A stretch of 64,000 nucleotides of DNA, from positions 2,457 to 66,456 of the forward strand of contig CALKWM010000013.1 of assembly GCA_938004065.1 (NCBI GenBank). Reading direction: 5' to 3'. Below, piece by piece: positions 1 through 64,000 of this stretch. The DNA is from an uncultured bacterium. GTDB lineage: Bacteria; Patescibacteriota; JAHJAL01. The notes below the pieces were generated by a model. That model ran no database searches, was not told the origin of the DNA, and worked only from the letters and a program-made list of their open reading frames with translations. Each line of letters opens with the position of its first letter. Positions within the stretch are counted from its first letter, which is position 1. The translations under genes and the position numbers were made by a program.

Positions 1-269
1 ATTTTCTGTCCTTGTTTGATTTCCATCCCGCCGACCGGGAAATTTCCCAGTCGGATTTTTGGTCCACAAAGATCTTGGAGTATAGCGACCGGTTTGTTTA
101 GTTTTTTGGCTTCTTGGCGTATGATATGAATGGTTTTGGCAAACCAGGAGTGGGTACCGTGAGAGAAATTTAATCTGGCAACATCCATCCCGTTTTTGAT
201 CATGAGATTGATTTTGGTTTTGGTTTCGGTGGCCGGACCGATAGTGCAGACAGTTTTAGTTCGACGCAT
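1..269 (-). CDS. pyk: Pyruvate kinase, N-terminal part; the gene continues beyond the window start.
   Basis: Reverse-complement translation from the ATG at 269 gives MRRTKTVCTIGPATETKTKINLMIKNGMDVARLNFSHGTHSWFAKTIHIIRQEAKKLNKPVAILQDLCGPKIRLGNF. This matches the canonical pyruvate kinase N-terminus (the K-IVCTIGP and NFSHG motifs). Confidence 0.8.
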   Translation of the reverse strand, partial: MRRTKTVCTIGPATETKTKINLMIKNGMDVARLNFSHGTHSWFAKTIHIIRQEAKKLNKPVAILQDLCGPKIRLGNFPVGGMEIKQGQK

Positions 270-271
270 GG

Positions 272-558
272 TGAGTAAGAAATAAGAAGTAAGAAGTAAG
301 AAGTAAGAAATAAGAAACAAGAAACAAGAAACAAGAAAGTATCAAGGATCAATATCCAATATCCAATATTCAATATTCAATATGCAATAAGCAAGAAAGT
401 ATCAATATTCAATATTCAATATGCAATAAGCAAGAAGCAAGAAACTAGAAGCAAGAAACAAGAAGCAAGAAACAAGAAAGTATCAATATTCAATATTCAA
501 TATGCAATAAGCAAGAAGCAAGAAGCAAGACACAAGACACAAGACACAAGACACAAGA
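272..558. repeat. Heptamer-periodic simple-sequence repeat array, ~290 bp, immediately 5' of pyk.
   Basis: Tandem 7-mers AAGTAAG/AAATAAG x5, CAAGAAA x3 and CAAGACA x4. There is a ~40-bp higher-order unit AGTATCAATATTCAATATTCAATATGCAATAAGCAAGAA x3, also made of 7-mers. Confidence 0.9.
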
Positions 559-731
559 GAAAGTAACATGGATTAATAGGTGGTAAGGGGTCAGTGATGA
601 GGGGAAATGATTTAAGAATTTGTATTAAATATTATATACGCATATTTATAATATCCTAAAAATTGAAGATAAAAAAATCACTCCGTGAAAACGTTTTTCA
701 GGAGTGATTTTAAGCAAAATCGATGAAAAAA

Positions 732-1127
732 CTAGATGTTGATTTTATCAGCGTATTGACCGATCATTGGTAGTTGATTCATTTTGCCGGATAGGGCATT
801 GATGATACCCATGATGACAAAAATAAATAGGGCAATACCGGCAACAAAAATGGCTAAGCCAACCAATAGGCCAACTATCCATCCAATGATAGGAATAAGG
901 GCAACAAAGCCGGTGATGGTGCTGACGACACCTAAAATTACACCACTAATCAATAGCACCAATCCTTGTTTTGCATGAAATTGAGCATAAGGACTGTCTT
1001 TTTTGGCTAGTAATGGTATGAGTACCAGTACTCCAATGTAGCTTAGTACGGCCATCAGTTTGTTTTCGTCAATGTCTTTCTGAGTGGCAGTGGTGGCTTG
1101 TACTTTGGTTTCACTTTTTTCAGCCAT
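732..1127 (-). CDS. DUF4870-family small membrane protein.
   Basis: 131 aa with a hydrophilic N-terminus, then the SYIGVLVLIPLL...FHAKQGLVLL motif typical of DUF4870/Tic20-like proteins, followed by hydrophobic segments. Confidence 0.55.
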   Translation of the reverse strand: MAEKSETKVQATTATQKDIDENKLMAVLSYIGVLVLIPLLAKKDSPYAQFHAKQGLVLLISGVILGVVSTITGFVALIPIIGWIVGLLVGLAIFVAGIALFIFVIMGIINALSGKMNQLPMIGQYADKINI

Positions 1128-1230
1128 TTAAATCTCCTATAAAAATAAATAACAATTATTTTCTACTGTTTTATCGTAGAATAGCACTAGGCAGAGTGTC
1201 AAGCATAAGTATTTTTAGATTGAAAAATGC

Positions 1231-2253
1231 CTATTTTTTTTCCGGCTCTTTGGGGGCAAAATAGTGGTCTTTGACTTTCTTTTCAATTTCTTTGGCAAAT
1301 TTGGGATTGTCTTTTAGATATTGCTTGGCGTTTTCGCGTCCTTGGCCGATTTTGTCTTTGCCATAATTGTACCAGGCACCACTTTTTTCGATGATGTTCA
1401 AATTAACCGCGTTGTCCAATAGATCACCTTCATAGGAAATACCTTTGCCGTGAATCATGTCAAAATGTATGACTTTGAAAGGGGGGGCAACTTTGTTTTT
1501 GACAACTTTGACTTGGGTTTGGTTGCCGATGATTTCTTCGCCTTCTTTGATATTGGTTTGACGACGAACGTCAAGTCGGATAGATGAGTAAAATTTGAGG
1601 GCGTTACCACCGGTGGTTGTTTCGGGATTGCCGAACATAACACCGATTTTCATACGTATTTGGTTAATGAAAATTAGAATGGTGTTTGATCGGCTGATAG
1701 CACCGGTAAGTTTACGCAGAGCTTGAGACATAAGCCGGGCTTGCAGTCCCATGTGACTGTCGCCCATATCGCCTTCGATTTCGGCTTTGGGAACGAGGGC
1801 GGCAACGGAATCAACTACAATGACATCAACAGCGTTGGATCTGACCAAGGTTTCGGCAATTTCCAGAGCTTGTTCGCCGGTATCAGGTTGGGAAATGAGT
1901 AAATCATCGAGTTTGACGCCGATAGCTTTGGCGTAAACCGGATCCATGGCATGTTCAGCGTCAATAAATGCCACTAAGCCACCTTTTTTCTGGGCTTCGC
2001 TGGCGATATGGAGGGCTAGAGTGGTTTTACCGCTTGATTCCGGGCCAAATATTTCGATGATACGTCCACGAGGGATGCCGCCTACACCAAGAGCAATGTC
2101 CAGGGAAATTGATCCGGTGGGTATAACATCGACATTGACTAGTTTTTTTTGTCCCAGAGCCATGATCGATCCTTTGCCGAATTGTTTTTCAATTTGAGCA
2201 ACAGCTAAGTCCAGGGCTTGTTTTTTTTGTTTTTGTTCCTCGGTTTTTTGCAT
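1231..2253 (-). CDS. recA: Recombinase RecA.
   Basis: 340 aa containing [19 protein letters not shown], the Walker [13 protein letters not shown], and the L2 loop region. Full-length RecA. Confidence 0.95.
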
Positions 2254-2615
2254 AGCACTTTTGTTAATTTTTAAAACAAATTTATTATAGCATATCGGGA
2301 ATTAATAAATAATTAAGTGTAAAAAAATAATGCTTATATATCACATGGAGATTTCTTTAAACTTTTTTTGGCAGCAAAAAAAGTAACAAAAAAACTGCCG
2401 AGGGTAATAATTGCGGGTATCAGATATTAAATGTAGTTTAGCGCTGAAGGGCCGCAAGTATTACCCCCGGACCCTCTTGTTGCAACGAGATGCGTAGAAA
2501 GAAAAAATTACAAAAAAATATTATATTTATTGATAAAATTATAAGTTAATTTTGATTATGAAAAAAGCGAAATATGGATATTGCGCTTTTTTAAAAATGA
2601 TTATTTTCATAATAA

Positions 2616-3575
2616 TTATATATTTTTGGTGGTGGGTTGGTTGGAGATTTGCAGATCTTCAATAATTTGGTCGTCTTCTCCAAGTGTTCCCAAATCTTGA
2701 TCGTTGATTTCAATAATAGTGGCGCCGGCATCAGATGTGCTAATGAAAATATTGCCGGATTCGGTAAAAGAGTGATTGGTACCGGCGGTAATGGTTCCAT
2801 CGAAGATACTTTCCGAAGAGGAATTTTTGATTCTGACCCAGATGTCTTTTTTGGATGCTTGGATGGTTAGATTCAATTGGCTATTGTCGGAATATGATTC
2901 GTCGATATTGGCCACAACTACTTTGGTGGAGGTGGTAGTTTTTCCGATTTTATTTTTGGCGGTAACTTTGATGATGTTGTAACCGTTTTTAAGCTGAATC
3001 GGAGTTTGAAAGTTGCCATTTTTGTCGGTTGTAAGTGGTTGATTGTTTACGTAGAGGACGTTATCAGGATTGGTTTGGCCGACGATATTGACTTTGTTGA
3101 CAGCAACTACCGTATAGTCGGCCGGTTCGGAGATATTTAGTTGGGGGGTTTGGATGAAATAGTTGATTTGAAAATAGGCGTATAGCCCAATGATGGCAAA
3201 TATTGTTAGCGAGGTAAAAATAGTTACAGTGCGGGGAGTAATAATAAGTTGTTGCCAAAACGATCTCTCGTTTTGGAGTTTGATATGGGAATTGTTTTGG
3301 AGAGTCTTGGTTTCGATTTCAAAACGATTTTTGATTTTTGCCAGATCAAGTTCGAGAAATTTGGCATAGTTTAGAACAAAATTCTTGGCATAATTTAAAC
3401 TGGGTAATTTCTCCCACTCATTGTTTTCAATAGCCACAATATATGACTTGCGAATGTTGGTGTATTGTTCGATATGATGAAGTTTAAGCTTGTGTTTAAG
3501 CCGTGTATTTTTGAGTATGCTACCGAGGGAGTTTTTGCCTCCGGTGAGTTTTTTGGTAGAAAAGATTATTGGCAA
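2616..3575 (-). CDS. RodZ-like cytoskeleton-associated membrane protein.
   Basis: N-terminal HTH-XRE (LGSILKNTRL...YAKNFVLNYAKFLELD), one TM segment, then an extracellular Ig-like/DUF4115-like C-terminus. Confidence 0.5.
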   Translation of the reverse strand: MPIIFSTKKLTGGKNSLGSILKNTRLKHKLKLHHIEQYTNIRKSYIVAIENNEWEKLPSLNYAKNFVLNYAKFLELDLAKIKNRFEIETKTLQNNSHIKLQNERSFWQQLIITPRTVTIFTSLTIFAIIGLYAYFQINYFIQTPQLNISEPADYTVVAVNKVNIVGQTNPDNVLYVNNQPLTTDKNGNFQTPIQLKNGYNIIKVTAKNKIGKTTTSTKVVVANIDESYSDNSQLNLTIQASKKDIWVRIKNSSSESIFDGTITAGTNHSFTESGNIFISTSDAGATIIEINDQDLGTLGEDDQIIEDLQISNQPTTKNI

Positions 3576-3643
3576 AGGGTAGAAATTAAGAGATTGATAT
3601 TTATAATTTTGTAACTTATGAAATTGGAATTTGAAACTTGAAT

Positions 3644-5827
3644 TTATAATTCCTCAAGGGATTTGATGAGGACGGTGCGGGGTTTGTTGCCTTCTTGGGG
3701 GCTGATTACGTTTTTTTGTTCGAGAATATCAATCAATCTGGCGGCGCGAGCATAGCCGATTTTGAGTTTGCGTTGCAGAAATGAAGCCGATGCTTGTTGA
3801 GAAGAAATGACAAGTTCCAGTACGTCTCCGATCAAGTTATCGTCAACATCGGCAAAAATTTCTTTGGCATTTTTGTTTTCGATGTTGGTGGCTTGGGAGG
3901 TGATGTCAGAAAAGTATTCAGGTTCGGGTCCTTCGTTTTTCCAGAATTGAGTGATAGCTTCGATTTCCGGATCGGATACAAATACACCTTGAATACGTCG
4001 GGGTTTGCCGGTTTCGCGGGAGATATAGAGCATATCACCTTTGCCAAGTAATTTTTCGGCGCCGGCCATGTCCAAAATAGTGCGAGAGTCTATCTGGGAG
4101 GCGACGGCAAAGGCAATGCGGGTTGCGATATTGGCTTTGATTAGACCGGTGATGACATCGACAGATGGTCTTTGAGTGGCAACTACGAGATGAATGCCGG
4201 TTGCACGAGCCATTTGGGCTAGACGACAGATGGCGGTTTCAATATCGTTGCCGGCAGTCATCATTAGATCGGCCAATTCGTCGATTACGACGATAATATA
4301 TGGTAATTTTTTGGTGGGATTTTTAGAATTGTAACCGGTGATATTGCGAGCTTTGGCCTCGGATAAGATTTGGTAGCGATCATTCATCTCGGTTAGAGCC
4401 CATTTGAGTGCGTTGAGAGCTTTTTGCGGTTCGGTTACGACGGGTGTTAGAAGATGCGGTAGTTTATTGTATGACGAAAGTTCAACTTTTTTGGGATCGA
4501 TAAGGATGAATTTGATTTGTTCAGGTTTGAAATTGGTAAGTAGGGTGGTTAAGAAAGTATTAATGAAGACACTTTTTCCGGAACCGGTTGAACCGGCAAT
4601 CAGTAGATGAGGCATTTTGGTTAGATCATCGATGGTGGGAGTGCCGGAAATGTCTCGGCCCAGTGGGACGGGGATAAAAAACTTTTGTTCGGTAAAAATG
4701 GGTGATTCCAGAATTGGTTTAAGTCGTACCGGGGCGGCTTTTTTGTTGGGGATTTCAATTCCGACCAGAGATTTTCCGGGAATCGGTGCTTCAACTCTGA
4801 TGGGATGAGCGGCCAATCTTAGGGCCAGATCATTTTGCAAACTGGTGATTTTGGAAAGTTTGACGCCGGTGGCCGGTTTGAAAGTGTATTGAGTAACGGT
4901 GGGACCGATATTGACGTCTTTCATTTCGACATCGATACCAAATTCGGAAAGAGTATTTTCGATAGTTTTGACGTTGAGATCGATGTTCCCGCTTTGAATT
5001 TTCATGGTTGATTCTTCCAGAAGAGAAAGTGGGGGTAGTTGCCAGTCGATATTGATTTCTTCCGTTGTATTATCGATGGTTGGTTTTTCTTCTTCGGTTT
5101 GGATTTTGGTGGTAGTGATATTTTTGAGTTTAGATAATTTGTGAATTATATTGTCTGTTTTAACATCAGTTTCAGATTGATTGCTGTCTTGGGTTTGATC
5201 CAAATTGTCCAGTTCGTTTTTATAACTGTTGATGTTAACATCTTTGGGATAGTTTTTGATGGCAACGTATTTTTTGGTTAACAATCGATTACGAATAGTG
5301 GCAATGAAGTTGATGATGGAGGTATTGAAAAAAAGGAGAAAAGATATAATCAAGAGAGTGATTAGGAACAGAAAGGTACCTTGAAAGCCGATGACTTTTT
5401 GACAGACGATAACCAGTCCGTGTCCGATATAACCACCGGCAGAGATATTGTTTGAGTTGGGATTGAAAAATAAATCCGAAACTCCCGGAAGAGTTATTAG
5501 CAGTAGAACAATGCTGAATGACTGTCTGGTTTGTATATTGATTTTTTCAGGAATAATGGCGTTAAGGGCGTAGTAGATGAGAATAAAAGGAATAATAAAT
5601 GCGGAGAAACCAAAGGAGATAGTCAGAAGAGTTTTAATGATAGTACCGGCCGGTCCCAACCAACCAACCATGGCCAATAGCAAAAAAAGAGCAATCAGAC
5701 CGATGATAAAGGCGGCAATTTCTCGACTGGTATCGGGATTTAGATCTAGTTCAACTTTGAAATTATCAAATTTGATAGAACGTTTCTTTTTGCTTTTGGA
5801 TTTTTTATTTGTTCTCCTTTTGGGCAT
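3644..5827 (-). CDS. ftsK: DNA translocase FtsK/SpoIIIE.
   Basis: N-terminal polytopic membrane region and a linker. The motor has Walker A AGSTGSGKS and Walker B VVIDELADLMM. The C-terminal gamma winged-helix is SFLQRKLKIGYARAARLIDILE. Confidence 0.9.
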   Translation of the reverse strand: MPKRRTNKKSKSKKKRSIKFDNFKVELDLNPDTSREIAAFIIGLIALFLLLAMVGWLGPAGTIIKTLLTISFGFSAFIIPFILIYYALNAIIPEKINIQTRQSFSIVLLLITLPGVSDLFFNPNSNNISAGGYIGHGLVIVCQKVIGFQGTFLFLITLLIISFLLFFNTSIINFIATIRNRLLTKKYVAIKNYPKDVNINSYKNELDNLDQTQDSNQSETDVKTDNIIHKLSKLKNITTTKIQTEEEKPTIDNTTEEINIDWQLPPLSLLEESTMKIQSGNIDLNVKTIENTLSEFGIDVEMKDVNIGPTVTQYTFKPATGVKLSKITSLQNDLALRLAAHPIRVEAPIPGKSLVGIEIPNKKAAPVRLKPILESPIFTEQKFFIPVPLGRDISGTPTIDDLTKMPHLLIAGSTGSGKSVFINTFLTTLLTNFKPEQIKFILIDPKKVELSSYNKLPHLLTPVVTEPQKALNALKWALTEMNDRYQILSEAKARNITGYNSKNPTKKLPYIIVVIDELADLMMTAGNDIETAICRLAQMARATGIHLVVATQRPSVDVITGLIKANIATRIAFAVASQIDSRTILDMAGAEKLLGKGDMLYISRETGKPRRIQGVFVSDPEIEAITQFWKNEGPEPEYFSDITSQATNIENKNAKEIFADVDDNLIGDVLELVISSQQASASFLQRKLKIGYARAARLIDILEQKNVISPQEGNKPRTVLIKSLEEL

Positions 5828-5940
5828 ATATTGTGTTAAAAAGGGTTATTTTATACCATTATTTATTATAGCAATAAACAATGATTAAAGACTAAATTTT
5901 TTTAGATAATTTATTTTAAGGAGGTTTTATCGGTTTATTT

Positions 5941-7848
5941 TTATACTTCGATAATGGCGGGCATGATCATCGGGCGACGCTGGGTTTCATTGAAAATAAA
6001 CTCACCGATTTCGTCTCGTATGCGGTTTTTGATTGTGGAAAGATCTATTTGGGTTTTTTCGTGGCGATGATTGATAATGTCGAGGATTTTGATTTTGATT
6101 TTTTTCATCAGTGGATCGGCTTCTTTCATATATACAAAACCGCGGGAAATGATGTACAGATCATCGTCATTGGTTTTGATGTTATCTTTTTTTACAATGG
6201 CGATAATTGTCATCATACCATCGACAGATAGCTGTTGACGATCGCGAATGACAACATTGCCGACGTCGCCGACGCCCAATCCATCGACAAAAACCAAACC
6301 GGAGGTTACTTTTTTGTTGGCATTTATTAATTGATAGTTGCCAAATTCAGCGATTTGACCGTTGTCCAACAAGATATTATTATCTTCCGGAATACCCAAG
6401 TCGATTCCGATTTGCATCAAATTGTGGCGCATACTGAGTGATCCATGGATGGGTAAGAGATATTTGGGACGAATGAGGGCGATCATGGTTTTTAAATCTT
6501 CGGCTGAGCCATGGCCGGAGGCGTGTATGTCCATTGATTTGTCGTCAATAACTTTGGCGCCTTGGCGGATGATGTTGTCGATCATATTGGTAATCGGATT
6601 TTCGTTGCCGGGAATGGGAGAGGAAGAAAGAATAACTGTATCGGTTTTTTTGAGTTTAACACGATTGTGATCGCCGGTGGCCATACGACCAACGGCGGAA
6701 TTTTCTTGTCCTTGACTGCCGGTGGCGATAATGACCAGATTTTTATCAGGAGTTTTATTGATATCTCGGGGGTCAATAAGTACATTTGGTGGTAGTTTAA
6801 AATATTTTAGTTGAGTGGCTATTTCGACATTTTGGAGCATTGAGCGTCCCAAAAAAGTAACTTTGCGATGGTGTTTATAGGCGGCGTTGATGATTTGTTG
6901 GATACGACTAAGGAGGGTGGAAAATGTGGCAATAATTATACGGCCATCACATTTGGTAAATGCGATATCGAGGTTTTCGCCGATTTCTTTTTCAGATATG
7001 GTGTGACCTTTTTGGCCGGCGTTGGTGCTTTCAGAAAGCAATACGGTTACTTTGTTGCTACCGATGGCGGCGATACGTTGCAGATTTGCCGGCTTGTCAG
7101 TAGCGGGAGTAAAATCAAATTTGTAATCTCCTGTATGAACGATTGTTCCTTGGGGAGAGTGGATAACGATGCCGATGGCATCGGGGATGTTGTGATTGAC
7201 GCGGAAAAATTCGATATTGAAGCTTCCGAGTTTGATTTTGTCTATTTCAGGATTGATAGTTTTGAGGGTAGCGGTGATATCAGGAAATTCGGTTAGTCGT
7301 TGTTTGATGAGATTGATAGTTAGTTGTGAACCGAAAATTGGTGGATAACCAATTTGATTGATTAGATATGGGATACCACCGGTGTGATCCAGATGTCCGT
7401 GGGTGATAAAAAGTCCCCGCAATTTGGAACGATTTTTTTTGATGTAATCCAAATCCGGTAAAACAAAATCAACTCCAAGCATATCTTTATCAGGAAATTG
7501 GAATCCAAGATCAATTAAGATTATGTCATTGTCGTATTCAATAGCGGTGCAATTTTTTCCAACTTCTTCAAAACCGCCGAGGGCAATTATTTTTAAAGTT
7601 TTGCCTTTGTAGTTTGTCTTGGGAGTGGTTGGTTTTTTTGAGTAGGTTTGCTTGATAGGTGATTTTCGGGTAGAGAATGGCTTTTTTTGATTGGTTGAGT
7701 GGTGGTGTTGTTTGTGTTTTTTCAGTTTTTCGATGAGTTTTTTTTCTGTTTCCATTTGTTTTTTGGATTTTTCATCGTGGGTTTTTTTGATTTTATTGAT
7801 AGTGCTTACGATTTTTTTGCGTGTAAATTGTGATTTGATGTTGTCCAT
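5941..7848 (-). CDS. rnj: Ribonuclease J (metallo-beta-lactamase / beta-CASP) with an ~80-aa lysine-rich N-terminal extension.
   Basis: HGHLDHTGGIPYL motif, beta-CASP and C-terminal domains. The N-terminus is a K/H-rich low-complexity stretch. Confidence 0.9.
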   Translation of the reverse strand: MDNIKSQFTRKKIVSTINKIKKTHDEKSKKQMETEKKLIEKLKKHKQHHHSTNQKKPFSTRKSPIKQTYSKKPTTPKTNYKGKTLKIIALGGFEEVGKNCTAIEYDNDIILIDLGFQFPDKDMLGVDFVLPDLDYIKKNRSKLRGLFITHGHLDHTGGIPYLINQIGYPPIFGSQLTINLIKQRLTEFPDITATLKTINPEIDKIKLGSFNIEFFRVNHNIPDAIGIVIHSPQGTIVHTGDYKFDFTPATDKPANLQRIAAIGSNKVTVLLSESTNAGQKGHTISEKEIGENLDIAFTKCDGRIIIATFSTLLSRIQQIINAAYKHHRKVTFLGRSMLQNVEIATQLKYFKLPPNVLIDPRDINKTPDKNLVIIATGSQGQENSAVGRMATGDHNRVKLKKTDTVILSSSPIPGNENPITNMIDNIIRQGAKVIDDKSMDIHASGHGSAEDLKTMIALIRPKYLLPIHGSLSMRHNLMQIGIDLGIPEDNNILLDNGQIAEFGNYQLINANKKVTSGLVFVDGLGVGDVGNVVIRDRQQLSVDGMMTIIAIVKKDNIKTNDDDLYIISRGFVYMKEADPLMKKIKIKILDIINHRHEKTQIDLSTIKNRIRDEIGEFIFNETQRRPMIMPAIIEV

Positions 7849-7871
7849 GAGATTGGATTAATAAGTAATAA

Positions 7872-7909
7872 GTATGCGCCCAAGGCGCACCAGATGACTG
7901 GAAAAGTAA
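7872..7909 (+). promoter_or_regulatory. Conserved 38-bp double-dyad element, copy 1 (GTATGCGCCCAAGGCGCACCAGATGACTGGAAAAGTAA); on the coding (minus) strand it ends 23 nt upstream of the rnj ATG.
   Basis: Exact 38-mer shared with copies at 37494 and 53515/53556. It contains the dyads TGCGCC-CAA-GGCGCA and CCAG-ATGA-CTGG. Confidence 0.6.
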
Positions 7910-7985
7910 TAAGTAAGAATTGTTAAATGGTCGGATAAAAAATTGTCATATTGCAATATCAAAATATTGTGAAGTCGAATATGAT

Positions 7986-8555
7986 TTATGGTTTTTGTTC
8001 TTGTTTGATTTTTTCTATTATTAATGGAATTTTTTTGAAGTCTGATTCGATAGCGTTACGATTGGCGGGATTGTAGAGTCCGGCCGCCGGGTGATAGAGC
8101 GGTAGGAAAACCTGTCCCTGAAATCTTTTAGGTTGGCCATGGTCGCGGGAAATTTTGAGGTCGGGGAGAAAAAAGTTCATGGCGTGTCGCCCCAAAGTAC
8201 AAATGATGATAGGTTTGATAATATCGATTTGAGCTTTAAGATAGGGAGAACAAGTGTTTATCTCGATTGGAAATGGATCACGGTTTCCGGGTGGTCGGCA
8301 TTTAACGATGTTGGTTATGAAGATATCTTCGCGGTTTAAGTTGATTGAAGACAAAAGTTGATCGAGGTATTTACCGGCGGCGCCGACAAATGGTTTGCCT
8401 TGCAGATCCTCATTTTTTCCCGGTCCTTCACCGATAAACATTATTTCCGCCCGGGGGTTGCCGGCGCCGGGAACGGTAAAGGTGCGGGTTTTAAATAAGT
8501 TGCAATTTTGACAGTTAGAAACGGCTTGGGTAATTTTGGTTAACTTAGTATTCAT
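7986..8555 (-). CDS. Uracil-DNA glycosylase, family 4.
   Basis: [23 protein letters not shown] and [15 protein letters not shown] motifs, plus an N-terminal Cys cluster (CQNCNL). Confidence 0.8.
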
Positions 8556-9720
8556 TGTGGAAATTTACATAACCGGATATTTGGTCACCAACAATCTGAT
8601 ATTGAATGGTCTGATAGGATTGAAAAAGATTTTTGGTGGAGGGAAACAGCTCGATTAACGATGAGATGGGGATGATGTTGATGGGCTCATTGGCGGAATC
8701 TTTCTCATTGGAAAATAAAATATCTTGATTTTCGAGCCAAATGGTAATAGTTTCTGATTGTTGATTGGAATAGGAAATACCGTTTTCAAATGTAGTAACT
8801 TCCAATTTGGAAGCAGGGTCGGGTAAAAATAATTTGCTTGTGGTGTCGTCCGGTAAAGTAACTGTTTGAAGCGAATATGGAGACTCAATTTTAAGGGAAG
8901 AAGTTATTTCGGAAAATACTTGATTGGCTGTATTTGGATCATAATAGTTGAAACGTAGATTTTCCAAGTAATCGATAGTGATAAAATTGATTATTTCAGG
9001 TGAAAAGTTTTCCAAAGAGAGATAGGAAATGTTTAATTTTTGGTCAATGATTTTAGAAATGGCATTTTTGTCGATAGGGTTTTGTTTCGAATATTGAAAA
9101 ACAAAATTGGTATTTTCAGAGTCTGATGATTTGAAAAGGGTTTTAGAGTTTATGTATATATTGTTGTCTTGCCAAATCAGATGAATGGGGAGGTGGTGAA
9201 GAAGTTGAGAGATGTTTAAACCGGTGATTGTGGTTGGTTGGAATTCGGGTAAATTCAGGTTGTAGATATTGAGGAATGAGTCAGTTGGAGGAGTAATCGG
9301 TTCGGGGAGATCATAAGTAGTGGAAAAGGAAAGATAGTTGCCAATAGTTTGCACGTGATAATTTCCCAAATTTTCCGATATTGACTTATCAAATTTTTTG
9401 ATAGTTGGGATAAAAATACTGTAATCTGATTTTTGATTTGGTTTTTGACGAATAAAGAAATGATATTCACAACCCAGATGGAGAGAATTGGTTTTGATAT
9501 AGTCCGCAACGAGAGAAGATTCGGGAAAAAAGTAAAGAATTTTTTCGTTGATTTGGTTGGCGTCGATGTATGAGGGATTGTAGTTGCAATTGGTAGAAAT
9601 GTAGGTTTCCAGTGGATTTGTAGCAATTGATTGATTTTTTGGGTAGTATTCAGATGCCGGTTTGGTACAACCGGAAAAAAAGATGGAGAGGAGAAGGATG
9701 CTAATTGTTTTGAATCGCAT
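8545..9720 (-). CDS. Hypothetical lipoprotein.
   Basis: Signal peptide with a lipobox (LLSIFFSGC). No recognisable domain. Overlaps the UDG start by 11 nt and begins 3 nt after the pnp stop. Confidence 0.5.
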   Translation of the reverse strand: MRFKTISILLLSIFFSGCTKPASEYYPKNQSIATNPLETYISTNCNYNPSYIDANQINEKILYFFPESSLVADYIKTNSLHLGCEYHFFIRQKPNQKSDYSIFIPTIKKFDKSISENLGNYHVQTIGNYLSFSTTYDLPEPITPPTDSFLNIYNLNLPEFQPTTITGLNISQLLHHLPIHLIWQDNNIYINSKTLFKSSDSENTNFVFQYSKQNPIDKNAISKIIDQKLNISYLSLENFSPEIINFITIDYLENLRFNYYDPNTANQVFSEITSSLKIESPYSLQTVTLPDDTTSKLFLPDPASKLEVTTFENGISYSNQQSETITIWLENQDILFSNEKDSANEPINIIPISSLIELFPSTKNLFQSYQTIQYQIVGDQISGYVNFHNEY

Positions 9721-9723
9721 ACT

Positions 9724-11880
9724 TTATTTATTTCTTTCTTTGTATGGTGGTTTTTGATGGTGGGATTTACTGGAAGAATTTTGTTCTGAATTTAAATTGG
9801 TGGTCAAGTTAATACGGCCTTGAGAATCTATTTCGGATACTTTAACTTGGACTTGGTCGCCAACATTGACGACGTCAGTTACTTTATTGACGCGATGAGG
9901 AGCTAGTTTGGAGATATGAATCAGACCTTCTTGTTTTGGCAGTATTTCTACAAAGGCACCAAAATCCATAATTCTGGTAACAGTACCGGTAAAAATTTCG
10001 CCGGCTTTGATTTCGCGAGTGAGATTTTTGATGAAGTCGGCGGCTTCTTGAGTTTTGACGGCGTCGGTGCCAAAGATAAAGACATTACCATCATCTTCGA
10101 TGTCGATAGTGGTGCCGGTTTTGTCGATAATTTCATTGATCATTTTGCCTCCCGGTCCGATGACTGTACCGATTTGTTCCGGTTTGATTTTGAGGATCAT
10201 GACGCGTGGAGCATATGGAGACAATTCGGATTTTGGTTGGCTGATGGTGGCCAGCATTTTTTGTAATATGTGGAGACGTCCTTTTTGAGCGGAATTGATG
10301 GCGTCTTTGATGATATCGTGGTTAATGCCTTGAACTTTGATATCCATTTGCAGAGCGGTAATACCTTCATCGGCACCGGTTACTTTGAAATCCATGTCAC
10401 CAAAGTGATCTTCATGACCGGCAATATCGGATAAAATTTTGTATTGACCTTGTTCGTTGATTAAAAGTCCCATAGCAACTCCGGAAATTGGTTTTTTGAT
10501 CGGGACGCCGGCTGCCATCAGTGAAAGAGTGCTACCGCAGGTTGAGCCCATGGAAGTGGAGCCGTCAGAAGACAGTGCTTCCGAGACAACGCGAATAGTG
10601 TAAGGAAAGTCTTCTTTGGCGGGGATGACTGGCAATAGAGCTTTTTCGGCTAAGGCGCCATGTCCGATTTCTCTTCTGCCGGGACCACGAAGTGGCCGTA
10701 CTTCGGTTACGGAATACGGAGGAAAATTATAATGATGCATGTATCTTTTGGTTGTTTCAGACGCCATTCCTTCGATGATTTGTTCATCGCTGGTGGAACC
10801 GAGAGTGGTGGAGGTGAGAATCTGAGTGTATCCACGGGTAAAGAGACCGGAGCCATGAACTCGGGGTGAAATGTCAATTTCACATTCGATTGGTCGGATT
10901 TCGTCTAGTTTGCGACCATCGATACGGGTTTCAGTGTTGAAAATCTGATCGCGAACGAATTTTGTCAGAGTTTTTTCCCATGCTGAAGATAGTTGTTTTT
11001 TGGTATATTTGCCGATAGTTTCTTCCAGAGAACCATGTTCGGAAAATAATTTGTCAAATAATGGTTTGATGTTTTGGTCGCGTTCTTTTTTGTCAGAGGA
11101 GCAGATAGTTTCAAAGACTTTATTTTGGACAAAGAAATCATTTACCAATTTATCCAAATTTTCATCAACAGGTTCCGGCTCAATAATTTGAGGTTTTTTC
11201 CCCAATTTGGCCGCCAACTCGTTTTGGATGGGGATACATTTTTTCAATTCATCATGGCCCAGTTTGATGGCTTCGATTATTTTGTCTTCCGGCAATAAAT
11301 TGGCGCCGGCTTCAATCATCATAACCGAATCAGCGGTACCGGAGACGATAAGATCAAGATCGGAAATTTCCAGTTGGGCTTTGGTGGGGTGGGCAATTAA
11401 TTCATTGTTGATACAGGCAACTCGACAAGCGGCGATCGGTCCGGCAAATGGTGCTTCGGCCAGCAATAATGAAGCGGAGGCAGCGATAGTGGCGGCGGTA
11501 GAGGGGTCGTGGTCGGCATCAAGCGAGAGGACACTGACAATGATTTGGATGTCATGGCGAAAATGTTGGGGAAATAGGGGGCGTAGCGGGCGATCAATCA
11601 AACGAGAAGTCAAGACTGCCAGTTCTGATGGACGACCTTCGCGTTTGATAAATCTGGAGCCGACGATTTTGCCGGCGGCGTAGTATTTTTCTTCATAGTC
11701 AACCATGAGAGGGAAATAGTCGATTCCTTCACGAACGTCGGTAGAAATGTTGGTAGTGGCTAAAACCAATGTATCGCCCCAACGGACGGTAACCGCTCCT
11801 TTGGATAGTCTGGCAAATTTGCCGGTTTCAATGGTTAGTTCGTTTTGTCCGTATAAAATTGAAGTTTTGGTTGTTTGCAT
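9724..11880 (-). CDS. pnp: Polynucleotide phosphorylase (PNPase).
   Basis: Two RNase PH domains followed by KH and S1 (GEIFTGTVTRIMDFGAFVEI) domains; 718 aa. Confidence 0.95.
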   Translation of the reverse strand: MQTTKTSILYGQNELTIETGKFARLSKGAVTVRWGDTLVLATTNISTDVREGIDYFPLMVDYEEKYYAAGKIVGSRFIKREGRPSELAVLTSRLIDRPLRPLFPQHFRHDIQIIVSVLSLDADHDPSTAATIAASASLLLAEAPFAGPIAACRVACINNELIAHPTKAQLEISDLDLIVSGTADSVMMIEAGANLLPEDKIIEAIKLGHDELKKCIPIQNELAAKLGKKPQIIEPEPVDENLDKLVNDFFVQNKVFETICSSDKKERDQNIKPLFDKLFSEHGSLEETIGKYTKKQLSSAWEKTLTKFVRDQIFNTETRIDGRKLDEIRPIECEIDISPRVHGSGLFTRGYTQILTSTTLGSTSDEQIIEGMASETTKRYMHHYNFPPYSVTEVRPLRGPGRREIGHGALAEKALLPVIPAKEDFPYTIRVVSEALSSDGSTSMGSTCGSTLSLMAAGVPIKKPISGVAMGLLINEQGQYKILSDIAGHEDHFGDMDFKVTGADEGITALQMDIKVQGINHDIIKDAINSAQKGRLHILQKMLATISQPKSELSPYAPRVMILKIKPEQIGTVIGPGGKMINEIIDKTGTTIDIEDDGNVFIFGTDAVKTQEAADFIKNLTREIKAGEIFTGTVTRIMDFGAFVEILPKQEGLIHISKLAPHRVNKVTDVVNVGDQVQVKVSEIDSQGRINLTTNLNSEQNSSSKSHHQKPPYKERNK

Positions 11881-12074
11881 GTTTAAAATAAGTAAATAAA
11901 GAGATAAAATAGATAGTTGTTTTTATCTATTTTCCATACCGATAAATTTTCTTAATGCAATTTCCAAAATGTAGATTTAAAAAAAATAAATGGATTGGAA
12001 ACTGTGTTTAAAAAAATATGGATATTTAAAAAATAGAAAAAACGGATGTTGATATGTTAATTATACTTGATAAT

Positions 12075-12133
12075 GTAAAAAAATATAAAAAAAAGTAGCT
12101 AAAAAATGTGATGAAGAAAAGTGGTATAGCTAC
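12075..12133 (-). terminator. Rho-independent terminator downstream of rpsO in the rpsO-pnp intergenic region.
   Basis: Stem GTAGCTA/TAGCTAC (12095-12101 / 12127-12133). On the minus strand it is followed by a T8 run (plus-strand A-run 12087-12094). Confidence 0.55.
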
Positions 12134-12171
12134 TCTTTGATAAACAACTTGTTGATGTAGGTATAAAAGAA

Positions 12172-12441
12172 TTATTTTCTGATACCGAGTTTCTTGATAA
12201 TTTTGTTGTATCTGGTTTCGTCATTTTTTTTCAGGTAGTCGAGTAGTCTTCTTCTTTTGCCAACGAGTTTCAATAATCCCAAACGTGAATGATTGTCTTT
12301 TTTATGTTTTTTTAAGTGTTTGGTTAGATAGTTGATGCGTTCGGTGATGATTGCAATTTGTACCTCGGGAGAGCCGGTATCATCATTGTGAGTTTGGTAT
12401 TTCTTGATAGTCTTTTGTTTGGAACCTTTTGTAAGAACCAT
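12172..12441 (-). CDS. rpsO: 30S ribosomal protein S15.
   Basis: 89 aa with an S15 signature ([47 protein letters not shown]). Confidence 0.9.
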
Positions 12442-12552
12442 AGTTGGGGTATAAATTTTTAGATAAGTATTTTAATTTTAACAAATGGAGACCCAAATGT
12501 CAAAGCTCTGTATAAATTAATACTTACCAAAATTTTAAATTAATAGAAAATA

Positions 12553-12580
12553 TTTCTTACTTATTAATTTGGGTAAGAAA
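12553..12580 (-). terminator. Hairpin with a T-rich tail downstream of the DHH phosphoesterase gene.
   Basis: TTTCTTAC-N12-GTAAGAAA perfect 8-bp stem. On the minus strand it is followed by TATTTTCTATT. Confidence 0.35.
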
Positions 12581-12629
12581 AATCAGAATAAAGATAGTGA
12601 ATTTGGATAATAATTGAATGAAAAGATAT

Positions 12630-14042
12630 TTAGTAATTGTATTCCTCGTCCTCTTTTTCTTCCGGTGGCAGGGTTGGATCAAAAGGTTCGGCGTTGGGAT
12701 CGAAATCCAGGTCTTCAGGGTCAATTTCCGGTTCGTTTGACGTGGATTTTTGGGATTTGATCTGGTTGTTGATTGAATAAGGTGATGACGATGTTTCCGG
12801 ATTTGGTTGGGCGGGGGATTGTGATTTGGTAGAGTCAATATCGTTAGTAGTTTCGTTAGCGATACTGTGTGTTGGAGACGACTGGTTTTGATTGGTGGAG
12901 AGGTGTTTTTCGATGATTTGTAGTACATAATTTTCGGTATCAGCAAGGGTCATGTCGTAAATTTTGAAGCCGCTGGCCTGGTTGTGGCCACCACCTCCCA
13001 ATTCAACCGCAATCGGATTGATGTTGACTGATGGCAATGAACGTAAACTGCCTTTGATGTGTTCAGCGGTTTGGGTGAGCAACATGAAAACATTGATGTC
13101 CGGTAGGTTTTTTATGAGAGCGTCAATGACTCCATGAGTTTGTTCCGGTTTGGCATTGATCTCTTGCAGGTCAGCCAGAGAAATTTTAGACCAAGCAAGT
13201 TTCAGACTGGGTTTGATTTGCAAATTGGTTAGAATTTTACCCCAGCATTTTAGTTCGGATATACTTTGGGTTTTGAATAGGTTTTTGATAATCAGTTGAT
13301 GATTGGCGCCGGCGGCGATCATCTGGGCGGCTACGGTGAGGGCTTTGGATGTGGTGTTATTGTTTTGAAAACTGCCGGTGTCGGACAAAATACCGGTTAA
13401 GATACAGGTGGAAATATCTTTGTCGATTAGGTTTTGGTTTGGTGAAAGAGTTTCGATAATAGAGCTCATTATTTCAGCGACGGAGGAACTTTCGGAATTT
13501 ACAAAATTGAGTTCCCCGTAATTTTCATTGTCCCCGTGGTGATCAATGTTGACGATTGGTATTTCATGAAATAACTCTTGGTTGTCGTGGTAAATATCAC
13601 CGAGATATTCGAGATTGGGAGTGTCTAATGAAATGATTAGATCATAATTGGGGCCGGCATTGGTGAAGCTGATATCGGAGTCGGAGAATTGACCGGTTTC
13701 CGGGGTGATAATGAGATGAATCTTGCTGTCTTCAGTTTTGTATTTTACTTTGTGTGGGGCGGAAGTGTTGCTGGTATCAAGTGTAATGACAAATTCTTTG
13801 GTCGAGTTGATTTTGTTTTGCAATTCGTTAAATCCCGGCAGAAAAGAGGTGTTTTGATCGGATTTTCCGGAAGCGGCAATGGTAACTTTTTTGCCTATTT
13901 TTCCCAATGAATGTTTAAGCGCCAGCGAACTGCCTAAAGCATCTCCGTCGGGATTGTTGTGGCAAACAATCAGGATATTGTTGGCGGATTGAATTTTTTC
14001 AACTATTTGTTGTTTAACGGATAGCTTTGGTTGATTTTCCAT
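12630..14042 (-). CDS. DHH/DHHA1 phosphoesterase (NrnA-like) with an acidic low-complexity C-terminal tail.
   Basis: DHH motif region ILIVCHNNPDGDALGS, DHHA1 GGGHNQASGF, and a C-terminal D/E/P-rich tail. Confidence 0.65.
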   Translation of the reverse strand: MENQPKLSVKQQIVEKIQSANNILIVCHNNPDGDALGSSLALKHSLGKIGKKVTIAASGKSDQNTSFLPGFNELQNKINSTKEFVITLDTSNTSAPHKVKYKTEDSKIHLIITPETGQFSDSDISFTNAGPNYDLIISLDTPNLEYLGDIYHDNQELFHEIPIVNIDHHGDNENYGELNFVNSESSSVAEIMSSIIETLSPNQNLIDKDISTCILTGILSDTGSFQNNNTTSKALTVAAQMIAAGANHQLIIKNLFKTQSISELKCWGKILTNLQIKPSLKLAWSKISLADLQEINAKPEQTHGVIDALIKNLPDINVFMLLTQTAEHIKGSLRSLPSVNINPIAVELGGGGHNQASGFKIYDMTLADTENYVLQIIEKHLSTNQNQSSPTHSIANETTNDIDSTKSQSPAQPNPETSSSPYSINNQIKSQKSTSNEPEIDPEDLDFDPNAEPFDPTLPPEEKEDEEYNY

Positions 14043-14280
14043 AAGTGTATGAAGTAAATAATTGGTAGGGATATTAAAATTATTATTCTTTATTGTAACA
14101 TAATATTTCCTGTTACGTCAATACTATTTGTCTTTGATATATTAATGATAATCCTTTGTATATTTTTATTTTAGCTCTTTTTTATGTTTTTGAAAATATT
14201 AATAATGTGTGATAGTATTTATTTGTTTGAAGAGATATAATGGATATAAGGATTACTATTATAAAATTAATGTAAAAATC

Positions 14281-14562
14281 ATGGCCAATATCAAAAGTGC
14301 AAAAAAGAGAATTATTACTGCCAATAAAGCCCGAGTGAGAAATGACCGGAAGCGCAATGTTGCCAAAGGATCGATAAAAGATGTGATAAAACAGGCGGTT
14401 ACGGAAAAGAAATCGGTTGCGGAAATCAAGGATTTGATCAATCGCGCCAATATGAATGTGGATAAAGCGGCGAAAGTTGGGGCCATTCATCCAAATAAAG
14501 CATCTCGTATGAAATCGAGAATGATGAACAGATTGAATAAAGCGGGCGGTAGAGGAAAATAG
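14281..14562 (+). CDS. rpsT: 30S ribosomal protein S20.
   Basis: MANIKSAKKRIITANKARVRNDRKRN matches the S20 N-terminus. The ORF-track start at 14209 is an upstream extension. Confidence 0.85.
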   Translation: MANIKSAKKRIITANKARVRNDRKRNVAKGSIKDVIKQAVTEKKSVAEIKDLINRANMNVDKAAKVGAIHPNKASRMKSRMMNRLNKAGGRGK

Positions 14563-14588
14563 GAGAAATCTTAAATCTCAAATTTCAA

Positions 14589-14622
14589 ATCCCAAACTTT
14601 TTGGATGTTTGGGATTTGTTTT
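14589..14622 (+). terminator. Rho-independent terminator of rpsT.
   Basis: ATCCCAAAC-tttttggat-GTTTGGGAT stem-loop followed by TTTGTTTT. Confidence 0.6.
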
Positions 14623-14665
14623 ATAATATAGGAAGAAATAGAAAAAATAATTTAATTTAAATAAT

Positions 14666-14800
14666 ATGAAATTGCTTAGGCAAGCTTTTATGATGGTAGT
14701 GGCGATAGTTGTGGTGTTGGTTTTGATCTGGATTGCTAGAGGTTTTTTAAACAATGTGGTGCCCGGTTGGTGGGCTTGGCTTTTGAGTAAATTGCCATAA
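14666..14800 (+). CDS. Possible small membrane protein of 44 aa, not in the ORF track.
   Basis: ATG..TAA ORF encoding MKLLRQAFMMVVAIVVVLVLIWIARGFLNNVVPGWWAWLLSKLP, a single TM helix. It lies between the rpsT terminator and holA. Confidence 0.25.
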   Translation: MKLLRQAFMMVVAIVVVLVLIWIARGFLNNVVPGWWAWLLSKLP

Positions 14801-14804
14801 AGGA

Positions 14805-15722
14805 CTATCTAAAGATTAATTGGAAAATTATATTGGAAAAATTGTTTTTTCCGGTTTTTAGTTCGATATCGGCTTGAGTTAAGCGGTGGTGGATTTTGAT
14901 TATTTCCGACAAAGAAAAGTTGTTTGCTTGCTTGATTATTTTGGGAATAACGTATGGATGAATTTTCGATTGTTCTTTGATCTGGTTGAGAGTGAAGCCG
15001 AGAGCAGTCAGATCTTTGATAATCAGAATATTTTGAAAATGAGTAGTTAAAGTGGCGAGGATTTTTAATTGATCTTCGCCTTTTTTGATTAGATTGAGGG
15101 CGGTGTTATAAGCTGACAATTTTTTTCTGTTGCCGATTTGATCGGTTAGATCAAAGATTATTTCTTGATGATTCGGGGGAGTTAGGATATCGATTGCGGT
15201 TGTAGTAATGTTGTTGTTGGTGAAGTTTTTAAGTTTTTTGATCTCGTTTGTTAGCTGATAACTATCCGGTGTTTTGTCGATAAGTAGCAATAAGGCCTGA
15301 TGGTCGATTTGGATATTGTTTTGCCGACAATAATTTTGGACCCAGGAAATAAGTTGAGGTTTTTTTAATGGCTGAAATTCAAAAATATTTTTTTTGTTTT
15401 TGGTGAAAAATTTATACAAGTAAGATCTTTTGTCGAGAGTGTTTTTTTCCCAAAAAATAATGTCGATATCGGAGTCGGGGTTTTTAAAAGCATTTTTGAC
15501 AATTTCATGAACTTTATTTTGTTTATTGGCCAGTAGATTTTTGATAATCAATAGTTTTTTTTCGGCAAACAATTGCAGTGGTTTCAGAGTGTTAGAAAGA
15601 GTTTCGGGGTTGATGATTGTGCCATCGATTTGGTCGATTTTGTGGGTTGTTTGTTGTTTGATGGTGGCGTTGATTTGTTGTTGAGCTCGGAAAGTGTCCG
15701 GACCAAAATACAGAGATAGCAT
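14805..15722 (-). CDS. holA: DNA polymerase III delta subunit-like.
   Basis: 305 aa with a delta-subunit-like layout: an N-terminal clamp-loader fold and a C-terminal helical domain. Similarity is weak. Confidence 0.45.
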   Translation of the reverse strand: MLSLYFGPDTFRAQQQINATIKQQTTHKIDQIDGTIINPETLSNTLKPLQLFAEKKLLIIKNLLANKQNKVHEIVKNAFKNPDSDIDIIFWEKNTLDKRSYLYKFFTKNKKNIFEFQPLKKPQLISWVQNYCRQNNIQIDHQALLLLIDKTPDSYQLTNEIKKLKNFTNNNITTTAIDILTPPNHQEIIFDLTDQIGNRKKLSAYNTALNLIKKGEDQLKILATLTTHFQNILIIKDLTALGFTLNQIKEQSKIHPYVIPKIIKQANNFSLSEIIKIHHRLTQADIELKTGKNNFSNIIFQLIFR

Positions 15723-15747
15723 ATGAAAAATTTAGTAAGTTTAAAAA

Positions 15748-15821
15748 AGCCGTCCATCGGAATTGAACCGATAACCTATGGTTTACGATACCATTGCTCT
15801 ACCAAATTGAGCTAGGACGGC
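15748..15821 (-). tRNA. tRNA-Thr (anticodon CGT).
   Basis: The minus-strand sequence is GCCGTCC-TA-GCTC-AATTTGGTA-GAGC-A-ATGGT-ATCGTAA-ACCAT-AGGTT-ATCGG-TTCAATT-CCGAT-GGACGGC-T. It has a 7-bp acceptor stem, a GG D-loop and a TTCAATT T-loop. The anticodon loop is ATCGTAA, giving anticodon CGT (Thr). CCA is not encoded. Confidence 0.8.
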
Positions 15822-15831
15822 GTGGTAAGAA

Positions 15832-15869
15832 GTATGCGCCCTAGGCGCACCAGATGACTGGAAAAGTAA
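15832..15869 (+). promoter_or_regulatory. 38-bp double-dyad element, copy 2 (CCTAGG variant), ending 10 nt upstream of the mature tRNA-Thr 5' end.
   Basis: GTATGCGCCCTAGGCGCACCAGATGACTGGAAAAGTAA. A degenerate partial copy (GTATGCCCCTAGGGTGGAAAGTA) lies at about 15925. Confidence 0.55.
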
Positions 15870-15969
15870 AAAGTAATAAATAAGAAGGGGAGAGTAAAAA
15901 GTAATAAATAAGAAGCAAGAAGTATGCCCCTAGGGTGGAAAGTACCAATGTCCAATATCCAACGATTAA

Positions 15970-18789
15970 TTACAATAATTTTCTGTTTGTCTGATTTTTA
16001 ATTTTTACCATTTCGCCCCAATTGGGGCCGATTTCGAGATCGACTTTGAGTGGAACGGATAATTTGGCAATTGACTCCATGGAATTTTTAAACATATGGG
16101 TGGCTTGTTTGACTTCCTCGTCAGGTACTTCAAAAATCAATTCATCATGAACTTGAGAGATGATTTTGGTTTGTAAATTGTGTTTTCTGATGTCGAAGAA
16201 GGTTTTGACCATGGCCAGTTTCATGATATCGGCGGCGGTACCTTGGATGGGGGTGTTGATAGCGATACGCTCTGCTTGGGATTTGATTTGTTGGGTGCGG
16301 GAGTTGATTTCAGGAACCGGTCGGATGCGGTCGTATAGGGTTTTAGTGTAGCCATGTTCACGAGTGTAGGTAATAGCTTTTTCCATGTAGGATTTGATTT
16401 GTGGGAATTTTTGAAAATATTGATCGATAAATTCTTGCGCTTCGGCAAAGGAGATGTTGAGTTGTCCGGCTATATTGCGTGGTCCGGCGCCGTAGATAAT
16501 GGAAAAATTGATCGTTTTAGCGTTGTTTCGCTCGGTTTCAGTGATTTTCGCCAAAGGTTTGTTGTAGATGATAGAGGCGGTGGAGAGATGAATGTCCTGG
16601 TTTGAATTGAATGCTTTGGTCATGGTTGGTTCTTGGGCGATGTGGGCCATAATTCGTAGTTCTATTTGAGAATAATCGATGGCCAAGATTTGATGTTGTG
16701 GGGGAGCGATGAAGCCCTGGCGAATTTCGCGACCGATTTGCGATTTGACAGGTATGTTTTGAAGATTGGGGTTGGATGAAGAGAGACGACCGGTGGCGGT
16801 AATGGTTTGATTGAAACTGGCATGGATGCGACCATCTGCTTTGACGAGTTTGGGTAGAGTGTCAACATAGGTATTTTTGAGTTTGGTATAGAGACGGTAG
16901 TCTTGAATCAAAGGAATAATCGGATGTTCATTTTTTAATTTGTCGAGTTCGGAAGCGGCGGTTGATAGTCCGGTTTTGGTTTTTTTGATTTTATTGGTGG
17001 AAATATGCAACTTGTGAAATAAAATTTCGGATAGTTGTTGAGTGGAAGAAATATTGAAGTCTGCGCCAGCTATTTTTTGAATTTTTTTGACGATGTTTTG
17101 GATTTTTGCAGTAATAATATGATTGAATTGTGAAAAGTAATTGGTGTCCAGTAGAAATCCGGATTGTTCGATGTGTACCAGGACTTCAATCAATGGCATT
17201 TCAATGTGGGTAAAAATTTTTTCCAGATTTTTGTTTTTTAGTTCCGCAGAAAATTTTTGGTAGAGCTGGTGTGTATAATCGGCGTCTTCGCAGGCGTAAA
17301 TGTTGGCATTTTTTAGATTGACTTTGGCAAAACTTACTTGAGTTGATTTTTTTTCACCGATCAAGAGAGTGATAGGGATCATACGGTGTCCGAGATGATT
17401 GAAAGCCAGATAATCCAGATTGTGAGTATTGGCGGAATTGGGATTAAGCAGATAAGACGCAATCATGGTGTCAAATGCTATGCCTTGAGTGGTGATATTT
17501 TCCAAAAGTAGTGCTTGGATGTCAAATTTGAGATTGTGGCCGAATTTGGGGATTTGAGGATTGGCAAAAATTGGTCCAATGATTGAGAGCGCATCTTTTT
17601 TTGGTAATTGTGTTTCGTCGGTTTCGTGGGCAAGGGGGAGATAATAGGCCTCATCTTTTTTTATCGAAATAGAGATTCCGACCAATTTAGTTTGGTTCAA
17701 TAGATCCAGATCCGATGTTTCGGTGTCGAAAGTAAAGCCGTTTTGCAGTTTGGGGACGAGTTTTTTTAATTTGTCGATGGTGTTGATCAGATGGTATTTT
17801 TTGTTTTTGGGTGTGGTTAGTATTTCAGAGTTGAAAGTTGATGTGGAATTTGGGGAGGTGTTTTGGTTCGGATTGGTAAAAAGTGTGTTTTGGGATGGTT
17901 TGGTGGAGACAGGCAAGCGATCGATCAAAGATTTAAATTCCAGTTTTTGAAATAAATCGATAGCTTTTTGTTGGTTGTATTCTTTGACGATGCAGTTTTG
18001 GATATCAAAGTTGGGAAGTGGTTGATCGGTGATTATGGTGGCCAGTTGTTTGCTTAAAAGAGCCATATCTTTATTTTCCAGGAGATTTTTTTTGACAGCA
18101 GGTTTAAATTCGGTTGTGTCGGGATTATCGCTGAGAAATTGGTAGATATTTTCAATATTTTTGAATTTTTGGATCAAAATGGTGGCAGTTTTTTCGCCAA
18201 TCCCTTTGACGCCGGGAATGTTGTCGGAAGGATCGCCGCGAAGAGCTTTGTAATCGATAATTTGCTTGGGGTTAAAGCCGAATCTTTGTTTGACGGTTTT
18301 GGGGTTATAGAGAACGGTGTCTTTGATGCCACGACGAAGGGTAAAAACTTTGGTGGATTCATCGACCAATTGCAGAGCATCCATATCTCCGGTAACGATA
18401 ATTACCGGAGTGTGATTGGATTTGGTCTGTTTGGCGATGATACCGATGATGTCATCGGCTTCCAGGCCTTCCTGTTCGTAGATCGGGATATTGAGCCCTT
18501 TTAAAATTTCTTTGGTAAGGGGAATTTGCTCGATAAGTTCATCATCGGATTTTTTGCGATGGGCTTTGTATTGTTGATATTGGATGTGTCGAAAAGTGGG
18601 CTTGGGGAGATCGTAGGCGGCTGCGATGTAGGTTGGTTGGAGTTGATTGATGGCGTTTAACAGCATCATGGTAAAACCATAAGCGGCATTGGTGGGAATA
18701 CCGGAGGAAGTAGTGAGGTGGGGGATAGCGTGGTATCCGCGATGGATCAGGGCATTGGCGTCAATTAGTACAAAGATGTTTTTGGACAT
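15970..18789 (-). CDS. polA: DNA polymerase I (5'-3' exonuclease + 3'-5' exonuclease-like + polymerase domains).
   Basis: 939 aa with an N-terminal FEN-like domain (IDANALIHRGYHA). The polymerase motifs are DYSQIELR, RRxAKxxNFGxxYG-like KTINFSIIYG, and QVHDEL. Confidence 0.95.
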   Translation of the reverse strand: MSKNIFVLIDANALIHRGYHAIPHLTTSSGIPTNAAYGFTMMLLNAINQLQPTYIAAAYDLPKPTFRHIQYQQYKAHRKKSDDELIEQIPLTKEILKGLNIPIYEQEGLEADDIIGIIAKQTKSNHTPVIIVTGDMDALQLVDESTKVFTLRRGIKDTVLYNPKTVKQRFGFNPKQIIDYKALRGDPSDNIPGVKGIGEKTATILIQKFKNIENIYQFLSDNPDTTEFKPAVKKNLLENKDMALLSKQLATIITDQPLPNFDIQNCIVKEYNQQKAIDLFQKLEFKSLIDRLPVSTKPSQNTLFTNPNQNTSPNSTSTFNSEILTTPKNKKYHLINTIDKLKKLVPKLQNGFTFDTETSDLDLLNQTKLVGISISIKKDEAYYLPLAHETDETQLPKKDALSIIGPIFANPQIPKFGHNLKFDIQALLLENITTQGIAFDTMIASYLLNPNSANTHNLDYLAFNHLGHRMIPITLLIGEKKSTQVSFAKVNLKNANIYACEDADYTHQLYQKFSAELKNKNLEKIFTHIEMPLIEVLVHIEQSGFLLDTNYFSQFNHIITAKIQNIVKKIQKIAGADFNISSTQQLSEILFHKLHISTNKIKKTKTGLSTAASELDKLKNEHPIIPLIQDYRLYTKLKNTYVDTLPKLVKADGRIHASFNQTITATGRLSSSNPNLQNIPVKSQIGREIRQGFIAPPQHQILAIDYSQIELRIMAHIAQEPTMTKAFNSNQDIHLSTASIIYNKPLAKITETERNNAKTINFSIIYGAGPRNIAGQLNISFAEAQEFIDQYFQKFPQIKSYMEKAITYTREHGYTKTLYDRIRPVPEINSRTQQIKSQAERIAINTPIQGTAADIMKLAMVKTFFDIRKHNLQTKIISQVHDELIFEVPDEEVKQATHMFKNSMESIAKLSVPLKVDLEIGPNWGEMVKIKNQTNRKLL

Positions 18790-18930
18790 GGATAGGTGGT
18801 GAGTAAGAAGTAAGAAGTAAGAAATAAAAAGTAAGATGTTGATATTTGTGGCTGTTTATTTGGGGGAAAATGGGTGTTTGGTAGACTGGTTATTAATTCT
18901 ATTTTAACACGTAATTTTCGGTATATGATA

Positions 18931-18959
18931 TTGACAAATATTTTTATATTTGCTATAAT
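18931..18959 (+). promoter_or_regulatory. Near-consensus sigma70 promoter for the 18999 gene.
   Basis: TTGACA (18931-18936), a 17-nt spacer, then TATAAT (18954-18959) preceded by TGC (extended -10). It lies 40 nt upstream of the ATG. Confidence 0.55.
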
Positions 18960-18998
18960 GCTAGGAAAGAATATATTTATCATTAAGTTGATAAAAAA

Positions 18999-19610
18999 AT
19001 GAGTAATATTGATATTAAAAACTCAGTTGGTGCGCCACCTTCTTTGCAGAGACAAGTGATGGGTATTTTGTCCGGTCCTCAAGCCGAAAAATATGAATTG
19101 GGTCAGGATATAAAAATCGCATATGAATCGACTTTAGAATCTATGAATTATGATGGTAAAGAATTGGGTTTGGGCCTGAGTAAAAATATTCCGGAAAATG
19201 ACAAATTGAAAGTTTTTTTGGTTGAATTGTCAAATAGAGGTTTTGGCGGTATGAAGATTTTTGGCAGAGAAGTAATGACTTCCCCTTTAAAAAGTTTGTA
19301 TAATTATGCAGAAATGAAAACCAAGGAGAAGCGAGATGATAATCAAAGAAGAAATATTGCCAAACCAATCAAGATGGAGACTGATTCAAATCAAATCATT
19401 GCCAATGAAGCAATGAGATTTATGATTGAACGCGCTGGGGAGATAAAGGAAATTGCGAGATTAGATAAGATAACTAGATTGGTTTCAGGTAAGGAAGTTA
19501 AATTAGAAAATAAATCTGCCAATGATAAGGTGAAAAATTTTAGGGAGCTGGTTCTAATTGCTCAAAGAGATTTGGTGAAAAAAGAGTTTAAAAAAGTTGT
19601 AAGAAATTAG
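18999..19610 (+). CDS. Hypothetical protein.
   Basis: 203-aa ORF downstream of a consensus promoter. No recognisable domain. Confidence 0.45.
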   Translation: MSNIDIKNSVGAPPSLQRQVMGILSGPQAEKYELGQDIKIAYESTLESMNYDGKELGLGLSKNIPENDKLKVFLVELSNRGFGGMKIFGREVMTSPLKSLYNYAEMKTKEKRDDNQRRNIAKPIKMETDSNQIIANEAMRFMIERAGEIKEIARLDKITRLVSGKEVKLENKSANDKVKNFRELVLIAQRDLVKKEFKKVVRN

Positions 19611-19665
19611 CTTTTTGTACATTTATTGTATAAAAGAGCAGCTTTGTTAAAAGAGCTGCTCTTTA

Positions 19666-20313
19666 TTAATAATAAAAGATAGGAATACCTAACTTGTTTA
19701 AAATCTTATAAGATTTTTTATGAATGTTTTTCTTATCATTTTTGTCATAAAAAACTGTTACGTCTTTTGGCTTGATATCTAAGGTGGAGATAGTGTTTGC
19801 GCATGTATTAATTGGTCTGAATACGGAAGCAACAAGGAAGTTGTTATTTTGTGGAGGAAACAAATTGGCCAATGAATAACTAACTTGAAAATCGAGGTTA
19901 TTCATCAGTTCAAAATCAATGTAGATCAATCGTCTGGTGGCGGTTTTTTTTTCAATATTTGTTGTGTAAGGAGGTAGATTTTCAAAATTATTTCTATAAA
20001 ATGGACCACCCAATTCTTTGTGGAATTTTAGGTTATCAATTGCATTGGAGACAATCTCGGTAGAGATTGTATTTGGAAAGGATAGATATATTAATCGTGG
20101 GCTGTATTCTATTATACTTATAAACAAATCCGTAGCTAATAAATCTTGGATTTGTTTATGGTATAGTAGATCGAAAAAAAGTGGCATGCTCCAGATCAAG
20201 ATATTGTGATCGGGGTGTTTGTCTTTGACCTGAAGATATGTTTTTCTAATAATATCAGACGAATTAGTTGCCAGGTCAAAGTGGAATATTATTAAAATAT
20301 TTCTCCATGTCAT
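19666..20313 (-). CDS. Hypothetical protein.
   Basis: 215-aa ORF. No recognisable motif. Confidence 0.4.
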   Translation of the reverse strand: MTWRNILIIFHFDLATNSSDIIRKTYLQVKDKHPDHNILIWSMPLFFDLLYHKQIQDLLATDLFISIIEYSPRLIYLSFPNTISTEIVSNAIDNLKFHKELGGPFYRNNFENLPPYTTNIEKKTATRRLIYIDFELMNNLDFQVSYSLANLFPPQNNNFLVASVFRPINTCANTISTLDIKPKDVTVFYDKNDKKNIHKKSYKILNKLGIPIFYY

Positions 20314-20465
20314 TTATATTCTTCCTTTCTTTTTAAAATACTATCAGGATTGTATGCTATTTTTGGGGTTTTTGGCAAGAGTTTTTTTAAGAAATTAACA
20401 CTTTTTTAAAGTTTTTTAAATAATGATAAGATATAGGTGTAGATAAAGAATTCAAGGAGGAAAAA

Positions 20466-21971
20466 ATGAAATTGTCAATTTTTTGTGAGGAATTTTCAGA
20501 TTTGAAGGCGGATGCGGTGGTGATTTTCAATGAAAAGGGACGGGTAGCTTTACGGGGAATGGATAATGAGGTAAATAAAAGTTTGGATGGTTTTTTGAGC
20601 GAAATTCTCGAATCCGGAGAGTTTTCCAGTTGCCAAGATCAATTTCATTATTTTTATAGTTTTGATAAGATTAAAAAAATTCCCCGAGTGGCAATGGCGG
20701 GATATAGTCTGGATGGAGAAAAAACATTGAATCCTTTGCGGTCGGCGGCGGCAGTGGCGGTCAAGAAATTACGCGAGGTGGGTTTGAAAAAAATTGCTTT
20801 GATTATGCCCAATGTCAGAAGTTGGGAAATGGCGGAAAGTACTCGAGCGATTGTGGAGGGGGTATTGTTGGGATTGTATCGTTTTGATAAATATTTGGAG
20901 AATAGAAAGAAAAACGAAATTTCCGAAATACTTTTGGTGGGAGAAACCAAAGATAAAAGGACGTTTGAAAAAGCGATATTGTTGGGAGAGATGGAGTCCA
21001 GTGGGGTGATGTTGTCGCGAGATGTGGGAAATGAACCGAGCAATGTTTTAACTCCTCGCGGATTTGCGGTGGTGGCGGAAAGAGTGATGAAAAATTTGAA
21101 AGTCGGTTGTCGGGTTTTGGATGAAGGGGAAATCAAGAAGCAAGGATTGGGATTGCTTTATGGCGTTGGCAAAGGTAGTGATGAACCGCCAAGGTTGGTG
21201 GTGGTAAACTATCATGCTGGGAAAAAATATCCGACAGTGGCGTTGGTGGGGAAAGGAATAACTTTTGATAGTGGCGGGACCAGTTTAAAAGTGGGTGATG
21301 CGGCCGGGCCGATGTTGTTTGATATGAAGAGAGATATGGCGGGTGCCGGTGCGGTTTTGGGAACTATGAGTGTGATTGCCAAGCTAAAACCAAAGTTAAA
21401 TGTGGTTGGTGTTTTGCCACTTGCGGAAAATATGCTGAGTGGCCGGGCGTATAAACCGGGTGATATATTGGTGAGTTATAGCGGTAAAACGGTGGAGGTT
21501 TTCAATACCGATGCGGAAGGAAGATTGGTGATGGCGGATGCGATGAGTTATGCTCAGGAAAACTATAAACCGGATTTTTTGATAGATATTGCAACTTTGA
21601 CGGGGGCGGTGTTGCGGGCGGCCGGACCAAGTTTGATCGGTTTGTTTGGTAATGATAATCGGTTTTTGGAGAGGGCTAGAAAGGCGGCGCTGATATCAGG
21701 AGAAGAGACAATGGATTTTCCTTTGTACGAAGGTTATCGTAGTCGAGTCAAGTCGCATTTTGCCGATGTAAAAAATCTAAGTTACAAAGGTTCGGGGGCG
21801 ATCAATAGTGCCTTGTTTTTGAATGAATTTGTTGAAGAGGGAGTGAAATGGGTGCATTTTGATATGGCAGCGGTGGGTACACAGGTTGGTGATGGAACTT
21901 ATCTAACCAGGGGTGCGACCGGTGCGGGAGTGAGATTGTTGACGCATTTACTGTTAGGGATGGCGAAATAA
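20466..21971 (+). CDS. pepA: Leucyl aminopeptidase (M17 family).
   Basis: NTDAEGRLVMADAMSYA signature and M17 C-terminal catalytic domain. A strong SD (AAGGAGG) precedes the ATG. Confidence 0.9.
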   Translation: MKLSIFCEEFSDLKADAVVIFNEKGRVALRGMDNEVNKSLDGFLSEILESGEFSSCQDQFHYFYSFDKIKKIPRVAMAGYSLDGEKTLNPLRSAAAVAVKKLREVGLKKIALIMPNVRSWEMAESTRAIVEGVLLGLYRFDKYLENRKKNEISEILLVGETKDKRTFEKAILLGEMESSGVMLSRDVGNEPSNVLTPRGFAVVAERVMKNLKVGCRVLDEGEIKKQGLGLLYGVGKGSDEPPRLVVVNYHAGKKYPTVALVGKGITFDSGGTSLKVGDAAGPMLFDMKRDMAGAGAVLGTMSVIAKLKPKLNVVGVLPLAENMLSGRAYKPGDILVSYSGKTVEVFNTDAEGRLVMADAMSYAQENYKPDFLIDIATLTGAVLRAAGPSLIGLFGNDNRFLERARKAALISGEETMDFPLYEGYRSRVKSHFADVKNLSYKGSGAINSALFLNEFVEEGVKWVHFDMAAVGTQVGDGTYLTRGATGAGVRLLTHLLLGMAK

Positions 21972-22074
21972 GAAGTAAGAAGTAAGAAGTAAGAGATGAA
22001 GGCCGGTTCTTATAGAGGGTCTGTGTGGAGAAAGTATTGTATAATGGAGTTATAATTATTAATAAAATTAAATA

Positions 22075-23121
22075 ATGAGTGAAAAAATTGTGTCGGAGCG
22101 GGTAGTAAGCTCCAAGAAAGTTACCAAACAGGGTTATGTGCAGGAAAAGTGGGGGAATTTGATGGATTCCTTGAGTGCGTTTTGTATGGCGCCGGTATTG
22201 ATTGTGGTGGCAATCGGTTTGTTGTTTTATAGTGAAGGTTTTTACAAAAGTTCGGAGGTGTTGAAGAGTTTGTCTCTGGAACAGGCCAGTGATGTTGCGG
22301 GAGAGTCGGGTTTAAAGATGATAACCGGAGAGGTGTCGGTGGAGCAGAAATTGGAAGCACCGGAATTGGGTGAGGTGTTGTATTATGATTTGGTAAAAGA
22401 AGAATTCAAAGAAGTTGAAGAAACGGATTATGAGACTCGAACCAGAATAGAAAATGGTGAAGAAATTGAAGAAAAGGTGGAGACAACCAAATTGGTTGAT
22501 AAATGGGTGGCACAGGAAGAGCAAAAAGGAAAGTGGGCGGATTTTAGTTTAGGTCAGATCGATATTGACCCAAAGAATGCCGAGCTTAGAATTGATTTTA
22601 AAAAGAAAACATATTTGGAAAATATCTTTGGCGAATTGGAGGAAAGTTCCATCTCTGACCCCGAGCTGGGTGATATTCGAGTGGTGATAAATTATTTGCC
22701 CGTGGATAATGATTTGATTGTGGTGGGTGAGTTGAAAAACGACAAGATTGAGGGAGGAGTTGAATTTATCGTAACCAATAAAACAGCAGAAGGGTTGCTC
22801 GGAGATGTCCAAAATGAAGAAAATTTCTGGTATTGGTTTTTGAAATTTTTGATATGGTTGTTGTTTACGATAGGTATGACTTCGATTGTGGGGCCGATTT
22901 TGGCGCTACTTGATTTCATTCCACTGGTGGGGTCGGCGGCCAAGACGGTGGCTGGTATCATATCGGCAGTTATTGCTTTGGTGATTGTGTTGATAGCTAC
23001 TATACTTATTAAATTTTGGTGGTTATTTTTGATTGTAGTTTTATTGGCGGTAGTGGGAATGATATTATTACTCTTGTATTTATGGAAAAAGTTGGCATCA
23101 AAAAAAGAAATTAAGAATTAA
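22075..23121 (+). CDS. Hypothetical membrane protein.
   Basis: N-terminal TM, an acidic central domain, and 3-4 C-terminal TM helices. Confidence 0.45.
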   Translation: MSEKIVSERVVSSKKVTKQGYVQEKWGNLMDSLSAFCMAPVLIVVAIGLLFYSEGFYKSSEVLKSLSLEQASDVAGESGLKMITGEVSVEQKLEAPELGEVLYYDLVKEEFKEVEETDYETRTRIENGEEIEEKVETTKLVDKWVAQEEQKGKWADFSLGQIDIDPKNAELRIDFKKKTYLENIFGELEESSISDPELGDIRVVINYLPVDNDLIVVGELKNDKIEGGVEFIVTNKTAEGLLGDVQNEENFWYWFLKFLIWLLFTIGMTSIVGPILALLDFIPLVGSAAKTVAGIISAVIALVIVLIATILIKFWWLFLIVVLLAVVGMILLLLYLWKKLASKKEIKN

Positions 23122-23139
23122 TAGATAAGGTTATAATAA

Positions 23140-23174
23140 ACAAAGAGGAGACATGTAAATTGTCGCCTCTTTGT
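23140..23174. terminator. Bidirectional hairpin between convergent genes (22075 plus-strand gene and the uridine kinase/CYTH gene).
   Basis: ACAAAGAGG-N17-CCTCTTTGT, a perfect 9-bp stem, with T-rich flanks on both strands. Confidence 0.45.
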
Positions 23175-23198
23175 TGTGTGTCGTAAATTTTTTGGTGG

Positions 23199-24713
23199 TT
23201 ATGCTTGGTTTTGAACCATTTGGTCGATGTAGGGACCAACCGAGATGTGGTGTTCCAACTCCAATTCTTTTTTGAGCTTGTTGATTTCAGGGATGTTTTT
23301 TTCATCGTCGGTAATGAATTCGATGTAGTATCCCAGTTTGTCAACATAGTCGATGATCAGGATAACACCGTTTTTTTGAAAAGTAACTCTTTTCTTTTTG
23401 ATAGTGGCCAGGGTTTTAAATCCGGAAAGTTCGAAGTCCTGTAATAATTCTTTGGCATTGTGGTAATGTGTGCCAAATTCTTCTTTTTTGACCAGTGTTT
23501 CAGCCGGTCGGATAATCTTGTTTTTGGTGTTTAAAAAGCGAGGTCCTTTGTAAACCAGGTCGATTTGGCCTTTTTCTTCTCTGATTCGCAGAATGTATTT
23601 TTGATAGTCTTCACTATCGGGAGAAGCTAGCGTGTCGTCTGCCATATAGTAGTCTGTCTGGTTAGTTTTGTCGATCATTTGATAACCTTTCTGATCGATT
23701 ATTTTTCGCCAGACGTTCGGTAGTTCATTTTTGCTGATTTTGATTTTATCTTGGACTTCGCAGTAGCTGGTGTTGACCGCTTCGGGCAGGGTGTGGGGAT
23801 TTTCGCAGATGGAGCCGGCATTTTTTCTGGTGGGCAAGATGTGTTTTTGGGCGGCAGGCATAACTATTCTCAAGTTTATCATCAGGGCTGTTTCAGGTGT
23901 AAAGCTGGAACGGGCATTTGGTCCAACCACATCTCTAAATAATCTTCGAAGCAGGAGATGGGCTTTGTTGGGAACTTCGATGAAGGATTTGATGTCAGCG
24001 TGATTGGCTATTTTTTCGTTGAGGGCGTAGATTCCTTCCATGATGATGATATCGTAATCAGTGGGGTCGATTTCCTGATCTTCGGTAGGTTCGGAGAATT
24101 TCATGTTGTAGTTGGGTAGGTTGGTTTTTTGGCCGGATTTGATGTCGGTCAGGATGCTATCAATTTGATCCAGATTTATCGCATCAGGTGTGTCAAAATC
24201 TATTCGGGAGAATTCTCTATGGATGTTTTGGTTGAGATCGGACATGGAATCGATGGGGAAGTTGTGTTTTGTAATTAAAAATTGACCGATTGCGGATATG
24301 TTTTCCTCGGAAAATTTTTGATCGAAAGGATGGTTTTTTATGATTTCTCTAACTTGCTGATTTATGATCGGATAATCTGCTGGTGGGATAAATGGGTAGT
24401 TGGGCAGTACTTTTTCCATGATCATTTGTGATATACCTTTGTAAAACAAGTCGGTGGAAAAATTCAGTACTTTTTTGTTTTTTGTCGATAAGCTTTTGGT
24501 TAGGCGTTGGGTAGCTTCTCCTTTGCCTCCGCAAGAAGGTCCGGCCAGAGCGATAATTACCGGTTTTTTGTTTTCTGATAAATGCAAAACTTCTGTGGTG
24601 GTGTGATCGGTCCAGTGGTCGATATTGCCTACAAAGGAAAATTTTTCGAGTGGTTTTTCCGGTATTTCGTCAGTTAGAAAATGCAGATCATGATCGATAT
24701 TGTTGCTAAGCAT
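23199..24713 (-). CDS. Uridine kinase/PRK-like P-loop kinase fused to a C-terminal CYTH (CyaB/thiamine triphosphatase-like) domain.
   Basis: P-loop IIALAGPSCGGKGEATQRL with a uridine-kinase-like fold. The C-terminus (YILRIREEKGQIDLVYKGPRF...VILIIDYVDKLGYYIEFI) is CYTH-like. Confidence 0.5.
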   Translation of the reverse strand: MLSNNIDHDLHFLTDEIPEKPLEKFSFVGNIDHWTDHTTTEVLHLSENKKPVIIALAGPSCGGKGEATQRLTKSLSTKNKKVLNFSTDLFYKGISQMIMEKVLPNYPFIPPADYPIINQQVREIIKNHPFDQKFSEENISAIGQFLITKHNFPIDSMSDLNQNIHREFSRIDFDTPDAINLDQIDSILTDIKSGQKTNLPNYNMKFSEPTEDQEIDPTDYDIIIMEGIYALNEKIANHADIKSFIEVPNKAHLLLRRLFRDVVGPNARSSFTPETALMINLRIVMPAAQKHILPTRKNAGSICENPHTLPEAVNTSYCEVQDKIKISKNELPNVWRKIIDQKGYQMIDKTNQTDYYMADDTLASPDSEDYQKYILRIREEKGQIDLVYKGPRFLNTKNKIIRPAETLVKKEEFGTHYHNAKELLQDFELSGFKTLATIKKKRVTFQKNGVILIIDYVDKLGYYIEFITDDEKNIPEINKLKKELELEHHISVGPYIDQMVQNQA

Positions 24714-24958
24714 AATGTCCTTTTGTAAAAATAAATAAATTTTTTACATAGAAATATATAAAAAAACTGGAGATCATTGCGATCTCCAGTTTGGATTGCT
24801 TGGAAAAATTTTCTAAAATTGTGGGAAAATTTTTGGGGCATGGTTATGGCTGTGATTTTTCTGCTATGTGTATATTATCAAATGTTGTATGAAATGTCAA
24901 TATTTATTTTACAATCACCTTTTTATGGGGAAAAAATATGTGGATGTTGTTTTAAAAA

Positions 24959-26785
24959 TTATTCAACGGTAACGCTTTTGGCGAGGTTGCGGGGTTTGTC
25001 GACATCGAGATTTTTCATCACTCCCAGATAGTAGGCAAGAAATTGAAAGGGAATAACTGATAGGATAGGTGTAAGCATTTCCAGTGTTTTGGGTATGAAG
25101 ATGATATCGTCGGCGATTTGGGAAAGATTTTTATTGCCTTGAGTAGTAATGGCAATTATTTCGCCACCGCGGGCTTTGATTTCTTCCATTCCGGAGATAT
25201 TTTTTTCATAGACACTGTCTTTGGGGGCAATAAAAATAGCCGGGAAATTTTTATCGATAAGGGCGATTGGACCGTGTTTCATTTCGCCGGAAGGGTATCC
25301 TTCGGCGTGGATATAGGAAATTTCTTTGATTTTGAGGGCGCCTTCAAGAGCAATAGGAAAGTTGTATTTGCGACCCATACAGAGAAAATTGTGGCATGAG
25401 AAGTATTTCTTGGCAATTTTTTTGATATTGTCTTTTTGGGTCAAGGTTTTTTGTACTAAGTTTGGGATATGTGACAATTCAGTAATAATTCTTTTACCCA
25501 TGGTTAAAGACATGTCTCTTTGTCGTCCCAATATAACAGTTAGTAGTGCGAGTACGGTCAGTTGCGAAGTAAATGCTTTGGTTGAGGCAACACCGATTTC
25601 CGGTCCGGAGTGATTGTAAACCCCGGCGTCTGTTTCGCGAGCGATAGTGGCCCCGACAACGTTGACAATTCCGAGAGTTAGAGCATTTTTAAGCTTGGCT
25701 TCCTTGATGGCGGCGAGAGTGTCGGCAGTTTCTCCGGATTGGGAGATAGCCAGGACGGCTACAGTGTGGTCGAGGTGAGTTTTTCGGTATCGAAATTCAG
25801 AAGCGTATTCGACAGCAGTGTCGATACCGGCGTATTCTTCGAACATGTATTTGCCAACCAAACCGGCATAATATGATGTACCGCAAGAAATAATAATTAT
25901 TTTTTTGATATTTTTTAAGTTGGGCAAAATGTCATTTATTCCTCCCAATTTAGCCAATCCTTCTTTGATGTCGAGACGGCCACGCATGGTGTCGAGAAGT
26001 GAATGCGGTTGTTCCATAATTTCTTTGAGCATAAAGTGTTTGTATCCCTGTTTTTCAGCAGTATCCAGATCCCAATCCACCTGACTGATATTTTTGTCGA
26101 TGAGTTGATTGTTGATGTTGATAATTTCATATCCGTTTTTATTGAGGATAAGAATTTCTCCATCATCGAGGTAAATGATATTTTTGGTGTATTTAATGAT
26201 GGCTGAAATGTCGGATGCGATAAAATACTCATTGTTGCCGATGCCCAGGATAAGTGGACTGCCTTGTTTGGCAGCGATGAGTTGATCTTGTTCGTCTTGA
26301 TTTAGTATGACCAATCCGTATGTTCCTTTGAGTTGTTTGATGGTTTTGAGGACGGAGTTTTTGAAATTATTTTTTTTGAGGTTTTCTTCAATCAAATGGG
26401 CGATTACTTCGCTATCCGTTTGCGATACAAATTGATGATTTTTTTGAAGTTTGGTGGAAAGTTTTTGATAGTTTTCGATGATGCCGTTGTGGACGATATG
26501 AATTTTACCGGTGCAATCATAATGAGGGTGTGAATTGATTGTCGATGGTTTGCCGTGAGTGGCCCATCTGGTATGAGCAAGGCCGATATTGGTTTTGATG
26601 TGATGTTTTTTTAGTTTTGATTCGAGTGCGGAAATTTTGCCAACCGCTTTGTGACAAACTGCTTTTTTGTTTTCAATTACGGTCAGTCCACAGCTGTCGT
26701 ATCCCCGGTATTCCAGATGGTGTAGTCCGGTTAAAAGGATAGGTATTGCGTTTTTTTGGCCAAGGTAGGCAATGATACCGCACAT
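24959..26785 (-). CDS. glmS: Glutamine--fructose-6-phosphate aminotransferase.
   Basis: Starts MCGIIAYLG (N-terminal nucleophile Cys) and has two SIS domains. The ORF-track start at 26851 runs through the upstream AAGTAAG repeats and is rejected. Confidence 0.9.
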   Translation of the reverse strand: MCGIIAYLGQKNAIPILLTGLHHLEYRGYDSCGLTVIENKKAVCHKAVGKISALESKLKKHHIKTNIGLAHTRWATHGKPSTINSHPHYDCTGKIHIVHNGIIENYQKLSTKLQKNHQFVSQTDSEVIAHLIEENLKKNNFKNSVLKTIKQLKGTYGLVILNQDEQDQLIAAKQGSPLILGIGNNEYFIASDISAIIKYTKNIIYLDDGEILILNKNGYEIININNQLIDKNISQVDWDLDTAEKQGYKHFMLKEIMEQPHSLLDTMRGRLDIKEGLAKLGGINDILPNLKNIKKIIIISCGTSYYAGLVGKYMFEEYAGIDTAVEYASEFRYRKTHLDHTVAVLAISQSGETADTLAAIKEAKLKNALTLGIVNVVGATIARETDAGVYNHSGPEIGVASTKAFTSQLTVLALLTVILGRQRDMSLTMGKRIITELSHIPNLVQKTLTQKDNIKKIAKKYFSCHNFLCMGRKYNFPIALEGALKIKEISYIHAEGYPSGEMKHGPIALIDKNFPAIFIAPKDSVYEKNISGMEEIKARGGEIIAITTQGNKNLSQIADDIIFIPKTLEMLTPILSVIPFQFLAYYLGVMKNLDVDKPRNLAKSVTVE

Positions 26786-26789
26786 TTGA

Positions 26790-26838
26790 TAAGAAGTAAG
26801 AAATAAGAAGTAAGAAGTAAGAAATAAGAAGTAAAAAG
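26790..26838. repeat. AAGTAAG/AAATAAG heptamer array immediately 5' of glmS.
   Basis: AAGAAGTAAGAAATAAGAAGTAAGAAGTAAGAAATAAGAAGTAAAAAG. Confidence 0.85.
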
Positions 26839-26857
26839 AAACAATATGCAAATAATC

Positions 26858-28195
26858 TCAGTGTTTGATAAGTATTTCTTTTAATAATTCCTCTATAATT
26901 TCTTTTTCGTTCCAAGGGATTTTTTTGTCCGGATACATCATAATGGTTTCGGCTCCTTTGCCGGTGATGACGACGATATCACCTTTTTTAGCCAGTTTCA
27001 GAGCTTTCGAAATTGCTTCCTTGCGATCTTTGATGATATATAAATCTTTATTCATGGTTTTGCCGGCTTTAATTAATCCAGGTTTGATCATATTGATGAT
27101 GTCGATAGGTTTTTCGGTCCAAGAGTCTTCGTGGGTCAAGATGGCGATATCGGCATATGTGCCGACGATTTCTCCCATGATTGGTCTTTTGCCTTGATCA
27201 CGATCGCCGCATGAGCCAAAAACGGCAATAATTTTTTGTTTGGCGATGGGTTTGATAGTGTCTTTGTATAGTTTTTCAAGAGAATCGGGAGTAAGGGCGT
27301 AATCGATATAAACGGTAAAATTTTGGCCGGCGTCGATTTTTTCCAATCTGCCCGGAATATTTTGAATTTTTTCGAGTGCGGTTTTAATCGTTGCGAGTTT
27401 GATTTTTTGAGAACGAGCTATACATGTTGCTAGTAGGGCATTTTGGATATTGAATCGGCCGGGGATTTGCAAACTGAATTTTTTAGAATAGTTGGGTGTA
27501 TTGATGGTAAATTTTGAACCATTGGTTTCAAGCTCAATATCTGAGGTATAAATAAAGATTGTTTGCGGGTGTTTTTTCAATTTTATGGCTGATTGTTTGG
27601 TTAAAGAATAACCATAGCTTTTGTGGCGGGTATATGTGATTAGTTTCCGCCAGGATGTGTCTTGGAGATTGAAGACGGATATTTTTTTAATGCCTTTTTT
27701 CTTTTTTGATTTTTTGAATGTTTGAAATAGTTTTAGTTTGGTGGCGGTGTATTCTTCCATAGTGTGGTGATAGTCCAGGTGTTCACGGGTAATATTGGTG
27801 ATGCCGACGATATCGTAATTGATTCCCCAGATGCGTTGTTGGCTGATAGCGTGTGAGGATGTTTCGATAATGGCATATTTGCATTTGGCCAAAACCATCC
27901 GGCGAAGTAGTGATTGTAATTGCCAGGCGGAGAGAGTGGTCATTTTTGTTTCATTGACCCATTCTTTTTTACCAATTTTAAAATTGATGGTAGTGGCTAG
28001 CCCGACTCGGTAGCCATCTTCTTGGAGTATTTTTGCAATCATATTGCAACTGGTTGTTTTACCGTTGGTGCCGGTGATGCCGATGACGGTTATTTTTTCC
28101 GATGGAAATCCGAAATAGTAAGCGGCGAAAATGGCTTTTAACTTGTGGTAGAACAGGATTAATGATTGGGGAATAAGTTTTTTTATGGTTGACAT
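26858..28195 (-). CDS. Mur ligase family protein, MurE-like, with a short N-terminal domain.
   Basis: P-loop VIGITGTNGKTTS, a central HTTMEEY region, and a C-terminal domain with GDRDQGKRP...ITGKGAE motifs. The start was set at MSTIKK (28195) rather than the track start 28249; this is uncertain. Confidence 0.7.
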   Translation of the reverse strand: MSTIKKLIPQSLILFYHKLKAIFAAYYFGFPSEKITVIGITGTNGKTTSCNMIAKILQEDGYRVGLATTINFKIGKKEWVNETKMTTLSAWQLQSLLRRMVLAKCKYAIIETSSHAISQQRIWGINYDIVGITNITREHLDYHHTMEEYTATKLKLFQTFKKSKKKKGIKKISVFNLQDTSWRKLITYTRHKSYGYSLTKQSAIKLKKHPQTIFIYTSDIELETNGSKFTINTPNYSKKFSLQIPGRFNIQNALLATCIARSQKIKLATIKTALEKIQNIPGRLEKIDAGQNFTVYIDYALTPDSLEKLYKDTIKPIAKQKIIAVFGSCGDRDQGKRPIMGEIVGTYADIAILTHEDSWTEKPIDIINMIKPGLIKAGKTMNKDLYIIKDRKEAISKALKLAKKGDIVVITGKGAETIMMYPDKKIPWNEKEIIEELLKEILIKH

Positions 28196-28662
28196 CGAAA
28201 AATAAATAAAAAAATTTGATTTATGCTTTTTGACAACAAAAAGTAACAAAAAATATTGAGAGAAAGTGTCGGATTATTTACGAAAAATTTAAAAAATTGG
28301 TTAAATATAAAGATAACAATTTATGAGTAGTGCTAATTAATTTTCTTATCTGTCATCCTCGAATCGAAAGTCCGCCGACTCGGCGGGCACTTCGATATCG
28401 GGGATCCATACCATTTTATAAATTTTTATTTCTCCAGGGTGATCTATCCGTGTAATTTGAAATGTTTAGGTTACTGTGTTTATTAATTCAAAATATTTTT
28501 CTGATTTAAAATTTTTAAATTGATCAAATCCTTTCGAAATTAAAAATTTAAAAAATTGGGTTATAAAAAATGTAGTAGGTATAAGTAAGGAAAAATATGG
28601 TATAAAAATAAACCCACCTCATTATAGAGGTTTGGATCGGAAAGTGTAAAGAATAAAAAAAG

Positions 28663-29679
28663 TCAGCTCTGTTGGAGGAATTTGGCGGTTTTATAAACTG
28701 TGTGCCAAAAAGGGGAAATGGTTTTTTCCATATGGCCGGCGGTCGAGACTTCGATACCGCCAAAACCATTTTTGAAACGGGTGATACCGGCCCAGGGGTG
28801 ATTGGGTTTGGAACCGGGAGGAGCGATGCCACCAAAATCATAGAATCGGCATTTGTAATCGATAGCGTCTTGGATAGCTTGCCATTGCAGGGCGTAGGTT
28901 GGCATCAGATTGCGGTAGGTGTTGGATGAAGCCCCGTGTAAATAGGTAGCGATATGGCCAAAGTATGAGACCATAATGCTGGCAATTATTTTGTCTTTAT
29001 ACTGAGCGTGATAGAGAAATACTATGTTTTTCGGACCGAGGGTTTTGAGGATGTTTTGGTAGTGTCGTTTGTTATGAGGGCGGAAAGTATTGCGATCACA
29101 AGTTTTTAGTAGTAGTTCGAAAAAATAATCGACATCTTTGACATCAGATGTTTTGATGATTTTGATATGTTTTTTGTGGGCCAGACGAATATTGTATCTG
29201 GTTTTTTGTTTAAAATTTTTGAAAATTTCGTCTTTGGATTGCAAAAGATTTAATATTAGAGTGTCTTTTGGTTGAGTATAACGATTAGTGGCTACAAAAC
29301 CGTTTTCAGCCAAGCTATGATAGAGAGTGTGGCAGGTTTGATAAAATGGTTCGAAACGAATGAAAATAGTATTGGTTAGATCAATGAATTTTTTTATCTC
29401 ATGTAGTAATTTTTGTGTTGTGGCTTGGATTTCGGGAGGAGTGAGTTCTTTGCTAATCACCGGACCATAGGGGGCGTAGAAATAATTTTTGTTCATAGTT
29501 AAATCGTGTTTGATCAGGAGAACGGAAGATGTTATTTTGCCTTTTTCGGAAGTATATACAATATAGGTTTTTTGTTCTCCCAATTTTTCGATATTAAGCC
29601 AATATCCCGTTTGAGTAAGTGCCCGGGGGTTATTGTGAGCGATAAAATCATTAATTGTTTCCTTGGTGATGTGAGTCAT
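28663..29679 (-). CDS. FemAB-family aminoacyltransferase (FemX-like peptidoglycan interpeptide bridge formation).
   Basis: 338 aa. The C-terminal YLHGASSNTYRNLMPTYALQWQAIQDAIDYKCRFYDFGGI segment matches the FemAB family. Confidence 0.65.
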   Translation of the reverse strand: MTHITKETINDFIAHNNPRALTQTGYWLNIEKLGEQKTYIVYTSEKGKITSSVLLIKHDLTMNKNYFYAPYGPVISKELTPPEIQATTQKLLHEIKKFIDLTNTIFIRFEPFYQTCHTLYHSLAENGFVATNRYTQPKDTLILNLLQSKDEIFKNFKQKTRYNIRLAHKKHIKIIKTSDVKDVDYFFELLLKTCDRNTFRPHNKRHYQNILKTLGPKNIVFLYHAQYKDKIIASIMVSYFGHIATYLHGASSNTYRNLMPTYALQWQAIQDAIDYKCRFYDFGGIAPPGSKPNHPWAGITRFKNGFGGIEVSTAGHMEKTISPFWHTVYKTAKFLQQS

Positions 29680-29897
29680 TTTTTTTGGATGGTCCTTAAT
29701 TTTTGCTTTCTAATGATATTATATAAGTATTGTGGGCCAATATCCAATATGTAAATTGGGAGCGGTATAATGGATAATGAGTAATTAATAATTTACAATT
29801 AGTAATTGGTAGAGAAAAAATTGTTTGCACCCTAGGCGATCTTGCATACGCGGGACGAGACATGCTTATAATGTATAAATTGTATTAAGTTATTGTT

Positions 29898-30989
29898 ATG
29901 GTGTTGATATTGGGAATTGAAACTAGTTGCGATGAGACGGGAATTGCCATCGTGGAAGATGGGAGTAGGATTGTGTCCGAAAAATTAAAAAGCTCGGTTG
30001 ATTTGCAGGCGGAATACGGGGGGGTGGTACCGGAATTGGCTAGTCGGGTACATGTGGAGTATGTAAATATTTTGATAAAAGAGGCATTGGATGAGGCCGG
30101 TTTAACCATGACGGAAATTGATGCGGTGGCGGTGGCCAATGGTCCGGGATTGGTGGGAGCTTTGTTAGTGGGAACAATGGTGGCCAAGACGATCGGATTG
30201 GTGGAGAAAAAAAAGTTGATAGCGGTAAATCATCTGGAAGGACATATTTTCTCATCTTTTTTATCATTAGAAAAAAAAGATGAAAAGTTACAAGTATCAA
30301 GAATCAAGGATCAAGTTCTAAGTGAAGAAAAAAACAAGAAAATGATTTTTCCGATGGTGGTTTTGATAGTTAGTGGAGGACATACGGAATTGGTGTTGAT
30401 GGAAGATTATGGAGTGTATAAAATCTTGGGTAGTACGATTGATGATGCGGCCGGCGAAGCGTTTGACAAAGCGGCGAAAATTTTGGGATTGCCATATCCG
30501 GGAGGGCCGAGCATTGCACAGAGTGCTGTGCAAGTATCAAGTATCAAGGATCAAGGATCAAGTAATGAGGAGATAAATTTACCGAGGCCGATGTTGAATT
30601 CGAAAGATTATAATTTTTCTTTTTCGGGGTTGAAAACGGCGCTGTTATACAAAATTACTAATGATAAATTACAAATTACTAATGAAAAGATAAGAAATAT
30701 GTTGGCGTGGGAATTTCAGGAGGCGGTGTGCGATGTATTGGCCAAAAAAACCAAGCGGGCGATGGAAGATTTGGGAGTGAAAAGATTGGCGGTGGTGGGC
30801 GGGGTGGCGGCCAATCAAAGATTGCGGGAGAAATTGCATGAGACAATTGATGATGAGATTGCGATTCCGGAGTTTAAATATTGTACTGACAATGGGGTAA
30901 AAATTGCCACAGCAGGGTATTATAAGTATAGAGTTGGTAATTTTATCGATTGGCAGGATTTGGAGGTAAAGAGTAATTGGAGTTTGTAA
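29898..30989 (+). CDS. tsaD: tRNA N6-adenosine threonylcarbamoyltransferase TsaD (Kae1/YgjD), carrying two in-frame heptamer-repeat insertions.
   Basis: MVLILGIETSCDETGIAIV, HLEGHIFS, SGGHTEL and GVAANQRLRE motifs. The inserted segments encode EKLQVSRIKDQVLSEE and VQVSSIKDQGSS and are written in CAAGTAT/CAAGGAT heptamers. Confidence 0.9.
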   Translation: MVLILGIETSCDETGIAIVEDGSRIVSEKLKSSVDLQAEYGGVVPELASRVHVEYVNILIKEALDEAGLTMTEIDAVAVANGPGLVGALLVGTMVAKTIGLVEKKKLIAVNHLEGHIFSSFLSLEKKDEKLQVSRIKDQVLSEEKNKKMIFPMVVLIVSGGHTELVLMEDYGVYKILGSTIDDAAGEAFDKAAKILGLPYPGGPSIAQSAVQVSSIKDQGSSNEEINLPRPMLNSKDYNFSFSGLKTALLYKITNDKLQITNEKIRNMLAWEFQEAVCDVLAKKTKRAMEDLGVKRLAVVGGVAANQRLREKLHETIDDEIAIPEFKYCTDNGVKIATAGYYKYRVGNFIDWQDLEVKSNWSL

Positions 30990-31209
30990 AAATTACTAAT
31001 TGCGAATTACTAATGACAAATTTTAAATGGATAAATGGCCCAATAGTTAAATAGTTGGATAGTGCTAGAGTACTTTTTATAACTTATTAATTGTCAAATA
31101 TTAGATAGATCGAAAAGAAATTGATTAGAAATTTGAAATTAAAAATTATGACTTGGAGCTTTTTTTGAGAGTATAAATATTTTTAGCTAAATGTAAAAAA
31201 GGTTGAAAA

Positions 31210-33924
31210 ATGGACGATGATAAAAACATATCAATGGACAAGGCGTATGAGTCAAAAAAATTTGAAAAAGATATTTATCAAATGTGGGAAGAGGGCGGAT
31301 TTTTTGAAGCCAAGGTAGATAAAAATAGAAAACCTTATGTGATATCAATGCCACCGCCAAATGCTACCGGAGTGTTGCATCTGGGACATGTGGTATTTAT
31401 CTCAGTATCTGATTCGATAGTTCGGTATCAGCGGATGAAAGGAAAAAATGTTTTATGGTTGCCGGGAACTGATCATGCGGCGATTGCGACGCAAACAAAA
31501 GTTGAAAAGATAGTAGCCAAGCAAGAAGGAAAAACGAGACATGATTATGGTAGAGAAAAATTTGTGGAAAAAGTGAAAGATTTTGTCGAGAATTCCAGGA
31601 GCACTATTCGTGAACAACTGAGGAGAACCGGTGCCAGTTGCGACTGGAAGCATGAGGCCTATACTTTCTCGGAAGAATTGTCGACTGCGGTAAATACGGC
31701 ATTTGAAAAGATGTATCATGATGGTTTGATTTATCGAGGAAATCGAATTGTAAATTGGTGTCCGAGATGTCATTCCACATTGGCTGATGATGAGATAGAA
31801 TACAAAGAACAAAAAGCGGTGTTGTACACATTTAGATATGCATCGGATTTTCCCTTTGAGATAGCAACTACCCGTCCGGAAACGAAACTCGGGGATACGG
31901 CGGTGGCGGTTAATCCTGATGATGTTCGTTATCAAAAATATATCGGTCAAGAATTTGAAGTTGATTTTTGTGGACAAAAATTAAGACTAAAAGTGATTGC
32001 CGATCTGGAAGTTGATATGGATTTTGGAACTGGTGCTTTGGGTGTTACTCCGGCGCATAGTTATGTCGATTTTGATATGGCGCAAAAAAACAATTTGCCG
32101 GTGATCAAGGTGATTGATGAAGATGGCAAAATGAATGAAAATGCGGGTGAATTTGCCGGTATGACTGTTTTGGAAGCGAGAGACAAGGTGGTGGAATGTT
32201 TGAAAGAAAGTGGTTTAATGATAAGTCAAGTGGAAATTGATAATAATTTGTCTGTTTGTTACCGGTGCGAAACGTCGATTGAACCGCTGACGAGCGAGCA
32301 GTGGTTTGTCGATGTTAACAAAAAAATTACCGGATGGAAAACAGACCGGATCAAAGGGTTGGTGGAGGGAGAGAAGTATTCTTTGAAAGATGTCTCGAGG
32401 ATGGTGGTAAAATCAAAACAAATCAGATTGTTGCCGGATAGATTTGAAAAAGTGTATTTCGGTTGGATGGACAATTTGCGGGACTGGTGTGTTTCCAGAC
32501 AGATTTGGTGGGGACACCGTATTCCTGTTTTTTATCGAAAACTTAAATCAACTAGCGAGTATCAACTAGAGAGCATCAAGGAAAATGATATTTATGTCGG
32601 GACAAATCCTTCCGGGGAGGGGTGGGTGCAAGATGAGGATACATTGGATACCTGGTTTTCTTCCGGTCTATGGACTTTTTCTTCACTGGGCTGGCCAAAA
32701 CAAACACCGGATTTGAAGTATTTTCATCCGACGGATTTGATGGTAACCGGTCGGGAAATTATCTTTCAATGGGTGGCCAGGATGATTTTGATGTCAACTT
32801 ATTTGGTGGGTGAAATTCCGTTTCGAGATGTTTATCTGACTGGTATTTTGTATGACAAAGATGGGAACAAGATGAGTAAATCGCTGGGAAATGCAATTGA
32901 TCCTTTGGAGATGATTGATCAGTATGGCACTGATGCTTTGAGGTTGTCGGTGATCGGAGGCATTGCTCCCGGGGTTGATTTCAGATTTCACCATGAGAAA
33001 ATTGTCGGGCAGAGAAATTTTGTCAATAAATTGTGGAATGTAAGTCGGTTTATTATCGCCAATTTGGACGCAAGTGTTGGCAGAGAAAAAATTGTTAGGA
33101 AAAATATCGAAGAAATCGATTTGCGAGATGAAGACAAATGGATTTTGTCGAGACTCAGTAAAGTTGCAAAAAGTGTATCCAAATATTTGGATGAATACAA
33201 ATTGAGTTTGGCGATAGAGAGTCTGCATGAATTTATCTGGAGTGATCTGGCTGATTGGTATGTGGAGATGGTAAAAGGTGATTTAAATAGTGAAAATAAA
33301 CAGCGGAAAATTGATGTGCAAAAAATTTTGAGTTTTGTTTTGACTAACACTTTAAAATTGATGCATCCGTTTGCACCGTTTGTGACGGAAGTTATCTGGA
33401 ATAATTTATCAAAAGATGGCTGGGGTAAGTTGATTGTGGCAACTTGGCCGGATGATTTGGATTTTGTCGATGACGTGGCGGAAGAGAAAATAAAGAATAT
33501 TCAAGAAATGGTGGTGGGGGTGAGAAACTTAATTGCGGATTTTGGGATGGCAAATGAAAAAAATATGAAAGTATTTTTGAAATTCGGTACCAATGTTGAT
33601 GCCGAGATAGTCGGTAACCAGATTGTTAAATTGGTTAAAAATATTTCAGAATATGAGGTTGTTGACGAGATAGGTGATGAATTGGTAAGTGGAATATATA
33701 AAATCGGGTCGGCAGGGTTGGAAATAAGTCAGGAGGTAAAAGAAGCACAGAGAAAGAGGGTTCTGGAAGAGGTGGAAAAATTAACCAATTATGCACAGAT
33801 GTTGGGGAAAAAATTGGCCAATGAAAATTATGTCAAAAACGCTCCTGGCGAAGTGGTGGAGAAAGATCGGAAAACCTTGGCGGAAATTGAGGAGAAGCTG
33901 GGGGAATTAATAAGTAATAAGTAA
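31210..33924 (+). CDS. valS: Valine--tRNA ligase.
   Basis: MPPPNATGVLHLGH (HIGH) and KMSKS motifs, an editing domain, and a C-terminal coiled coil; 904 aa. Confidence 0.9.
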   Translation: MDDDKNISMDKAYESKKFEKDIYQMWEEGGFFEAKVDKNRKPYVISMPPPNATGVLHLGHVVFISVSDSIVRYQRMKGKNVLWLPGTDHAAIATQTKVEKIVAKQEGKTRHDYGREKFVEKVKDFVENSRSTIREQLRRTGASCDWKHEAYTFSEELSTAVNTAFEKMYHDGLIYRGNRIVNWCPRCHSTLADDEIEYKEQKAVLYTFRYASDFPFEIATTRPETKLGDTAVAVNPDDVRYQKYIGQEFEVDFCGQKLRLKVIADLEVDMDFGTGALGVTPAHSYVDFDMAQKNNLPVIKVIDEDGKMNENAGEFAGMTVLEARDKVVECLKESGLMISQVEIDNNLSVCYRCETSIEPLTSEQWFVDVNKKITGWKTDRIKGLVEGEKYSLKDVSRMVVKSKQIRLLPDRFEKVYFGWMDNLRDWCVSRQIWWGHRIPVFYRKLKSTSEYQLESIKENDIYVGTNPSGEGWVQDEDTLDTWFSSGLWTFSSLGWPKQTPDLKYFHPTDLMVTGREIIFQWVARMILMSTYLVGEIPFRDVYLTGILYDKDGNKMSKSLGNAIDPLEMIDQYGTDALRLSVIGGIAPGVDFRFHHEKIVGQRNFVNKLWNVSRFIIANLDASVGREKIVRKNIEEIDLRDEDKWILSRLSKVAKSVSKYLDEYKLSLAIESLHEFIWSDLADWYVEMVKGDLNSENKQRKIDVQKILSFVLTNTLKLMHPFAPFVTEVIWNNLSKDGWGKLIVATWPDDLDFVDDVAEEKIKNIQEMVVGVRNLIADFGMANEKNMKVFLKFGTNVDAEIVGNQIVKLVKNISEYEVVDEIGDELVSGIYKIGSAGLEISQEVKEAQRKRVLEEVEKLTNYAQMLGKKLANENYVKNAPGEVVEKDRKTLAEIEEKLGELISNK

Positions 33925-33958
33925 CAGGTTAAATGGTGTTGTAATATGGATATGATTT

Positions 33959-33996
33959 GGAGCAGACTGATTTTGGTCTGCTCCTAACTTTTTTAT
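33959..33996 (+). terminator. Rho-independent terminator of valS.
   Basis: GGAGCAGAC-tgattttg-GTCTGCTCC followed by TAACTTTTTTATTTT. Confidence 0.6.
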
Positions 33997-34475
33997 TTTA
34001 TAAATTCTATTTCCATTTCCATGACCCCGAGTTGTGTGCAGAGGTCATGGTTTTCCGGGCCTCCCATAAATATATCCACTCGATCACCCGAGATATAATC
34101 CGGATTTCCCGTGTCTTCAAATGTGAAGACTTTTTGGGATCCGTCGGTGTGATATTGCAGATATTCCATACCGGATGGAACGGAAACAAATATGGCTTTT
34201 TTACCGAGCCATTTTTTGTCTCCGGCCAAAGTCTGGCCGGCCACCGGTACGGTTTGAGAGGCGGTTAACCCGATTTCGGACCAACTACCGCAACAAATCG
34301 GACAGGAACAATAAAAAGTAACCGTTACTTTTTTGGTTGTTGCTTCCGATTGGCAGTTGGTGGTAGTCGGGATGGTTTTGCTGGCAAGAGAATGTTTGGT
34401 AACATTTTCATGCGGCAAATCCATACCGGAAAAAAGAAATAGAATTATTAATACAATTTGTGGCATATTTGCCAC
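33993..34475 (-). CDS. 3D-domain protein (MltA/YuiC/YocH-like cell-wall hydrolase fold) with a signal peptide.
   Basis: TVTFYCSCPICCG...VPVAGQTLAGDKK...FEDTGNPDYISGDRVDIFMG matches the 3D domain with its conserved Asp residues. Confidence 0.5.
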   Translation of the reverse strand: MANMPQIVLIILFLFSGMDLPHENVTKHSLASKTIPTTTNCQSEATTKKVTVTFYCSCPICCGSWSEIGLTASQTVPVAGQTLAGDKKWLGKKAIFVSVPSGMEYLQYHTDGSQKVFTFEDTGNPDYISGDRVDIFMGGPENHDLCTQLGVMEMEIEFIK

Positions 34476-34612
34476 CTCCTAAAAAATTTTGCCCCGATTA
34501 AATATAAAAGTATAATAAAGATATAAATATCGAGGCATTTTTTTTAAGAGCATCTTCACATGAAATTGTAGGTTTATATTATCATAATAATTAATAATAG
34601 TCAAGGAAAATT

Positions 34613-35533
34613 TTGAATAAAATTGTCAAAAATTTGTTAATGGGGTTGTTGATATTCGTACTGGTTGTGGCAGGCGGTTTGCTGGGGTGGTATTATTCCA
34701 AATCATGGCGGGGGCAAAAATCAGCTCTATATCTCGAGAAATCGGAGCAATATATCGAACAAAAAAGTAGTAATGCTTTGTGGGAATTGGAGAAGGCGTA
34801 TTTGATGGGGATGAATTATGGTGATTATCAAATAAAAAAGGCCTTGGCTCTACTAAAGTTAAATGATGAACGAGCAATCGCACAAGCCAAATTGACGATC
34901 GACAGAGGGTGGGTTAGTGATGATTTGTATTTTTGGTATGGCAAAAGGTTATTTGAAATTGGAGATTATGTAAATGCGGAAAAGCAGTTTTTGAAGATTT
35001 CGGATGATTTGGACGAAAGTAATATCGATGAGTATTATGAGTATATGGCATTTTTGGCCGGTAGCCATGGGAATTTTTCTCAAGCGGTGGAGTTTTTGGA
35101 TAAGTCGTTGGTAAGTGAAAATGAGTTGGCAAATAATATGAAGATATTTTTGGATGCGGTAAATGATAATTGGACAGAGATTGATAAGCTGGAGCTTGCG
35201 GATGAGATGAAGAAAAATTTGGATGAACTGGAAAAAATGAATGGGGATTTGTATGTTTTAAAGTTGGCGGACGTGGCTAATGATATGGGTTTGTCGAGCT
35301 GGTGCCGGGCTTTGATCGATGGTCAACAGTGGAAGGGGGTAAACAATAAATATATCTATCTGGTTTATGCTCGATCGTATTTGGTAGAAAATGATTGTGG
35401 AAATGCATGGGAATATCTAAAAAACGTGGAGGAAGACGATAGTATCGATGAAGATTTGCATATCTTGTTGGCGCAAACGTATAAATGTTTGGGAAATGTG
35501 GAGTGGATGGAATGGGAAGAGGGTAAGCAATAA
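34613..35533 (+). CDS. Hypothetical N-terminally membrane-anchored protein (helical/TPR-like); the gene ends inside a CAATAAG array.
   Basis: N-terminal TM LLMGLLIFVLVVAGGLLGWYY. The stop codon lies inside the heptamer array (..EGKQ*). Confidence 0.45.
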   Translation: MNKIVKNLLMGLLIFVLVVAGGLLGWYYSKSWRGQKSALYLEKSEQYIEQKSSNALWELEKAYLMGMNYGDYQIKKALALLKLNDERAIAQAKLTIDRGWVSDDLYFWYGKRLFEIGDYVNAEKQFLKISDDLDESNIDEYYEYMAFLAGSHGNFSQAVEFLDKSLVSENELANNMKIFLDAVNDNWTEIDKLELADEMKKNLDELEKMNGDLYVLKLADVANDMGLSSWCRALIDGQQWKGVNNKYIYLVYARSYLVENDCGNAWEYLKNVEEDDSIDEDLHILLAQTYKCLGNVEWMEWEEGKQ

Positions 35534-35583
35534 GCAATAAGCAATAAGCAATAAGCAATAAGCAATAAGCAATAAGCAATAAG
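35523..35583. repeat. (CAATAAG)n heptamer array, ~8.5 units.
   Basis: Perfect tandem CAATAAG units in the convergent intergenic space between the 34613 gene and the PilB-like gene. Confidence 0.95.
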
Positions 35584-35687
35584 GGTTATGGAGGTGAGGG
35601 GAGAAATGGATAATAAATATATGTAAGTAAATCAAGAAAAAACGCCATAGGTGGCGTTTTGGTTTGAAAATTATTTGATATATCCTC

Positions 35688-37457
35688 TTACTCTTTGGTG
35701 GCGGACCAAACTTCGGGCATGGTGGTGTGTCCTTGGATAACTTTCATCAGGCCATCTTGTTCCATGGTAGTCATACCATCTTCGAGAGCGGCTTTTTGTA
35801 GCGAGGAAAGGGAGAGTGATCTTAAAACCACTTCTTCAATGCGAGGAGTAACGACAAATGTTTCGATGATAGCGATTCGGCCGGAAAATCCGGTATTGTT
35901 GCATTTGATGCATCCTTTGCCTCTTTTTAATATTTTTGGGACTTCATTTATACCTCGACGTTTGGTGTCGGGGATTTTTTGAAAAATATTGACCATTTCC
36001 TGGTGTATGAGCGAGTCTATCTCGTATTCTTCCTGGCAGTTTTGACATATTCTACGAACAAGTCTTTGAGCGATGATCAGATTGATTGAGCTTATGATGA
36101 GGTATGGTTTGACACCCATTTCAATCAAACGGGGAATGGCACCGGCGGCGTTGTTGGTGTGGATAGTGGATAGTACCAAATGACCGGTCAGTGATGCTTG
36201 AGTGGCGATTTCGGCGGTTTCCGGATCACGGATTTCACCGACTAGAACGATATCCGGATCTTGACGAAGGATAGAGCGTAAGCCGGAGGCGAATCCATAG
36301 TTTTTTTCGTGATGAACTTGGCTTTGGGAGATGCCACTAATTCGATACTCGACCGGATCTTCGAGGGTGATGATTTTATCTTCGGGATTGTTTAATTCTT
36401 GTAAAATTGCGTAGAGAGTGGTGGTTTTACCGGAACCGGTAGGACCGGTGTTTAGTATCAGACCATTGGGTTTGTGGATAGCGTTGTTGATAACCAGATC
36501 GATATCTTCGGGAAAACCAAGTTCTTTTAGACTGACGAATTTTTCTTTTTGTTCCAACATACGCATTACGGTGGATTCACCGTAGATGGTGGGCAGGATA
36601 GAAACACGAATGTCAAATTTGGAGTTGGCGGCGGTAATTGAGAAACGTCCGTCTTGCGGGATATCAGTTATATCCAGTTTTAATTTGGATAGATATTTCA
36701 AGCGAGACATCAGAGGTTTGAAGGCCACTTTGTCCAGATAGGCAATATCTTGCAGTACACCATCCATACGATAGCGCAAACGAATTTGGGTTTCGGTGGG
36801 TTCGATATGGATGTCCGATGCGCCGATTTTGACCGCACCGGTCATAACAACATCAACCAGTTCGGTGGTTGAGACGGTTTTGATTCGTTCTTTGAGTTCA
36901 GATAAACTTGATATTTGTTCTTCAAATTTGGATTCATCTTCCTCGGTAACCATGATTTTTTCGGTTTCTCGTTTATCGGGGGAAACCAATTCATAGAGCT
37001 TGAGGGCAAAATCAATACTCGATTCGGAAGTGATACTGACCAAAAACTCAAATCCGGAGGCGTCTTGAAGTTTTTTTAGAACCTCCATGGTGGCTTGGTT
37101 GTATTCGGTGCTGGCAATACGAATTTTTTTTCCGGCTTTGAGATAGGGAACAACACGGTATTTTTGAGCGATGTCTTTGGGAATTATTTCCATCACTTCC
37201 GGACTGATGGGGTAGTTGAGTAGATTGACATACGGCAAATTGGCTTGTTTGGCTTTTTGCTGGACAAATTTTTCCTCTTCTTCTTGTTGGAAAGATTTGA
37301 TGACACTCGATACTTTGGTGGCTTTACCTCTGCCCAAGTCTTTGGCTTTTTGCTGAGTGGACATGACTTGTTTTGATGCTTCGATTTCTTCGCGCATTTT
37401 TTGCTGAAGCCGTTGAGGAGTATCACCTTGGGTTATTTGTTGTTTGTCGTCAGGCAT
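35688..37457 (-). CDS. Type IV pilus assembly / type II secretion ATPase (PilB/GspE family).
   Basis: N-terminal GspE_N-like domain. Walker A LNTGPTGSGKTTTL, Asp and His boxes, and a tetracysteine motif CQNCQ...CIKC. The start was set at MPDDKQQ (37457) because the track start 37505 runs into the repeat array. Confidence 0.85.
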   Translation of the reverse strand: MPDDKQQITQGDTPQRLQQKMREEIEASKQVMSTQQKAKDLGRGKATKVSSVIKSFQQEEEEKFVQQKAKQANLPYVNLLNYPISPEVMEIIPKDIAQKYRVVPYLKAGKKIRIASTEYNQATMEVLKKLQDASGFEFLVSITSESSIDFALKLYELVSPDKRETEKIMVTEEDESKFEEQISSLSELKERIKTVSTTELVDVVMTGAVKIGASDIHIEPTETQIRLRYRMDGVLQDIAYLDKVAFKPLMSRLKYLSKLKLDITDIPQDGRFSITAANSKFDIRVSILPTIYGESTVMRMLEQKEKFVSLKELGFPEDIDLVINNAIHKPNGLILNTGPTGSGKTTTLYAILQELNNPEDKIITLEDPVEYRISGISQSQVHHEKNYGFASGLRSILRQDPDIVLVGEIRDPETAEIATQASLTGHLVLSTIHTNNAAGAIPRLIEMGVKPYLIISSINLIIAQRLVRRICQNCQEEYEIDSLIHQEMVNIFQKIPDTKRRGINEVPKILKRGKGCIKCNNTGFSGRIAIIETFVVTPRIEEVVLRSLSLSSLQKAALEDGMTTMEQDGLMKVIQGHTTMPEVWSATKE

Positions 37458-37493
37458 GGTGAGAAGTAAGAAATAAGAAGTAAGAAGTAAGAA

Positions 37494-37531
37494 GTATGCG
37501 CCCAAGGCGCACCAGATGACTGGAAAAGTAA
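37494..37531 (+). promoter_or_regulatory. 38-bp double-dyad element, copy 3, flanked on both sides by AAGTAAG repeats, 36 nt upstream of the PilB-like ATG.
   Basis: Exact 38-mer GTATGCGCCCAAGGCGCACCAGATGACTGGAAAAGTAA. Confidence 0.6.
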
Positions 37532-37716
37532 AAAGTAAAAAGTAAGAAATGAAATCTATTATTAGAAAATTGTTGGGTTGTTATTTATTTTTTTTAAAAT
37601 CGTATTATTGTATCACATATGGTAAAAATATGCAAGGTTTTTATGATTGGGAAAATCTGTACTCGAAGAGTATTTATGAGAGTGTGTTTTGGTTATTTTG
37701 TAACTAAAAATACTTA

Positions 37717-38322
37717 TCAAACCATGATTTGTATGGAAGCGGCTAAGGGTGTGTTGTTTTCTAAATCGTTGTCTGAGTAATCCGAGTAAATAAAGACCAT
37801 GTTTCCCACCAGGAGAGTTTCATATGTAATTTGTTGATTGGTGGGGTTTAGGTAAACGGTTTTTTTGTCGATTAAAAAATCAAATGAATTGTCTTGGGAA
37901 AGAATAGTTATTTTTTCCGGTGAAAGATGACTAATAATACCATTTATTGAATTTGGGGGCATAAGGACGACGTGGTAATTTTGATTTTCTGTTAACAAGA
38001 CTATGTGATCGGAGGTTTTTAAATCAGAAATAGTGATTGCTGTGTTGTCGTGAGTGTATGGATCGAATTTATCAATGTTGGTTATGCGATTGGTGTCGAT
38101 AGAGATGGATTCAAATTGGTTGGTGTAGAGCGATATTTGTTCGGGTTCAAGGGAAAAAATTTTGGCAAATGCTTTGTAGTCATTGGGGAGGGTATTGTTG
38201 GCTATTAATTTGGGATAGAAATAGATATTATGATAACTAACGATGAGGATGATAGTGGCAATGATGCAGGAAATAAAACAAAGGATTGTAAGACGTATTA
38301 TTTGTGATTCTTTTGAAAGCAT
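37717..38322 (-). CDS. Hypothetical membrane-anchored protein.
   Basis: The start MLSKESQ (38322) is followed by a TM segment LTILCFISCIIATIILIV. It lies 11 nt downstream of the giant gene's stop. Confidence 0.4.
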   Translation of the reverse strand: MLSKESQIIRLTILCFISCIIATIILIVSYHNIYFYPKLIANNTLPNDYKAFAKIFSLEPEQISLYTNQFESISIDTNRITNIDKFDPYTHDNTAITISDLKTSDHIVLLTENQNYHVVLMPPNSINGIISHLSPEKITILSQDNSFDFLIDKKTVYLNPTNQQITYETLLVGNMVFIYSDYSDNDLENNTPLAASIQIMV

Positions 38323-38333
38323 GGAAAAAATTT

Positions 38334-41300
38334 TTAGAAGCCAATATGGACAGCATCTTCGCAGTTTGTTAGAAAAGGGTTTTGTCGGTCTTCGCATTTT
38401 TTGACAAAGATATTCAATACATCAAATCGATCTTCATACCAAACAAAATCGAATTTTTCTTTGGATTTGGGGGCGATTTTATCTTGGATAGTGGAGGCGA
38501 AATCGGAAAATATCTGTAGTGGGTAGTAATTTTTGATATATTCCCTAGGATTGTTCGTCATTTCCGGGTTGTTGATCGGGAATCCGTTTTCGTCAGCTGC
38601 TTCAACAATTTCTCCATTTTCGTTTTCCATGATGATATTGTATTTTAGGTGAGCTGTTTTATTGCGATCAAATGTTAAAACCATGTCCAGGAAGTGGATG
38701 ATGTTGTCTTGGGCGATTTTTTTCTTGCATTTGGTAAACACAAAGCCGGCAACGGGGTTATTGACCCAACTGCCAACGAAGCCAATGCCGATATTGGCTA
38801 CATTGAATCCGAGACCCATGTCAAAACTGGCCCCCAGATTTGTTAGTATTGATACATCTGCCTTCAGGAATTCTTTGATTAGATATTGGCTAGCAAACTG
38901 CATGATGGCTTCAGTTGGAAATTCACCATTTAGAATGCTCATGATAGAATTACTCATCAAACCACCCAGGGGACCATCAAGTTTGGAAAGCAGGTGTTTA
39001 TCTAAAAATTTCATCGACGTTTGTTTGATAAATCCGTCAATGTCGCCGTTCATCAGATTTTGGATACCGCCAATATCGAAATAATCGCCAAGTTCGCTTG
39101 ATTCAAGCCATTCGGTTATTTTGTCAGCGACTTTGGGTGAGGATAGGATGGAGTTGGCGATAGCTTGGGGATCGCCGCTAAGGGCGGCGTTGACGATACC
39201 GCCATAATCGCTCATGAAGCTTTGGAATTCTTCTTTGCCGATAGCATCTTGGAAAAAGTTGGCGGTCATGATGGTGCTAACCGCTTTTTGGGGGGTGATA
39301 TCGCCACTGGCGACGAGCCCATAGATACTGGAAATATCACCGAGTGTGCCGGGATCGATGTCTTGCAGTACGTTTTTTTGAATAAAATCCGATTGCAATA
39401 ATTTGGGAATATTTTTTGGGTCAGGTGGTACTCCGAGGGTGTTGGTAAGCTCCTGAACTACGGCTAGTTTTTCCAAGCCCGATTCGGATGTTATCTTGTT
39501 GGCCATGATTTCCATAACTGTGTCGGATGCTTTTTGAGGTGAAAAGTTTTGAACCAAATCTAGTAGTTGCTCCGGTCCGGTACCGATGGCGTCTCTGATT
39601 TCGTTGTTGATGTTAAATTTATCTTGAATGAGAGGAATATCTTCCAGGAGAGCAAAATAGTTGCCACTTTCGATGTCGGAATAGATTTTTAATGGATCAA
39701 CCCCATTGATAGCGATATTGCCATCCGGTCCGATGTTCCAGGTGGAATTATTTGAAAGATTATCAAAAACTCCGTTGTCTTTCAAAAAGCCGGTCATGGA
39801 TTTGATGCCAGTTTCGATGTCGCCGGTTTGCCATGATTTGACGATACCCATGGCGTTAGTCAGTTGAGTTAATTTGTTTTCCAATATTGCCTGGTCGCTA
39901 ACATCGGTAAACATACTGGCGATGTCAATGCCGGTCATACTGGCGGCGATAACTGTAACACCGAGGTTGGATAGATTTTCTTTGGCTTGATTGTCGCTTT
40001 TGCCGATACTATTTAAAGTGTTATAGATTGTTCCACTGCCTCCTAAAAAGGCGTTGTTGTCAAAGGTGGCATAAGTTGAGTCAGGAAGTTGGTAGCTGAA
40101 TTGATGTTTTTCGAGGAATGCGGTTTTTAGCGGGTCTTGGGAGAGAATGTTTTGAATTTGAGAGAAGCCGGAAGTGGTATTGGGTAGAGTCGGAGTGATG
40201 CGATTGTAAATATTTGATGGAAGATTTTGATTTATACCCGGAATTTGTTGGTTGTTGGAAGTAATCGGAGTGATAACAATTGGTTTTTCTTGGGCGTATT
40301 TGATGATATTGGTGGTGGTGCTAAGTAATTTGAAATTACCAGTTTGACTATGATAGTTGTTGTTGCCGCGGATTCCCGGGAGGGCGATTTCGGCGAGATC
40401 TACTTTGGGATAAGCGTAGTAAATCTCTCCGGGTTCAAAGTATTCGGAGTAAGTAGCGTTGATGGGGGATGGAAATGAAGTGCCACCGTAAGAGCTAAAA
40501 TAATCAGGATTTGTAGTGTTTTGGTCAGGAGAAAGTAGAGCGTTGTTTTTTTGTTCAAAGGTGGTAGAGTGGACAATTTCCAGTGAGTTTAAATCAACGT
40601 TCAAGGAACGTAGTACTCCTTGAAATTGAGTATCTGATGCGCCATTTTGGCCGGGTTTGGTGGTGGTATCAATGTAATCAATTTGTGATAACTCATCTTT
40701 TTTTACTCTTTCGGAAAAGGAAATTTTGATTGGCGCTACCAGATAACTGATTTCATTTTTGGCTTTGGCCGAGTCGCTGTTGGGATCGGAGATGGATTGG
40801 TCAATGGTGGATACTATGCGGTCATGAAACTGAGTGATGGGTTCGGAATTACCAAATTTTGTGGAATAATCTTGAGAAAGTTTTTGTAGTTCGGGGGAAT
40901 ATGCGTATGGATTGTAACCATAGCCATATGGTGAATAGTTGTTGAATGCGGGATTGGTGGATTCCGGTAAGTTATTGACAATTTGAATGTAGTCTTGCAG
41001 GTAGGCCAGTTTTTCAATGTCGGTTTTATTTAAATCGATGCCAAATTTATCCAGTTTGATGGAATTGGAAATGGCGGCCATCATGAGTTGCCCAGCTTGA
41101 GCGTTGTCGCCCGAGTAGGCCGGATTGAGACCGTAGTCAACCAGTAATTCCAGAGACTCGGGGGTGAAGTTGATGTTTTTTAAAGCGGCTTGCTCAAAAT
41201 CGATTTTGTTAAGCAGAGTGTTTTTGAAAGTAACAAATGGCATTGAGGTGGGGTTGTCAACGAAGTCTTTGATGAATTGCGCGTCTTCAGTATTGATAGC

Positions 41301-44012
41301 GAATATTTTTGACAAATCCTCGGTTTCCATGAGTTGCATGGCGGAGTTTAGCGAGAAGTCTTGGCCTTGTGAAATTGCGGTGGTTAACGCTTGATTGATG
41401 CGTTGATTGTCAGTTACGTCAGACAATAGACTGCTGGTTAAAGACATGGCGGTGTTTTTGGGGTTTTTGATATCAAAGATGAAATTTGTCGGCAGGCCTT
41501 CAATTTTGGCCAAGCCATGTTGTCCCAATTTATTGGCGATGCCGATAAACCCTTCACCGGAAAAACTATCCAAATCAAGGATCCCGTCCGGCCATCCCAA
41601 TACATTTGAATTCAGTTCTTTTAGGCCCAAATTGGCGAAAGCCAGCCCCATGGCTTCGGGGTTGTCGCCATTTTGGATAGCGATGTTCATGGCTTCCTGC
41701 AGTTTGGGAGGTAGGTTGAGATTGGGGGTAAAATTTAAAGCTGATAGGGCGGCGTCTTTGAAATCACCGGACATCATAGCGGAGATGATGGGTGTGAAAG
41801 AGCCAAATTCCAGTCCAAGTTGCTCGTCGAGGTAGTTGCCGGTAATGGATGTGATTAGTGCTTCGGGGTTGGGATTTAACCAATTGACGCTAGAAGAAAA
41901 ACCATCGGGTAGTCCCAGTTTGCCAAATACTTTTTCATCAAGCCACTGGTTGCCCATTTCGCTCATGAAGTTTTCAAATCCACCTTGGGCCAGTTTGGCG
42001 ACATCGAAATTTTTAAAACCGGAATTAAATAACTGTTCGATGGCTCCTTGGGCAAGACCTTTGAGCATATTGGTAATACTGAAACCATTTTCCGGATCAA
42101 ATGGTAGCGCTTGGTCGAGAGCGGCACCGGCCAGATCGGAGGCGATTGAACCGTAGTCTTCGTTTTGCCATTTGACTTTCACTCCCATGGTATTGGGATT
42201 GGCGGAGTCGAGTATGGGAGGACAACATGGTTGGCAAAGAGTTCCCCAGAAGATAGGTGCGGTGCAAAGGAGCATGCATATCGCTGAATTGCGATAGATA
42301 TTCCAAAAAGGAACATTGTTTTCGGTAGCGGCACCGAGACTGTATTGAGATGCGGCCATGGGACCGGCAACTGTCATCAGGTAGGCGCTAATTAATGAAT
42401 CTACAACAGCGGTGATGGATTTGCAAGAGACTATATCGCCACAGGCGGAACAGTCAGTGGATTCGTTGTATAATCCGATTTCGGAGATATCAACCGCTTT
42501 GAGGTCATAGTGAGGATTGACAACTTCCAATTCGTCTTCACCTATTTCATCGGAAGCGTATGGTGCGTTTAAACCCAGCCAGATTTTGAGGTGGGCTCGG
42601 TCTTTGTAGGGAACACCGAGATTGTCAATGTTGCCGGTCATGACATCAAAAACAAAATAAGTGGCACTGACTATTCCGCAGAGGTTGGCGGGGTTATCAC
42701 ATTTTTCCGGACTGTTTTCGATGTTTTTGCCACAGGCGGTTTTGATGGCCCCCGGGGTAGTGGCGTCTTGGATGACTTTGTCAGCTAGGTACCTTTCGTA
42801 AGTTTCGCCGTTCATTTCCATAGTTTGGAAGACGTGGTAAAGCAGGTAGTAGATTCTTTCGTCAACCTGAATGCCTTGTTTGTAGTAGCTGTTGAATTCG
42901 GCGATGGTTTGGGGCAACAATACTTTTACTTCCGCCGGGTTTTCAAATTCAAGTGGGGGTGGAAAAAATTCTTGGGTAGGCGGGTTGCCACTTTTTGGTT
43001 CAGGAATGTTATTGATTTCATTTTGAAGTTGTTGAAATTCCGGGCTGTTGGTATCCGGATTTTCAAAATATGGAGCTATTGAATCGTTGTTGATCGTTTG
43101 AGGATTGTTTTCGGGAGGATTTAGTTCGGGCGCGGGTGGAGTGCTGAGAGAGGCATAGGTTTTGGTTATGCCCAGATATTGGGCGAGTTTATTGTTGCCA
43201 TTGGTCGAAGTGGTAGATGGTTCGGTAGTAAAATTGTTTTGCAAAATTTGTCGTGAAGTATCGGTATTGAAAGCGATATTTATGTCGGGGTTATCAACTC
43301 GAGCGTCGTTGTTTTGCTGGGGATCTGAACCTTTGAGAGCGTTGGGGCCGGGAGGGCAGGCGATTAGTCCTTCGCCGATAGCTTTGGAAATAAATTCTTT
43401 GTGGGAAAGCATATCACCATTTATTTCGGCGCCAATTTCGGCTTTGATCATTAGGCATTCGAATACTTGGTTGAAATTGAAAAGCTCGGCCAGATTTTGT
43501 GATTGCTCCAAATAGTGGTCGTAGATATGTTGAGCCCAGGCGTCTTCATTGCTATTGTAATCATTTTTACTGAGATTTTTGATCTCATCAACTTTGGCTT
43601 TGGCTTTGGTAAAAATTTCGTTATTTAAATCGATAACTCTTTGAGTTTCGATCAAGGTATCAACTTTTTCGATTTCATCGTAAACGACAGTATTTAAGTT
43701 TTCTTCCAAAGTTTGGATTTCTTTGGCCCAGTCGCGGAATTTGTCGGTAATGTTGGGAGTTTCGATTTCGTCTTGGATGATATCCAGACTGTTGATGATG
43801 GTGTCGTTGGCAGAGAATTGATCGATAGTAGTGTTCTGATTGATTTCTTCCAAAAAAGGGTTAAGGTTAGGATCAATGTCATGGGAATTTGGTACCGGCG
43901 GGGTTGCGTGAACCGGTGTAAATTTCAGTTGGGGATTGGCATATGGCGAAATGGCGGCGATGAAGCAGACGAGAATCAGTTTGATGATGATTTTTTTGTT
44001 GATTGGATTCAT
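38334..44012 (-). CDS. Giant secreted/surface protein of 1892 aa with a signal peptide, Pro/Asn-rich low-complexity stretches and Cys-rich regions; function unknown.
   Basis: Uninterrupted 5.7-kb ORF. The N-terminus MNPINKKIIIKLILVCFIAAISPYA is signal-like. No catalytic motif was recognised. Confidence 0.6.
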   Translation of the reverse strand: MNPINKKIIIKLILVCFIAAISPYANPQLKFTPVHATPPVPNSHDIDPNLNPFLEEINQNTTIDQFSANDTIINSLDIIQDEIETPNITDKFRDWAKEIQTLEENLNTVVYDEIEKVDTLIETQRVIDLNNEIFTKAKAKVDEIKNLSKNDYNSNEDAWAQHIYDHYLEQSQNLAELFNFNQVFECLMIKAEIGAEINGDMLSHKEFISKAIGEGLIACPPGPNALKGSDPQQNNDARVDNPDINIAFNTDTSRQILQNNFTTEPSTTSTNGNNKLAQYLGITKTYASLSTPPAPELNPPENNPQTINNDSIAPYFENPDTNSPEFQQLQNEINNIPEPKSGNPPTQEFFPPPLEFENPAEVKVLLPQTIAEFNSYYKQGIQVDERIYYLLYHVFQTMEMNGETYERYLADKVIQDATTPGAIKTACGKNIENSPEKCDNPANLCGIVSATYFVFDVMTGNIDNLGVPYKDRAHLKIWLGLNAPYASDEIGEDELEVVNPHYDLKAVDISEIGLYNESTDCSACGDIVSCKSITAVVDSLISAYLMTVAGPMAASQYSLGAATENNVPFWNIYRNSAICMLLCTAPIFWGTLCQPCCPPILDSANPNTMGVKVKWQNEDYGSIASDLAGAALDQALPFDPENGFSITNMLKGLAQGAIEQLFNSGFKNFDVAKLAQGGFENFMSEMGNQWLDEKVFGKLGLPDGFSSSVNWLNPNPEALITSITGNYLDEQLGLEFGSFTPIISAMMSGDFKDAALSALNFTPNLNLPPKLQEAMNIAIQNGDNPEAMGLAFANLGLKELNSNVLGWPDGILDLDSFSGEGFIGIANKLGQHGLAKIEGLPTNFIFDIKNPKNTAMSLTSSLLSDVTDNQRINQALTTAISQGQDFSLNSAMQLMETEDLSKIFAINTEDAQFIKDFVDNPTSMPFVTFKNTLLNKIDFEQAALKNINFTPESLELLVDYGLNPAYSGDNAQAGQLMMAAISNSIKLDKFGIDLNKTDIEKLAYLQDYIQIVNNLPESTNPAFNNYSPYGYGYNPYAYSPELQKLSQDYSTKFGNSEPITQFHDRIVSTIDQSISDPNSDSAKAKNEISYLVAPIKISFSERVKKDELSQIDYIDTTTKPGQNGASDTQFQGVLRSLNVDLNSLEIVHSTTFEQKNNALLSPDQNTTNPDYFSSYGGTSFPSPINATYSEYFEPGEIYYAYPKVDLAEIALPGIRGNNNYHSQTGNFKLLSTTTNIIKYAQEKPIVITPITSNNQQIPGINQNLPSNIYNRITPTLPNTTSGFSQIQNILSQDPLKTAFLEKHQFSYQLPDSTYATFDNNAFLGGSGTIYNTLNSIGKSDNQAKENLSNLGVTVIAASMTGIDIASMFTDVSDQAILENKLTQLTNAMGIVKSWQTGDIETGIKSMTGFLKDNGVFDNLSNNSTWNIGPDGNIAINGVDPLKIYSDIESGNYFALLEDIPLIQDKFNINNEIRDAIGTGPEQLLDLVQNFSPQKASDTVMEIMANKITSESGLEKLAVVQELTNTLGVPPDPKNIPKLLQSDFIQKNVLQDIDPGTLGDISSIYGLVASGDITPQKAVSTIMTANFFQDAIGKEEFQSFMSDYGGIVNAALSGDPQAIANSILSSPKVADKITEWLESSELGDYFDIGGIQNLMNGDIDGFIKQTSMKFLDKHLLSKLDGPLGGLMSNSIMSILNGEFPTEAIMQFASQYLIKEFLKADVSILTNLGASFDMGLGFNVANIGIGFVGSWVNNPVAGFVFTKCKKKIAQDNIIHFLDMVLTFDRNKTAHLKYNIIMENENGEIVEAADENGFPINNPEMTNNPREYIKNYYPLQIFSDFASTIQDKIAPKSKEKFDFVWYEDRFDVLNIFVKKCEDRQNPFLTNCEDAVHIGF

Positions 44013-44015
44013 ATA

Positions 44016-44471
44016 TCAAGCATTGGTTTGTTCGATTAATGTTTTTTGATTGGTTTCGGGCAAGGAAGCGTACCAGTCAATTTGAATGTCGGAGATGAGA
44101 GTGCCTTTGGTTACAATCCAATTTAAGATTTCGTTTTTGGTTTCGGCGTATTGAGTATCGAGGTTTAAGTCGGTGGGGTTTTTGGCAGTCAGATAGATGT
44201 CGATTTTGGAGATGGACTGGCCACTAGGAAAAATAGAGTATTCGAAGTATTCATTGTCGGCAAAATACGGCAGGTCTTTTTGGATTGAGTATTGGGGGTA
44301 CTCGGTGTCGATAATTTGGTTGAATGTGATTTGACTGTTGGCAAAATAATTGTCCGGCAAGATATATAGTTGCTCGACTTTTGTTTGTTGTCGATAGATA
44401 AAAACGATGATAATTGCGATAGGGATGGCAATGGCTAAATATTTAATGATTTTTTGTTTTAATATTGGCAT
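44016..44471 (-). CDS. Small N-terminally membrane-anchored protein.
   Basis: 151 aa with a TM segment YLAIAIPIAIIIVFIY followed by a soluble domain. The gene is tightly packed between its neighbours. Confidence 0.4.
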   Translation of the reverse strand: MPILKQKIIKYLAIAIPIAIIIVFIYRQQTKVEQLYILPDNYFANSQITFNQIIDTEYPQYSIQKDLPYFADNEYFEYSIFPSGQSISKIDIYLTAKNPTDLNLDTQYAETKNEILNWIVTKGTLISDIQIDWYASLPETNQKTLIEQTNA

Positions 44472-44476
44472 AAGGA

Positions 44477-45877
44477 TTATTTTTTATTGGCGTAATATAA
44501 TATTGTGTTGGAATAACCTCTATTAGCGTCACCAAACTCGGCTAGTTCCAAATCGGACCAGGAGATTTTGGTACGATTGCGATTGCCCGGATCGTTGAGG
44601 ATTACTCCTTCTTGATCATACCCGACGGCAACGACAAAATGGCTGGGACCACCGGATGACAAATTGGGACCGCCACCAAGGACTACCGGTATTCCTTTGT
44701 CCAAATAAGTGGTAATGGTCTTTTGTTGTTGACTGAAATCAAAAACGAATTGATTTTCTTCAACGATAATATCCGGGTATTCGCTGTGGATGTTTTGGGC
44801 AGTAACTGTGATACCGGTTAAACTGCATACAGATGTTGGGTCAACGTCTTTGCCCATAAATTTTAGTACCATAGCAAGAGAGGTGCAGTAACAGCCGGCT
44901 TTTTGGATATCGGCACTGTAATCACCTTGATTAAAATACCACTCACGCGGTTTGTCCAGTGATTTGGCACCGGAGGGTGTGTCGTATGTTGGTGTTACTG
45001 CTTCGGCTTGGGTGGAAATATCGGTTGGGTAGTGTTTGTTGCCACTGCCCATGCCACCCATAGCTAGAAAAAGGACAACAATTAGAAAAATTATGATGAC
45101 GATAATGATGATGATCAAAATAACTACTACTACCGGCCAACCAACCGCGGCAGCGCCTCCGGCGGCAGCGGCAGTTCCACCAGCGGCAGCGGCAGCTCCG
45201 CCCGCTGCAGCGGCACCTCCACCAGCGGCGGCCACGGTTCCACCGGCAGCAGCTGTACCGGCACCGGCTGCTCCCGCTCCCGCGGCTCCGGCACCGGCTC
45301 CGGTTGCACCAGCAGTGCCAGCACCAGTTGCTCCCGTGCCTGCTCCGGCACCGGCTGACGGACCACCCGGTGGCATTTTGCCGGTAGGTGTTTTTGGGGA
45401 TTGCGTGCCCGGCTGACCGGGTTTTTGACCGGAACCGGGTTTGTCCGGTTGCTTGTTTTTGTCGGCATCTTCGCGATTAATCTTGCGGTTTTTGTCCGGT
45501 TGGGATTTGTCCTGGTCGGTGTCTTGTTTGTCTTTATCTTTGTCCTGTTTTTTGTCTTTATCCTTGTCTTGATCTTTTTCTTTGTCCTTGTCTTTATCCT
45601 GATCCTGATCTTTATCTTTATCTTTATCCTTTTCTTTTTCTTTGTCTTGATCCTGATCTTTTTCTTTGTCAGGTTCCTGGTCGGGTTTTTTTTCCGGAGA
45701 TGGTTGTTCCGGACTACTGGTACTTTGTGGTGAAGTGTCGGGTTGGCGGTCAAGATTGATTGATTGCGGTTCTGATCCACCGGCTGATGACGATTGTCCG
45801 CCACCTGGTGTGGAGGTACCGGATATATTTATCTCAATGTCTTTTTTTTCGATATCTTCGCGTTTGAATTTGGCCAT
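44477..45877 (-). CDS. Membrane-anchored papain-like cysteine peptidase (Peptidase_C39-like domain) with a disordered KD-repeat and Gly/Ala/Thr-rich N-terminal region.
   Basis: The N-terminus contains (KDKD/QDKD) repeats, then a GAGAGTGATGAG stretch, then a single TM VVVILIIIIIVIIIFLIVVLFLA. The C-terminal domain carries a catalytic-Cys motif AGCYCTSLAMVL and a His motif PSHFVVAVGYD. Confidence 0.6.
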   Translation of the reverse strand: MAKFKREDIEKKDIEINISGTSTPGGGQSSSAGGSEPQSINLDRQPDTSPQSTSSPEQPSPEKKPDQEPDKEKDQDQDKEKEKDKDKDKDQDQDKDKDKEKDQDKDKDKKQDKDKDKQDTDQDKSQPDKNRKINREDADKNKQPDKPGSGQKPGQPGTQSPKTPTGKMPPGGPSAGAGAGTGATGAGTAGATGAGAGAAGAGAAGAGTAAAGGTVAAAGGGAAAAGGAAAAAGGTAAAAGGAAAVGWPVVVVILIIIIIVIIIFLIVVLFLAMGGMGSGNKHYPTDISTQAEAVTPTYDTPSGAKSLDKPREWYFNQGDYSADIQKAGCYCTSLAMVLKFMGKDVDPTSVCSLTGITVTAQNIHSEYPDIIVEENQFVFDFSQQQKTITTYLDKGIPVVLGGGPNLSSGGPSHFVVAVGYDQEGVILNDPGNRNRTKISWSDLELAEFGDANRGYSNTILYYANKK

Positions 45878-45953
45878 AAAAAATATTGCAATAAGATTTA
45901 ATTATAGCAATATTTTTTAGAGAAAATACAGTGGGAAAATGGTTAATATTTTG

Positions 45954-46055
45954 ATAATTTCTAGTTAATATTTTTTTAATATAAATTTGGATATGGTGAG
46001 AGAGTGAATGTAATTGTGATAAGGGGGTGAAATTTAAAAAAAATGTTAAGAAAAT
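45954..46055 (+). promoter_or_regulatory. Conserved ~100-nt leader, copy A, upstream of the 46077 gene.
   Basis: About 92% identical to 47034-47135. It contains the G-rich boxes GGTGAGAGAGTGAATG and GATAAGGGGGTGAAAT. Confidence 0.5.
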
Positions 46056-46076
46056 TTACGAAAGGTGTGATAAATA

Positions 46077-46961
46077 ATGAACAGATTGGTTTGGATAATG
46101 ATGATAATGTGGTTATTGTGTAGTATAGCGAATGCCGAGATGATTACAAATCTGGTAGGAATTGTGGACAAAGATTTGTATTTTCTGAAGCTTGATTACA
46201 AAAATTTCGTGATTGATTTTAATCATAAAATTTTAATGCAAGAGCCAATGCTGAAGGTGGAATTTTCTACTAAAAGGAATGGAGAGGTGCTGGTATTTTT
46301 TGGTTCTGATGGTAAGTGCAATAAAGTATGTTTATATAGTAATAGTGGTGAAGAATTGAAGGAGGTGAGTAATGATTGTGATACTTTGTTTGTGAGAGAC
46401 ATGATTTCGGATGGGAATTATGTTATTGGTAGTAATGCCAATATGGGGCAAGTGATTAAAAACAATAAAATAATTTGTGAGCTTGGCAGAGCAAATTATT
46501 TCGGAATAAATGGTGATTGGGTATATTATGCCAGAAGTACTGATAGAGGAACTGCTTTTCCCATGTATAAATTGAATTTGATTTCCCGAGAAAAAATAAA
46601 ATTAGCTGATAAACTTTATGTGTTCGGTGGGTTGGAAATATTTAACCCATTCGAAATATATTATGAAAATTGTTATGGCGAGGGTGGAAATGTGGTAAAC
46701 CGGATGTGGGCTGAAAATGGTGTATATAGAGAAGAGCGTTTGATTGATGGGTATTTGATAAGACATATCGAAGGATTTAACAAGGAATATGTTTTTACTT
46801 TCGGAAATATAGTGCACAAAGATGATTGGAAGGACGATTGGATATGCGGAGGGGTGCCAAAATTATTTAGATTGAGTGATAATAAAATAATTGAATGTGA
46901 GAGTAATGTGGATGAAATAGAAAATATGGGTGATAAAATTTTCAATTTTGATTTGTTATAA
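46077..46961 (+). CDS. Secreted hypothetical protein (signal peptide; DUF5050/propeller-like repeats).
   Basis: Signal peptide MNRLVWIMMIMWLLCSIANA and a GDWVYYARSTDRG...YKLNL motif. Paralogous in style to the next gene and shares its leader. Confidence 0.5.
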   Translation: MNRLVWIMMIMWLLCSIANAEMITNLVGIVDKDLYFLKLDYKNFVIDFNHKILMQEPMLKVEFSTKRNGEVLVFFGSDGKCNKVCLYSNSGEELKEVSNDCDTLFVRDMISDGNYVIGSNANMGQVIKNNKIICELGRANYFGINGDWVYYARSTDRGTAFPMYKLNLISREKIKLADKLYVFGGLEIFNPFEIYYENCYGEGGNVVNRMWAENGVYREERLIDGYLIRHIEGFNKEYVFTFGNIVHKDDWKDDWICGGVPKLFRLSDNKIIECESNVDEIENMGDKIFNFDLL

Positions 46962-46977
46962 AATAAAAATTGATGGA

Positions 46978-47011
46978 AGATCACTAAATACGAATTTAGG
47001 ATCTTTTTTTT
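46978..47011 (+). terminator. Rho-independent terminator of the 46077 gene.
   Basis: AGATCACTAAAT-acga-ATTTAGGATCT imperfect hairpin followed by a T8 run. Confidence 0.55.
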
Positions 47012-47033
47012 CGTCAAAAAGATAGTTTAGGTT

Positions 47034-47135
47034 TAATGTCTAGATAATTTCTGGTTAATATTTTATTAATAATAATTTGGATATGGTGAGAGGGTGAATG
47101 AAAATGTGATGAGGGGGTGAAATTTAAAAAAAATG
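47034..47135 (+). promoter_or_regulatory. Conserved ~100-nt leader, copy B, upstream of the 47170 gene.
   Basis: ATAATTTCTGGTTAATATTTTATTAATAATAATTTGGATATGGTGAGAGGGTGAATG...GGGGGTGAAATTTAAAAAAAATGTTAAGAAAAT, nearly identical to copy A. Confidence 0.5.
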
Positions 47136-47169
47136 TTAAGAAAATACTTGTGAAAGGAAGTGGAGCGAA

Positions 47170-48237
47170 TTGAAAAAATTAGTTTTTTTGTTGCTAATGG
47201 TAGTTTTTTGCAGTCAAATGGTGTTAGCCGGGGACAAGGTGATTTTTATTAGATCTTCGTCAATGTTGGAAAGTCAGATAATAATTGTTGATCTGTCAGA
47301 ACAAAGTTCTCAGATATATGCAGATGGTTTTAGCAAATTTAGTTATGGTATTTCTTATGATGGTGATTGTTATGTATTGAGCCGGGATGGTAAATTGTTC
47401 TGGTATGGATTTGATGGGATGGAAAAGCAATTAACCTTTAATGCCGTGCCTTGCGAAAGCACCGGTTCGGATGCAGGTCTGTCATTAACCAGTGAGGCCA
47501 ATATAATGCCGGTTTTGAATGCCGGAGGAAAAAAGCTTGTTTTTTTGAAGACCAAATTGATTTCAAGGCCGTTAATTTATGGTGCTGTGTGTTACATGTC
47601 CGACATAAATTCGTCCTCAGTTAGTTTGCGTACCGGGGGATATACTACGCCGGTATGGTTAAATGATGGTTGTATTCTGGCGGCCAAGGTGGAACATTAT
47701 AACAAGGCGGAGTATCATTGTGAGGAGATTTATAGTGTGCCGAGGTTATTGTATTTGGATGGCCGAGATGATGTGAAAATTGCCAATGAAGAAGTGATGG
47801 CCAAGGGGCGAATATTGACAAAATTTTCATCCGAGTCTTCAAATGGAAAACAATTCTTTTTTAAAAAAGAACGATATGTTCGTATAAATGATAATGAATG
47901 GGATGAAAAATATCAGATAGTATTGATGAATGCCGGGGATCTATCTTTTGTAAAAGAATTTACAGGGGCGACTGATGGGGCGTGGTGTGGTGATAAGTTG
48001 ATTCTGGTCAACAAAGACGGGCGCGGAGACAATGTGGGAGTATATAACAGCAAGGGAGAGGTGATTAAAAAACATCGTTTTGGTCATTGCGGGGTACATG
48101 AAGAGATTTATGATATTGTGGGTGTAAATGGGAACAAGATATACATCCATGATGGTGGGGATCATATGTATGTTTTTGATGTGGAAAAAGGGAAAGAAGA
48201 AGTGATTAACCTCTATGGGTATTATATGGGGAGGTAA
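47170..48237 (+). CDS. Secreted hypothetical protein (signal peptide); apparent TTG start.
   Basis: Signal peptide MKKLVFLLLMVVFCSQMVLA. SD-like GGAAGTGGAG upstream. 355 aa. Confidence 0.5.
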   Translation: MKKLVFLLLMVVFCSQMVLAGDKVIFIRSSSMLESQIIIVDLSEQSSQIYADGFSKFSYGISYDGDCYVLSRDGKLFWYGFDGMEKQLTFNAVPCESTGSDAGLSLTSEANIMPVLNAGGKKLVFLKTKLISRPLIYGAVCYMSDINSSSVSLRTGGYTTPVWLNDGCILAAKVEHYNKAEYHCEEIYSVPRLLYLDGRDDVKIANEEVMAKGRILTKFSSESSNGKQFFFKKERYVRINDNEWDEKYQIVLMNAGDLSFVKEFTGATDGAWCGDKLILVNKDGRGDNVGVYNSKGEVIKKHRFGHCGVHEEIYDIVGVNGNKIYIHDGGDHMYVFDVEKGKEEVINLYGYYMGR

Positions 48238-48252
48238 AAAAGGAAAATAAAT

Positions 48253-48280
48253 AATCCGCCGGTTTATCAATCGGCGGATT
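48253..48280. terminator. Bidirectional terminator hairpin between convergent genes.
   Basis: AATCCGCCG-gtttatcaat-CGGCGGATT, a perfect 9-bp GC-rich stem. On the minus strand it is followed by a T-rich run. Confidence 0.5.
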
Positions 48281-48315
48281 TGAATGTGTATTGTTATGTT
48301 TTTGTCGATAGTCAA

Positions 48316-49863
48316 TTAGTGATCTTTTTTTAGTGTATATAAGTAGTTTTCCATATCAGTGAAGTAGAGGGTAAATGATGATGGGTCGAAAGCTAGAGAA
48401 TCAATACTGTTTGCACCTTGTTGCTTTTGATCGAAATTGGTGGAGAATATTGTATCATTTTGAATGCTATCTGATTTGCGTGATGTATCAAAATAATAAA
48501 ATTGGTCGGTACTGTTGGGATAATCGCCTGGTGTAATTGTAGGGAGATATGTTGGGATAGCTAAGATAAATTCTGTATTAGATATCCAAGTTAGTTTTTT
48601 GATAAATGATTTGATCAAAAGTGGTCTGAAATATATATCATTGTTGTCATTTTTTCGAATAAACTCAATTGAAGGCAATCCTTTGTTATCTATTATTTCG
48701 GCGAGTAGTGTTTCATTATCAGGAGACCAGCTAATATCTGTAATGGTTCTGATTGCTGGAATTTCTTCAATCAAGTTGTTTTCAAAATGAAAAATAAATG
48801 CAGTATGATCTTGCGAAATAATCGCAAGTTTGGTGTTGTCGGTTGTAATTTTTATTTCTGGATTAAGAATTTTTGATGGTAGCTTATAAATATTTTGCCA
48901 TTGACTGCCATCGGGATTGGCTATCGTTAAACTATTGTGGTTTTCTCCTTCTGTGTAAACAGGAGCCCATCCTCTGCCACCACTAGGCATATCTGGATCG
49001 GGAATTGATTTTTCATCGATTGTTTGGTTTTGGAATATATAATATATTTTTTCAGAGTCTTTTGACCAGGCAATTTTGTCTGAAGGAATTGTTGAGTTAA
49101 TTATTTTTTGGGTAACTATGTCGAGGTAATATTTTTTTTCTAAAGTTTCATCGTTTTCGGTGCCGTTAAAGATAACTTTATTAAAATTTGGCGACCATAA
49201 AATATCTTTGATATTTTTGAATTCATTTGTTTCAAAAATTATTGTTTCTTGGTTGTTTTCAATTTTTTTGAATTGAAATTTATTTGAAAATGAACTATTT
49301 GCTTCGTCGAAGATGGTAATCTGTTCGATATAATGGGGTGTATTATTTATAGAATTATTTTGTAGCCCAATAACAATATTTTGGGTTTTTTCTTTGATTG
49401 AAGGAATTAGGTTGGCATCTATATTGGTAGTTTGCCAGAAATAAACAATGAAATCCTTTTGAAAATCAAGGTAGTTTTCTTTTTTAATTACTAAACTATA
49501 GTTGCCTGGTGGTAAAGATAAAAAGGTGCTTTGAGTTTGACTATAAAATTCAATTTTTGAATCTAAAAATGGACAATTAGAATAACCTTCTTGGTGAACA
49601 ATATCTGCGGTATTGCATATATAAGCTTTGGTTGATGACTGGTTGGAATGAATTAATAATTTTCCTTTATTTATTAAAGGCCAAGTAATTAATATTCCAA
49701 TAACTAGAATAATAATTCCTGCAGAAATATAAAGATAATTTTTCTTGAAAAATTCGATAATATTGGATTTTTTTTCTTTAGTATTAGAAGAGATATTGTC
49801 TGGTTGTAGGTTTAGTTTTTTCATTATTTTTATAAATGGATTAGCATTTGTAATAGAGGACAA
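48316..49863 (-). CDS. N-terminally membrane-anchored PD40/TolB-like beta-propeller protein.
   Basis: TM segment YISAGIIILVIGILITWPL, then repeated WSP(N/D)..K..F motifs (ILWSPNFNKVIF, ISWSPDNETLLA, KIAWSKDSEKIYY). Confidence 0.5.
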   Translation of the reverse strand: MSSITNANPFIKIMKKLNLQPDNISSNTKEKKSNIIEFFKKNYLYISAGIIILVIGILITWPLINKGKLLIHSNQSSTKAYICNTADIVHQEGYSNCPFLDSKIEFYSQTQSTFLSLPPGNYSLVIKKENYLDFQKDFIVYFWQTTNIDANLIPSIKEKTQNIVIGLQNNSINNTPHYIEQITIFDEANSSFSNKFQFKKIENNQETIIFETNEFKNIKDILWSPNFNKVIFNGTENDETLEKKYYLDIVTQKIINSTIPSDKIAWSKDSEKIYYIFQNQTIDEKSIPDPDMPSGGRGWAPVYTEGENHNSLTIANPDGSQWQNIYKLPSKILNPEIKITTDNTKLAIISQDHTAFIFHFENNLIEEIPAIRTITDISWSPDNETLLAEIIDNKGLPSIEFIRKNDNNDIYFRPLLIKSFIKKLTWISNTEFILAIPTYLPTITPGDYPNSTDQFYYFDTSRKSDSIQNDTIFSTNFDQKQQGANSIDSLAFDPSSFTLYFTDMENYLYTLKKDH

Positions 49864-52800
49864 AATCCGACCATCCTTCTCCTTCCTCCCAGTTTGCTTT
49901 TTTGGTTATGCTATTTATGGTAGGATCAAAAAATTTATCGATGGGTGTAGGTTCATTCGGTCCGTTGTAACCTAGTTGTTGATAACAACCCGAGTTATTA
50001 ATTATTAGATTTTTTACCCCGTCTATTTCTTGGTAACTTTTGATCGTGACATAATGACCGGAAAAACCGCCAATACCAATATTATAATAATAGTATGTAC
50101 CAACTACTACTGGTATGCCTTGTTTGGCAAGGTTAATTATTTCCTGTTTGGTGGCACCTCGATGAATACAGCTTTGTTTGTCTTGTGGGATGTGTTTTTT
50201 CATTTGTTTTTCAAGATAATCCATGTTGGTAGATTGCGATAGTGGTCTGACGCATTTTGATGAATCATTACAAGTGTAGTCATCATAAAATGATCTTTCT
50301 CCGAAACTAGTGGCAAAACCTTGTGATTGCAATAACATAAGCAAGGCAGTAGGTCCGCAACCATCATCAGTGGTTTGACAGTAGTGAGGCATTTCTCCTG
50401 GTGTAACTACAGTAGGTGTAGTGCTGGGTGTGCTACATTGTTCGGAAGTAGTTTGTAAATAGGGGTATGGGTCTTGGAAATCGGGTAAATCTATACTACA
50501 TCCATCTGGATTTGCATTTAAAGGTCGCTCAAAGTGCATCATACAACATGGACCAATATCGTCTACTGTTGCTATTTGTTGTCCGGCTCTTATTTTTGTG
50601 CCTTGAGTGATGAAAGGTTCAGTGTTTACTTCACCATAACCGTTAAATGAACCATCGGCGTCGTTTTTAACCATAATGTAGTCTTTGCCACAATAGAAAT
50701 TTTCTTTTACATATTCTACTGTTCCGGATTCAATAGCTATTACTGGCCAACTAGCACCGGTTTGACCGCAATTGTTAGGTCCAGGACCAGCTTCTCCAAC
50801 AATAAGATCAAAACCTGCGTGTGCTCTAGAGACAGGACAATCGCCTTGAGGCCGAGATGCTTTGAAGTGTCTTGGTCCATTTGGAGCTCCTTTGTTTCCG
50901 TACTCGAGAGTAGCTTCTTTGCCATCGGCGCCAATAATTGGCCAGCATCTGCCACCGGGAGGAACATCGGAAATTGTTTGCGTTTGTTCTTGACATTTTT
51001 TAATACAGTCATCAATTTCTTGTTGGGTGTATCCCGGAAAAGATCCACCATTATTACCAGTTGAGCCGGTTGTGCCACCTTGGCCACCGCAGATTTCGGA
51101 GTCGGAACCAATAATATTGAATTGTTTTTTGGCGGTAATAACTCGATTGTATGATTCTTCAATCCTATTTTTTAGTGCTTCATTTTCTCTGGCTTTGTTA
51201 GCGATGTTAGTTATTACTTCGTTTATAGTTCCGGATGTTGCAGAAACAAGCATAATGATATCATTTCCGGCATTGATAGCTTTTTCGACTCTATCTGTGG
51301 TGGAATCGTTGGTTGATAGTGATGCGCCAACAGCGTTCAAGTCGTCGGTGATTATCAGTCCGTTAAAACCATTTCGGGCTTTGTCAACAATTTCTTTGGT
51401 ATAGGCAGCGTTTTCGGAAGAAATTTTGGTATAGGTAATACTATTCATCATGATAGCTACTTTATTTCCATATTTTTGTTTTAAATCATCGAATGGTTTT
51501 ATATATTGATAAGGATCTTCACTAGATGTGCCTTTTTCATAATCGGTGTGAGCACTTGCCGGATAGCCAGGAAAATGTTTAAGTGTGGGAATAACACTAG
51601 CGAGAATCAAGCCATCAATGTAATTTGATGCTTCAGTAGTAATATCACCATCAAAAGTACGACCGTCAGCACTAATTGGACTGTCGCTTAGGTTTGGGTC
51701 TACTACTGGTGCAAGATTCATATTGATACCGAAAGATTTCATATCCTTACCGCATGATGTCATAGATGTTTTTGGATCAGACATATTGGCGGCTGATGGC
51801 AAGTTGGAGCAATTGTTTGCGGTGCTGGTATATTTAAGTCTGTTGACTACTCCACCTTCGATGTCGCTGGCGATAATTGGTTTTATTTTCAATGTGTTGG
51901 TAATTGTTTTTATTTTAGCAAGACTATTATCTTCACTGCCTCCCATCATTATGATACTACCAATTTTCAGTTTTTCTAATTCATCAGTAGTAAAATTGGC
52001 TTCGTTGACCATAAGTATTTGGCCAATTTTTTCTTCCAAGCTTAGTTCTTTACATTTCTGGCTGGATCCTTCGATGTAAAATAGTTTCCCTGGATCTTGT
52101 GAGTGGACGATATTGGTCATATATTTGGTAAAATCAGTAATTTCATATTTAGCCATTTCACCACTTGAGCCGTTATTTTTTACACCAGTATATACAGTAC
52201 CGTGATCTTCGTAGGGATCGTTGACAATAAAGGAAGTAATTTGACCAGAGGAATCTTTGGTATAACCGATAATTAGAACTATGTGGCCGTAATTGCCATC
52301 GGTATTTGATGTGCGCATGAATCCGGTAAATGCGACCATGGGAGTACCTTGGTCAATCAGGCCGGTTATTTTAGGAATGCTATTGGTGTCATATTTGAAT
52401 TCCGTTACAGTTGATCCTGTTTCGGTTGTAGCAAAACTTTGAATAGTACCTGATCCATTTCTTGTAGCGTCTTTACCGTTTAATGTTTTGTTTTGTTCAA
52501 TAGTACTCCAGACCGGTTCGATGGTGGTGTAGTAGGTGCCGGGGTCAATATCTGTACTATTGGCATAATTGACAGCCATAACTGTTGAAACGAATCCGCA
52601 ACCGGCACTTTCAATGGTGTCGACACTGTCTAGTTTGACATTGGGATATTGTTTTTGATTATAATGTTTGATTCCGGAAATATAAGTTTTGTCGTCATTA
52701 GATGTGGGACCGGAGGAGATGTCTTGGCATTGCATGTTTTCAAAAATTGCTTTTGCATAATTAACTCTTTTGGTAAATGGTGTTAGGTCGTCTGAGCATT

Positions 52801-53485
52801 CAAAAAGATCGTGAAAAGTACCAACCAAATCTTCAATTTTTGTATATTCTGGAAAAAAACTATACAAGCTTTTATATCCTTCTTCATAATATTTTTCCCC
52901 ATAAATGCTTTCTCTTGGGATAAGATAGACATTGCATAAAGCAGGTCCGGTGAATTCTTTCCAAAAAAATTCAAGTTGAGCTTGAAGGCTGTCGATAGGT
53001 TGATTGGTTGATTCGCAATAAGAAGATAAGGCATCGTGTCTGCTTCCATACCATTGGGCCAATCCGTATGCTCCGCTATCTGGGTTGAGAGCTGTAGGAG
53101 AAAATTGGGATTCCTGTTGGAAATTACCTGCTATTGCTGCAGCTTGAGTTTTGTTGAGTCCTTTGGATGTAAGAAAACTTATAACAGTGTTGATGTTTTT
53201 TCTTTGGGATTCGTCAATTGAATTACCTGTATAGGTGCAGGGGCCGGTAGATGAACCTCTAGGTCCGTATGTTTCTAGCAAACAATCCTCAACGCATTTT
53301 CGATCGGTGGGCGAAAGTAAACTATCCGGAGTCAAGCCGGTCATGCCTAACATGGCCATCATGAGAGGTAGTAGAAACATTAATATACCGCAACAGCAAA
53401 GGGTGCAGCAAATATAGAGTATATAGCGCAAGGGGTCGTCCTGGAGATTTGTTTCGTCAGGGATTTGTGGGGTTGGCTCGGACAT
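49841..53485 (-). CDS. Giant membrane-anchored multidomain peptidoglycan hydrolase, in the position of a T4SS VirB1/PrgK/CwlT-type lysin.
   Basis: The start was set at MSEPTPQ (53485) rather than the track start 53533. From N- to C-terminus:
- TM segment RYILYICCTLCCCGILMFLLPLMMAML.
- Phage-tail-lysozyme-like motif AAIAGNFQQESQFSPTA...GAYGLAQW.
- C39-like domain 1 (AGCGFVSTVM...YGHIVLIIGY...NDPYEDH).
- GH3/NagZ-like domain (LEEKIGQILMV...ASDIEGG...KHFPGY...AHTD, GLIITDDLNAVGA).
- M23/LytM-like domain (AHAGFDLIV...QQIATVDDIG...MMHFE).
- C39-like domain 2 (GCGPTALLMLLQSQG...GHYVTIKSY). Confidence 0.7.
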   Translation of the reverse strand: MSEPTPQIPDETNLQDDPLRYILYICCTLCCCGILMFLLPLMMAMLGMTGLTPDSLLSPTDRKCVEDCLLETYGPRGSSTGPCTYTGNSIDESQRKNINTVISFLTSKGLNKTQAAAIAGNFQQESQFSPTALNPDSGAYGLAQWYGSRHDALSSYCESTNQPIDSLQAQLEFFWKEFTGPALCNVYLIPRESIYGEKYYEEGYKSLYSFFPEYTKIEDLVGTFHDLFECSDDLTPFTKRVNYAKAIFENMQCQDISSGPTSNDDKTYISGIKHYNQKQYPNVKLDSVDTIESAGCGFVSTVMAVNYANSTDIDPGTYYTTIEPVWSTIEQNKTLNGKDATRNGSGTIQSFATTETGSTVTEFKYDTNSIPKITGLIDQGTPMVAFTGFMRTSNTDGNYGHIVLIIGYTKDSSGQITSFIVNDPYEDHGTVYTGVKNNGSSGEMAKYEITDFTKYMTNIVHSQDPGKLFYIEGSSQKCKELSLEEKIGQILMVNEANFTTDELEKLKIGSIIMMGGSEDNSLAKIKTITNTLKIKPIIASDIEGGVVNRLKYTSTANNCSNLPSAANMSDPKTSMTSCGKDMKSFGINMNLAPVVDPNLSDSPISADGRTFDGDITTEASNYIDGLILASVIPTLKHFPGYPASAHTDYEKGTSSEDPYQYIKPFDDLKQKYGNKVAIMMNSITYTKISSENAAYTKEIVDKARNGFNGLIITDDLNAVGASLSTNDSTTDRVEKAINAGNDIIMLVSATSGTINEVITNIANKARENEALKNRIEESYNRVITAKKQFNIIGSDSEICGGQGGTTGSTGNNGGSFPGYTQQEIDDCIKKCQEQTQTISDVPPGGRCWPIIGADGKEATLEYGNKGAPNGPRHFKASRPQGDCPVSRAHAGFDLIVGEAGPGPNNCGQTGASWPVIAIESGTVEYVKENFYCGKDYIMVKNDADGSFNGYGEVNTEPFITQGTKIRAGQQIATVDDIGPCCMMHFERPLNANPDGCSIDLPDFQDPYPYLQTTSEQCSTPSTTPTVVTPGEMPHYCQTTDDGCGPTALLMLLQSQGFATSFGERSFYDDYTCNDSSKCVRPLSQSTNMDYLEKQMKKHIPQDKQSCIHRGATKQEIINLAKQGIPVVVGTYYYYNIGIGGFSGHYVTIKSYQEIDGVKNLIINNSGCYQQLGYNGPNEPTPIDKFFDPTINSITKKANWEEGEGWSDFVLYYKC

Positions 53486-53514
53486 GGTAAGAAATAAGAA
53501 GTAAGAAATAAGAA

Positions 53515-53593
53515 GTATGCGCCCAAGGCGCACCAGATGACTGGAAAAGTAATAAGTATGCGCCCAAGGCGCACCAGATGACTGGAAAAGTAA
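53515..53593 (+). promoter_or_regulatory. Two tandem copies of the 38-bp double-dyad element (53515-53552 and 53556-53593), 29 nt upstream of the lysin ATG, preceded by AAATAAG/AAGTAAG repeats.
   Basis: GTATGCGCCCAAGGCGCACCAGATGACTGGAAAAGTAA x2, separated by TAA. Confidence 0.6.
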
Positions 53594-53795
53594 AAGAAAA
53601 AGAAAAATTTAAGGTATATATTAAAAAGAAAAATTAGAACATGAAAAGTTCTAATTTTATTATACGGGGGAGGAGTAAACTTAACAAACTTATCAATTAT
53701 CGAACAAGATAAATAAAGTATCAAGTATAAAGTGAGGTGTTGCTTCGCAACATATTAATTAGATATATAGTTTTTTAAATATTTTTTTCTGGATT

Positions 53796-53810
53796 CCCGC
53801 CCAAGGCGGG
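53796..53810. other. GC-rich hairpin CCCGCC-CAA-GGCGGG downstream of the VirB4-like stop.
   Basis: Perfect 6-bp stem with the same CCCAAGG centre as the 38-bp element core. It is isolated in AT-rich DNA. Confidence 0.4.
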
Positions 53811-53900
53811 CAGGTAAGGCGGATCGAGGATGACATTTTTGTTTTGTTGATTGTTTTAAAAAGTTTGGAATGGTTTGAATGTGTTTGAAAAAAGTTTGAT

Positions 53901-55751
53901 TTACGCGCCCAGGGAGTTTTTGAGGGCCAAAACTTCTTCCGGGTTACTGGTAATGATGCGGTTTTCGGTGTAGGAGGCGACGATTTTGATTAAGACATGG
54001 TTCATACCGGCAAAGAAAATTCCTTCACCAACATTGGCTTCCAGAAGTGCCATTTTTTCACCGTCGGTTAGATGGAAAGTTTTGGCAATTAGGTCGATGG
54101 AGGCGGGGGATTGTTTGAGTAGGATTTGCATTGCTGAGTTGGAGATGATGGCTTTACCGTATTTTGATCCCAAGAAGTCTTCGACATCTTGGGAGATGGT
54201 GGTGATACCCAGGTAGTATTTACGAGATCGTTTGGTCAAGTTATGCAAAAATTTAGCGGAATCTTCGTATTGCATCAAGTTCCAGGCCTCGTCGATGATC
54301 ATGATACGCCTTTTGAGTTTGGTGCGGATTTTGGTCCAGATGAAGTGAGTGATAACAAACATGGCCACCGGACGCAAAGATTCTTCCAAATCACGGACGG
54401 AAAAGACGATCATGTTGGTGGTCAGGTCGATATTGGTGTGGTGGTTTAATAGTCCGGCGTAGGAGCCCTCGGTGTATTTTTGCAGACGACGGGCCATGGA
54501 TTCGGATCCCTGCATATTGGCCAGAACGTTTTGCAGGTCTGAGAGCAAAGGTGGGGGATTTTTATGCGAGACGGGATCTTCGGTAATGTCTTTGAGAGCG
54601 TATGCTTCCTTGATAGCGCGATCCATGATGGCTGATTCTTCGGGTGTTAATTGACCCAACATGATGCTCATCAGAGCTCCCAGTTCAACCACACTGGAAC
54701 GCAGGGCGTTTTCTTCTTCGCCTTCACTGGTTTCCGGTAAGTCGAGAGGATTGATTTTCTTTTCGGAATTGAGATTGATTGGGATGTAAGTGCCACCGAC
54801 GGCTTCACATAGGGTTTGGTATTCGTTTTCCGGATCGATAATAATGATGTCAGTTCCCAACATCAGGTAGCGTAAGCATTCCAGTTTGACGGTGTAACTT
54901 TTACCGGCACCGGAAGTGGCAAAGATGGTACAGTTGGGGTTGGCCAGATCGAAGCGGTCAAAAATTACCAGAGATTGATTGTGGCCGTTAAATCCGTAGA
55001 AAATGCCGTTGTCACTGGTTAGGTCAACGGAGGTGAAAGGAAATGTGGTGGAGATGGCGTCAGTATCCAAGTTGCGGGTGATGTACAATTCGTCATTGGC
55101 TAGAGGTAGGGTGGAATTAAAACCTTGTTCTTGTTGAAGAATGGCATTTTTAGTATAGATCAGGGCGCCACCGAGGGTGGTTTCCAAGTGATCGACATTG
55201 GCTTTGAGTTCTTTTTCACTGTCGGCGTAAACGGTAAAATACATGCCAAATAGAAAAAGTTTTTCGCTGCCTTGTTGGATACGATAGCGTAGTTCTTCCG
55301 CGTCCTGGATAGCGGTTTCCAGTTTGGGGTCGGATACTTCACCTTTTTCGCGATTGATGGCGTATGTGGCTTGCATGCGGCCGACTCGGTTGCGGAGGTC
55401 TTCCAATACGGCTTTACTTTCCTGTGGATAGATATACATACTGATGTCCATGGTGGCGTCGTAGGCGATGATGGGGGAGAGCCAGTTGGTGGTTAAAAAG
55501 CGGGGATAGGTAAAAACAAACAGAGTTTGCACGTAGCTGTTGTTGATGATGATGTAGTTGGGATTGATACGGAAAGCGCTGGGAGCGAGGATATCTTTGA
55601 GAGTGGACATACCTTCTTCGAAGACGGCACGAGCTTCTTGCAGATGTTTTTTTTCCGTTTCCAGACGTTTTTTCTCCTCCAAAGCTTTGAGTTTTTCCGG
55701 ATCTTTGGGTTTACGTTGGAAGAGGTTTTTGATTTTATCGGTTATGGCCAT
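53901..55751 (-). CDS. VirB4/TrbE/TraE-family conjugative (T4SS) ATPase, Gram-positive-like type.
   Basis: 616 aa. N-terminal region with YPRFLTTNWLSPIIAYDATMDISMYIYP. Walker A FATSGAGKSYTVK, Walker B IMIIDEAWNLM, and a C-terminal DUF87/AAA_10-like region. Confidence 0.75.
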   Translation of the reverse strand: MAITDKIKNLFQRKPKDPEKLKALEEKKRLETEKKHLQEARAVFEEGMSTLKDILAPSAFRINPNYIIINNSYVQTLFVFTYPRFLTTNWLSPIIAYDATMDISMYIYPQESKAVLEDLRNRVGRMQATYAINREKGEVSDPKLETAIQDAEELRYRIQQGSEKLFLFGMYFTVYADSEKELKANVDHLETTLGGALIYTKNAILQQEQGFNSTLPLANDELYITRNLDTDAISTTFPFTSVDLTSDNGIFYGFNGHNQSLVIFDRFDLANPNCTIFATSGAGKSYTVKLECLRYLMLGTDIIIIDPENEYQTLCEAVGGTYIPINLNSEKKINPLDLPETSEGEEENALRSSVVELGALMSIMLGQLTPEESAIMDRAIKEAYALKDITEDPVSHKNPPPLLSDLQNVLANMQGSESMARRLQKYTEGSYAGLLNHHTNIDLTTNMIVFSVRDLEESLRPVAMFVITHFIWTKIRTKLKRRIMIIDEAWNLMQYEDSAKFLHNLTKRSRKYYLGITTISQDVEDFLGSKYGKAIISNSAMQILLKQSPASIDLIAKTFHLTDGEKMALLEANVGEGIFFAGMNHVLIKIVASYTENRIITSNPEEVLALKNSLGA

Positions 55752-55800
55752 GGGTGGAAAGAATTAATATCTAATGTGAATAATAATTTGTGAAAATAAA

Positions 55801-55838
55801 CAAAGTATCAAGTAACAAGTATCAAGTAACAAGTATTT
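55801..55838. repeat. (CAAGTAT CAAGTAA)x2-3 heptamer array just 5' of the VirB4-like gene.
   Basis: CAAAGTATCAAGTAACAAGTATCAAGTAACAAGTATTT. Confidence 0.8.
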
Positions 55839-55869
55839 TGAGTCCCTCGACTTACGCTCGGGACGATAT

Positions 55870-56562
55870 TTATTCACTCGTTCCGGAGATGACGTCAGAG
55901 GTTAGGGATTCGATTTTGAAAAGTTTTTGATGGCGGGAGGTGGTGGGATTGAAGTGGTTGTACATCAATTCGGTGATTTCCTGGGTGGATAGGGTAACGG
56001 CACTAAGTCCCATCGATCCCAATCCGTTGGTGATAACGTTGATGCGCTCGGAGATTTTTTCTTTGGCCAGTTGAAAATCTTTTTCTTTGACGATAATTTC
56101 GTTGGATGATGGAAAAAGTTTTTGCCAAAACCCCTTGGTGGGAGCGGATGGGGGATAATAGGAAACTACCAGGAAGAATTTTTTTTCCATGACATTGGTA
56201 ACTTCCAGCAGACGCTGGATAAAGGCGATGTATTCTTGCATTTGAATTTTCAAGAGATCGTTTTGCTGTTTGATTTCCAAATCTTTGAGTTTGGAGATGT
56301 AGTCGGTTAAATCCAGTTTTTTGGATTGGACTATTATCTGAACCGGAAATGCCAGTGAATTTAGAAAGTTTTGGTATTGGTAGATGATGGCGTTTTGTTC
56401 GTCATCGGATTTGAGATCGAAGTTGACACTGGAGGTTAGCAGGATGCTACGCAGACTGCCGTCTTTCATGATGACCAGACCGTCACGGATTTCTTTGAAT
56501 GGGATATAGTTTTGGGTGGAGTTGCGGGGGTTGTGGGATTTTTTTTTGGTTTTTTTCTTCAT
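55870..56562 (-). CDS. Hypothetical T4SS-associated protein of 230 aa, between the VirB3-like and VirB4-like genes.
   Basis: Basic N-terminus with no TM. The IPFKEIRDGLVIMKDGSLRSIL segment loosely resembles VirB4 N-terminal regions. The gene is tightly linked, with 118 nt to the VirB4-like start. Confidence 0.4.
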   Translation of the reverse strand: MKKKTKKKSHNPRNSTQNYIPFKEIRDGLVIMKDGSLRSILLTSSVNFDLKSDDEQNAIIYQYQNFLNSLAFPVQIIVQSKKLDLTDYISKLKDLEIKQQNDLLKIQMQEYIAFIQRLLEVTNVMEKKFFLVVSYYPPSAPTKGFWQKLFPSSNEIIVKEKDFQLAKEKISERINVITNGLGSMGLSAVTLSTQEITELMYNHFNPTTSRHQKLFKIESLTSDVISGTSE

Positions 56563-56700
56563 AAAATCTAAAATGACTAAATGATTATAATTGCAGAATT
56601 GAAATATAGTAATAATTGTCTAAATTTTGATAACCAATATTTCCTTGGAAAAAAAATATGAAATCTTCTCGTTAAATTGGATATTGATATTTGATAATTG

Positions 56701-57375
56701 TTATTTACTACGAGCTATTTCGAGCATTTTTTGTTTTTTGTCTTCTTTCTGTTTGACCGCTTCTTCGTTGACCGAGGGTTGAGCTTTCGGTTTTCTGGTA
56801 AACAGGCCGGTAATGGTTGAGGAAAGTTGTTTGAATCCGGATTGGATATTGTGGGCGATGGATTTGGTGGCTTCGGAAGTGGACGGGATGGGTTTTTTGG
56901 TTGGTGTTGAGTGTTGTTCAACATTTAATTCTTCGGCTTTGGCGCGGATGTCTTGAGGAGTCATCTGGGTGTCGAGGATAAGTGATAGTTGTTGCAGTTG
57001 AGATTTAACTTCTTCCGGATGTTTGATGGCTTCAATTTCACTTTTTTTGTCTTCTTTTTTGGCCTGGGGAGCGGTTTCAAATACGGGAGGTGGTAGTTGT
57101 AGCCACAGTAAAGTTTTAGGTTTAAATAAAAACAGGACAAAATTGGCGACAAATTTGGAAAATGGTTGTTCATTGACGGGTACAAATGCAAATGCCAGAG
57201 CCATCAGTGCCACCGGGATCGAAAGGGCGTAGAAATAGTTGTTGTATCCGACATAAATATACACTACGTATATTATACCTGATGCGAAAAGCAGGTATAA
57301 AAATTGTTCGAGGGTGAGTGGACCGATAATCTGGTCCGGCATTTTGATGTTTTGTGGGACTTTGAATTGGAGCAT
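56701..57375 (-). CDS. VirB3-like small two-TM protein (PrgI/ConD/TcpE-like) with a K/E-rich C-terminal tail.
   Basis: IGPLTLEQFLYLLFASGIIYVVYIYV (TM1) and ALSIPVALMALAFAFV (TM2), followed by a hydrophilic tail. The gene sits between the VirB6-like and VirB4-like genes, as VirB3 does in other T4SS loci. Confidence 0.45.
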   Translation of the reverse strand: MLQFKVPQNIKMPDQIIGPLTLEQFLYLLFASGIIYVVYIYVGYNNYFYALSIPVALMALAFAFVPVNEQPFSKFVANFVLFLFKPKTLLWLQLPPPVFETAPQAKKEDKKSEIEAIKHPEEVKSQLQQLSLILDTQMTPQDIRAKAEELNVEQHSTPTKKPIPSTSEATKSIAHNIQSGFKQLSSTITGLFTRKPKAQPSVNEEAVKQKEDKKQKMLEIARSK

Positions 57376-57382
57376 GGTTTGT

Positions 57383-59821
57383 TTATGTAAATATCACGAG
57401 GTCGCTTAGGTAGTCGTCTTTTTTTGTATTAGCATTGAATTCTTTCATTTTGTCAGTCATCGATTTTTTAGAGTCTTTCATGGTTTCGAGAAGTTTGGAA
57501 TCTTTACCAAAGAATTTTTCTTTGGTTTCGTTAGATGATTTGAGAATAAAATATTCCATTTGAGCATTAAGATCGTCTGCTCTTTTACCTTTAGAAATGG
57601 AGGATTTTAGTGTAGAAAAATCACCTTGAGTTTCAATATCGGCCTTTTTTGTTTTTATGTTTTGATAAACAATATATTCAGGTTCGTCTTTAGGTGTTGA
57701 TGATATTTTGCTATCAACATTTGACATATTAATATTTAACTTGGGATTTGATGCTGAATTATCGATTATTTCTTTGATTACTTTTTGTTTTGCATTATTT
57801 GCTTTTTCAAATGTATTTTGCATTTGAAGCTTGTTTAAACTGGGAAGAAAAGTACCTGATTCATCAGTTTCTAAAGCTTCGACTTTTTTGATATAGCTAT
57901 CATCAAATCCAAGGTTTCTAAGTTTACTAACCATACTGCTTTTGTTGCCGTTTTTGAGGTTTTCGCTCAGATTTTGTAAATCTAAAGATCCAACTTTATT
58001 GTTATGTACACCAATTAGATTGGAGGCATTGTTTTTGGCTTGTTTTGTAAAGTCGTCTTTAAAATGCGTTTTAAGTTCCGTCAAGTTTCTTGGGACGCCG
58101 GTAGCTTCTTTTTTATAATGTAGTTTTAGATCGTTTTGAATGTTTTGTTCAACTTTACTGGAGTCTATACCTGACTTGAGAGTTAAACCTCTTCCGGTAC
58201 CTGTTAATTCATCGTTGATACTTTCGGGAGTATAGTATCTAGACAATATATGAGAGTTAACATCTGGGTCAGAACTATCAAATTCTTTTGGTTTGGGGCC
58301 GGCCAGAAAGTCTTTGTTGTATAATAGCCAGTTATTTTCGAGAAATTTGGTGGCATCAGCATGACCGGGATGAAATTGGTTTTGGGCTCTTTGAGCTAAT
58401 TCTTTGTTCATACCGGCTAGCTCATTGAACGCATCTCCATCTCTCAATGTTTTGTCGCGGTATTTTTCAAAGTCAGGATGCTTTTGTATGTTTTTTATCA
58501 GATCGCTTGATTTTGTACCTTTGAATGGTTCGTCTGAATCTTTTGTCAACGATCTAAGAATTGAGTCTCTCAATTTGATATCTTCTTTGGTGGTTGGGTT
58601 TTGATTGAGAGTAGTTTGTAGTTGTCTGCTTTTTAGTGATGTTTCCGCTCTTTTGGAAGTTAACATTTTGTCATAAGATCTTTGACCGAGGATTTGGCCA
58701 AGTGCATTGAAATCTTTGTTCCAGCCCAATTTTTTGAAAGGTTGTATTGGGGCATGTGCAAGAGAAGATGCTCTCTCTTTCAACTGTAAAGCATTGGGGA
58801 TGTGTTTGGTGAGAGCTCCTTGCCAAAATTTCATGATCTGGCTACCGAGTCCGCCGAGCTGGAAGGGGACGATGAGAGCAGCGAGCATGATAGCGATACC
58901 GGCCAGATAGAACAGCCATTGTCGAGCAAATGTTTCCAGTCCGGAAACTATATCAGGTGCACCGGTGGTTGATTCTTCACTGGTTTGGAAAAAAGTAACC
59001 AAACGTAACAGGAAAAAAATAATGGGGGACATAAAAGCCCATTGGATAAAACCATCCATCCATTTTTGACCATAGGTGCGGGTTGGTGGAAAGAAAAATG
59101 CCAGTACTCCCAAAGGGGCGATGACGACCAGGATGTAGAGGATGATGATACGGGCTAAACTGACGATTGCCAGAGCGAGCATGACAACGGTGGGGACAAA
59201 AAGTATTAATAATGCAACGATTAAGCCCAAAATTGTGCCGGCTCCAATACCACCCATCATACTACCGATAGCCATAGCGCTCAGGAGATTTGTTACTACC
59301 GCTGTTATGGCTTTTGCTTCTGTGGTATCAATATTGGCCAAATCAACTCCGGTAATAAAAGACATCAGTTGCATGCCCAGTCCTTCACCGCTTGCGGTTG
59401 GACCGGATATCAATTCAAAAACGATAATGTCGGTAAAATCAAGAACCGCTTTACAGATGTAGAGACTGAAGTTAGCCAGCAATAATCCGGCTACCAGTGA
59501 AGGAAGGGTTTTTTTGATTTCGTATGTTTCCAGATTGAGCCGCAAGGCATTGGCGAGGGCCAGAGCCAGTAAAAAGAAAACGGCGGCGATATTGACATAG
59601 TAGATGGAACTTTCCCAACCGGAACTGATCATTTCCGAGAGCCGGACTTGGGAAGCTCCTTGCAAAAGGTAAACCGCAAGATTAGTTAAAAAGAGGACTA
59701 CACTAAGTACAACTTTGAGGGTGTCCATGAATGTCTGTGAAAGACTTTCAAGTATCGCAGTTTTAATACCGGCAACGGGCAAGATGAAAGTAATGATGGA
59801 TTGTGAAAAAATGTCTGGCAT
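57383..59821 (-). CDS. VirB6/TrbL/ConG-like polytopic membrane protein with a large hydrophilic C-terminal extension.
   Basis: Six or more TM helices in the first ~330 aa, then a ~480-aa K/D/E-rich soluble region. The gene ends 8 nt before the VirB3-like gene. Confidence 0.55.
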   Translation of the reverse strand: MPDIFSQSIITFILPVAGIKTAILESLSQTFMDTLKVVLSVVLFLTNLAVYLLQGASQVRLSEMISSGWESSIYYVNIAAVFFLLALALANALRLNLETYEIKKTLPSLVAGLLLANFSLYICKAVLDFTDIIVFELISGPTASGEGLGMQLMSFITGVDLANIDTTEAKAITAVVTNLLSAMAIGSMMGGIGAGTILGLIVALLILFVPTVVMLALAIVSLARIIILYILVVIAPLGVLAFFFPPTRTYGQKWMDGFIQWAFMSPIIFFLLRLVTFFQTSEESTTGAPDIVSGLETFARQWLFYLAGIAIMLAALIVPFQLGGLGSQIMKFWQGALTKHIPNALQLKERASSLAHAPIQPFKKLGWNKDFNALGQILGQRSYDKMLTSKRAETSLKSRQLQTTLNQNPTTKEDIKLRDSILRSLTKDSDEPFKGTKSSDLIKNIQKHPDFEKYRDKTLRDGDAFNELAGMNKELAQRAQNQFHPGHADATKFLENNWLLYNKDFLAGPKPKEFDSSDPDVNSHILSRYYTPESINDELTGTGRGLTLKSGIDSSKVEQNIQNDLKLHYKKEATGVPRNLTELKTHFKDDFTKQAKNNASNLIGVHNNKVGSLDLQNLSENLKNGNKSSMVSKLRNLGFDDSYIKKVEALETDESGTFLPSLNKLQMQNTFEKANNAKQKVIKEIIDNSASNPKLNINMSNVDSKISSTPKDEPEYIVYQNIKTKKADIETQGDFSTLKSSISKGKRADDLNAQMEYFILKSSNETKEKFFGKDSKLLETMKDSKKSMTDKMKEFNANTKKDDYLSDLVIFT

Positions 59822-60021
59822 GTTTGTTTATTTTTTTATCGTATTATTGTATCAAATTTGTTCCTGTTTTGTCAAGGTTTTTTCTGAGTAAAATTTGGGG
59901 GGAGGAGTAATGTTACCAAAATTTATCGGTGCTAGTAAATGGTTTTTTTTAGAACGTTTTTATGACATGAAAAAACTACCAGAAATAAGTGGTAGTTTTT
60001 TGTTGAAAGTTGATTATCAGA

Positions 60022-60366
60022 CTATGCTTTGCCCGTTTGCAAGAAAGTGATGGTGAATTCAATGATCATATATGCAAGCATAATTACGATTAATCCAATA
60101 ACAGACCAGGTGATGGTGGAAACCGCTTGTTTGGAATTTTCCGGATTGCCCATGGAAGTGATGTATTGATACCCGCCATAGACGATATAGGCGATGGCGA
60201 TCAGTCCGGCCAGACCGGTCAGGGTAATGGCAAACAGATTGATAATTCCCCAAACATCGGTGATGTTGGCGTGGTTTTTGAAGGGATTGAGGCTGTCAAA
60301 ATAACTTTCCGAAGAGAGTTGGTATTCTGCCATCAGATAGATAAAACGGCCGGTGATTGGATTCAT
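60022..60366 (-). CDS. VirB2/TrbC-like pilin paralog 1.
   Basis: 114 aa with two hydrophobic helices flanking the YGGYQYITSMGNPENSKQAVSTITWSVIGLIVI core shared by all seven paralogs. Confidence 0.6.
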   Translation of the reverse strand: MNPITGRFIYLMAEYQLSSESYFDSLNPFKNHANITDVWGIINLFAITLTGLAGLIAIAYIVYGGYQYITSMGNPENSKQAVSTITWSVIGLIVIMLAYMIIEFTITFLQTGKA

Positions 60367-60390
60367 TTACTTTTTTAGATAAAAAGAAAA

Positions 60391-60756
60391 TTATTTTATG
60401 GTTGGATCAACACCGAGGATGTTTTTCTGGACGGTGTAAACGATAGCGAAGGCGGCAAAGATGATGATCAAACCGATAACAGCGTTTAGCAAAGTGGAAG
60501 TGGCTTTTTTGGTTTGTTCCTCATTGCCTTGGGCGGTGATGTAGCTGAAACCACCGATGATCAAAAATACTACCGCGACTAGTCCGGAGATACCCAAGAC
60601 GTAGTTTAAAATCGTGATTATTAATTGTTCGACTTCTTGTTCCTGAGGAGTGTTGGTTGGTCTTTCTAGGGTTTCGGCAAAAGTGATGCCGTAGAGCATT
60701 ACGGTTGAGCCGAGAGCAGAGACTGCCGTAATCGCCTTTTTTACAGTTTTTTTCAT
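60391..60756 (-). CDS. VirB2/TrbC-like pilin paralog 2, the only paralog in the array with a classical Sec signal peptide and a strong SD.
   Basis: The start MKKTVKKAITAVSALGSTVMLYGITFA-ETL is signal-peptide-like and is preceded by AAGGAGA. Core IGGFSYITAQGNEEQTKKATSTLLNAVIGLIIIFAAFAIV. The ORF-track start at 60909 lies in the repeats and is rejected. Confidence 0.65.
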   Translation of the reverse strand: MKKTVKKAITAVSALGSTVMLYGITFAETLERPTNTPQEQEVEQLIITILNYVLGISGLVAVVFLIIGGFSYITAQGNEEQTKKATSTLLNAVIGLIIIFAAFAIVYTVQKNILGVDPTIK

Positions 60757-60766
60757 TTTTTTCTCC

Positions 60767-61095
60767 TTAAAAATAATATATTTTAATAAATAATAAGTAA
60801 TAAGCAATATGCAATAAGCAATATGCAAGAAGCAAGAAGTAATATGCAATATGCAAGAAACAAGAAGCAAGAAGCAAGAAGCAAGAAGTAAGAAAGTATC
60901 AAGGATCAATATTCAATATCCAATATCCAATAAGCAATATGCAAGAAACAATAAGCAAGAGACAAGAAGCAAGAAGCAAGAAGCAAGAAAGTATCAGGGG
61001 TCAATATCCAATATCCAATATCCAAGAAGCAATATGCAATAAGCAAGAAACAAGAAGTATGCGTCCAAGGTGCACCAGATGACTGGAGAAGCAAG
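60767..61095. repeat. Heptamer-periodic SSR spacer between pilin paralogs 2 and 3, containing a diverged copy of the 38-bp element at 61057-61094.
   Basis: Units AATAAGC, AATATGC, AAGAAGC (x3 runs), ATATCCA and AAGAAAC. The element variant is GTATGCGTCCAAGGTGCACCAGATGACTGGAGAAGCAA. Confidence 0.85.
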
Positions 61096-61120
61096 AAAGT
61101 ATTAATATTATTGCATGTTG

Positions 61121-61429
61121 TTAACTAAACAGTACATTAGTAAATAGAGTGTTTACTATAGCATATGATGCGAAAACAATCAAGAGGCCGATGATGGCAT
61201 AGGTAAGAGTCTGAACGGCTTTTTTGCTAGCTTCGTCATTGCCGGCGGAGGTGATGTATTGGTATCCGCCGTAAATTATGAAAATGATAGCGATAATACC
61301 GGCCAAATCGATAGCATAGGTGGCGATGATGAGGATTAGATCAGAAATTTCACCGCCTCCCAAAGGGTCGAGTGAGTTTTCGGGACTGGCGACAGCGAGG
61401 GAAGAGAAAAATTTGGTAATTAAGTTCAT
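61121..61429 (-). CDS. VirB2/TrbC-like pilin paralog 3.
   Basis: MNLITKFFSSLAVA leader, then ...DPLGGGEISD..., and the YGGYQYITSAGNDEASKKAVQTLTYAIIGLLIVFASYAIV core. Confidence 0.6.
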   Translation of the reverse strand: MNLITKFFSSLAVASPENSLDPLGGGEISDLILIIATYAIDLAGIIAIIFIIYGGYQYITSAGNDEASKKAVQTLTYAIIGLLIVFASYAIVNTLFTNVLFS

Positions 61430-61611
61430 AATAGATGGTAAAAAAAAGTATCAAAGATAAATAAGCAAGAAATAAGAATCAAGAAGAAAGAAGCAAGAAT
61501 CTGGTAAAAACAATAATTTTAAAAAAGAAGAATTTACAAAGAAAAATTAGTTGAATATTGCATATTGCGTATTGATTATTGCATATTGTATATTGCATAT
61601 TGCATATTTTG
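61430..61611. repeat. SSR spacer between pilin paralogs 3 and 4.
   Basis: AAATAAGCAAGAAATAAGAATCAAGAAGAAAGAAGCAAGAA, then TATTGCATATTGCGTATTGATTATTGCATATTGTATATTGCATATTGCATATT, which is the inverse orientation of the AATATGCAATA units. Confidence 0.8.
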
Positions 61612-61920
61612 TTACAGTCCGATGGCGGATTTGATGCTACGGACGATGATGATGGCGGCAAAGGCGACGATGATGCCGATGATGGCGTAGGTGAGGGTGG
61701 AAGTGGCTTGTTTGGCTTTGGTTTCGTCACCGGCGGAAGTGATATAGAGGAAACCACCATATATAACCATGATAACAGCGATAATCCCAACCAGGTCAAA
61801 AGCGTATTCAACGATACTGGTAATCAGGCCGGTAAGGTCTTTATTGCCCAAAGGGTCGGTAACTTTGTCTTCGAGTTTATCGATAGCGAGGGAAGAGAAT
61901 AGAGGTTGTAGTATATTCAT
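61612..61920 (-). CDS. VirB2/TrbC-like pilin paralog 4.
   Basis: The start MNILQPLFSSLAIDKLEDKVTDPLGNKD (ATG at 61920; the track uses an upstream TTG). Core YGGFLYITSAGDETKAKQATSTLTYAIIGIIVAFAAIIIV. Confidence 0.6.
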   Translation of the reverse strand: MNILQPLFSSLAIDKLEDKVTDPLGNKDLTGLITSIVEYAFDLVGIIAVIMVIYGGFLYITSAGDETKAKQATSTLTYAIIGIIVAFAAIIIVRSIKSAIGL

Positions 61921-62111
61921 GTTCTTATTTTGAAGATAATATTTAATAAGCAATAAGCAATATGCAAGAAAGTATCAAGGACCAATATCCAATATCCAAG
62001 AAGCAAGAAACAAGAAGCAAAAAACAAGAAAGTATCAAGGATCAATATCCAATATCAAAGAAGCAATATGCAATATGCAATATTCAATTTCTAGGTGTTT
62101 TTAATATTGTT
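61921..62111. repeat. SSR spacer between pilin paralogs 4 and 5.
   Basis: AATAAGCAATAAGCAATATGCAAGAAAGTATCAAGGACCAATATCCAATATCCAAGAAGCAAGAAACAAGAAGCAAAAAACAAGAAAGTATCAAGGATCAATATCCAATATCAAAGAAGCAATATGCAATATGCAATATTCAA. Confidence 0.85.
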
Positions 62112-62492
62112 TTATCCGCCGATGGCGGAGCGGACAGTGCGGACGATTACCAATGCACCGAGGGTGATGATGATACCAATCACAGCGTAGGTGATGATGG
62201 ATTGGCCTTGTTTGGCTTTTTGTTCATCACCAGCGGAAGTTATGTAGATAAAACCGCCATAAACGAGCATAGCGACCGCGATAATGCCGACCAGATCGAA
62301 AGCGTATTCGATAACGTTGGTGATGAGATCGGTGATGTTTTGGCCGGGGATGATGCCTTCGAGAAAATTGATACGGTTGGAAAGTTGTGATTTAACAGCT
62401 TCCGGTTCGCCACCGCCGGCAGGTGTTGATCCGGTAACCGGAGCGATGGCTTCATCGGCTAAAAATGTAAAGAATGTATAGAGGGTGTTCAT
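62112..62492 (-). CDS. VirB2/TrbC-like pilin paralog 5.
   Basis: MNTLYTFFTFLADEAIAPVTGSTPAGGGEPEAV leader region. Core YGGFIYITSAGDEQKAKQGQSIITYAVIGIIITLGALVIV. The track start at 62609 lies in the repeats and is rejected. Confidence 0.6.
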   Translation of the reverse strand: MNTLYTFFTFLADEAIAPVTGSTPAGGGEPEAVKSQLSNRINFLEGIIPGQNITDLITNVIEYAFDLVGIIAVAMLVYGGFIYITSAGDEQKAKQGQSIITYAVIGIIITLGALVIVRTVRSAIGG

Positions 62493-62771
62493 CGAAGTAA
62501 TAAGTGAAAAGTAAGAAGTAATAAGTAATATGCAATATCCAATAAGCAATATGCAAGAAGCAATAAGCAATAAGCAATAAGCAAGAAGCAAGAAAGTATC
62601 AATAACCAATATTCAATATCCAATAAGCAAGAAGCAAGAAGCAAGAAAGTATCAAGGATCAATATCCAATATCCAATAAGCAATATGCAAGAAAGTATCA
62701 AGGACCAATGTCCAGTATCCGATAAGCAATATGCAATAAAGTATCAAGGATCAACATCCAATTTTTTAAGA
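62493..62771. repeat. SSR spacer between pilin paralogs 5 and 6.
   Basis: AAGTAAT, AATATGC, AATAAGC x3, AAGAAGC, the AGTATCAAGGATCAATATCCAATATCCAATAAGCAATATGC unit, and diverged copies toward 62760. Confidence 0.85.
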
Positions 62772-63200
62772 TTATGGTCCGGTGTTGGGGTTGAGCTGGT
62801 TGAAATTTTTGGGGTCGGTGGGGATTTCGGTAAATGAAACACCGGAAAATTGGTCGAGGAAAGTGCTGACGATCAGGTATGCGCTCATGGCTACCAGAAA
62901 TCCGATGATAGCATAGGTCAAAGTGTTTTTGCCTTTTTGGACCTGGTCTTGGTTTCCGGAAGACATAACGATAGTAAATCCGCCGATCATCATATATATT
63001 ATAGCAACAAAACCGGCGATGCCGATAAGATTTTTACCCAGGTATAGCAAAAAGCCGATGGCATCGATGAAAGTAAGTTTGGAAGGTGTTTTTCCAAATT
63101 CGTAACCTAGAAATGTGAGATTCTCCGCTTCGGCGGCGTAGGCGGTAGTCAGGAGATTGAGGTGGATTGTGGATAAAAATTGATAGATTTTGGTAAACAT
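62772..63200 (-). CDS. VirB2/TrbC-like pilin paralog 6 (more diverged).
   Basis: 142 aa. Core IGGFTIVMSSGNQDQVQKGKNTLTYAIIGFLVAMSAYLIV, with an extra ~35-aa C-terminal tail. Confidence 0.55.
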   Translation of the reverse strand: MFTKIYQFLSTIHLNLLTTAYAAEAENLTFLGYEFGKTPSKLTFIDAIGFLLYLGKNLIGIAGFVAIIYMMIGGFTIVMSSGNQDQVQKGKNTLTYAIIGFLVAMSAYLIVSTFLDQFSGVSFTEIPTDPKNFNQLNPNTGP

Positions 63201-63222
63201 AAAAATTTGATTATGAAAAAAA

Positions 63223-64000
63223 TCATGTTGCCAGTCCCAGGATGCTTTGGATGGAGGCCAGGATCAGAGAGGAGAGTAGAACGAGTGCCAAACCGATGAT
63301 GGCGTAGGTAAGTCCGGTTTGGGCTTTTTTGATAGTTTCCTGGTTACCGCCGGCGGTAACCATACCGTAACCATTGATGATGATAAATATGGTGGCGATG
63401 ATACCGGCTAATCCGAGCAAGATGTTGATAATTCGATTGAAAATAGGGGCTAACATATGTAGCAGATCGGCGTTTTCGGTGGGGATGTTGAGATTGGAAA
63501 CGACAAAGTTGGGGATGTTGTAGGTGATCGGTACAGTTTCTATGTTTTCACCGGGAGGAGTTTCGCCGTTGCTACATTGTTCCTCGGTGGCGAGGGTTGT
63601 TCCGGCCGGGCAGGTCTCACCTTGGATGGATTGGCAAAATCCGGAATCCGGATCCAGACAGAGGATGGTGCCGGCAGGAGGGGTGGGATTGGCAGGGTCG
63701 GTAGGATCGGAATTGATCTTCATGGCATTGACTATTTTGATCCTGGCGGCGGAGTCGGAACCGCAAACGATGGTGTCCAAATCGGTGGGGTGATCAACGA
63801 CGGTAACCGGTAGTGTACTGCAAATATCACGCAAAGCGGGAGGGAGAAAATCAACCGCGGTTTTGAATTGGCCGTATTGGGTACCTGGATACAATTTGGT
63901 ACCATTAGCGCCGAATCCTTGATCTTTGAGCCAGGTCAGTAATTCTTGACTGGCGGTAGTGTAGGGAGGACAATCATCGGGGTTTTCCGAAGGACATTCC
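63223..64000 (-). CDS. Larger protein with a C-terminal VirB2/TrbC-like pilin domain (paralog 7); the ORF stays open to the window end, so it is 5'-partial.
   Basis: C-terminal NGYGMVTAGGNQETIKKAQTGLTYAIIGLALVLLSSLIL core. The N-terminal part is Cys/Pro/Thr-rich. The reading frame continues past 63894 (the track's TTG start) up to position 64000. Confidence 0.55.
   Translation of the reverse strand, partial: ECPSENPDDCPPYTTASQELLTWLKDQGFGANGTKLYPGTQYGQFKTAVDFLPPALRDICSTLPVTVVDHPTDLDTIVCGSDSAARIKIVNAMKINSDPTDPANPTPPAGTILCLDPDSGFCQSIQGETCPAGTTLATEEQCSNGETPPGENIETVPITYNIPNFVVSNLNIPTENADLLHMLAPIFNRIINILLGLAGIIATIFIIINGYGMVTAGGNQETIKKAQTGLTYAIIGLALVLLSSLILASIQSILGLAT

Follow-up and report, generated by a model that had tools for sequence, protein, structure and literature searches.

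In Patescibacteria, type IV secretion systems (T4SSs) are essential for life on host bacteria. Two reports give the cargo, and the way in which two envelopes are crossed, as unknown (PMC10633639, PMC12102498). For Southlakia epibionticum, the second report describes lysozyme and peptidase homologues, encoded downstream of virB4, that are essential for epibiotic growth. It adds that VirB1 profile searches often miss such enzymes in these systems (PMC12102498). PrgK of the Enterococcus plasmid pCF10 has an N-terminal domain inside the cell, a transmembrane (TM) segment at residues 254–274 and extracellular hydrolase domains; prgK lies after virB4 and before the gene for the small bitopic protein PrgL, which PrgK binds (PMC11323569). 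For the lysins of phages that infect Gram-positive hosts, Peptidase_C39_2 (PF13529) is listed as one of the enzymatically active domains (PMC8223927). It stands outside the domains that define the described T4SS hydrolase classes.

The DNA analysed here, referred to as the window, is a stretch of 64,000 nucleotides from an uncultured Patescibacteriota bacterium. The gene under study (44477–45877, minus strand, from the ORF list) encodes 466 amino acids from an ATG start, with its stop codon at 44477–44479. The predicted product is a real single-pass (bitopic) membrane protein. Exactly the same protein is encoded on several public contigs, and orthologues are present at loci L002, L003, L005 and L089–L091.

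The gene lies within a cluster of type IV secretion genes in an ultrasmall bacterium of the Patescibacteria (CPR). The order, all on the same strand, is pilins, VirB6, PrgI, split VirB4, multidomain lysin and then our gene. The part upstream of VirB4 (56701–63894, minus strand) was assigned from Pfam matches and ORF translations. It comprises an array of at least seven VirB2-like pilin genes (60022–63894), a TrbL/VirB6-like gene (57383–59821) and a PrgI/VirB3-like gene (56701–57375), all on the minus strand. VirB4 (53901–56562, minus strand; Pfam and NCBIfam) is split into a TraC-like N-part (55870–56562) and a P-loop ATPase (53901–55751). The two parts are 95% and 88% identical in L002, where the entire cluster arrangement is syntenic. 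The nearest VirB4, 85% identical, comes from a Patescibacteria MAG and the remaining relatives are all from CPR. Just downstream of virB4 is a lysin of 1230 amino acids (49841–53533, minus strand; Pfam, NCBIfam and translation), with an N-terminal TM followed by Phage_lysozyme2, C39_2, GH3, M23 and C39_2 domains. No coupling protein or relaxase was detected among the window ORFs scanned (at least 120 amino acids), and the system is chromosomal. A promoter and terminator scan gave fewer promoter-like sites than shuffled sequence; on operons we go no further than the gene spacing of 3–5 nt.

The closest parallel in layout is PrgK, together with TraG of pIP501, both anchored hydrolases of peptidoglycan in Gram-positive conjugative T4SSs. 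They are bitopic, with a poorly structured intracellular N-region of about 250 residues, one TM segment and catalysis outside the cell. The sequence layout of our protein matches (TM at 254–274 in PrgK, 247–273 here), and its orientation in the membrane is predicted to be alike. Both prgK and our gene are located downstream of prgI and virB4 and are followed by a gene for a small bitopic protein (PrgL in pCF10); the small neighbour of our gene has no similarity to PrgL. The differences are also clear. PrgK has LytM, muramidase ('SLT') and CHAP domains, whereas our protein has one C39-like PF13529 domain. Unlike prgK, our gene starts 8 kb and four genes downstream of virB4, with another lysin between. 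In S. epibionticum, SEML1_0006/0007 likewise lie in a Patescibacteria T4SS cluster with a pilin array and hydrolases downstream of virB4. SEML1_0006 combines lysozyme-like domains with a 'Cysteine proteinases' domain, and the two genes correspond better to the 1230-aa lysin of the window than to our gene. In the parts of those papers that were consulted, no C39-only protein is described that is encoded separately, is small and anchored, and has an N-region of the KD/poly-GAT kind.

This context, namely the T4SS cluster together with the PrgK-type architecture and gene position, is decisive for our interpretation. It was absent from the first-pass annotation of the window. With moderate confidence, we read the gene as encoding an accessory enzyme of a monoderm-type T4SS in Patescibacteria, the ectodomain of which cuts cell-wall peptides. 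By analogy, a T4SS-associated role on wall peptides is the most likely one. About 246 N-terminal residues would remain in the cytoplasm and be intrinsically disordered. From the N-terminus on, they would present a tip of 18 conserved residues, the polyampholyte KD repeat, a Pro/Gly motif that is likewise conserved, and a poly-Gly/Ala/Thr spacer without charge. A single hydrophobic helix would act as the anchor, leaving a C-terminal part of 190 residues outside. Beside the secretion machine, this ectodomain would cleave the peptide stems of peptidoglycan or its cross-links. The wall concerned might belong to the cell itself or to the host bacterium underneath, and opening it would make room for the T4SS channel or pilus. 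The enzyme would act together with the five-domain lysin, like PrgK, TraG and CwlT in Gram-positive conjugation. In the weakest step of the scheme, the N-region may use its two short conserved motifs to recruit or tether the enzyme to the machine on its cytoplasmic side. The tracts of low complexity would be flexible spacers, their exact length being free to drift.

We favour a wall role because, in the lysin next door, PF13529 is combined with domains of the lysozyme, GH3 and M23 kinds, and because the T4SS context and architecture match those of wall hydrolases beside virB4 elsewhere. Conversely, since a large lysin already lies directly after virB4, a second wall enzyme is not obviously needed. 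Also counting against the reading as a whole, one relative (P0003) has Ser where the nucleophilic Cys would stand, and the N-region of PrgK is K/R-rich and, unlike that of our protein, has neither KD repeats nor poly-GA.

The C-terminal part (residues 314–466; 44480–44938, minus strand) was described in the first-pass annotation as a C39-like domain, one of three in about 9 kb. Pfam agrees on both counts. The domain matches PF13529 with 51.4 bits against a cut-off of 24 (E=2.3e-13), residues 314–430 covering profile positions 5–142 of 143; the lysin at 49841–53533 carries two further PF13529 stretches. A recent common origin of our domain and the two C39_2 domains of the lysin was considered and rejected (best BLAST E 0.05, not significant). 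The motifs AGCYCTSLAM and SHFVVAVGYD contain the conserved Cys329 and His413. Cys329 (tgt, 44891–44893) is the predicted nucleophile and stands at the N-terminal end of the central helix; at least 90% of the 34 domains that were aligned have it. His413 (cat, 44639–44641), the predicted general base, is the only column fully invariant among the 34. Both codons were read directly from the minus strand. Gln317 (44927–44929, minus strand), a predicted oxyanion-hole residue, is invariant in the five closest relatives. It lies 12 residues before the Cys, as in C39 peptidases such as ComA. Asp429 (gat, 44591–44593, minus strand), in an NDP motif 16 residues past the His, is the predicted third member of the triad. 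The His-Asp spacing in ComA is likewise 16. N428, D429 and P430 are invariant in the closest relatives, and P154 is nearly invariant in the 34 domains. The modelled domain has a papain-like fold, with the Cys at the start of the central helix, which begins at domain residue 52, and the His on the following strand. Profile and model thus make the C-terminal part a C39-like cysteine peptidase domain of papain fold, in which the predicted active site consists of Gln317, Cys329, His413 and Asp429.

The relatives came from an exhaustive HMMER search; a word-indexed homologue search with the TM and C-domain returned no matches. A profile built from the 34 relatives matches the putative C39-like peptidase 3erv of Bacillus anthracis (4e-13), the cell-wall lysin PeiR (9e-13) and the C39 domains of ComA and PCAT1. 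The best match in both sequence profile and fold is 3erv, with a shared Cys/His core, to which our protein adds a 276-residue N-terminal disordered region and TM anchor; we found no published function for 3erv in the literature. PeiR and PeiW are pseudomurein endoisopeptidases (8z4h). PeiR, from an archaeal virus, acts on pseudomurein and is 18% identical to our protein; its N-terminal region differs from ours and binds the wall, and a membrane anchor is absent. Some of the viral fold matches are to proteins that bear the name lysozyme or endolysin. In our ectodomain Pfam gives PF13529 alone, with no recognised SLT/muramidase, CHAP, NlpC/P60 or LytM domain. Our literature search found no close PF13529 member with a demonstrated peptidoglycan substrate. 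Matches of the full protein to NELF-E, TFIID and Red in the PDB (RD/KD-rich eukaryotic proteins), and to SdrC/SdrD and RNase E in NCBIfam, were set aside as compositional rather than homologous.

The kinship with ComA and PCAT1, as neighbours in fold and profile with a common arrangement of Gln, Cys, His and Asp, raises the question of a classical C39 leader peptidase. Such an enzyme would trim double-glycine leaders from secreted peptides or from T4SS pilins, the latter having been suggested in the first-pass annotation. The cluster does hold at least seven pilin genes, and there is a weak match to the classical C39 family PF03412, of 21.7 bits, but this is below the cut-off of 22. The ComA and PCAT1 domains are cytoplasmic, precede a six-TM ABC exporter and cut GG leaders. 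Our protein has no ABC exporter domains and only one TM, and its peptidase domain comes after the membrane segment, not before it, and is predicted to be outside. No gene for a GG-leader peptide was seen nearby. The two pilins assessed, encoded at 60391–60909 and 62772–63200, start with ordinary Sec-type signal peptides with A-x-A-like ends (...GITFA/ET and ...TAYA/AE). Hence, a role on pilin leaders is unlikely, and we regard the leader-peptidase reading as a whole as very improbable.

The remainder of the protein can be followed from the N-terminus. Residues 1–18 (MAKFKREDIEKKDIEINI; 45824–45877, minus strand) form a conserved motif, with 16 of 18 residues shared with the orthologue P0001, although the C39 domains of the two proteins are only 39% identical. 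We regard this as a candidate docking motif. A disordered segment rich in S, P, Q and G follows (residues 19–61; 45695–45823, minus strand; from translation); residues 1–61 are 56% identical to P0001, with indels. The KD/KE/QD dipeptide repeat, a polyampholyte, occupies residues 62–146 (45440–45694, minus strand). The best-conserved stretch of the protein is residues 147–171 (PGSGQKPGQPGTQSPKTPTGKMPPG; 45365–45439, minus strand), 88% identical to P0001. Neither this P/G motif nor the N-terminal motif has a second copy elsewhere in the window. The poly-(Gly/Ala/Thr) tract (residues 172–246; 45140–45364, minus strand) leads directly into the TM helix, a signal anchor (residues 247–273, WPVVVVILIIIIIVIIIFLIVVLFLAM; 45059–45139, minus strand; from translation). 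This is the sole hydrophobic segment detected. A juxtamembrane linker (residues 274–313; 44939–45058, minus strand) is modelled with low confidence (AF2 pLDDT 45–63 across the first 30 residues of the modelled ectodomain).

We infer that the N-region is in the cytoplasm and the peptidase outside the cell. This follows from the absence of a signal peptide and from the highly charged N-region of 246 residues, and from analogy with PrgK and with bona fide wall hydrolases that carry a similar N-module elsewhere. The positive-inside rule is uninformative, because the 15 residues before the TM have no charges and the 15 after it have one each of Lys, His and Asp.

Both low-complexity tracts leave a trace in the DNA. 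The KD repeat is written as a GAYAAR-type hexamer repeat. TRF reports arrays of period 6 (23.5 copies), 24, 36 and 42 nt at 45506–45670. The pattern GAYAARGAYAAR, with up to one mismatch, occurs 29 times in the window, compared with 6.1 ± 2.4 expected, a count reached in none of 100 shuffles; 18 of the 29 matches fall in 45452–45670 on the minus strand. The repeat is 64% identical to that of P0001, with indels of 4 and 3 residues. The G/A/T tract, in which TRF finds 21- and 42-nt repeats, coincides with a GC-rich island. In 200-nt sub-windows GC is 0.70–0.72 at 45100–45400. The 300-nt sub-window from 45141, at 0.72, is the maximum of the whole 64 kb (mean 0.394, sd 0.060; best sub-window outside the island 0.563). 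The island codes for residues 172–246, almost purely G, A and T. By codon position its GC content is 0.89, 0.97 and 0.40. Since the third-position value is ordinary (0.36–0.48 in the remaining parts of the gene), and codon choice for G, A and T resembles that in other genes, the amino acid composition explains the island. It is the DNA image of the Gly/Ala/Thr tract and nothing more.

How far its composition departs from its surroundings (0.72, compared with 0.39), and the spurious ORFs that other frames contain at 45036–45416 (plus strand) and 45130–45804 (minus strand), could also point to an assembly artefact or foreign insertion, with the repeats being non-coding. This is already refuted, and we give it practically no weight. 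An independent contig of 8541 nt is 100% identical to the window sequence. The reading frame is unbroken between the conserved N-terminus and the C39 domain, and third-position GC and codon choice are, as noted, ordinary. The L002 orthologue has a matching island (GC 0.72) despite saturated synonymous sites. Because of the identical contig and the conservation in orthologues, the island is not an artefact. Close strains differ through in-frame indels only: three contigs from a 99%-identical strain depart from the window by a gain of four residues (AGAS) and a loss of one (A), both inside the G/A/T tract, and the length of the KD repeat is unchanged. Relative to a 54%-identical orthologue, the N-part rich in S and P contains indels, as do the KD repeat and the G/A/T tract, and the C39 domain has several as well. 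A GA-rich tract precedes the TM in all 23 full-length search matches. The first-pass annotation had therefore described this half of the protein well: the KD repeat, the GC-rich stretch of about 300 bp coding for poly-(G/A/T) and the single TM all stand, and the stretch, for which it had raised the possibility of an artefact, is genuine. Its expectation that repeat and island would vary in length holds for the G/A/T tract and not, between close strains, for the KD repeat. Both features follow in the ordinary way from the coding of low-complexity protein. Their main importance is that length drifts there in frame and that they can mislead assembly and gene calling.

Similar N-regions occur beside virB4 in other genomes. 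An alignment of five C-domains was too divergent to yield patterns, and a scan of genome contigs with the whole protein gave 587 pattern matches, none of them a true relative, since it was the low-complexity parts that had supplied the patterns. VirB4 was taken as the anchor of the locus search instead. A disordered acidic N-region with poly-GA and one TM was found beside virB4 fused to C39_2 (L004) and to Amidase_3 plus NlpC/P60 (L087). Also beside virB4, the same arrangement precedes CHAP (L086, L012), Amidase_2 (L009) and M15_4 plus NlpC/P60 (L020), and M23 is also among the passenger domains near virB4. In plasmid-like clusters with VirB4 and a coupling protein the passenger is a glucosaminidase (P0133) or Phage_lysozyme2 (L088). 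Across 80 virB4-centred loci, nine of ten such ORFs lie on the virB4 strand, 0–4.2 kb downstream. BLASTP of our N-region against that of a giant protein at L006 gave E=0.12, and the similarity of the modules is thus taken as compositional. They appear alike in layout and composition, and we do not claim homology. When a plasmid database was searched with P0133, the matches were confined to the glucosaminidase domain; the N-module, masked by the low-complexity filter, yielded no named family.

It is a speculative and rather doubtful idea that the disordered acidic or KD region, poly-Gly/Ala and TM constitute a module, not described before, that is dedicated to targeting or assembly in monoderm-type T4SSs. 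Its interchangeable passengers would be C39-like, CHAP, NlpC/P60, amidase, M23, M15, glucosaminidase and lysozyme domains and one surface protein of 1900 residues. If so, the C39 passenger, the small membrane protein and the giant protein would be a unit controlling host attachment or host-wall breaching in epibiotic CPR. The poly-GA would then be mechanical, an uncharged slippery spacer at the VirB4 ATPase or a silk-like self-association element, and not filler. As a practical matter, the recurring N-module beside virB4 with swapped catalytic passengers may offer a simple signature for wall-remodelling or host-attacking enzymes.

Two genes follow ours closely. The first (44016–44471, minus strand, 5 nt downstream) encodes a bitopic protein of 151 residues with an N-terminal TM and an alpha/beta ectodomain of about 115 residues. 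The second (38334–44012, minus strand, a further 3 nt downstream) encodes a secreted giant protein of 1892 residues with a hydrophobic, signal-peptide-like N-terminal segment, read from the translation. The trio of C39 gene, 150-aa gene and giant gene, with the 5-nt and 3-nt spacers, is found in the window (L001), L002, L003 and L089–L090. The giant gene follows the small gene in L001, L002, L003, L089, L090, L092 and L093; L091–L093 are short contigs that carry only part of the trio. The gene adds to the T4SS a defined component, a small anchored cysteine peptidase with a clear predicted catalytic triad, conserved together with its two neighbours, the small membrane protein and the giant surface protein.

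This tight trio suggests a link to the giant protein rather than to the wall. As in the LapG/LapA system, the genes for a cysteine protease and a giant surface protein are neighbours, and the protease, acting with the small bitopic protein, might cleave, mature or release the 1892-aa protein. The enzyme would then govern attachment to the host cell instead of cutting peptidoglycan. The trio is conserved even in a lineage with a C39 domain only about 30% identical. At L006 a homologue of the giant protein has, in place of a signal peptide, a disordered KD/GA-rich N-module and TM, and the C39 and small genes are both absent, a Rosetta-stone-type connection; the fusion may, however, merely reflect a promiscuous anchor module. 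Many of the best C39_2 matches in a search of 1.8 billion proteins lie inside proteins of 3000–4000 residues. C39-type and other clan-CA enzymes (ComA, PCAT1, streptopain, AvrRpt2) are classically proteases of proteins and peptides. Conversely, no cleavage motif was identified in the giant protein, which has its own signal-peptide-like segment and evolves more slowly (70% identity, compared with 39% for the C39 domain). Neither Pfam nor NCBIfam matches our protein to the LapG/BTLCP family, and the setting differs from that of LapG in having no LapD-like regulator and a monoderm envelope. The comparable N-module bears unambiguous wall hydrolases beside virB4 in other genomes. We consider a protease acting on the giant protein unlikely, albeit worth keeping in view.

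The small gene is also placed, immediately 3', where an immunity gene usually is. The peptidase could in principle be a contact-dependent toxin, either antibacterial or directed at the host, to which the small membrane protein confers immunity. The C39-like domain would attack the envelope of a host or competitor after being freed from its anchor or delivered by the T4SS. A C39-like type VI effector with an immunity partner is known (9jdd/9jg8), and one report describes the Saccharibacteria T4SS as essential to epibiotic growth and as a possible exporter of proteins (PMC10633639). Against a toxin, the hydrophobic anchor of our protein is stable, and neither a processing nor a secretion signal could be recognised in it. 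If the target were the host wall, the toxin would overlap with the wall peptidase that we favour. Rates of divergence bear on this too. Compared with L002, dN is 0.64 for the C39 domain and 0.045 for VirB4, a difference of about 14-fold, as expected for proteins in an arms race. However, divergence is just as fast in every exposed protein of the cluster (lysin 0.67, p515 0.73), and overall a toxin seems quite improbable. Since dS is saturated (1.3–4.5 or undefined), dN was used alone and no claim of positive selection is made. Within our protein, dN is 0.22–0.39 for the N-region and falls to 0.06 at residues 147–171. This pattern fits an exposed ectodomain joined to a constrained cytoplasmic part.

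The gene under study (44477-45877, minus strand, ATG start) encodes a protein of 466 amino acids. A conserved N-terminal segment (MAKFKREDIEKKDIEINI, residues 1-18) precedes an S/P/Q/G-rich segment (residues 19-61), a KD/KE/QD dipeptide repeat (residues 62-146), a Pro/Gly-rich motif (residues 147-171) and an almost pure Gly/Ala/Thr tract of 75 residues (172-246). A single, very hydrophobic helix (residues 247-273) follows. The protein ends with a short linker (residues 274-313) and a globular domain (residues 314-466).

The first-pass annotation described a DNA repeat encoding the KD dipeptides, and a GC-rich stretch encoding Gly, Ala and Thr directly before the only transmembrane (TM) helix. 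Both are real, far above chance and placed as described. Tandem Repeats Finder (TRF) detected arrays with periods of 6, 24, 36 and 42 nt at 45506-45670, and of 21/42 nt at 45147-45253. Allowing at most one mismatch, GAYAARGAYAAR occurs 29 times in the window (6.1 ± 2.4 expected), with 18 of these matches inside 45452-45670. The 300-nt window starting at 45141 has a GC content of 0.72, the highest of all 64 kb; the best value elsewhere is 0.563 (overall mean 0.394, sd 0.06). Within the island, GC content at the three codon positions is 0.89, 0.97 and 0.40. Third positions in the remaining parts of the gene range from 0.36 to 0.48, and the choice of Gly, Ala and Thr codons in the island resembles that of other genes in the window. 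An independent public contig (L001) is 100% identical to the window over 8541 nt, and several more public contigs encode the identical protein. The island is equally present (GC 0.72) in the orthologue on the syntenic contig L002, even though synonymous sites are saturated with respect to the window. Therefore, the composition is maintained at the protein level. The island is a consequence of coding and is neither an assembly artefact nor an insertion. The alternative-frame ORFs across it (45036-45416 on the plus strand and 45130-45804 on the minus strand) are low-complexity by-products; the repeat and island features themselves are ordinary.

Both coding repeats had been expected to vary in length. 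For the Gly/Ala/Thr tract this was seen directly. Compared with the window, a strain sampled by three loci (L089, L090 and L091), with a 99% identical target protein, shows six substitutions and, inside the tract, its only two indels, both in frame (+AGAS and −A). The KD repeat is unchanged between the window and this strain and varied only at larger distance: relative to a 54% identical orthologue (P0001), it has indels of 4 and 3 aa. Other indels relative to P0001 affect the S/P-rich segment and the Gly/Ala/Thr tract, and several are in the C39 domain.

The C39-type assignment of the C-terminal domain was borne out. Residues 314-430 match Peptidase_C39_2 (PF13529) with 51.4 bits, against a Pfam cut-off of 24; the score for the classical C39 family (PF03412) is just under its cut-off. 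An exhaustive search of 1.84 billion representatives returned 123 relatives, the best being only 39% identical. A profile built from the domains of 34 of these matched the putative C39-like peptidase 3erv (4e-13), the pseudomurein endoisopeptidase PeiR (9e-13) and the C39 domains of ComA and PCAT1 (1e-10 to 1e-6); a C39-like type VI effector was matched as well. In the structural model, Cys329 begins the central helix and His413 lies on the next strand. All 34 domains have the His, and at least 90% of them have the Cys; the closest relatives share Gln317 and Asn428-Asp429-Pro430 without exception. At the level of sequence or model, this is a papain-fold peptidase domain with an intact predicted catalytic set. 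Surveys of phage lysins directed at Gram-positive hosts list PF13529 among the catalytic domains, and some of the viral proteins that match the model in fold bear the name lysozyme or endolysin. One protein of the closest C39 subfamily (P0003, L005 94-1218) has Ser in place of the nucleophile Cys (…DKGSQATSVAM…) and keeps the His and the NDP motif; either Ser acts as its nucleophile or the protein may be inactive.

The window is chromosomal, as its housekeeping genes show (recA, ftsK, RNase J, PNPase, polA, valS, a Mur ligase, glmS and femAB). Within it, the target gene belongs to a monoderm-type type IV secretion system (T4SS) cluster. All T4SS genes are on the minus strand. At least seven VirB2-like pilin genes (60022-63894) are accompanied by TrbL/VirB6-like (57383-59821) and PrgI/VirB3-like (56701-57375) genes. 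VirB4 is encoded by two ORFs 118 nt apart, a TraC-like part (230 aa, 55870-56562) and a P-loop ATPase part (616 aa, 53901-55751), and is split likewise in L002, L004, L086 and L087. A 1230-aa lysin (49841-53533) has five predicted catalytic modules behind an N-terminal TM helix: Phage_lysozyme2, C39_2, GH3 (NagZ-like), M23 and a second C39_2. Its L002 counterpart is only 30-36% identical and has another set (lysozyme2, C39_2, Amidase_2, C39_2); that of L006, the closest species-level relative, carries M23 and NlpC/P60. The lysin is followed by a membrane protein of 515 aa, after which two plus-strand genes (46077-48237, 294 and 355 aa, GC about 0.33) interrupt the cluster. Their products start with signal-peptide-like N-termini and gave no Pfam hits. 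L002 has a 32% identical homologue of the first at the corresponding position, whereas no fetched locus has a homologue of the second. Beyond them, the minus strand continues with the target and with genes for a 151-aa bitopic protein, an 1892-aa secreted protein, a protein of 226 aa and a PilB-type ATPase. The whole arrangement, target included, is fully syntenic in L002. In one-genome-per-species data, the nearest VirB4 (85% identical) is from a 'Patescibacteria group bacterium' MAG. The titles of the other 79 VirB4 loci mostly name CPR or Saccharibacteria, with a minority of other or non-specific MAG titles.

The predicted architecture recurs beside virB4. A search with the full-length target found 23 proteins, all of which combine a long N-region, in most cases net-acidic, with one TM helix and a C-terminal domain. 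Gly and Ala make up 58-92% of the 60 residues ahead of the helix. Recognisable C-terminal domains are C39_2, M23, glucosaminidase, Amidase_3+NlpC/P60, Phage_lysozyme2 and CHAP. In all five retrievable genomic contexts (six with the target), the gene lies in a T4SS cluster, a few genes at most from virB4. Three are Patescibacteria-type clusters adjoining dnaA (C39_2 in L004, Amidase_3+NlpC/P60 in L087, CHAP in L086). The other two (glucosaminidase in P0133, Phage_lysozyme2 in L088) are plasmid-like and encode VirB4 together with a VirD4-type coupling protein. We also scanned 80 virB4-centred loci, with flanks of up to 10 kb on each side, for ORFs in which 90 or more disordered residues precede the first TM helix. 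Ten ORFs were found, nine of them on the virB4 strand and 0-4.2 kb downstream; three carry Amidase_2, CHAP or M15_4+NlpC/P60. The likeness between N-regions is one of predicted layout and composition, their homology having no BLAST support. Poly-GA tracts in Saccharimonadia reach 100-170 residues. In L036 (11904-14471), L038 (1852-4782) and L067 (10571-13168), the gene directly after virB4 encodes such a near-pure Gly/Ala/Thr tract, then hydrophobic segments and a C-terminal part of 600-650 aa with no Pfam match.

Divergence between the window and L002 was compared using dN alone, with no dN/dS claim, because synonymous sites are saturated. Values were 0.045 for VirB4, 0.086 for PilB and 0.22 for the giant secreted protein, compared with 0.67 for the lysin and 0.73 for the 515-aa protein. 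For the target, dN was 0.06 at residues 147-171, 0.22-0.39 in the remaining N-region and 0.64 in the C39 domain. The exposed enzymes of the cluster diverge some tenfold faster than its cytoplasmic motor, and the predicted cytoplasmic part of the target retains two conserved short motifs. The pattern fits, without proving, an N-in/C-out topology and ectodomains that face a variable partner, for example a host wall, a host defence or phage.

The sequence and model show a peptidase with one hydrophobic anchor behind a low-complexity N-region, encoded in a T4SS cluster. Taking these data together, we lean modestly towards a wall peptidase of the T4SS. The protein would be oriented N-in/C-out. The ectodomain would cut a peptide bond in peptidoglycan, of the cell itself or of a host, and the N-region, the small partner or both would keep the enzyme at the machine. 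Under the main alternative, the ectodomain would act upon the giant protein. The genes for the target, the bitopic protein and the giant protein are separated by spacers of only 5 and 3 nt, and the trio is kept even in L003, whose C39 domain shares no more than about 30% identity. Furthermore, both small genes are absent from L006, with no C39 or 150-aa gene between a 496-aa gene and the giant gene. There, a KD/GA-rich N-module and TM helix are fused to the giant homologue itself (16028-21742). In place of a signal peptide, this protein opens with a disordered region rich in S/T/KD, followed by a GA-rich stretch and the helix. We nonetheless regard action on the giant protein as unlikely. Two further readings are less supported: a toxin/immunity role is improbable, and a classical GG-leader peptidase highly improbable, since the signal peptides of two pilins (60391-60909 and 62772-63200) are of the ordinary Sec type.

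The proposed anchored peptidase resembles PrgK of pCF10. PrgK is described with its N-terminal domain inside the cell, its TM helix at residues 254-274, and its LytM, muramidase and CHAP domains outside (PMC11323569). The prgK gene lies after prgI and virB4 and ahead of prgL; the bitopic PrgL binds PrgK and has been proposed to position it at the channel (PMC11323569). The target is alike in the position of its helix (247-273) and in the small bitopic protein encoded next, although this 151-aa neighbour has no detectable likeness to PrgL. Unlike the target, PrgK has a K/R-rich N-region with no poly-GA. A 2025 survey of Patescibacteria noted that VirB1 profiles seldom find a hydrolase near virB4, and that peptidase and lysozyme homologues downstream of virB4 are essential in S. 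epibionticum (PMC12102498). The structure-based table of Wang et al. lists SEML1_0006 with lysozyme-like and 'Cysteine proteinases' domains. Because anchored T4SS wall hydrolases and PF13529 are already known, this is not a new kind of system. In the literature examined we found no description of a C39-only passenger on a PrgK-like anchor, of a KD/poly-GAT intracellular region recurring with swapped passengers beside virB4, or of the conserved trio with a giant protein.

Upstream of the minus-strand VirB2-like pilin genes, the intergenic stretches (60767-61057, 61428-61527, 61931-62084 and 62481-62747) contain arrays of imperfect 7-nt (14-nt) periodic repeats, with plus-strand units CAAGAAG, CAATATC, CAATAAG and CAATATG. 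They also hold nine copies of a 27-nt box, AAGAAAGTATCAAGGATCAATATCCAA. All of these could be promoter, phase-variation or recombination elements of the pilin array. GC skew is positive along the entire plus strand of the window (1-64000; 0.06-0.48 per 2-kb window), regardless of gene orientation. About 80% of genes are on the minus strand and, therefore, most coding strands are C-rich. L002, in the opposite orientation, has the mirror-image skew.

Follow-up and report, generated by a model that had tools for sequence, protein, structure and literature searches.

Genomic setting of the locus

The locus lies within a 64-kb stretch of DNA (the window, meaning the whole stretch analysed) from an uncultured bacterium. 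It contains two neighbouring plus-strand genes, gene 1 and gene 2, each placed behind one copy of the same non-coding block, and the layout of leader, gene and terminator occurs twice (Table 1). Since a hairpin followed by a run of eight U lies between gene 1 and the second block copy, the two genes probably belong to two transcription units. A probable bidirectional terminator, in the form of a GC-rich hairpin, separates gene 2 from the 515-aa gene that converges on it.

Table 1 Features of the locus, with positions counted in the window.
Feature	Position	Strand	Remarks
Leader copy A	45943..46055	+	113-nt extended block; high-identity core 45953-46055
AT-rich promoter-like half, copy A	45942..45985	+	Putative; assigned by reading the sequence and from the direct repeat
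Box 1, copy A	45991..46008	+	ATATGGTGAGAGAGTGAA
Box 2, copy A	46014..46031	+	TTGTGATAAGGGGGTGAA; contains Shine-Dalgarno-like AAGGGGGTGA
A8 run, copy A	46036..46043	+	
Upstream ORF, copy A	46043..46123	+	MLRKFTKGVINNEQIGLDNDDNVVIV*; 26 codons; overlaps the start of gene 1 in another frame
Gene 1	46077..46961	+	294-aa orphan; signal peptide; predicted all-beta; own ribosome-binding site AAAGGTG at 46061-46067
Terminator-like hairpin with U8 after gene 1	46978..47011	+	-15 kcal/mol, z -3.0
Leader copy B	47033..47145	+	Offset +1090 from copy A
AT-rich promoter-like half, copy B	47043..47076	+	Putative; -10-like AATAAT at 47071-47076
Box 1, copy B	47081..47098	+	ATATGGTGAGAGGGTGAA
Box 2, copy B	47104..47121	+	ATGTGATGAGGGGGTGAA; Shine-Dalgarno-like
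A8 run, copy B	47126..47133	+	
Upstream ORF, copy B	47133..47153	+	MLRKYL*; 6 codons; ends 16 nt before the start of gene 2
Gene 2	47170..48237	+	355 aa (TTG start); orphan; signal peptide; own ribosome-binding site GGAAGTGGAG at 47156-47165
GC-rich hairpin between gene 2 and the convergent 515-aa gene	48253..48280		-18.8 kcal/mol, z -2.35

Genes 1 and 2 are the sole plus-strand genes within a long minus-strand block that encodes a type IV secretion-like apparatus. Its members include T4SS pilin paralogues, TrbL-like, PrgI, TraC-like and VirB4-like proteins, a wall hydrolase of 1214-1230 aa (lysozyme/C39/GH3/M23), a C39-like protein of 466 aa, a protein of 1892 aa and a T2SSE ATPase. The window was also matched by another uncultured-bacterium assembly (GCA_036848155.1, contig DAIUKQ010000005.1), from which the retrieved piece was identical.

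The surrounding genome is more unusual than the duplicated leader itself. Heptamer tandem repeats occur in most intergenic regions, and a repeated hairpin module is also present. The GC3 skew has a magnitude of about 0.4-0.7 (with one exception, -0.21) and takes its sign from the DNA strand rather than from the gene. Shine-Dalgarno (SD) sites are near absent, as 25 of the 28 genes checked have either no site or a weak one below -6 kcal/mol in strength.

Two orphan secreted-protein genes

The first-pass annotation had described ORFs of 294 and 355 aa with signal peptides downstream of the two leaders, and both are present. Simple tests indicate that they are real: their lengths of 294 and 355 codons go far beyond the maximum of 131 in shuffled sequence, and the coding potential of each is positive in the annotated frame only. 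Both N-termini, read directly from the sequence with no predictor, have the usual make-up of a signal peptide (MNRLVWIMMIMWLLCSIANA/E and MKKLVFLLLMVVFCSQMVLA/G). For gene 2, other gene callers and the assembly record use an alternative start (ATG at 47197, 346 aa).

At the DNA level, the best blastn match between the two coding sequences has an E value of 0.40, and BLASTP of the two proteins returns one 28-residue match (E 0.018; shuffle p about 0.025). Judged by these alignments, the protein similarity is not significant, and the earlier wording that the proteins are "only distantly similar" therefore claimed too much. With so marginal a value (p about 0.02), the two genes may still descend from a distant common ancestor. 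The first 60 coding nucleotides do align better than shuffled sequences (p < 0.001, codon shuffling included). An unrelated hydrophobic N-terminus, that of the gene at 34613, nearly matches this result, scoring 10 against gene 2 where gene 1 scores 12, and the similarity of the start regions thus reflects the coding of signal peptides on this strand and not ancestry. The coding sequences upstream of the two block copies, namely the 466-aa gene and gene 1, are likewise unrelated (best E 0.15).

Neither gene has recognisable relatives, as a search among 5.8 billion proteins returned self-matches only. For gene 2, an exhaustive HMMER scan of 1.84 billion representatives gave marginal matches only (E of at least 1.8e-5), and a weak similarity to designed PQQ-type beta-propeller blades was seen. 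The neighbouring 515-aa gene is essentially without relatives as well, and in consequence no orthologous leaders were collected for any of the three genes. Single-sequence AlphaFold models are all-beta for both proteins but unreliable (pLDDT 41 and 47), too poor for a comparison of folds.

A non-coding block is duplicated with sharp limits

A repeat search of the window returned two plus-strand copies of one non-coding block of 113 nt with 90 % identity, and direct counting gave 102 identical positions out of 113. Within it, the core of copy A and the corresponding core of copy B (47043-47145) are identical at 95 of 103 positions (92.2 %). The eight differences, three A/G and five A/T, fall at 45963, 45975, 45982, 45983, 46003, 46011, 46014 and 46021. 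An identity of about 92 % had been reported earlier, and this figure holds for 45954-46055 against 47044-47145 (92.2 %); the interval then given for copy B, 47034-47135, lies 10 nt out of register, and the two intervals taken literally are only 34 % identical. In a blastn comparison of the two 150-nt upstream regions, 88 % identity extended over 125 nt (E = 1.7e-43). The patterns of the two G-rich boxes each matched exactly twice in the 64-kb window and never in 100 shuffles. The repeat is real and far beyond chance.

The limits of the repeat are sharp on either side. To the left, the 63 nt adjoining each copy are unrelated between the copies (p 0.47), and to the right, the stretch of 21-24 nt from the block to the start codon, which holds each gene's own ribosome-binding site (RBS), is unrelated too (p 0.21). 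The copies are adjacent, 1090 nt apart with gene 1 between them. The first-pass annotation had named a larger duplicated segment including coding sequence as the outcome that would speak against its reading; here the similarity stops sharply and the coding sequences do not align. The differences are also unevenly placed, as none of the eight falls within the final 34 nt of the block, which comprise the box 2 core, the A8 run and ATGTTAAGAAAAT. By chance this would be expected with a probability of about 0.04, and the final stretch may therefore be under constraint.

A promoter-like half and a purine-rich half

The left part of the block is AT-rich. In copy A it contains two GTTAATATTTT direct repeats spaced 22 nt apart (45942-45958 and 45964-45980), a -10-like TATAAA at 45980-45985 and a weak -35 (TTTCTA). 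In copy B the GTTAATATTTT repeat is degenerate, and from one copy to the other the best -10 hexamers are shifted by 1-4 nt. A consensus scan called no plus-strand promoter inside the block. Before other plus-strand genes of the window, canonical promoters were recognised in the form of TTGACA-17-TATAAT (for example before 18999) or TGnTATAAT, and a TGnTATAAT promoter also precedes the 466-aa gene. The organism employs sigma-70-type promoters elsewhere, and a promoter in the block is plausible. The scan also called a minus-strand promoter in copy B (TTCACC-18-TATTAT), which we rejected as there is no minus-strand gene there for it to drive.

According to the reading that we favour, the AT-rich left third of each copy (about 45943-45985 and 47033-47076) would be the binding site of RNA polymerase, made up of the -10-like TATAAA or AATAAT, the weak -35 and AT-rich upstream DNA, with transcription starting near 45990 and 47080. 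The remaining ~65 nt would then form a purine-rich leader that is unstructured and free of C and holds two direct repeats of ~18 nt. Of these, the second would be a near-perfect SD sequence, and each gene would add its own 21-24 nt with its own RBS. The weakness of the -35 and the lack of any plus-strand promoter call of consensus quality in the block count against this reading.

The two direct repeats of the purine-rich half are the G-rich boxes 1 and 2, which were present with the following A8 run in both copies, as the first-pass annotation had described them. They stand 23 nt apart and agree with each other at 15 of 18 positions in copy B and 12 of 18 in copy A. Box 2 pairs with the anti-SD sequence at -14.5 kcal/mol in copy A and -14.9 kcal/mol in copy B, taking a generic anti-SD sequence because the 3' end of the genome's 16S rRNA lies outside the window. 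These values exceed those of the genes' own RBSs (-6.5 and -8.6 kcal/mol) and of the RBSs of 26 other genes checked (strongest -11.2 kcal/mol), and place box 2 among about a dozen strongest SD-like sites on the plus strand of the window. From box 2 it is ~45-50 nt downstream to the main start codons, and these are served by RBSs of their own. Judged by the sequence, which does not tell the two roles apart, the boxes would most likely act either as an RNA site that docks ribosomes or protects the mRNA, or as a tandem site for a DNA-binding regulator.

If the second of these roles applies, the two boxes would form an operator pair. A regulator, for example a response regulator, would bind the ~18-nt repeats (consensus ATRTGRTGAGRGGGTGAA) as a dimer or in tandem; the boxes are 22-23 bp apart, which corresponds to two helical turns, one regulator would control both genes, and selection on the sites would conserve the block. 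The direct repeat of the boxes speaks for such a site, as do the second direct repeat, GTTAATATTTT, with its 22-nt spacing in the AT-rich half of copy A, and the weak -35, which on a reading of the sequence suggests dependence on an activator. However, the boxes lie downstream of the only plausible -10, a position that suits a repressor and not an activator, and the upstream GTTAATATTTT repeat of copy B is degenerate. No DNA-binding domain is recorded in the genes neighbouring the block, and no regulator gene is recognisable among them; no further sites occur in ~71 kb, and operators rarely demand 92 % identity over 100 nt. We consider the operator pair fairly unlikely as the explanation of the block, while it is compatible with the favoured reading as a refinement of it.

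The other role would be post-transcriptional. Box 2 (AAGGGGGUGA) would serve as an orphan SD that docks the 30S subunit far from the main start, and would either protect the 5' end from decay in the manner of a STAB-SD or feed a short upstream ORF, so that expression of the secreted proteins is raised or tuned. The anti-SD pairing energy given above, the freedom from differences of the 34 nt around box 2 and the unstructured leader, which would leave the site accessible, argue for this role, and orphan SDs in leaders stabilise mRNAs in Bacillus (PMC3997798). On the other hand, most genes of the window have no SD, hence SD-ribosome pairing may matter little here, the anti-SD is an assumed one, and SD-like strings arise easily on a strand this rich in G, where about a dozen occur in 64 kb. 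The transcription start, on which the place of box 2 in the mRNA depends, is itself a putative position, and the upstream ORFs differ and begin at a long SD-ATG spacing of 13 nt. An orphan SD as the reason for the block is, in our estimate, unlikely.

In both copies the ATG of the upstream ORF is formed by the last A of the A8 run and the following TG, 13 nt past box 2. Only the first four codons, those inside the repeat, are common to the two upstream ORFs, and because their lengths differ (26 codons in copy A, 6 in copy B) a conserved leader peptide is unlikely.

No support for a structured RNA in the leader

The first-pass annotation had read the conserved leader as a cis-regulatory RNA (riboswitch or attenuator) or as an operator pair that co-regulates both genes. 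A shared cis element or operator pair stays plausible, as the boxes do form a direct repeat, whereas a riboswitch or attenuator is not supported. Its appeal is that a long non-coding block with purine-rich boxes is conserved before two different genes. However, the 103-nt core contains a single C, which makes G-C pairing essentially impossible. The leaders (~110 nt) fold at only -4.2 and -4.1 kcal/mol, no better than shuffled sequences (z +1.13 and +0.79), the whole blocks give z +0.2 and +0.87, and the minus strands are no better than shuffles either. The structures predicted for copies A and B differ, and with these two copies as the only ones to compare, none of the eight differences between them can be read as compensatory.

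An Rfam covariance-model search, which had been proposed for both copies together with structure prediction, yielded nothing in the leaders, whether the gathering score or E <= 10 was taken as the cut-off. Over the whole window, the Rfam scan reported a single tRNA and no 16S rRNA. One sub-threshold match, Bacilli-1 (24 bits against a gathering score of 55.6), lies at 46425-46503 inside gene 1 and was taken as chance. A terminator scan and folding found no terminator-like hairpin or anti-terminator in the leaders, which also carry no U-tract and no partner that would sequester an SD.

Other ways of building a structure or an attenuator were tried and rejected. Long-range A-U pairs could join the A8 run to the T-rich promoter half, but they lack significance and the copies do not have them in common. 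A G-quadruplex was discounted on the sequence, since copy A has no more than three G-runs and in copy B one loop would have to span 18 nt. Attenuation by a leader peptide is made unlikely by the upstream ORFs, which share only four codons, and the mini-ORFs of box 1 (MVRE* and MVRG*) have no RBS. A structured cis-regulatory RNA, be it a riboswitch or a transcription attenuator, is thus highly improbable in our view, and leader-only copying accounts for the high identity better than constraint on an RNA structure does.

Search for further copies

As the earlier annotation had suggested, we searched for a third copy of the block, at low stringency in the window, and in ~5.8 kb further to the right and ~1 kb further to the left, ~71 kb of the genome in total, and found none. 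Neither box gave a further match in the window at up to 3 mismatches or in the extension. In or around the block, there were no terminal inverted repeats, and no transposase lies nearby. These observations, which cover the ~71 kb searched, bear on the criterion that a putative mobile promoter should not be the end of an IS element or MITE.

The two-box pattern matched 7 times in a collection of genome contigs, which evidently does not include the source genome, and 22 times in metagenome contigs. All of these lie on unrelated, mostly GC-rich contigs that show no similarity beyond the pattern, and both sets were put down to chance. An exact 24-mer had 0 matches in the metagenome contigs, the viral contigs gave 0 matches, and nothing matched in the plasmid and phage collections. 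Sampling of this lineage is very sparse.

Origin of the duplicated leader

Taking these observations together, we judge it somewhat more probable than the contrary that a leader-only duplication placed one promoter and its unstructured leader before both genes and thereby co-expresses them. The promoter and most of the 5' untranslated leader would have been copied, without coding sequence, before two adjacent genes. Genes 1 and 2, which are independently terminated and code for lineage-specific secreted proteins, would as a result be turned on by the same signals. The identity of 92 % would stem from this leader-only copying, by promoter capture, by Campbell-type or unequal recombination or by gene conversion, and not from selection on an RNA fold. 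In the Campbell-type route, a circle carrying the leader and gene 1 would integrate into the leader of gene 2, which would yield exactly the direct-repeat layout.

The extent of the similarity bears directly on this point. The leaders are diverged by ~8 %, and any coding DNA duplicated along with them should still be alignable at that level, but none is. In a related strain with 99.2 % identity over 4.5 kb, gene 2 is already present, and the duplication is therefore much older than the split from that strain. Three routes to the present state remain, namely copying of the leader alone, homogenisation by gene conversion and unusually strong constraint; with two copies only, selection and recent copying cannot be told apart.

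Alternatively, the whole unit of leader, gene and terminator (1090 bp) may have been duplicated in tandem, after which the secreted proteins diverged very fast while purifying selection or repeated gene conversion held the leader constant. The 1090-nt period of the double layout fits this course of events, and both products are signal-peptide proteins, predicted to be all-beta, that share the marginal BLASTP match. However, it requires a rate contrast of more than 10-fold with a knife-edge boundary. Outside the block there is no significant similarity of protein or DNA, the resemblance of the start regions is nearly equalled by an unrelated gene, and the structure models are too poor to compare. 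We regard duplication of the whole unit as quite unlikely.

A further possibility goes beyond the duplication itself. The block may be a portable expression cassette, in which a promoter is combined with a strong orphan site for ribosome docking, within a genome where SD sequences otherwise see little use, and which is re-used for secreted proteins. We offer this as a speculative and rather improbable proposal. If true, secreted proteins that are new to the type IV secretion cluster, whether newly arisen or newly acquired, would be switched on by the cassette, and further copies in the genome would mark a small regulon of secreted or effector proteins.

Comparison with known systems

Operators of response regulators of the OmpR/PhoB or LytTR type consist of direct repeats spaced by roughly one or two helical turns. 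The block resembles them in its two similar boxes, which stand in direct orientation 22-23 bp apart. It differs in that the boxes lie downstream of the presumed -10, and that neither a cognate regulator among the neighbours nor further boxed promoters of a regulon in the window and its extension were found. To our knowledge, the box sequence matches no known motif.

Riboswitches and leader-peptide attenuators also reside in 5' leaders and are conserved before different genes, as the block is. Unlike them, the block shows no fold, no covariance-model match and no expression platform, and it is almost devoid of C.

Box 2 may have a parallel in the STAB-SD, a strong SD in the leader that stabilises the mRNA even without an associated start codon, as described in PMC3997798, which gives the cryIIIA leader of Bacillus thuringiensis as an example (Agaisse & Lereclus 1996, cited therein). 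Similarly, the block has a near-perfect SD in its 5' leader, tens of nucleotides upstream of the gene, separate from the gene's RBS and not used by the main ORF, provided that the generic anti-SD sequence applies. In contrast, most genes of this genome have no SD sequences, and a STAB-SD-type function of box 2 is only a resemblance, drawn by analogy.

The block also fits the putative mobile promoters (PMPs) of Matus-Garcia, Nijveen & van Passel (2012, Nucleic Acids Res 40:10032, PMC3488235). These are defined within one genome as upstream DNA of more than 50 nt with at least 80 % identity, located within 150 nt of the start and with a BLAST E value below 1e-4, while the downstream and upstream coding sequences are non-homologous (PMC3488235). 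Families of two members, whose identity averages 92 %, were met most often in that survey, and the PMP is a descriptive class to which no mechanism is attached (PMC3488235). The two leaders, with their similarity over 125 nt and core identity of 95/103, form just such a two-member family at about 92 % before non-homologous genes, and neither the downstream nor the upstream coding sequences align. By this operational definition the block falls into the class on its sequence, promoter activity and mobility both being putative. What sets it apart is that its copies lie next to each other, offset by 1090 nt on either side of a single gene, whereas PMPs are dispersed.

If the favoured reading is right, the locus would be a clean, small case of promoter and leader re-use, in which one control region serves two unrelated orphan secreted-protein genes inside the type IV secretion cluster of an uncultured and sparsely sampled bacterium. 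The block would then offer a handle on co-regulated secreted proteins in this lineage, and a natural test case for a strong SD-like leader in a genome mostly without such sites. It opens no new class of mechanism: the duplicated promoter-leader looks like the product of a familiar and rather frequent type of event and does not look like a riboswitch.

Strand composition and start regions

The whole window shows an extreme strand asymmetry, with a GC skew of +0.04 to +0.56 in all 1-kb bins. At third codon positions the skew lies between about -0.4 and -0.7 in - strand genes, with one exception (33993-34475, -; -0.21), and between +0.4 and +0.64 in all + strand genes. Since the strand sets its sign in every gene, the skew tracks the DNA strand rather than the gene. 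Of the 38 long ORFs, about 30 are carried by the C-rich strand.

In the start regions of 28 ORFs across the window, a Shine-Dalgarno sequence can be recognised for only a minority of the genes, and many - strand leaders are entirely without G. Among the ORFs checked, a clear Shine-Dalgarno was found only at 20466 (-11.2 kcal/mol) and at the two orphan secreted-protein genes, gene 2 (-8.6) and gene 1 (-6.5), the energies being computed against an assumed anti-SD because the window contains no 16S rRNA.

Surroundings of leader copy A

Just outside leader copy A, the repeated block before gene 1, lies a near-perfect palindrome (45877-45919; 18-nt arms, 94% complementary), which as RNA reaches -13.6 kcal/mol (z -4.6). 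It takes in the edge of the start codon of a divergent gene encoding a C39-like protein of 466 aa, together with that gene's short leader and TGnTATAAT-type -10, and from its sequence it looks like a putative operator of that gene. Tandem repeats encode two tracts of the protein, a long one of low complexity rich in D, K and E and another rich in Ala and Gly; it also has a hydrophobic segment and a C-terminal Peptidase_C39_2 domain.

As for related sequences, the matching NCBI contig DAIUKQ010000005.1 begins (position 1) at window position 35530, so the window belongs to a different assembly from that organism; a second population, 99.2% identical, occurs in the ENA samples ERZ15185739 and ERZ28615714.

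Intergenic repeats and the pilin array

Many intergenic regions in the window are filled with tandem heptamers (TAAGAAG, CAAGAAG, CAATATG/CAATATC, TAAGCAA). With one exception, the arrays keep a constant + strand reading direction irrespective of the orientation of neighbouring genes; viewed on the - strand, the heptamers form C/U-rich leaders immediately 5' of many start codons (...cttcttacttcttactcacc ATG). Adjoining the arrays, between - strand genes, a module of ~40 nt with two small hairpins (GTATGCGCCCAAGGCGCACCAGATGACTGGAAAAG) occurs seven times; judged by sequence, it may be a terminator, a processing element or a REP-like repeat.

Coordinates of the C39-like gene and the intergenic repeats
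Feature	Position	Strand
466-aa protein gene	44477-45877	-
Heptamer array	262-574	
Heptamer array	15863-15929	
Heptamer array	18783-18836	
Heptamer array	21955-21994	
Heptamer array	26776-26856	
Heptamer array	30531-30564	
Heptamer array	35510-35590	
Heptamer array	37460-37537	
Heptamer array	53481-53599	
Heptamer array	55803-55836	
Heptamer array	60773-61100	
Heptamer array	61442-61499	
Heptamer array	61945-62088	
Heptamer array	62457-62796	
Heptamer array, inverted	61551-61608	
Two-hairpin module	7844-7915	
Two-hairpin module	15804-15875	
Two-hairpin module	15894-15965	
Two-hairpin module	37466-37537	
Two-hairpin module	53487-53558	
Two-hairpin module	53528-53599	
Two-hairpin module	61029-61100	

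At 60391-63894, and at 5709-9800 of L037, a sequence extending the window ~5.8 kb rightward, lies an array of small T4SS-pilin/TrbC-like genes (Pfam PF18895, PF04956), about six paralogues in all. These paralogues have in common a conserved 43-nt coding stretch (repeat family D11), and two of the genes, 60391-60909 and 62112-62609, are preceded by similar heptamer-rich leaders ending ...cttattggatattgaata TTG. Among known systems, intergenic direct repeats of a heptamer, TAACTGA, are described for Beggiatoaceae (PMC4679880).

Follow-up and report, generated by a model that had tools for sequence, protein, structure and literature searches.

The window, by which we mean the whole 64,000-nucleotide stretch of DNA analysed, contains a Patescibacteria-type T4SS locus in the order pilin array, VirB6, PrgI, TraC-like protein, VirB4, lysin and PEGA-domain protein (Table 1). 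The T4SS position assigned to the lysin in the preliminary description was confirmed, as its gene lies directly downstream of virB4. The order of the TraC-like, PrgI/VirB3 and TrbL/VirB6 genes matched that of Saccharibacteria loci, and the VirB4 was 90% identical to that of locus L002, in which a lysin holds the same position beside virB4, and 48-51% identical to Saccharibacteria-type VirB4 proteins. Approximately 50 Saccharibacteria loci showed VirB6/PrgI, TraC-like and VirB4 genes followed by a gap of about 3 kb and then by a Phage_lysozyme2 protein; where Saccharibacteria gene calls existed, this gap corresponded to an ORF of about 1000 aa. In loci L003-L005, too, the next gene after the lysin encodes a PEGA protein, as it does in S. 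epibionticum (SEML1_0005), where SEML1_0005-0008 all scored essential by Tn-seq (PMC10633639, Tables S1/S2; PMC12102498). By gene order, the lysin stands where Southlakia epibionticum has its essential SEML1_0006/0007 hydrolases. GlmS is encoded within the window, and each copy of the tandem repeat upstream of the lysin contains the inverted repeat TGCGCC-TTG-GGCGCA.

Table 1. Features of the lysin gene and its surroundings, in window coordinates (residue numbers refer to the 1214-aa lysin)
Feature	Position	Strand	Evidence
PEGA-domain protein, downstream, conserved lysin partner	48316..49824	-	weak Pfam PEGA match
Second Peptidase_C39_2 domain, papain-like, residues 1030-1214; Gln1037, Cys1043, His1144, Asn in LIINNS	49844..50398	-	Pfam
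M23/LytM-fold domain, ~residues 880-1005	50471..50848	-	Pfam, profile vs PDB, Foldseek
Gly/Thr/Ser-rich linker, then Cys-containing segment, residues 801-865	50891..51085	-	sequence
GH3 N-terminal (beta/alpha)8 domain, NagZ-like, residues 483-784	51134..52039	-	PF00933
First Peptidase_C39_2 domain, papain-like, residues 273-425; Gln277, Cys296, His401, Asp423	52211..52669	-	PF13529
Phage_lysozyme2 domain, phi29 gp13/CwlT-type glycan hydrolase, residues 96-251	52733..53200	-	PF18013
N-terminal hydrophobic segment, Cys-rich membrane anchor, ~residues 21-49	53339..53425	-	hydropathy
41-bp tandem repeat, 2.1 copies, 97% matches, just upstream of start codon	53509..53593	.	Tandem Repeats Finder
VirB4-type ATPase, immediately upstream of lysin	53901..55751	-	Pfam P-loop_TraG, AAA_10, DUF87
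TraC-like ORF	55870-56562	-	Pfam, precomputed families
PrgI/VirB3	56701-57375	-	Pfam, precomputed families
TrbL/VirB6	57383-59821	-	Pfam, precomputed families
T4SS_pilin (VirB2-like) gene array	60022..63894	-	Pfam PF18895 on five ORFs

The lysin ORF (49841-53485, minus strand) was uninterrupted in the ORF listing and encodes 1214 aa plus a stop codon from an ATG; the longest version listed begins at a GTG at 53533 and gives 1230 aa. An identical 1214-aa product was called in GCA_036848155.1 and in three further contig records, the four records representing two repositories and showing the same neighbouring genes. The preliminary description had proposed a single ORF with six modules, and the ORF listing, Pfam, AlphaFold/Foldseek and hydropathy agreed, giving from the N- to the C-terminus a TM segment, Phage_lysozyme2 (PF18013), C39_2, a NagZ-type GH3 barrel, an M23-fold domain and a second C39_2. 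The motifs that it quoted were all located where it had placed them, and its GH3 and C39-like assignments were upheld by Pfam, AlphaFold and Foldseek. Across the lysin, Kyte-Doolittle values above 1.6 (19-residue windows) were obtained for residues 18-53 only, and this hydrophobic segment is kept in relatives P0002 and P0003, including C26, C27 and C30; hydropathy thus suggests a membrane-anchored protein with its modules outside. The linker region (residues 801-865) had a pLDDT below 50 in the AlphaFold model, and Pfam detected no cell-wall-binding domain in the lysin. The lysin is a real 1214-residue protein, by hydropathy membrane-anchored, with five predicted cell-wall-cutting modules, encoded beside a T4SS in a tiny episymbiotic-type bacterium.

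The Phage_lysozyme2 domain was matched at E 1.4e-26 (93.8 bits against a 28.2-bit cut-off), and its family profile matched the N-terminal lysozyme of phi29 gp13 (3csq, E 3e-14) with the ES motif aligned. The putative catalytic Glu125 lies in GNFQQES (GNxxxES motif) and was invariant in alignments A2 and A3. Peptidase_C39_2 (PF13529) was matched in two stretches (E 6e-22, 79 bits), and the C39-like DUF3335 model also matched the C-terminal copy (residues 1032-1055). The Gln/Cys/His/Asp(Asn) catalytic set is complete in both copies, including the Cys/His pair expected in each from the preliminary description. N, Q, GCG, H and DP of the first copy were invariant among seven family members, and its family profile weakly matched the C39-like peptidase 3erv. 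In the second copy, CQ, DGCGPT and SGHY were invariant in alignment A6, and the corresponding part of the AlphaFold model matched staphopain (Foldseek E 4.7e-4, TM 0.51). The original label "C39-type" needs correcting to C39-like papain fold (PF13529); these domains are not true bacteriocin-processing C39, and PF03412 gave no match in the lysin at E up to 1. A marginal PF03412 match was observed in a neighbouring 466-aa protein (44477-45877). We know of no established peptidoglycan substrate for C39_2 domains, and these modules could process proteins instead of peptidoglycan.

The GH3 module matched the Glyco_hydro_3 N-terminal domain (PF00933) at E 1.8e-35 (123 bits against a 27-bit cut-off), and its matches among PDB sequences were NagZ-type enzymes. 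Its AlphaFold model (pLDDT 90.7) aligned in Foldseek with 5bu9 (E 1.5e-19), B. subtilis NagZ and LpqI at a TM of about 0.8, and B. subtilis NagZ bound to GlcNAc-MurNAc was among the closest structures. In a 97-sequence alignment, D541, E543-G545 (D-x-EGG), R609, K636-H637 and D714 were invariant columns, D714 being the anticipated Asp nucleophile in its (S/T)DD motif. The canonical Asp-His acid/base dyad, KHFPGHGx4D(S/T)H, is absent, and HTD (646-648) stands in its place; the region reads KHFPGYPASAHTDY, with T647 and Y649 in the consensus D and H columns of the same alignment. HMMER placed HTD opposite NTD of the solved enzyme 5bu9, and the N/H-T-D variant was found in 17 of the 32 GH3-Phage_lysozyme2 fusions. 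Against the NCBIfam NagZ equivalog NF003740 the module scored 77.4 bits, far under the 207-bit cut-off, and its identity to anything was at most 35%. Since it is no nearer to the GH3s of other fusions than to free-standing ones, the fusion may have arisen independently. NagZ-type GH3 enzymes are exo-acting and release terminal GlcNAc, which makes the trimming of muramidase products a likelier task for this module than wall breaching.

The Peptidase_M23 match (residues 914-978) scored 27.0 bits, just below the 28.7-bit cut-off. The family profile matched PDB M23 peptidases at E 4e-4 to 3e-3, and this part of the AlphaFold model (pLDDT 77-89) matched LytM, lysostaphin and zoocin A in Foldseek (E 1e-6 to 7e-6, target TM 0.5-0.67), with E 1e-6 and TM 0.6-0.67 for LytM and lysostaphin. 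The zinc ligands are kept as H889-A-G-F-D893 (HxxxD) and H984 in MMHFE, motifs that align with HxGxD and HLHF of canonical M23 domains (P0158, P0144). Both catalytic histidines are missing, with GYGE for GYGH and M-M-H for H-L-H, a loss common to relatives P0003 and P0187.

Among the matches listed, about 32 cluster representatives fuse GH3 with Phage_lysozyme2, and in Saccharibacteria-type genomes at least five such fusions follow virB4 in the same T4SS locus (L007, L009, L011/L012, L068, L074), one of the five being GH3-lysozyme-C39_2. A GH3 in this genomic position, initially described as unusual, is therefore recurrent, and uniqueness is limited to the exact five-module chain, which formed a singleton cluster; the separate module types recur elsewhere, and a 1779-aa relative holds more modules. 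The T4SS-linked Phage_lysozyme2 proteins draw on GH3, GH73, Amidase_2, Amidase_3, M23, C39_2 and GDSL. All five module types of the lysin come from this shared, shuffled repertoire, and within a mix-and-match enzyme family that such bacteria were already known to have, the lysin is unusually large. In its closest relatives (P0002, P0003, P0129), Amidase_2 sits where the lysin has GH3, and the order Phage_lysozyme2-GH3-M23 was also found in P0236 and P0137. Compared with locus L002, identity was 90% for VirB4, 84% for the TraC-like protein, 63% for PrgI and 29-39% for the lysin domains, and the relative with the 90% identical VirB4 has a different module in the middle of its lysin. On these identities the lysin is hypervariable, diverging far faster than the T4SS core genes, which beside so conserved a VirB4 fits a host-facing role.

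On balance, we lean towards the lysin being the peptidoglycan-hydrolase component of a Patescibacteria-type (monoderm-like) T4SS locus, module-shuffled around a phi29-gp13/CwlT-type lysozyme core, with the GH3 in a fragment-processing role. For topology, bond specificities, sequential action and target wall, we infer the following. The N-terminal anchor would hold the lysin in the producer membrane and leave the linked catalytic modules, some 1150 residues, on the outside. The lysozyme module would cut the glycan backbone, and the two papain-like modules, possibly with the atypical M23, may cut stem peptides or cross-links; these lysozyme and peptidase cuts would open the wall where the T4SS and pilus must pass. 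The GH3 would remove the non-reducing-end GlcNAc exposed by the muramidase cut, giving free GlcNAc and MurNAc-peptides, and the Amidase_2 in the same slot of close relatives would process the same fragments. Because both would act on these fragments, the central slot probably serves fragment processing or salvage rather than wall breaching. The chances are roughly even that the lysin, besides the producer's own wall, also acts on that of the host at the contact zone, because it diverges far faster than the T4SS core genes beside it. Against the preferred reading stand the PrgK precedent described below, the missing M23 histidines, the absent GH3 dyad and low NagZ equivalog score, the doubtful substrate of the C39_2 domains, the lack of a detected cell-wall-binding domain, and GlmS in the window, given which GlcNAc salvage is not obviously needed.

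A host-directed weapon or feeding enzyme, attacking mainly the host wall at the attachment site and extending the foreign-wall idea of the preliminary description, is possible but unlikely. Its glycan, peptide and exo-GlcNAc activities would break host peptidoglycan into importable units, and module swapping would track host wall chemistry. A hypervariable, mosaic lysin beside a 90% conserved VirB4 is consistent with such an enzyme, as are the Phage_lysozyme2 and M23 pair, which is the architecture of phi29 gp13, an enzyme that attacks walls from outside, and the GH3/Amidase_2 alternatives, which mirror NagZ/AmiE, the extracellular muropeptide-salvage pair of B. subtilis. In S. epibionticum no relaxase or coupling protein is recognisable in the T4SS locus, which epibiotic growth requires (PMC10633639), but essentiality in co-culture is silent on the target wall. 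Moreover, the lysin carries a membrane anchor at its N-terminus and shows no obvious signal for secretion or release, the characterised T4SS lysins all act on the producer's own wall, and GlmS is present in the window, so that GlcNAc salvage is not obviously required. We consider it rather unlikely that Patescibacteria T4SS-linked lysins are fast-evolving, module-swapping host-range determinants comparable to phage tail lysins and endolysins, with a GH3/amidase slot that catabolises muropeptides. If they were, host-wall opening at the T4SS contact would be coupled to the harvest of GlcNAc and MurNAc-peptides, and the N/H-T-D GH3s would form a distinct carboxylate-using hydrolytic subclass specialised for muropeptide catabolism.

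A self-regulated lysin of the PrgK kind seems improbable. Only its lysozyme would be catalytically relevant, acting on the own wall for T4SS assembly, and the M23-like, one or both C39-like and perhaps the GH3 modules would be inactive, with binding, regulatory or oligomerisation functions. PrgK, the best-studied multi-domain T4SS lysin, provides the precedent: one of its three predicted hydrolase domains is active, and the degenerate LytM and inactive CHAP are regulatory, down-regulating the muramidase (PMC11323569). The Glu and Met that replace the two catalytic histidines of the M23 and the non-canonical acid/base motif of the GH3 point in the same direction. However, the M23 retains all three zinc ligands, unlike the PrgK LytM, which is without a metal site; Gln/Cys/His/Asp(Asn) are invariant across relatives in both papain-like domains; and the GH3 keeps its nucleophile and all substrate-binding residues. 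The recurrence of HTD in other GH3-Phage_lysozyme2 fusions and its match to NTD of 5bu9 speak for a class of functional variants and against decay. Finally, a chimeric assembly joining an unrelated GH3 gene into the lysin gene, to which the lack of a close GH3 relative and the singleton architecture could point, is extremely improbable, given the identical protein with the same neighbours on all four contig records, the contiguity in P0002 and P0129 of the two GH3 flanks as one gene family (a chimera would need two in-frame junctions), a GC3 of 0.24-0.36 over all catalytic modules with no compositional break, and the Phage_lysozyme2-GH3-M23 order shared with P0236 and P0137.

We retain a module-shuffled hydrolase component of the T4SS locus as the preferred reading. 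A large part of bacterial diversity belongs to the Patescibacteria, most of which live on host bacteria to which they are attached; in the sole genetically tractable species, the T4SS locus with its hydrolases is essential. The hydrolase slot of this locus draws its modules from a common, shuffled pool; no description of a recurrent exo-acting NagZ-type GH3 in that pool was found in the literature searched. Together, the shuffled pool, the recurrent GH3 and the fast divergence offer a handle on the questions of whether the enzymes face the host's wall and whether they nourish the epibiont. The 1214-aa lysin is not a new kind of system; its chief value is as an extreme case for biochemical study, with all modules in one chain.

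Among known systems, SEML1_0006 (with SEML1_0007) of Ca. Southlakia epibionticum ML1 lies in the same order of PrgI, TraC-like protein, VirB4, hydrolase(s) and PEGA (PMC10633639). Like the window lysin, SEML1_0006 combines a PF18013 lysozyme core with a cysteine-peptidase domain and a second glycosidase, but at 643 aa it is smaller, and a GH73-like endo-glucosaminidase takes the place of the GH3 as second glycosidase. Between SEML1_0006 and VirB4 there is a separate protein of 1113 aa that contains an M15B peptidase, whereas the window lysin carries five modules in one chain directly after VirB4. The GH3-Phage_lysozyme2(-M23/-C39_2) fusions of Saccharibacteria (such as P0139, P0158, P0130, L068 and L074) are built from the same types of module and lie in the same T4SS locus, and some share the HTD/NTD acid/base variant. 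In most of them, unlike the window lysin, GH3 precedes the lysozyme, and they have a signal peptide and two or three modules compared with its Cys-rich anchor and five.

PrgK (pCF10), TraG (pIP501) and CwlT (ICEBs1) resemble the window lysin in their N-terminal anchor, in combining a glycan hydrolase with M23/LytM and a Cys-peptidase, and in being encoded inside the T4SS cluster (PMC11323569, PMC12102498). Unlike it, they have no GH3 module, and PrgK has an SLT-type domain in place of PF18013 and CHAP or NlpC/P60 in place of C39_2. To our knowledge, none of the characterised T4SS lysins (VirB1, PrgK, TraG, CwlT) has a GH3 module, and no mention of a T4SS lysin with one was found in the literature searched. 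The earlier statement that known T4SS lysins combine at most a glycosidase with one or two peptidases holds in so far as none of them is known to carry GH3, but the uncharacterised Saccharibacteria T4SS-locus lysins do carry GH3. The phi29 gp13 tail-tip enzyme shares a homologous N-terminal lysozyme and an M23 endopeptidase in the same protein; it is, however, a soluble phage tail protein of two modules, without GH3, papain-like domains or membrane anchor. The NagZ-type GH3s (B. subtilis NagZ/YbbD, M. tuberculosis LpqI, 5bu9) share with the lysin GH3 its fold, the nucleophile Asp and the D-x-EGG, R and KH substrate-binding residues, and YbbD and LpqI are also extracytoplasmic. The lysin GH3 differs from NagZ in its HTD in place of the Asp-His dyad, a loop one residue shorter, a score far below the NCBIfam NagZ cut-off and its embedding in a multi-domain lysin.

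The lysin proposed in the preliminary description proved to be a single, uninterrupted ORF carrying all claimed modules and encoding 1214 aa counted from the ATG, and every motif quoted for it was present at its place. The same product is annotated publicly (GCA_036848155.1, contig DAIUKQ010000005.1), and an identical protein with the same neighbours was found on four contig records. Residues 18-53 form the sole strongly hydrophobic stretch of the protein. This anchor is unusually rich in Cys (YICCTLCCCG), with C26, C27 and C30 invariant among relatives; the whole lysin contains 34 Cys. The Pfam assignments and the positions of neighbouring features are listed in the table.

Positions of the lysin, its modules and neighbouring features
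Feature	Window position (strand)	Lysin residues	Remark
Lysin	49841-53485 (-)		
Cys-rich membrane anchor	53339-53425 (-)	21-49	
Phage_lysozyme2 (lys2; PF18013)		96-251	Pfam E 1.4e-26
Peptidase_C39_2, first of two stretches		273-425	Pfam E 6e-22
Glyco_hydro_3 N-terminal domain (GH3)		483-784	Pfam E 1.8e-35
Peptidase_M23		914-978	Pfam 27.0 bits, slightly under the 28.7-bit cut-off
C39_2, C-terminal copy		1032-1055	Pfam DUF3335 match
41-bp tandem repeat	53509-53593		2.1 copies, 97% matches
Hairpin after virB4	~53805-53819		CCCGCC-TTGG-GCGGG
VirB4	53901-55751 (-)		
TraC-like ORF	55870-56562 (-)		
Second C39_2 protein, 466 aa	44477-45877 (-)		E 2.3e-13; marginal true-C39 match
1892-aa ORF	38334-44012 (-)		No Pfam match
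PilB/T2SSE-type ATPase	35688-37505 (-)		
Low-GC3 stretch (lysin, PEGA gene)	48316-53485		GC3 0.24-0.36 and 0.25

The family lysozyme profile matched the N-terminal lysozyme of the phi29 tail protein gp13 (3csq; E 3e-14), and E125, the glutamate of GNxxxES, aligned with 3csq and was invariant. Cys/His pairs were present in both C39-like domains: Q277, C296, H401 and D423 of the first are invariant in seven relatives, and the CQ, DGCGPT (C1043) and SGHY (H1144) motifs of the second are likewise invariant, with Asn at its third catalytic position in the query versus Asp in relatives. The predicted structure of the second domain resembles staphopain (E 4.7e-4). The label 'C39-type' held only in part, as both copies match PF13529 ('C39-like') but the profile for true, bacteriocin-processing C39 peptidases hit neither. 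Since profile searches of the PDB gave marginal matches only (3erv, E 0.008-0.07; phytochelatin-synthase-like Alr0975, E 0.04), no substrate was inferred from them. The M23 fold is established by the predicted model, for which Foldseek returned LytM (E 1e-6, target TM 0.62-0.67), together with a PDB profile match. Alignment with canonical M23 domains showed that the zinc ligands (H889-x-x-x-D893 and H984) are retained and that both catalytic histidines are substituted (GYGE for GYGH, MMH for HLH); the substitutions are common to the relatives P0003 and P0187.

The AlphaFold model of the GH3 module (pLDDT 90.7, pTM 0.91) had NagZ-type beta-N-acetylglucosaminidases as its top structural matches (TM ~0.8), the best being 5bu9, 4yyf, B. 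subtilis NagZ with GlcNAc-MurNAc bound, and LpqI. The Asp nucleophile, D714, lies on an invariant alignment column, as do D541, R609 and K636-H637. The canonical GH3 Asp-His dyad, KHFPGHGx4D(S/T)H, was not present in the query on alignment; the query reads KHFPGYPASAHTDY, and HMMER aligned its HTD with NTD of 5bu9. This N/H-T-D motif of the acid/base loop (KHFPG...N/H-T-D) occurred in 17 of 32 GH3-lysozyme fusions versus 30 of 223 free-standing GH3s sampled. We infer that the N/H-T-D GH3s enriched among lysozyme fusions are a variant subclass, whose Asp may act as acid/base. No sequence exceeds 35% identity to the query GH3, and p-distance analysis revealed no specific affinity to GH3-lys2 fusions, which are no closer to it than free-standing GH3s are; its recent shuffling in from such fusions was therefore dropped.

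In word-indexed searches, the full protein and residues 61-470 gave only four matches each; the family was revealed only when 1.84 billion cluster representatives were searched exhaustively with phmmer, and just six matches fell under 1e-30. The Cys-rich anchor, lysozyme and first C39-like domain are common to the members of this direct family, and the modules after them vary: Amidase_2 then C39_2 in P0002 and P0129, Amidase_2 then M23 in P0003 (its gene immediately downstream of virB4), M23 in P0151, Amidase_2 in P0163 and Beta-lactamase2 in P0180. The slot of the query GH3 is thus held by Amidase_2 in the closest relatives. Among the matches listed, GH3 was fused to the same lysozyme domain in ~32 proteins, often with added M23, GDSL, VanY or C39_2. 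Two of these, P0139 and P0158, lie in loci ordered VirB6-PrgI-TraC-like-VirB4-(~1000-aa ORF)-GH3-lysozyme and adjoining dnaA/dnaN; P0130 has the same flanking genes. No T4SS genes were recognisable on the short contigs around P0236, P0131 and P0137, so T4SS linkage is not claimed for all GH3-lys2 fusions. P0137 (L093:3007-8346; 1779 aa), an uncharacterised protein more elaborate than the query, combines a GDSL esterase, lys2, GH3, two Beta-lactamase2, Hydrolase_2 (SleB-like) and NlpC/P60, and its contig also has a transposase and a patatin gene.

GTDB species representatives were then scanned with a lysozyme profile (7-sequence alignment). The scan yielded 80 loci, mostly of Candidatus Saccharibacteria, and in ~50 of them the lysozyme ORF was ~3 kb downstream of virB4. 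Architectures included GH3-lys2 (locus L068), GH3-lys2-C39_2 (L074, Candidatus Saccharimonadales), GH73-lys2-M23, lys2-Amidase_2, lys2-Amidase_3, lys2-M23, GDSL-lys2(-M23), lys2-C39_2 and lys2 alone. GH3 together with two C39-like domains had been considered unusual in this genomic position; GH3 is in fact recurrent there (e.g. P0139, P0158, L068, L074). Because the same modules are seen in relatives and in T4SS-locus lys2 proteins, all module types of the query are drawn from a shared repertoire, and the query is singular in joining five modules into one chain with C39_2 duplicated. We found no earlier description of GH3 in these lysins in literature on PF18013 with PF00933 or on Saccharibacteria with NagZ, and no mention in the PMC12102498 supplements.

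Comparison with L002, the locus of a close relative, showed 90% identity to the window for VirB4, 84% for the TraC-like protein and 63% for PrgI, but 29-39% for the lysin domains, and the middle module of the lysin also differed. For the lysozyme, identity of the query is 71% to P0002 and 29% to P0003 and P0129, and for the second C39 the closest protein is P0129. This mosaic similarity and the divergence of domains beside a conserved VirB4 mark the lysin, at the sequence level, as a hypervariable, recombining gene within a conserved locus. GC3 of the lysin and PEGA genes is lower than that of housekeeping genes (0.40-0.46) and VirB4 (0.55).

We counted folds, conserved catalytic residues, locus position and module recurrence as observed, and the following scheme is conditional. 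The anchor would keep the lysin in the producer's membrane with its modules outside; the lysozyme would cut glycan, and the papain-like domains, perhaps also M23, would cut peptides. By analogy with NagZ enzymes, GH3 would take non-reducing-end GlcNAc off the lysozyme products, and such exo-removal would make it a fragment-processing module, swappable with an amidase, rather than a wall-breaching one. As for the wall attacked, which may be the cell's own, the host's or both, the hypervariability of the lysin speaks for a host-facing role, whereas its membrane anchor and every precedent so far characterised point to the producer's own wall. Chimeric assembly, by which GH3 would have been joined into the lysin artificially, is unlikely because four records carry the protein, the flanks either side of GH3 belong to one family and are contiguous in relatives, composition runs without a break across the modules, and the lys2-GH3-M23 order is also found elsewhere.

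On the (-) strand the locus is transcribed in the order T4SS_pilin array, TrbL/VirB6, PrgI, TraC-like ORF, VirB4, lysin and PEGA-domain protein. Elsewhere the window encodes chromosomal housekeeping functions (FtsK, RNase J, PNPase, PolA, ValRS, Mur ligase, GlmS). The TraC-like ORF (~230-330 aa) always precedes the VirB4 gene, here and in loci L009, L011 and L018-L090, as though the N-terminal region of VirB4 had been split off in a conserved arrangement. Directly 5' of the lysin start codon is the 41-bp repeat, whose copies each bear the inverted repeat TGCGCC-TTG-GGCGCA, and a similar hairpin follows virB4; the hairpins in this 385-bp virB4-lysin spacer may serve in regulation or as an attenuator. 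The second C39_2 protein, 4 kb downstream of the lysin, sits beside the 1892-aa ORF and the PilB/T2SSE-type ATPase. Plus-strand GC skew was strongly positive across window 1-64000 (+0.06 to +0.48 per 2 kb), with a monotonic cumulative rise. Most long genes are on the minus strand, and coding-strand skew tracks the DNA strand, not gene orientation; most genes would thus lie on the C-rich, nominally lagging strand.

The locus corresponds to the Patescibacteria-type T4SS (PMC12102498), an assignment based on its architecture and on a VirB4 48-51% identical to Saccharibacteria-type loci, L068 and L074 among them. The earlier interpretation stands as regards modules and T4SS-locus position, but not GH3 rarity, since GH3 recurs there; wider interest lies in this recurrent GH3 slot, apparently undescribed in the literature searched, and in the hypervariability of the lysin gene. 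Only one of the three hydrolase domains predicted in PrgK is active, the other two having regulatory roles (PMC11323569), a warning that the atypical M23 of the query could be similarly regulatory. Gene order matches that of Ca. Southlakia epibionticum ML1: PrgI (SEML1_0010), 0009, VirB4 (0008), 0007, 0006 and PEGA (0005) (PMC10633639). There, SEML1_0007 (1113 aa) has an M15B-type peptidase at its C-terminus, SEML1_0006 (643 aa) combines GH73-like, PF18013 and cysteine proteinase domains, and SEML1_0005-0010 all scored essential by Tn-seq (PMC10633639). The query is an unusually elaborate version of these known Patescibacterial T4SS-locus peptidoglycan hydrolases.
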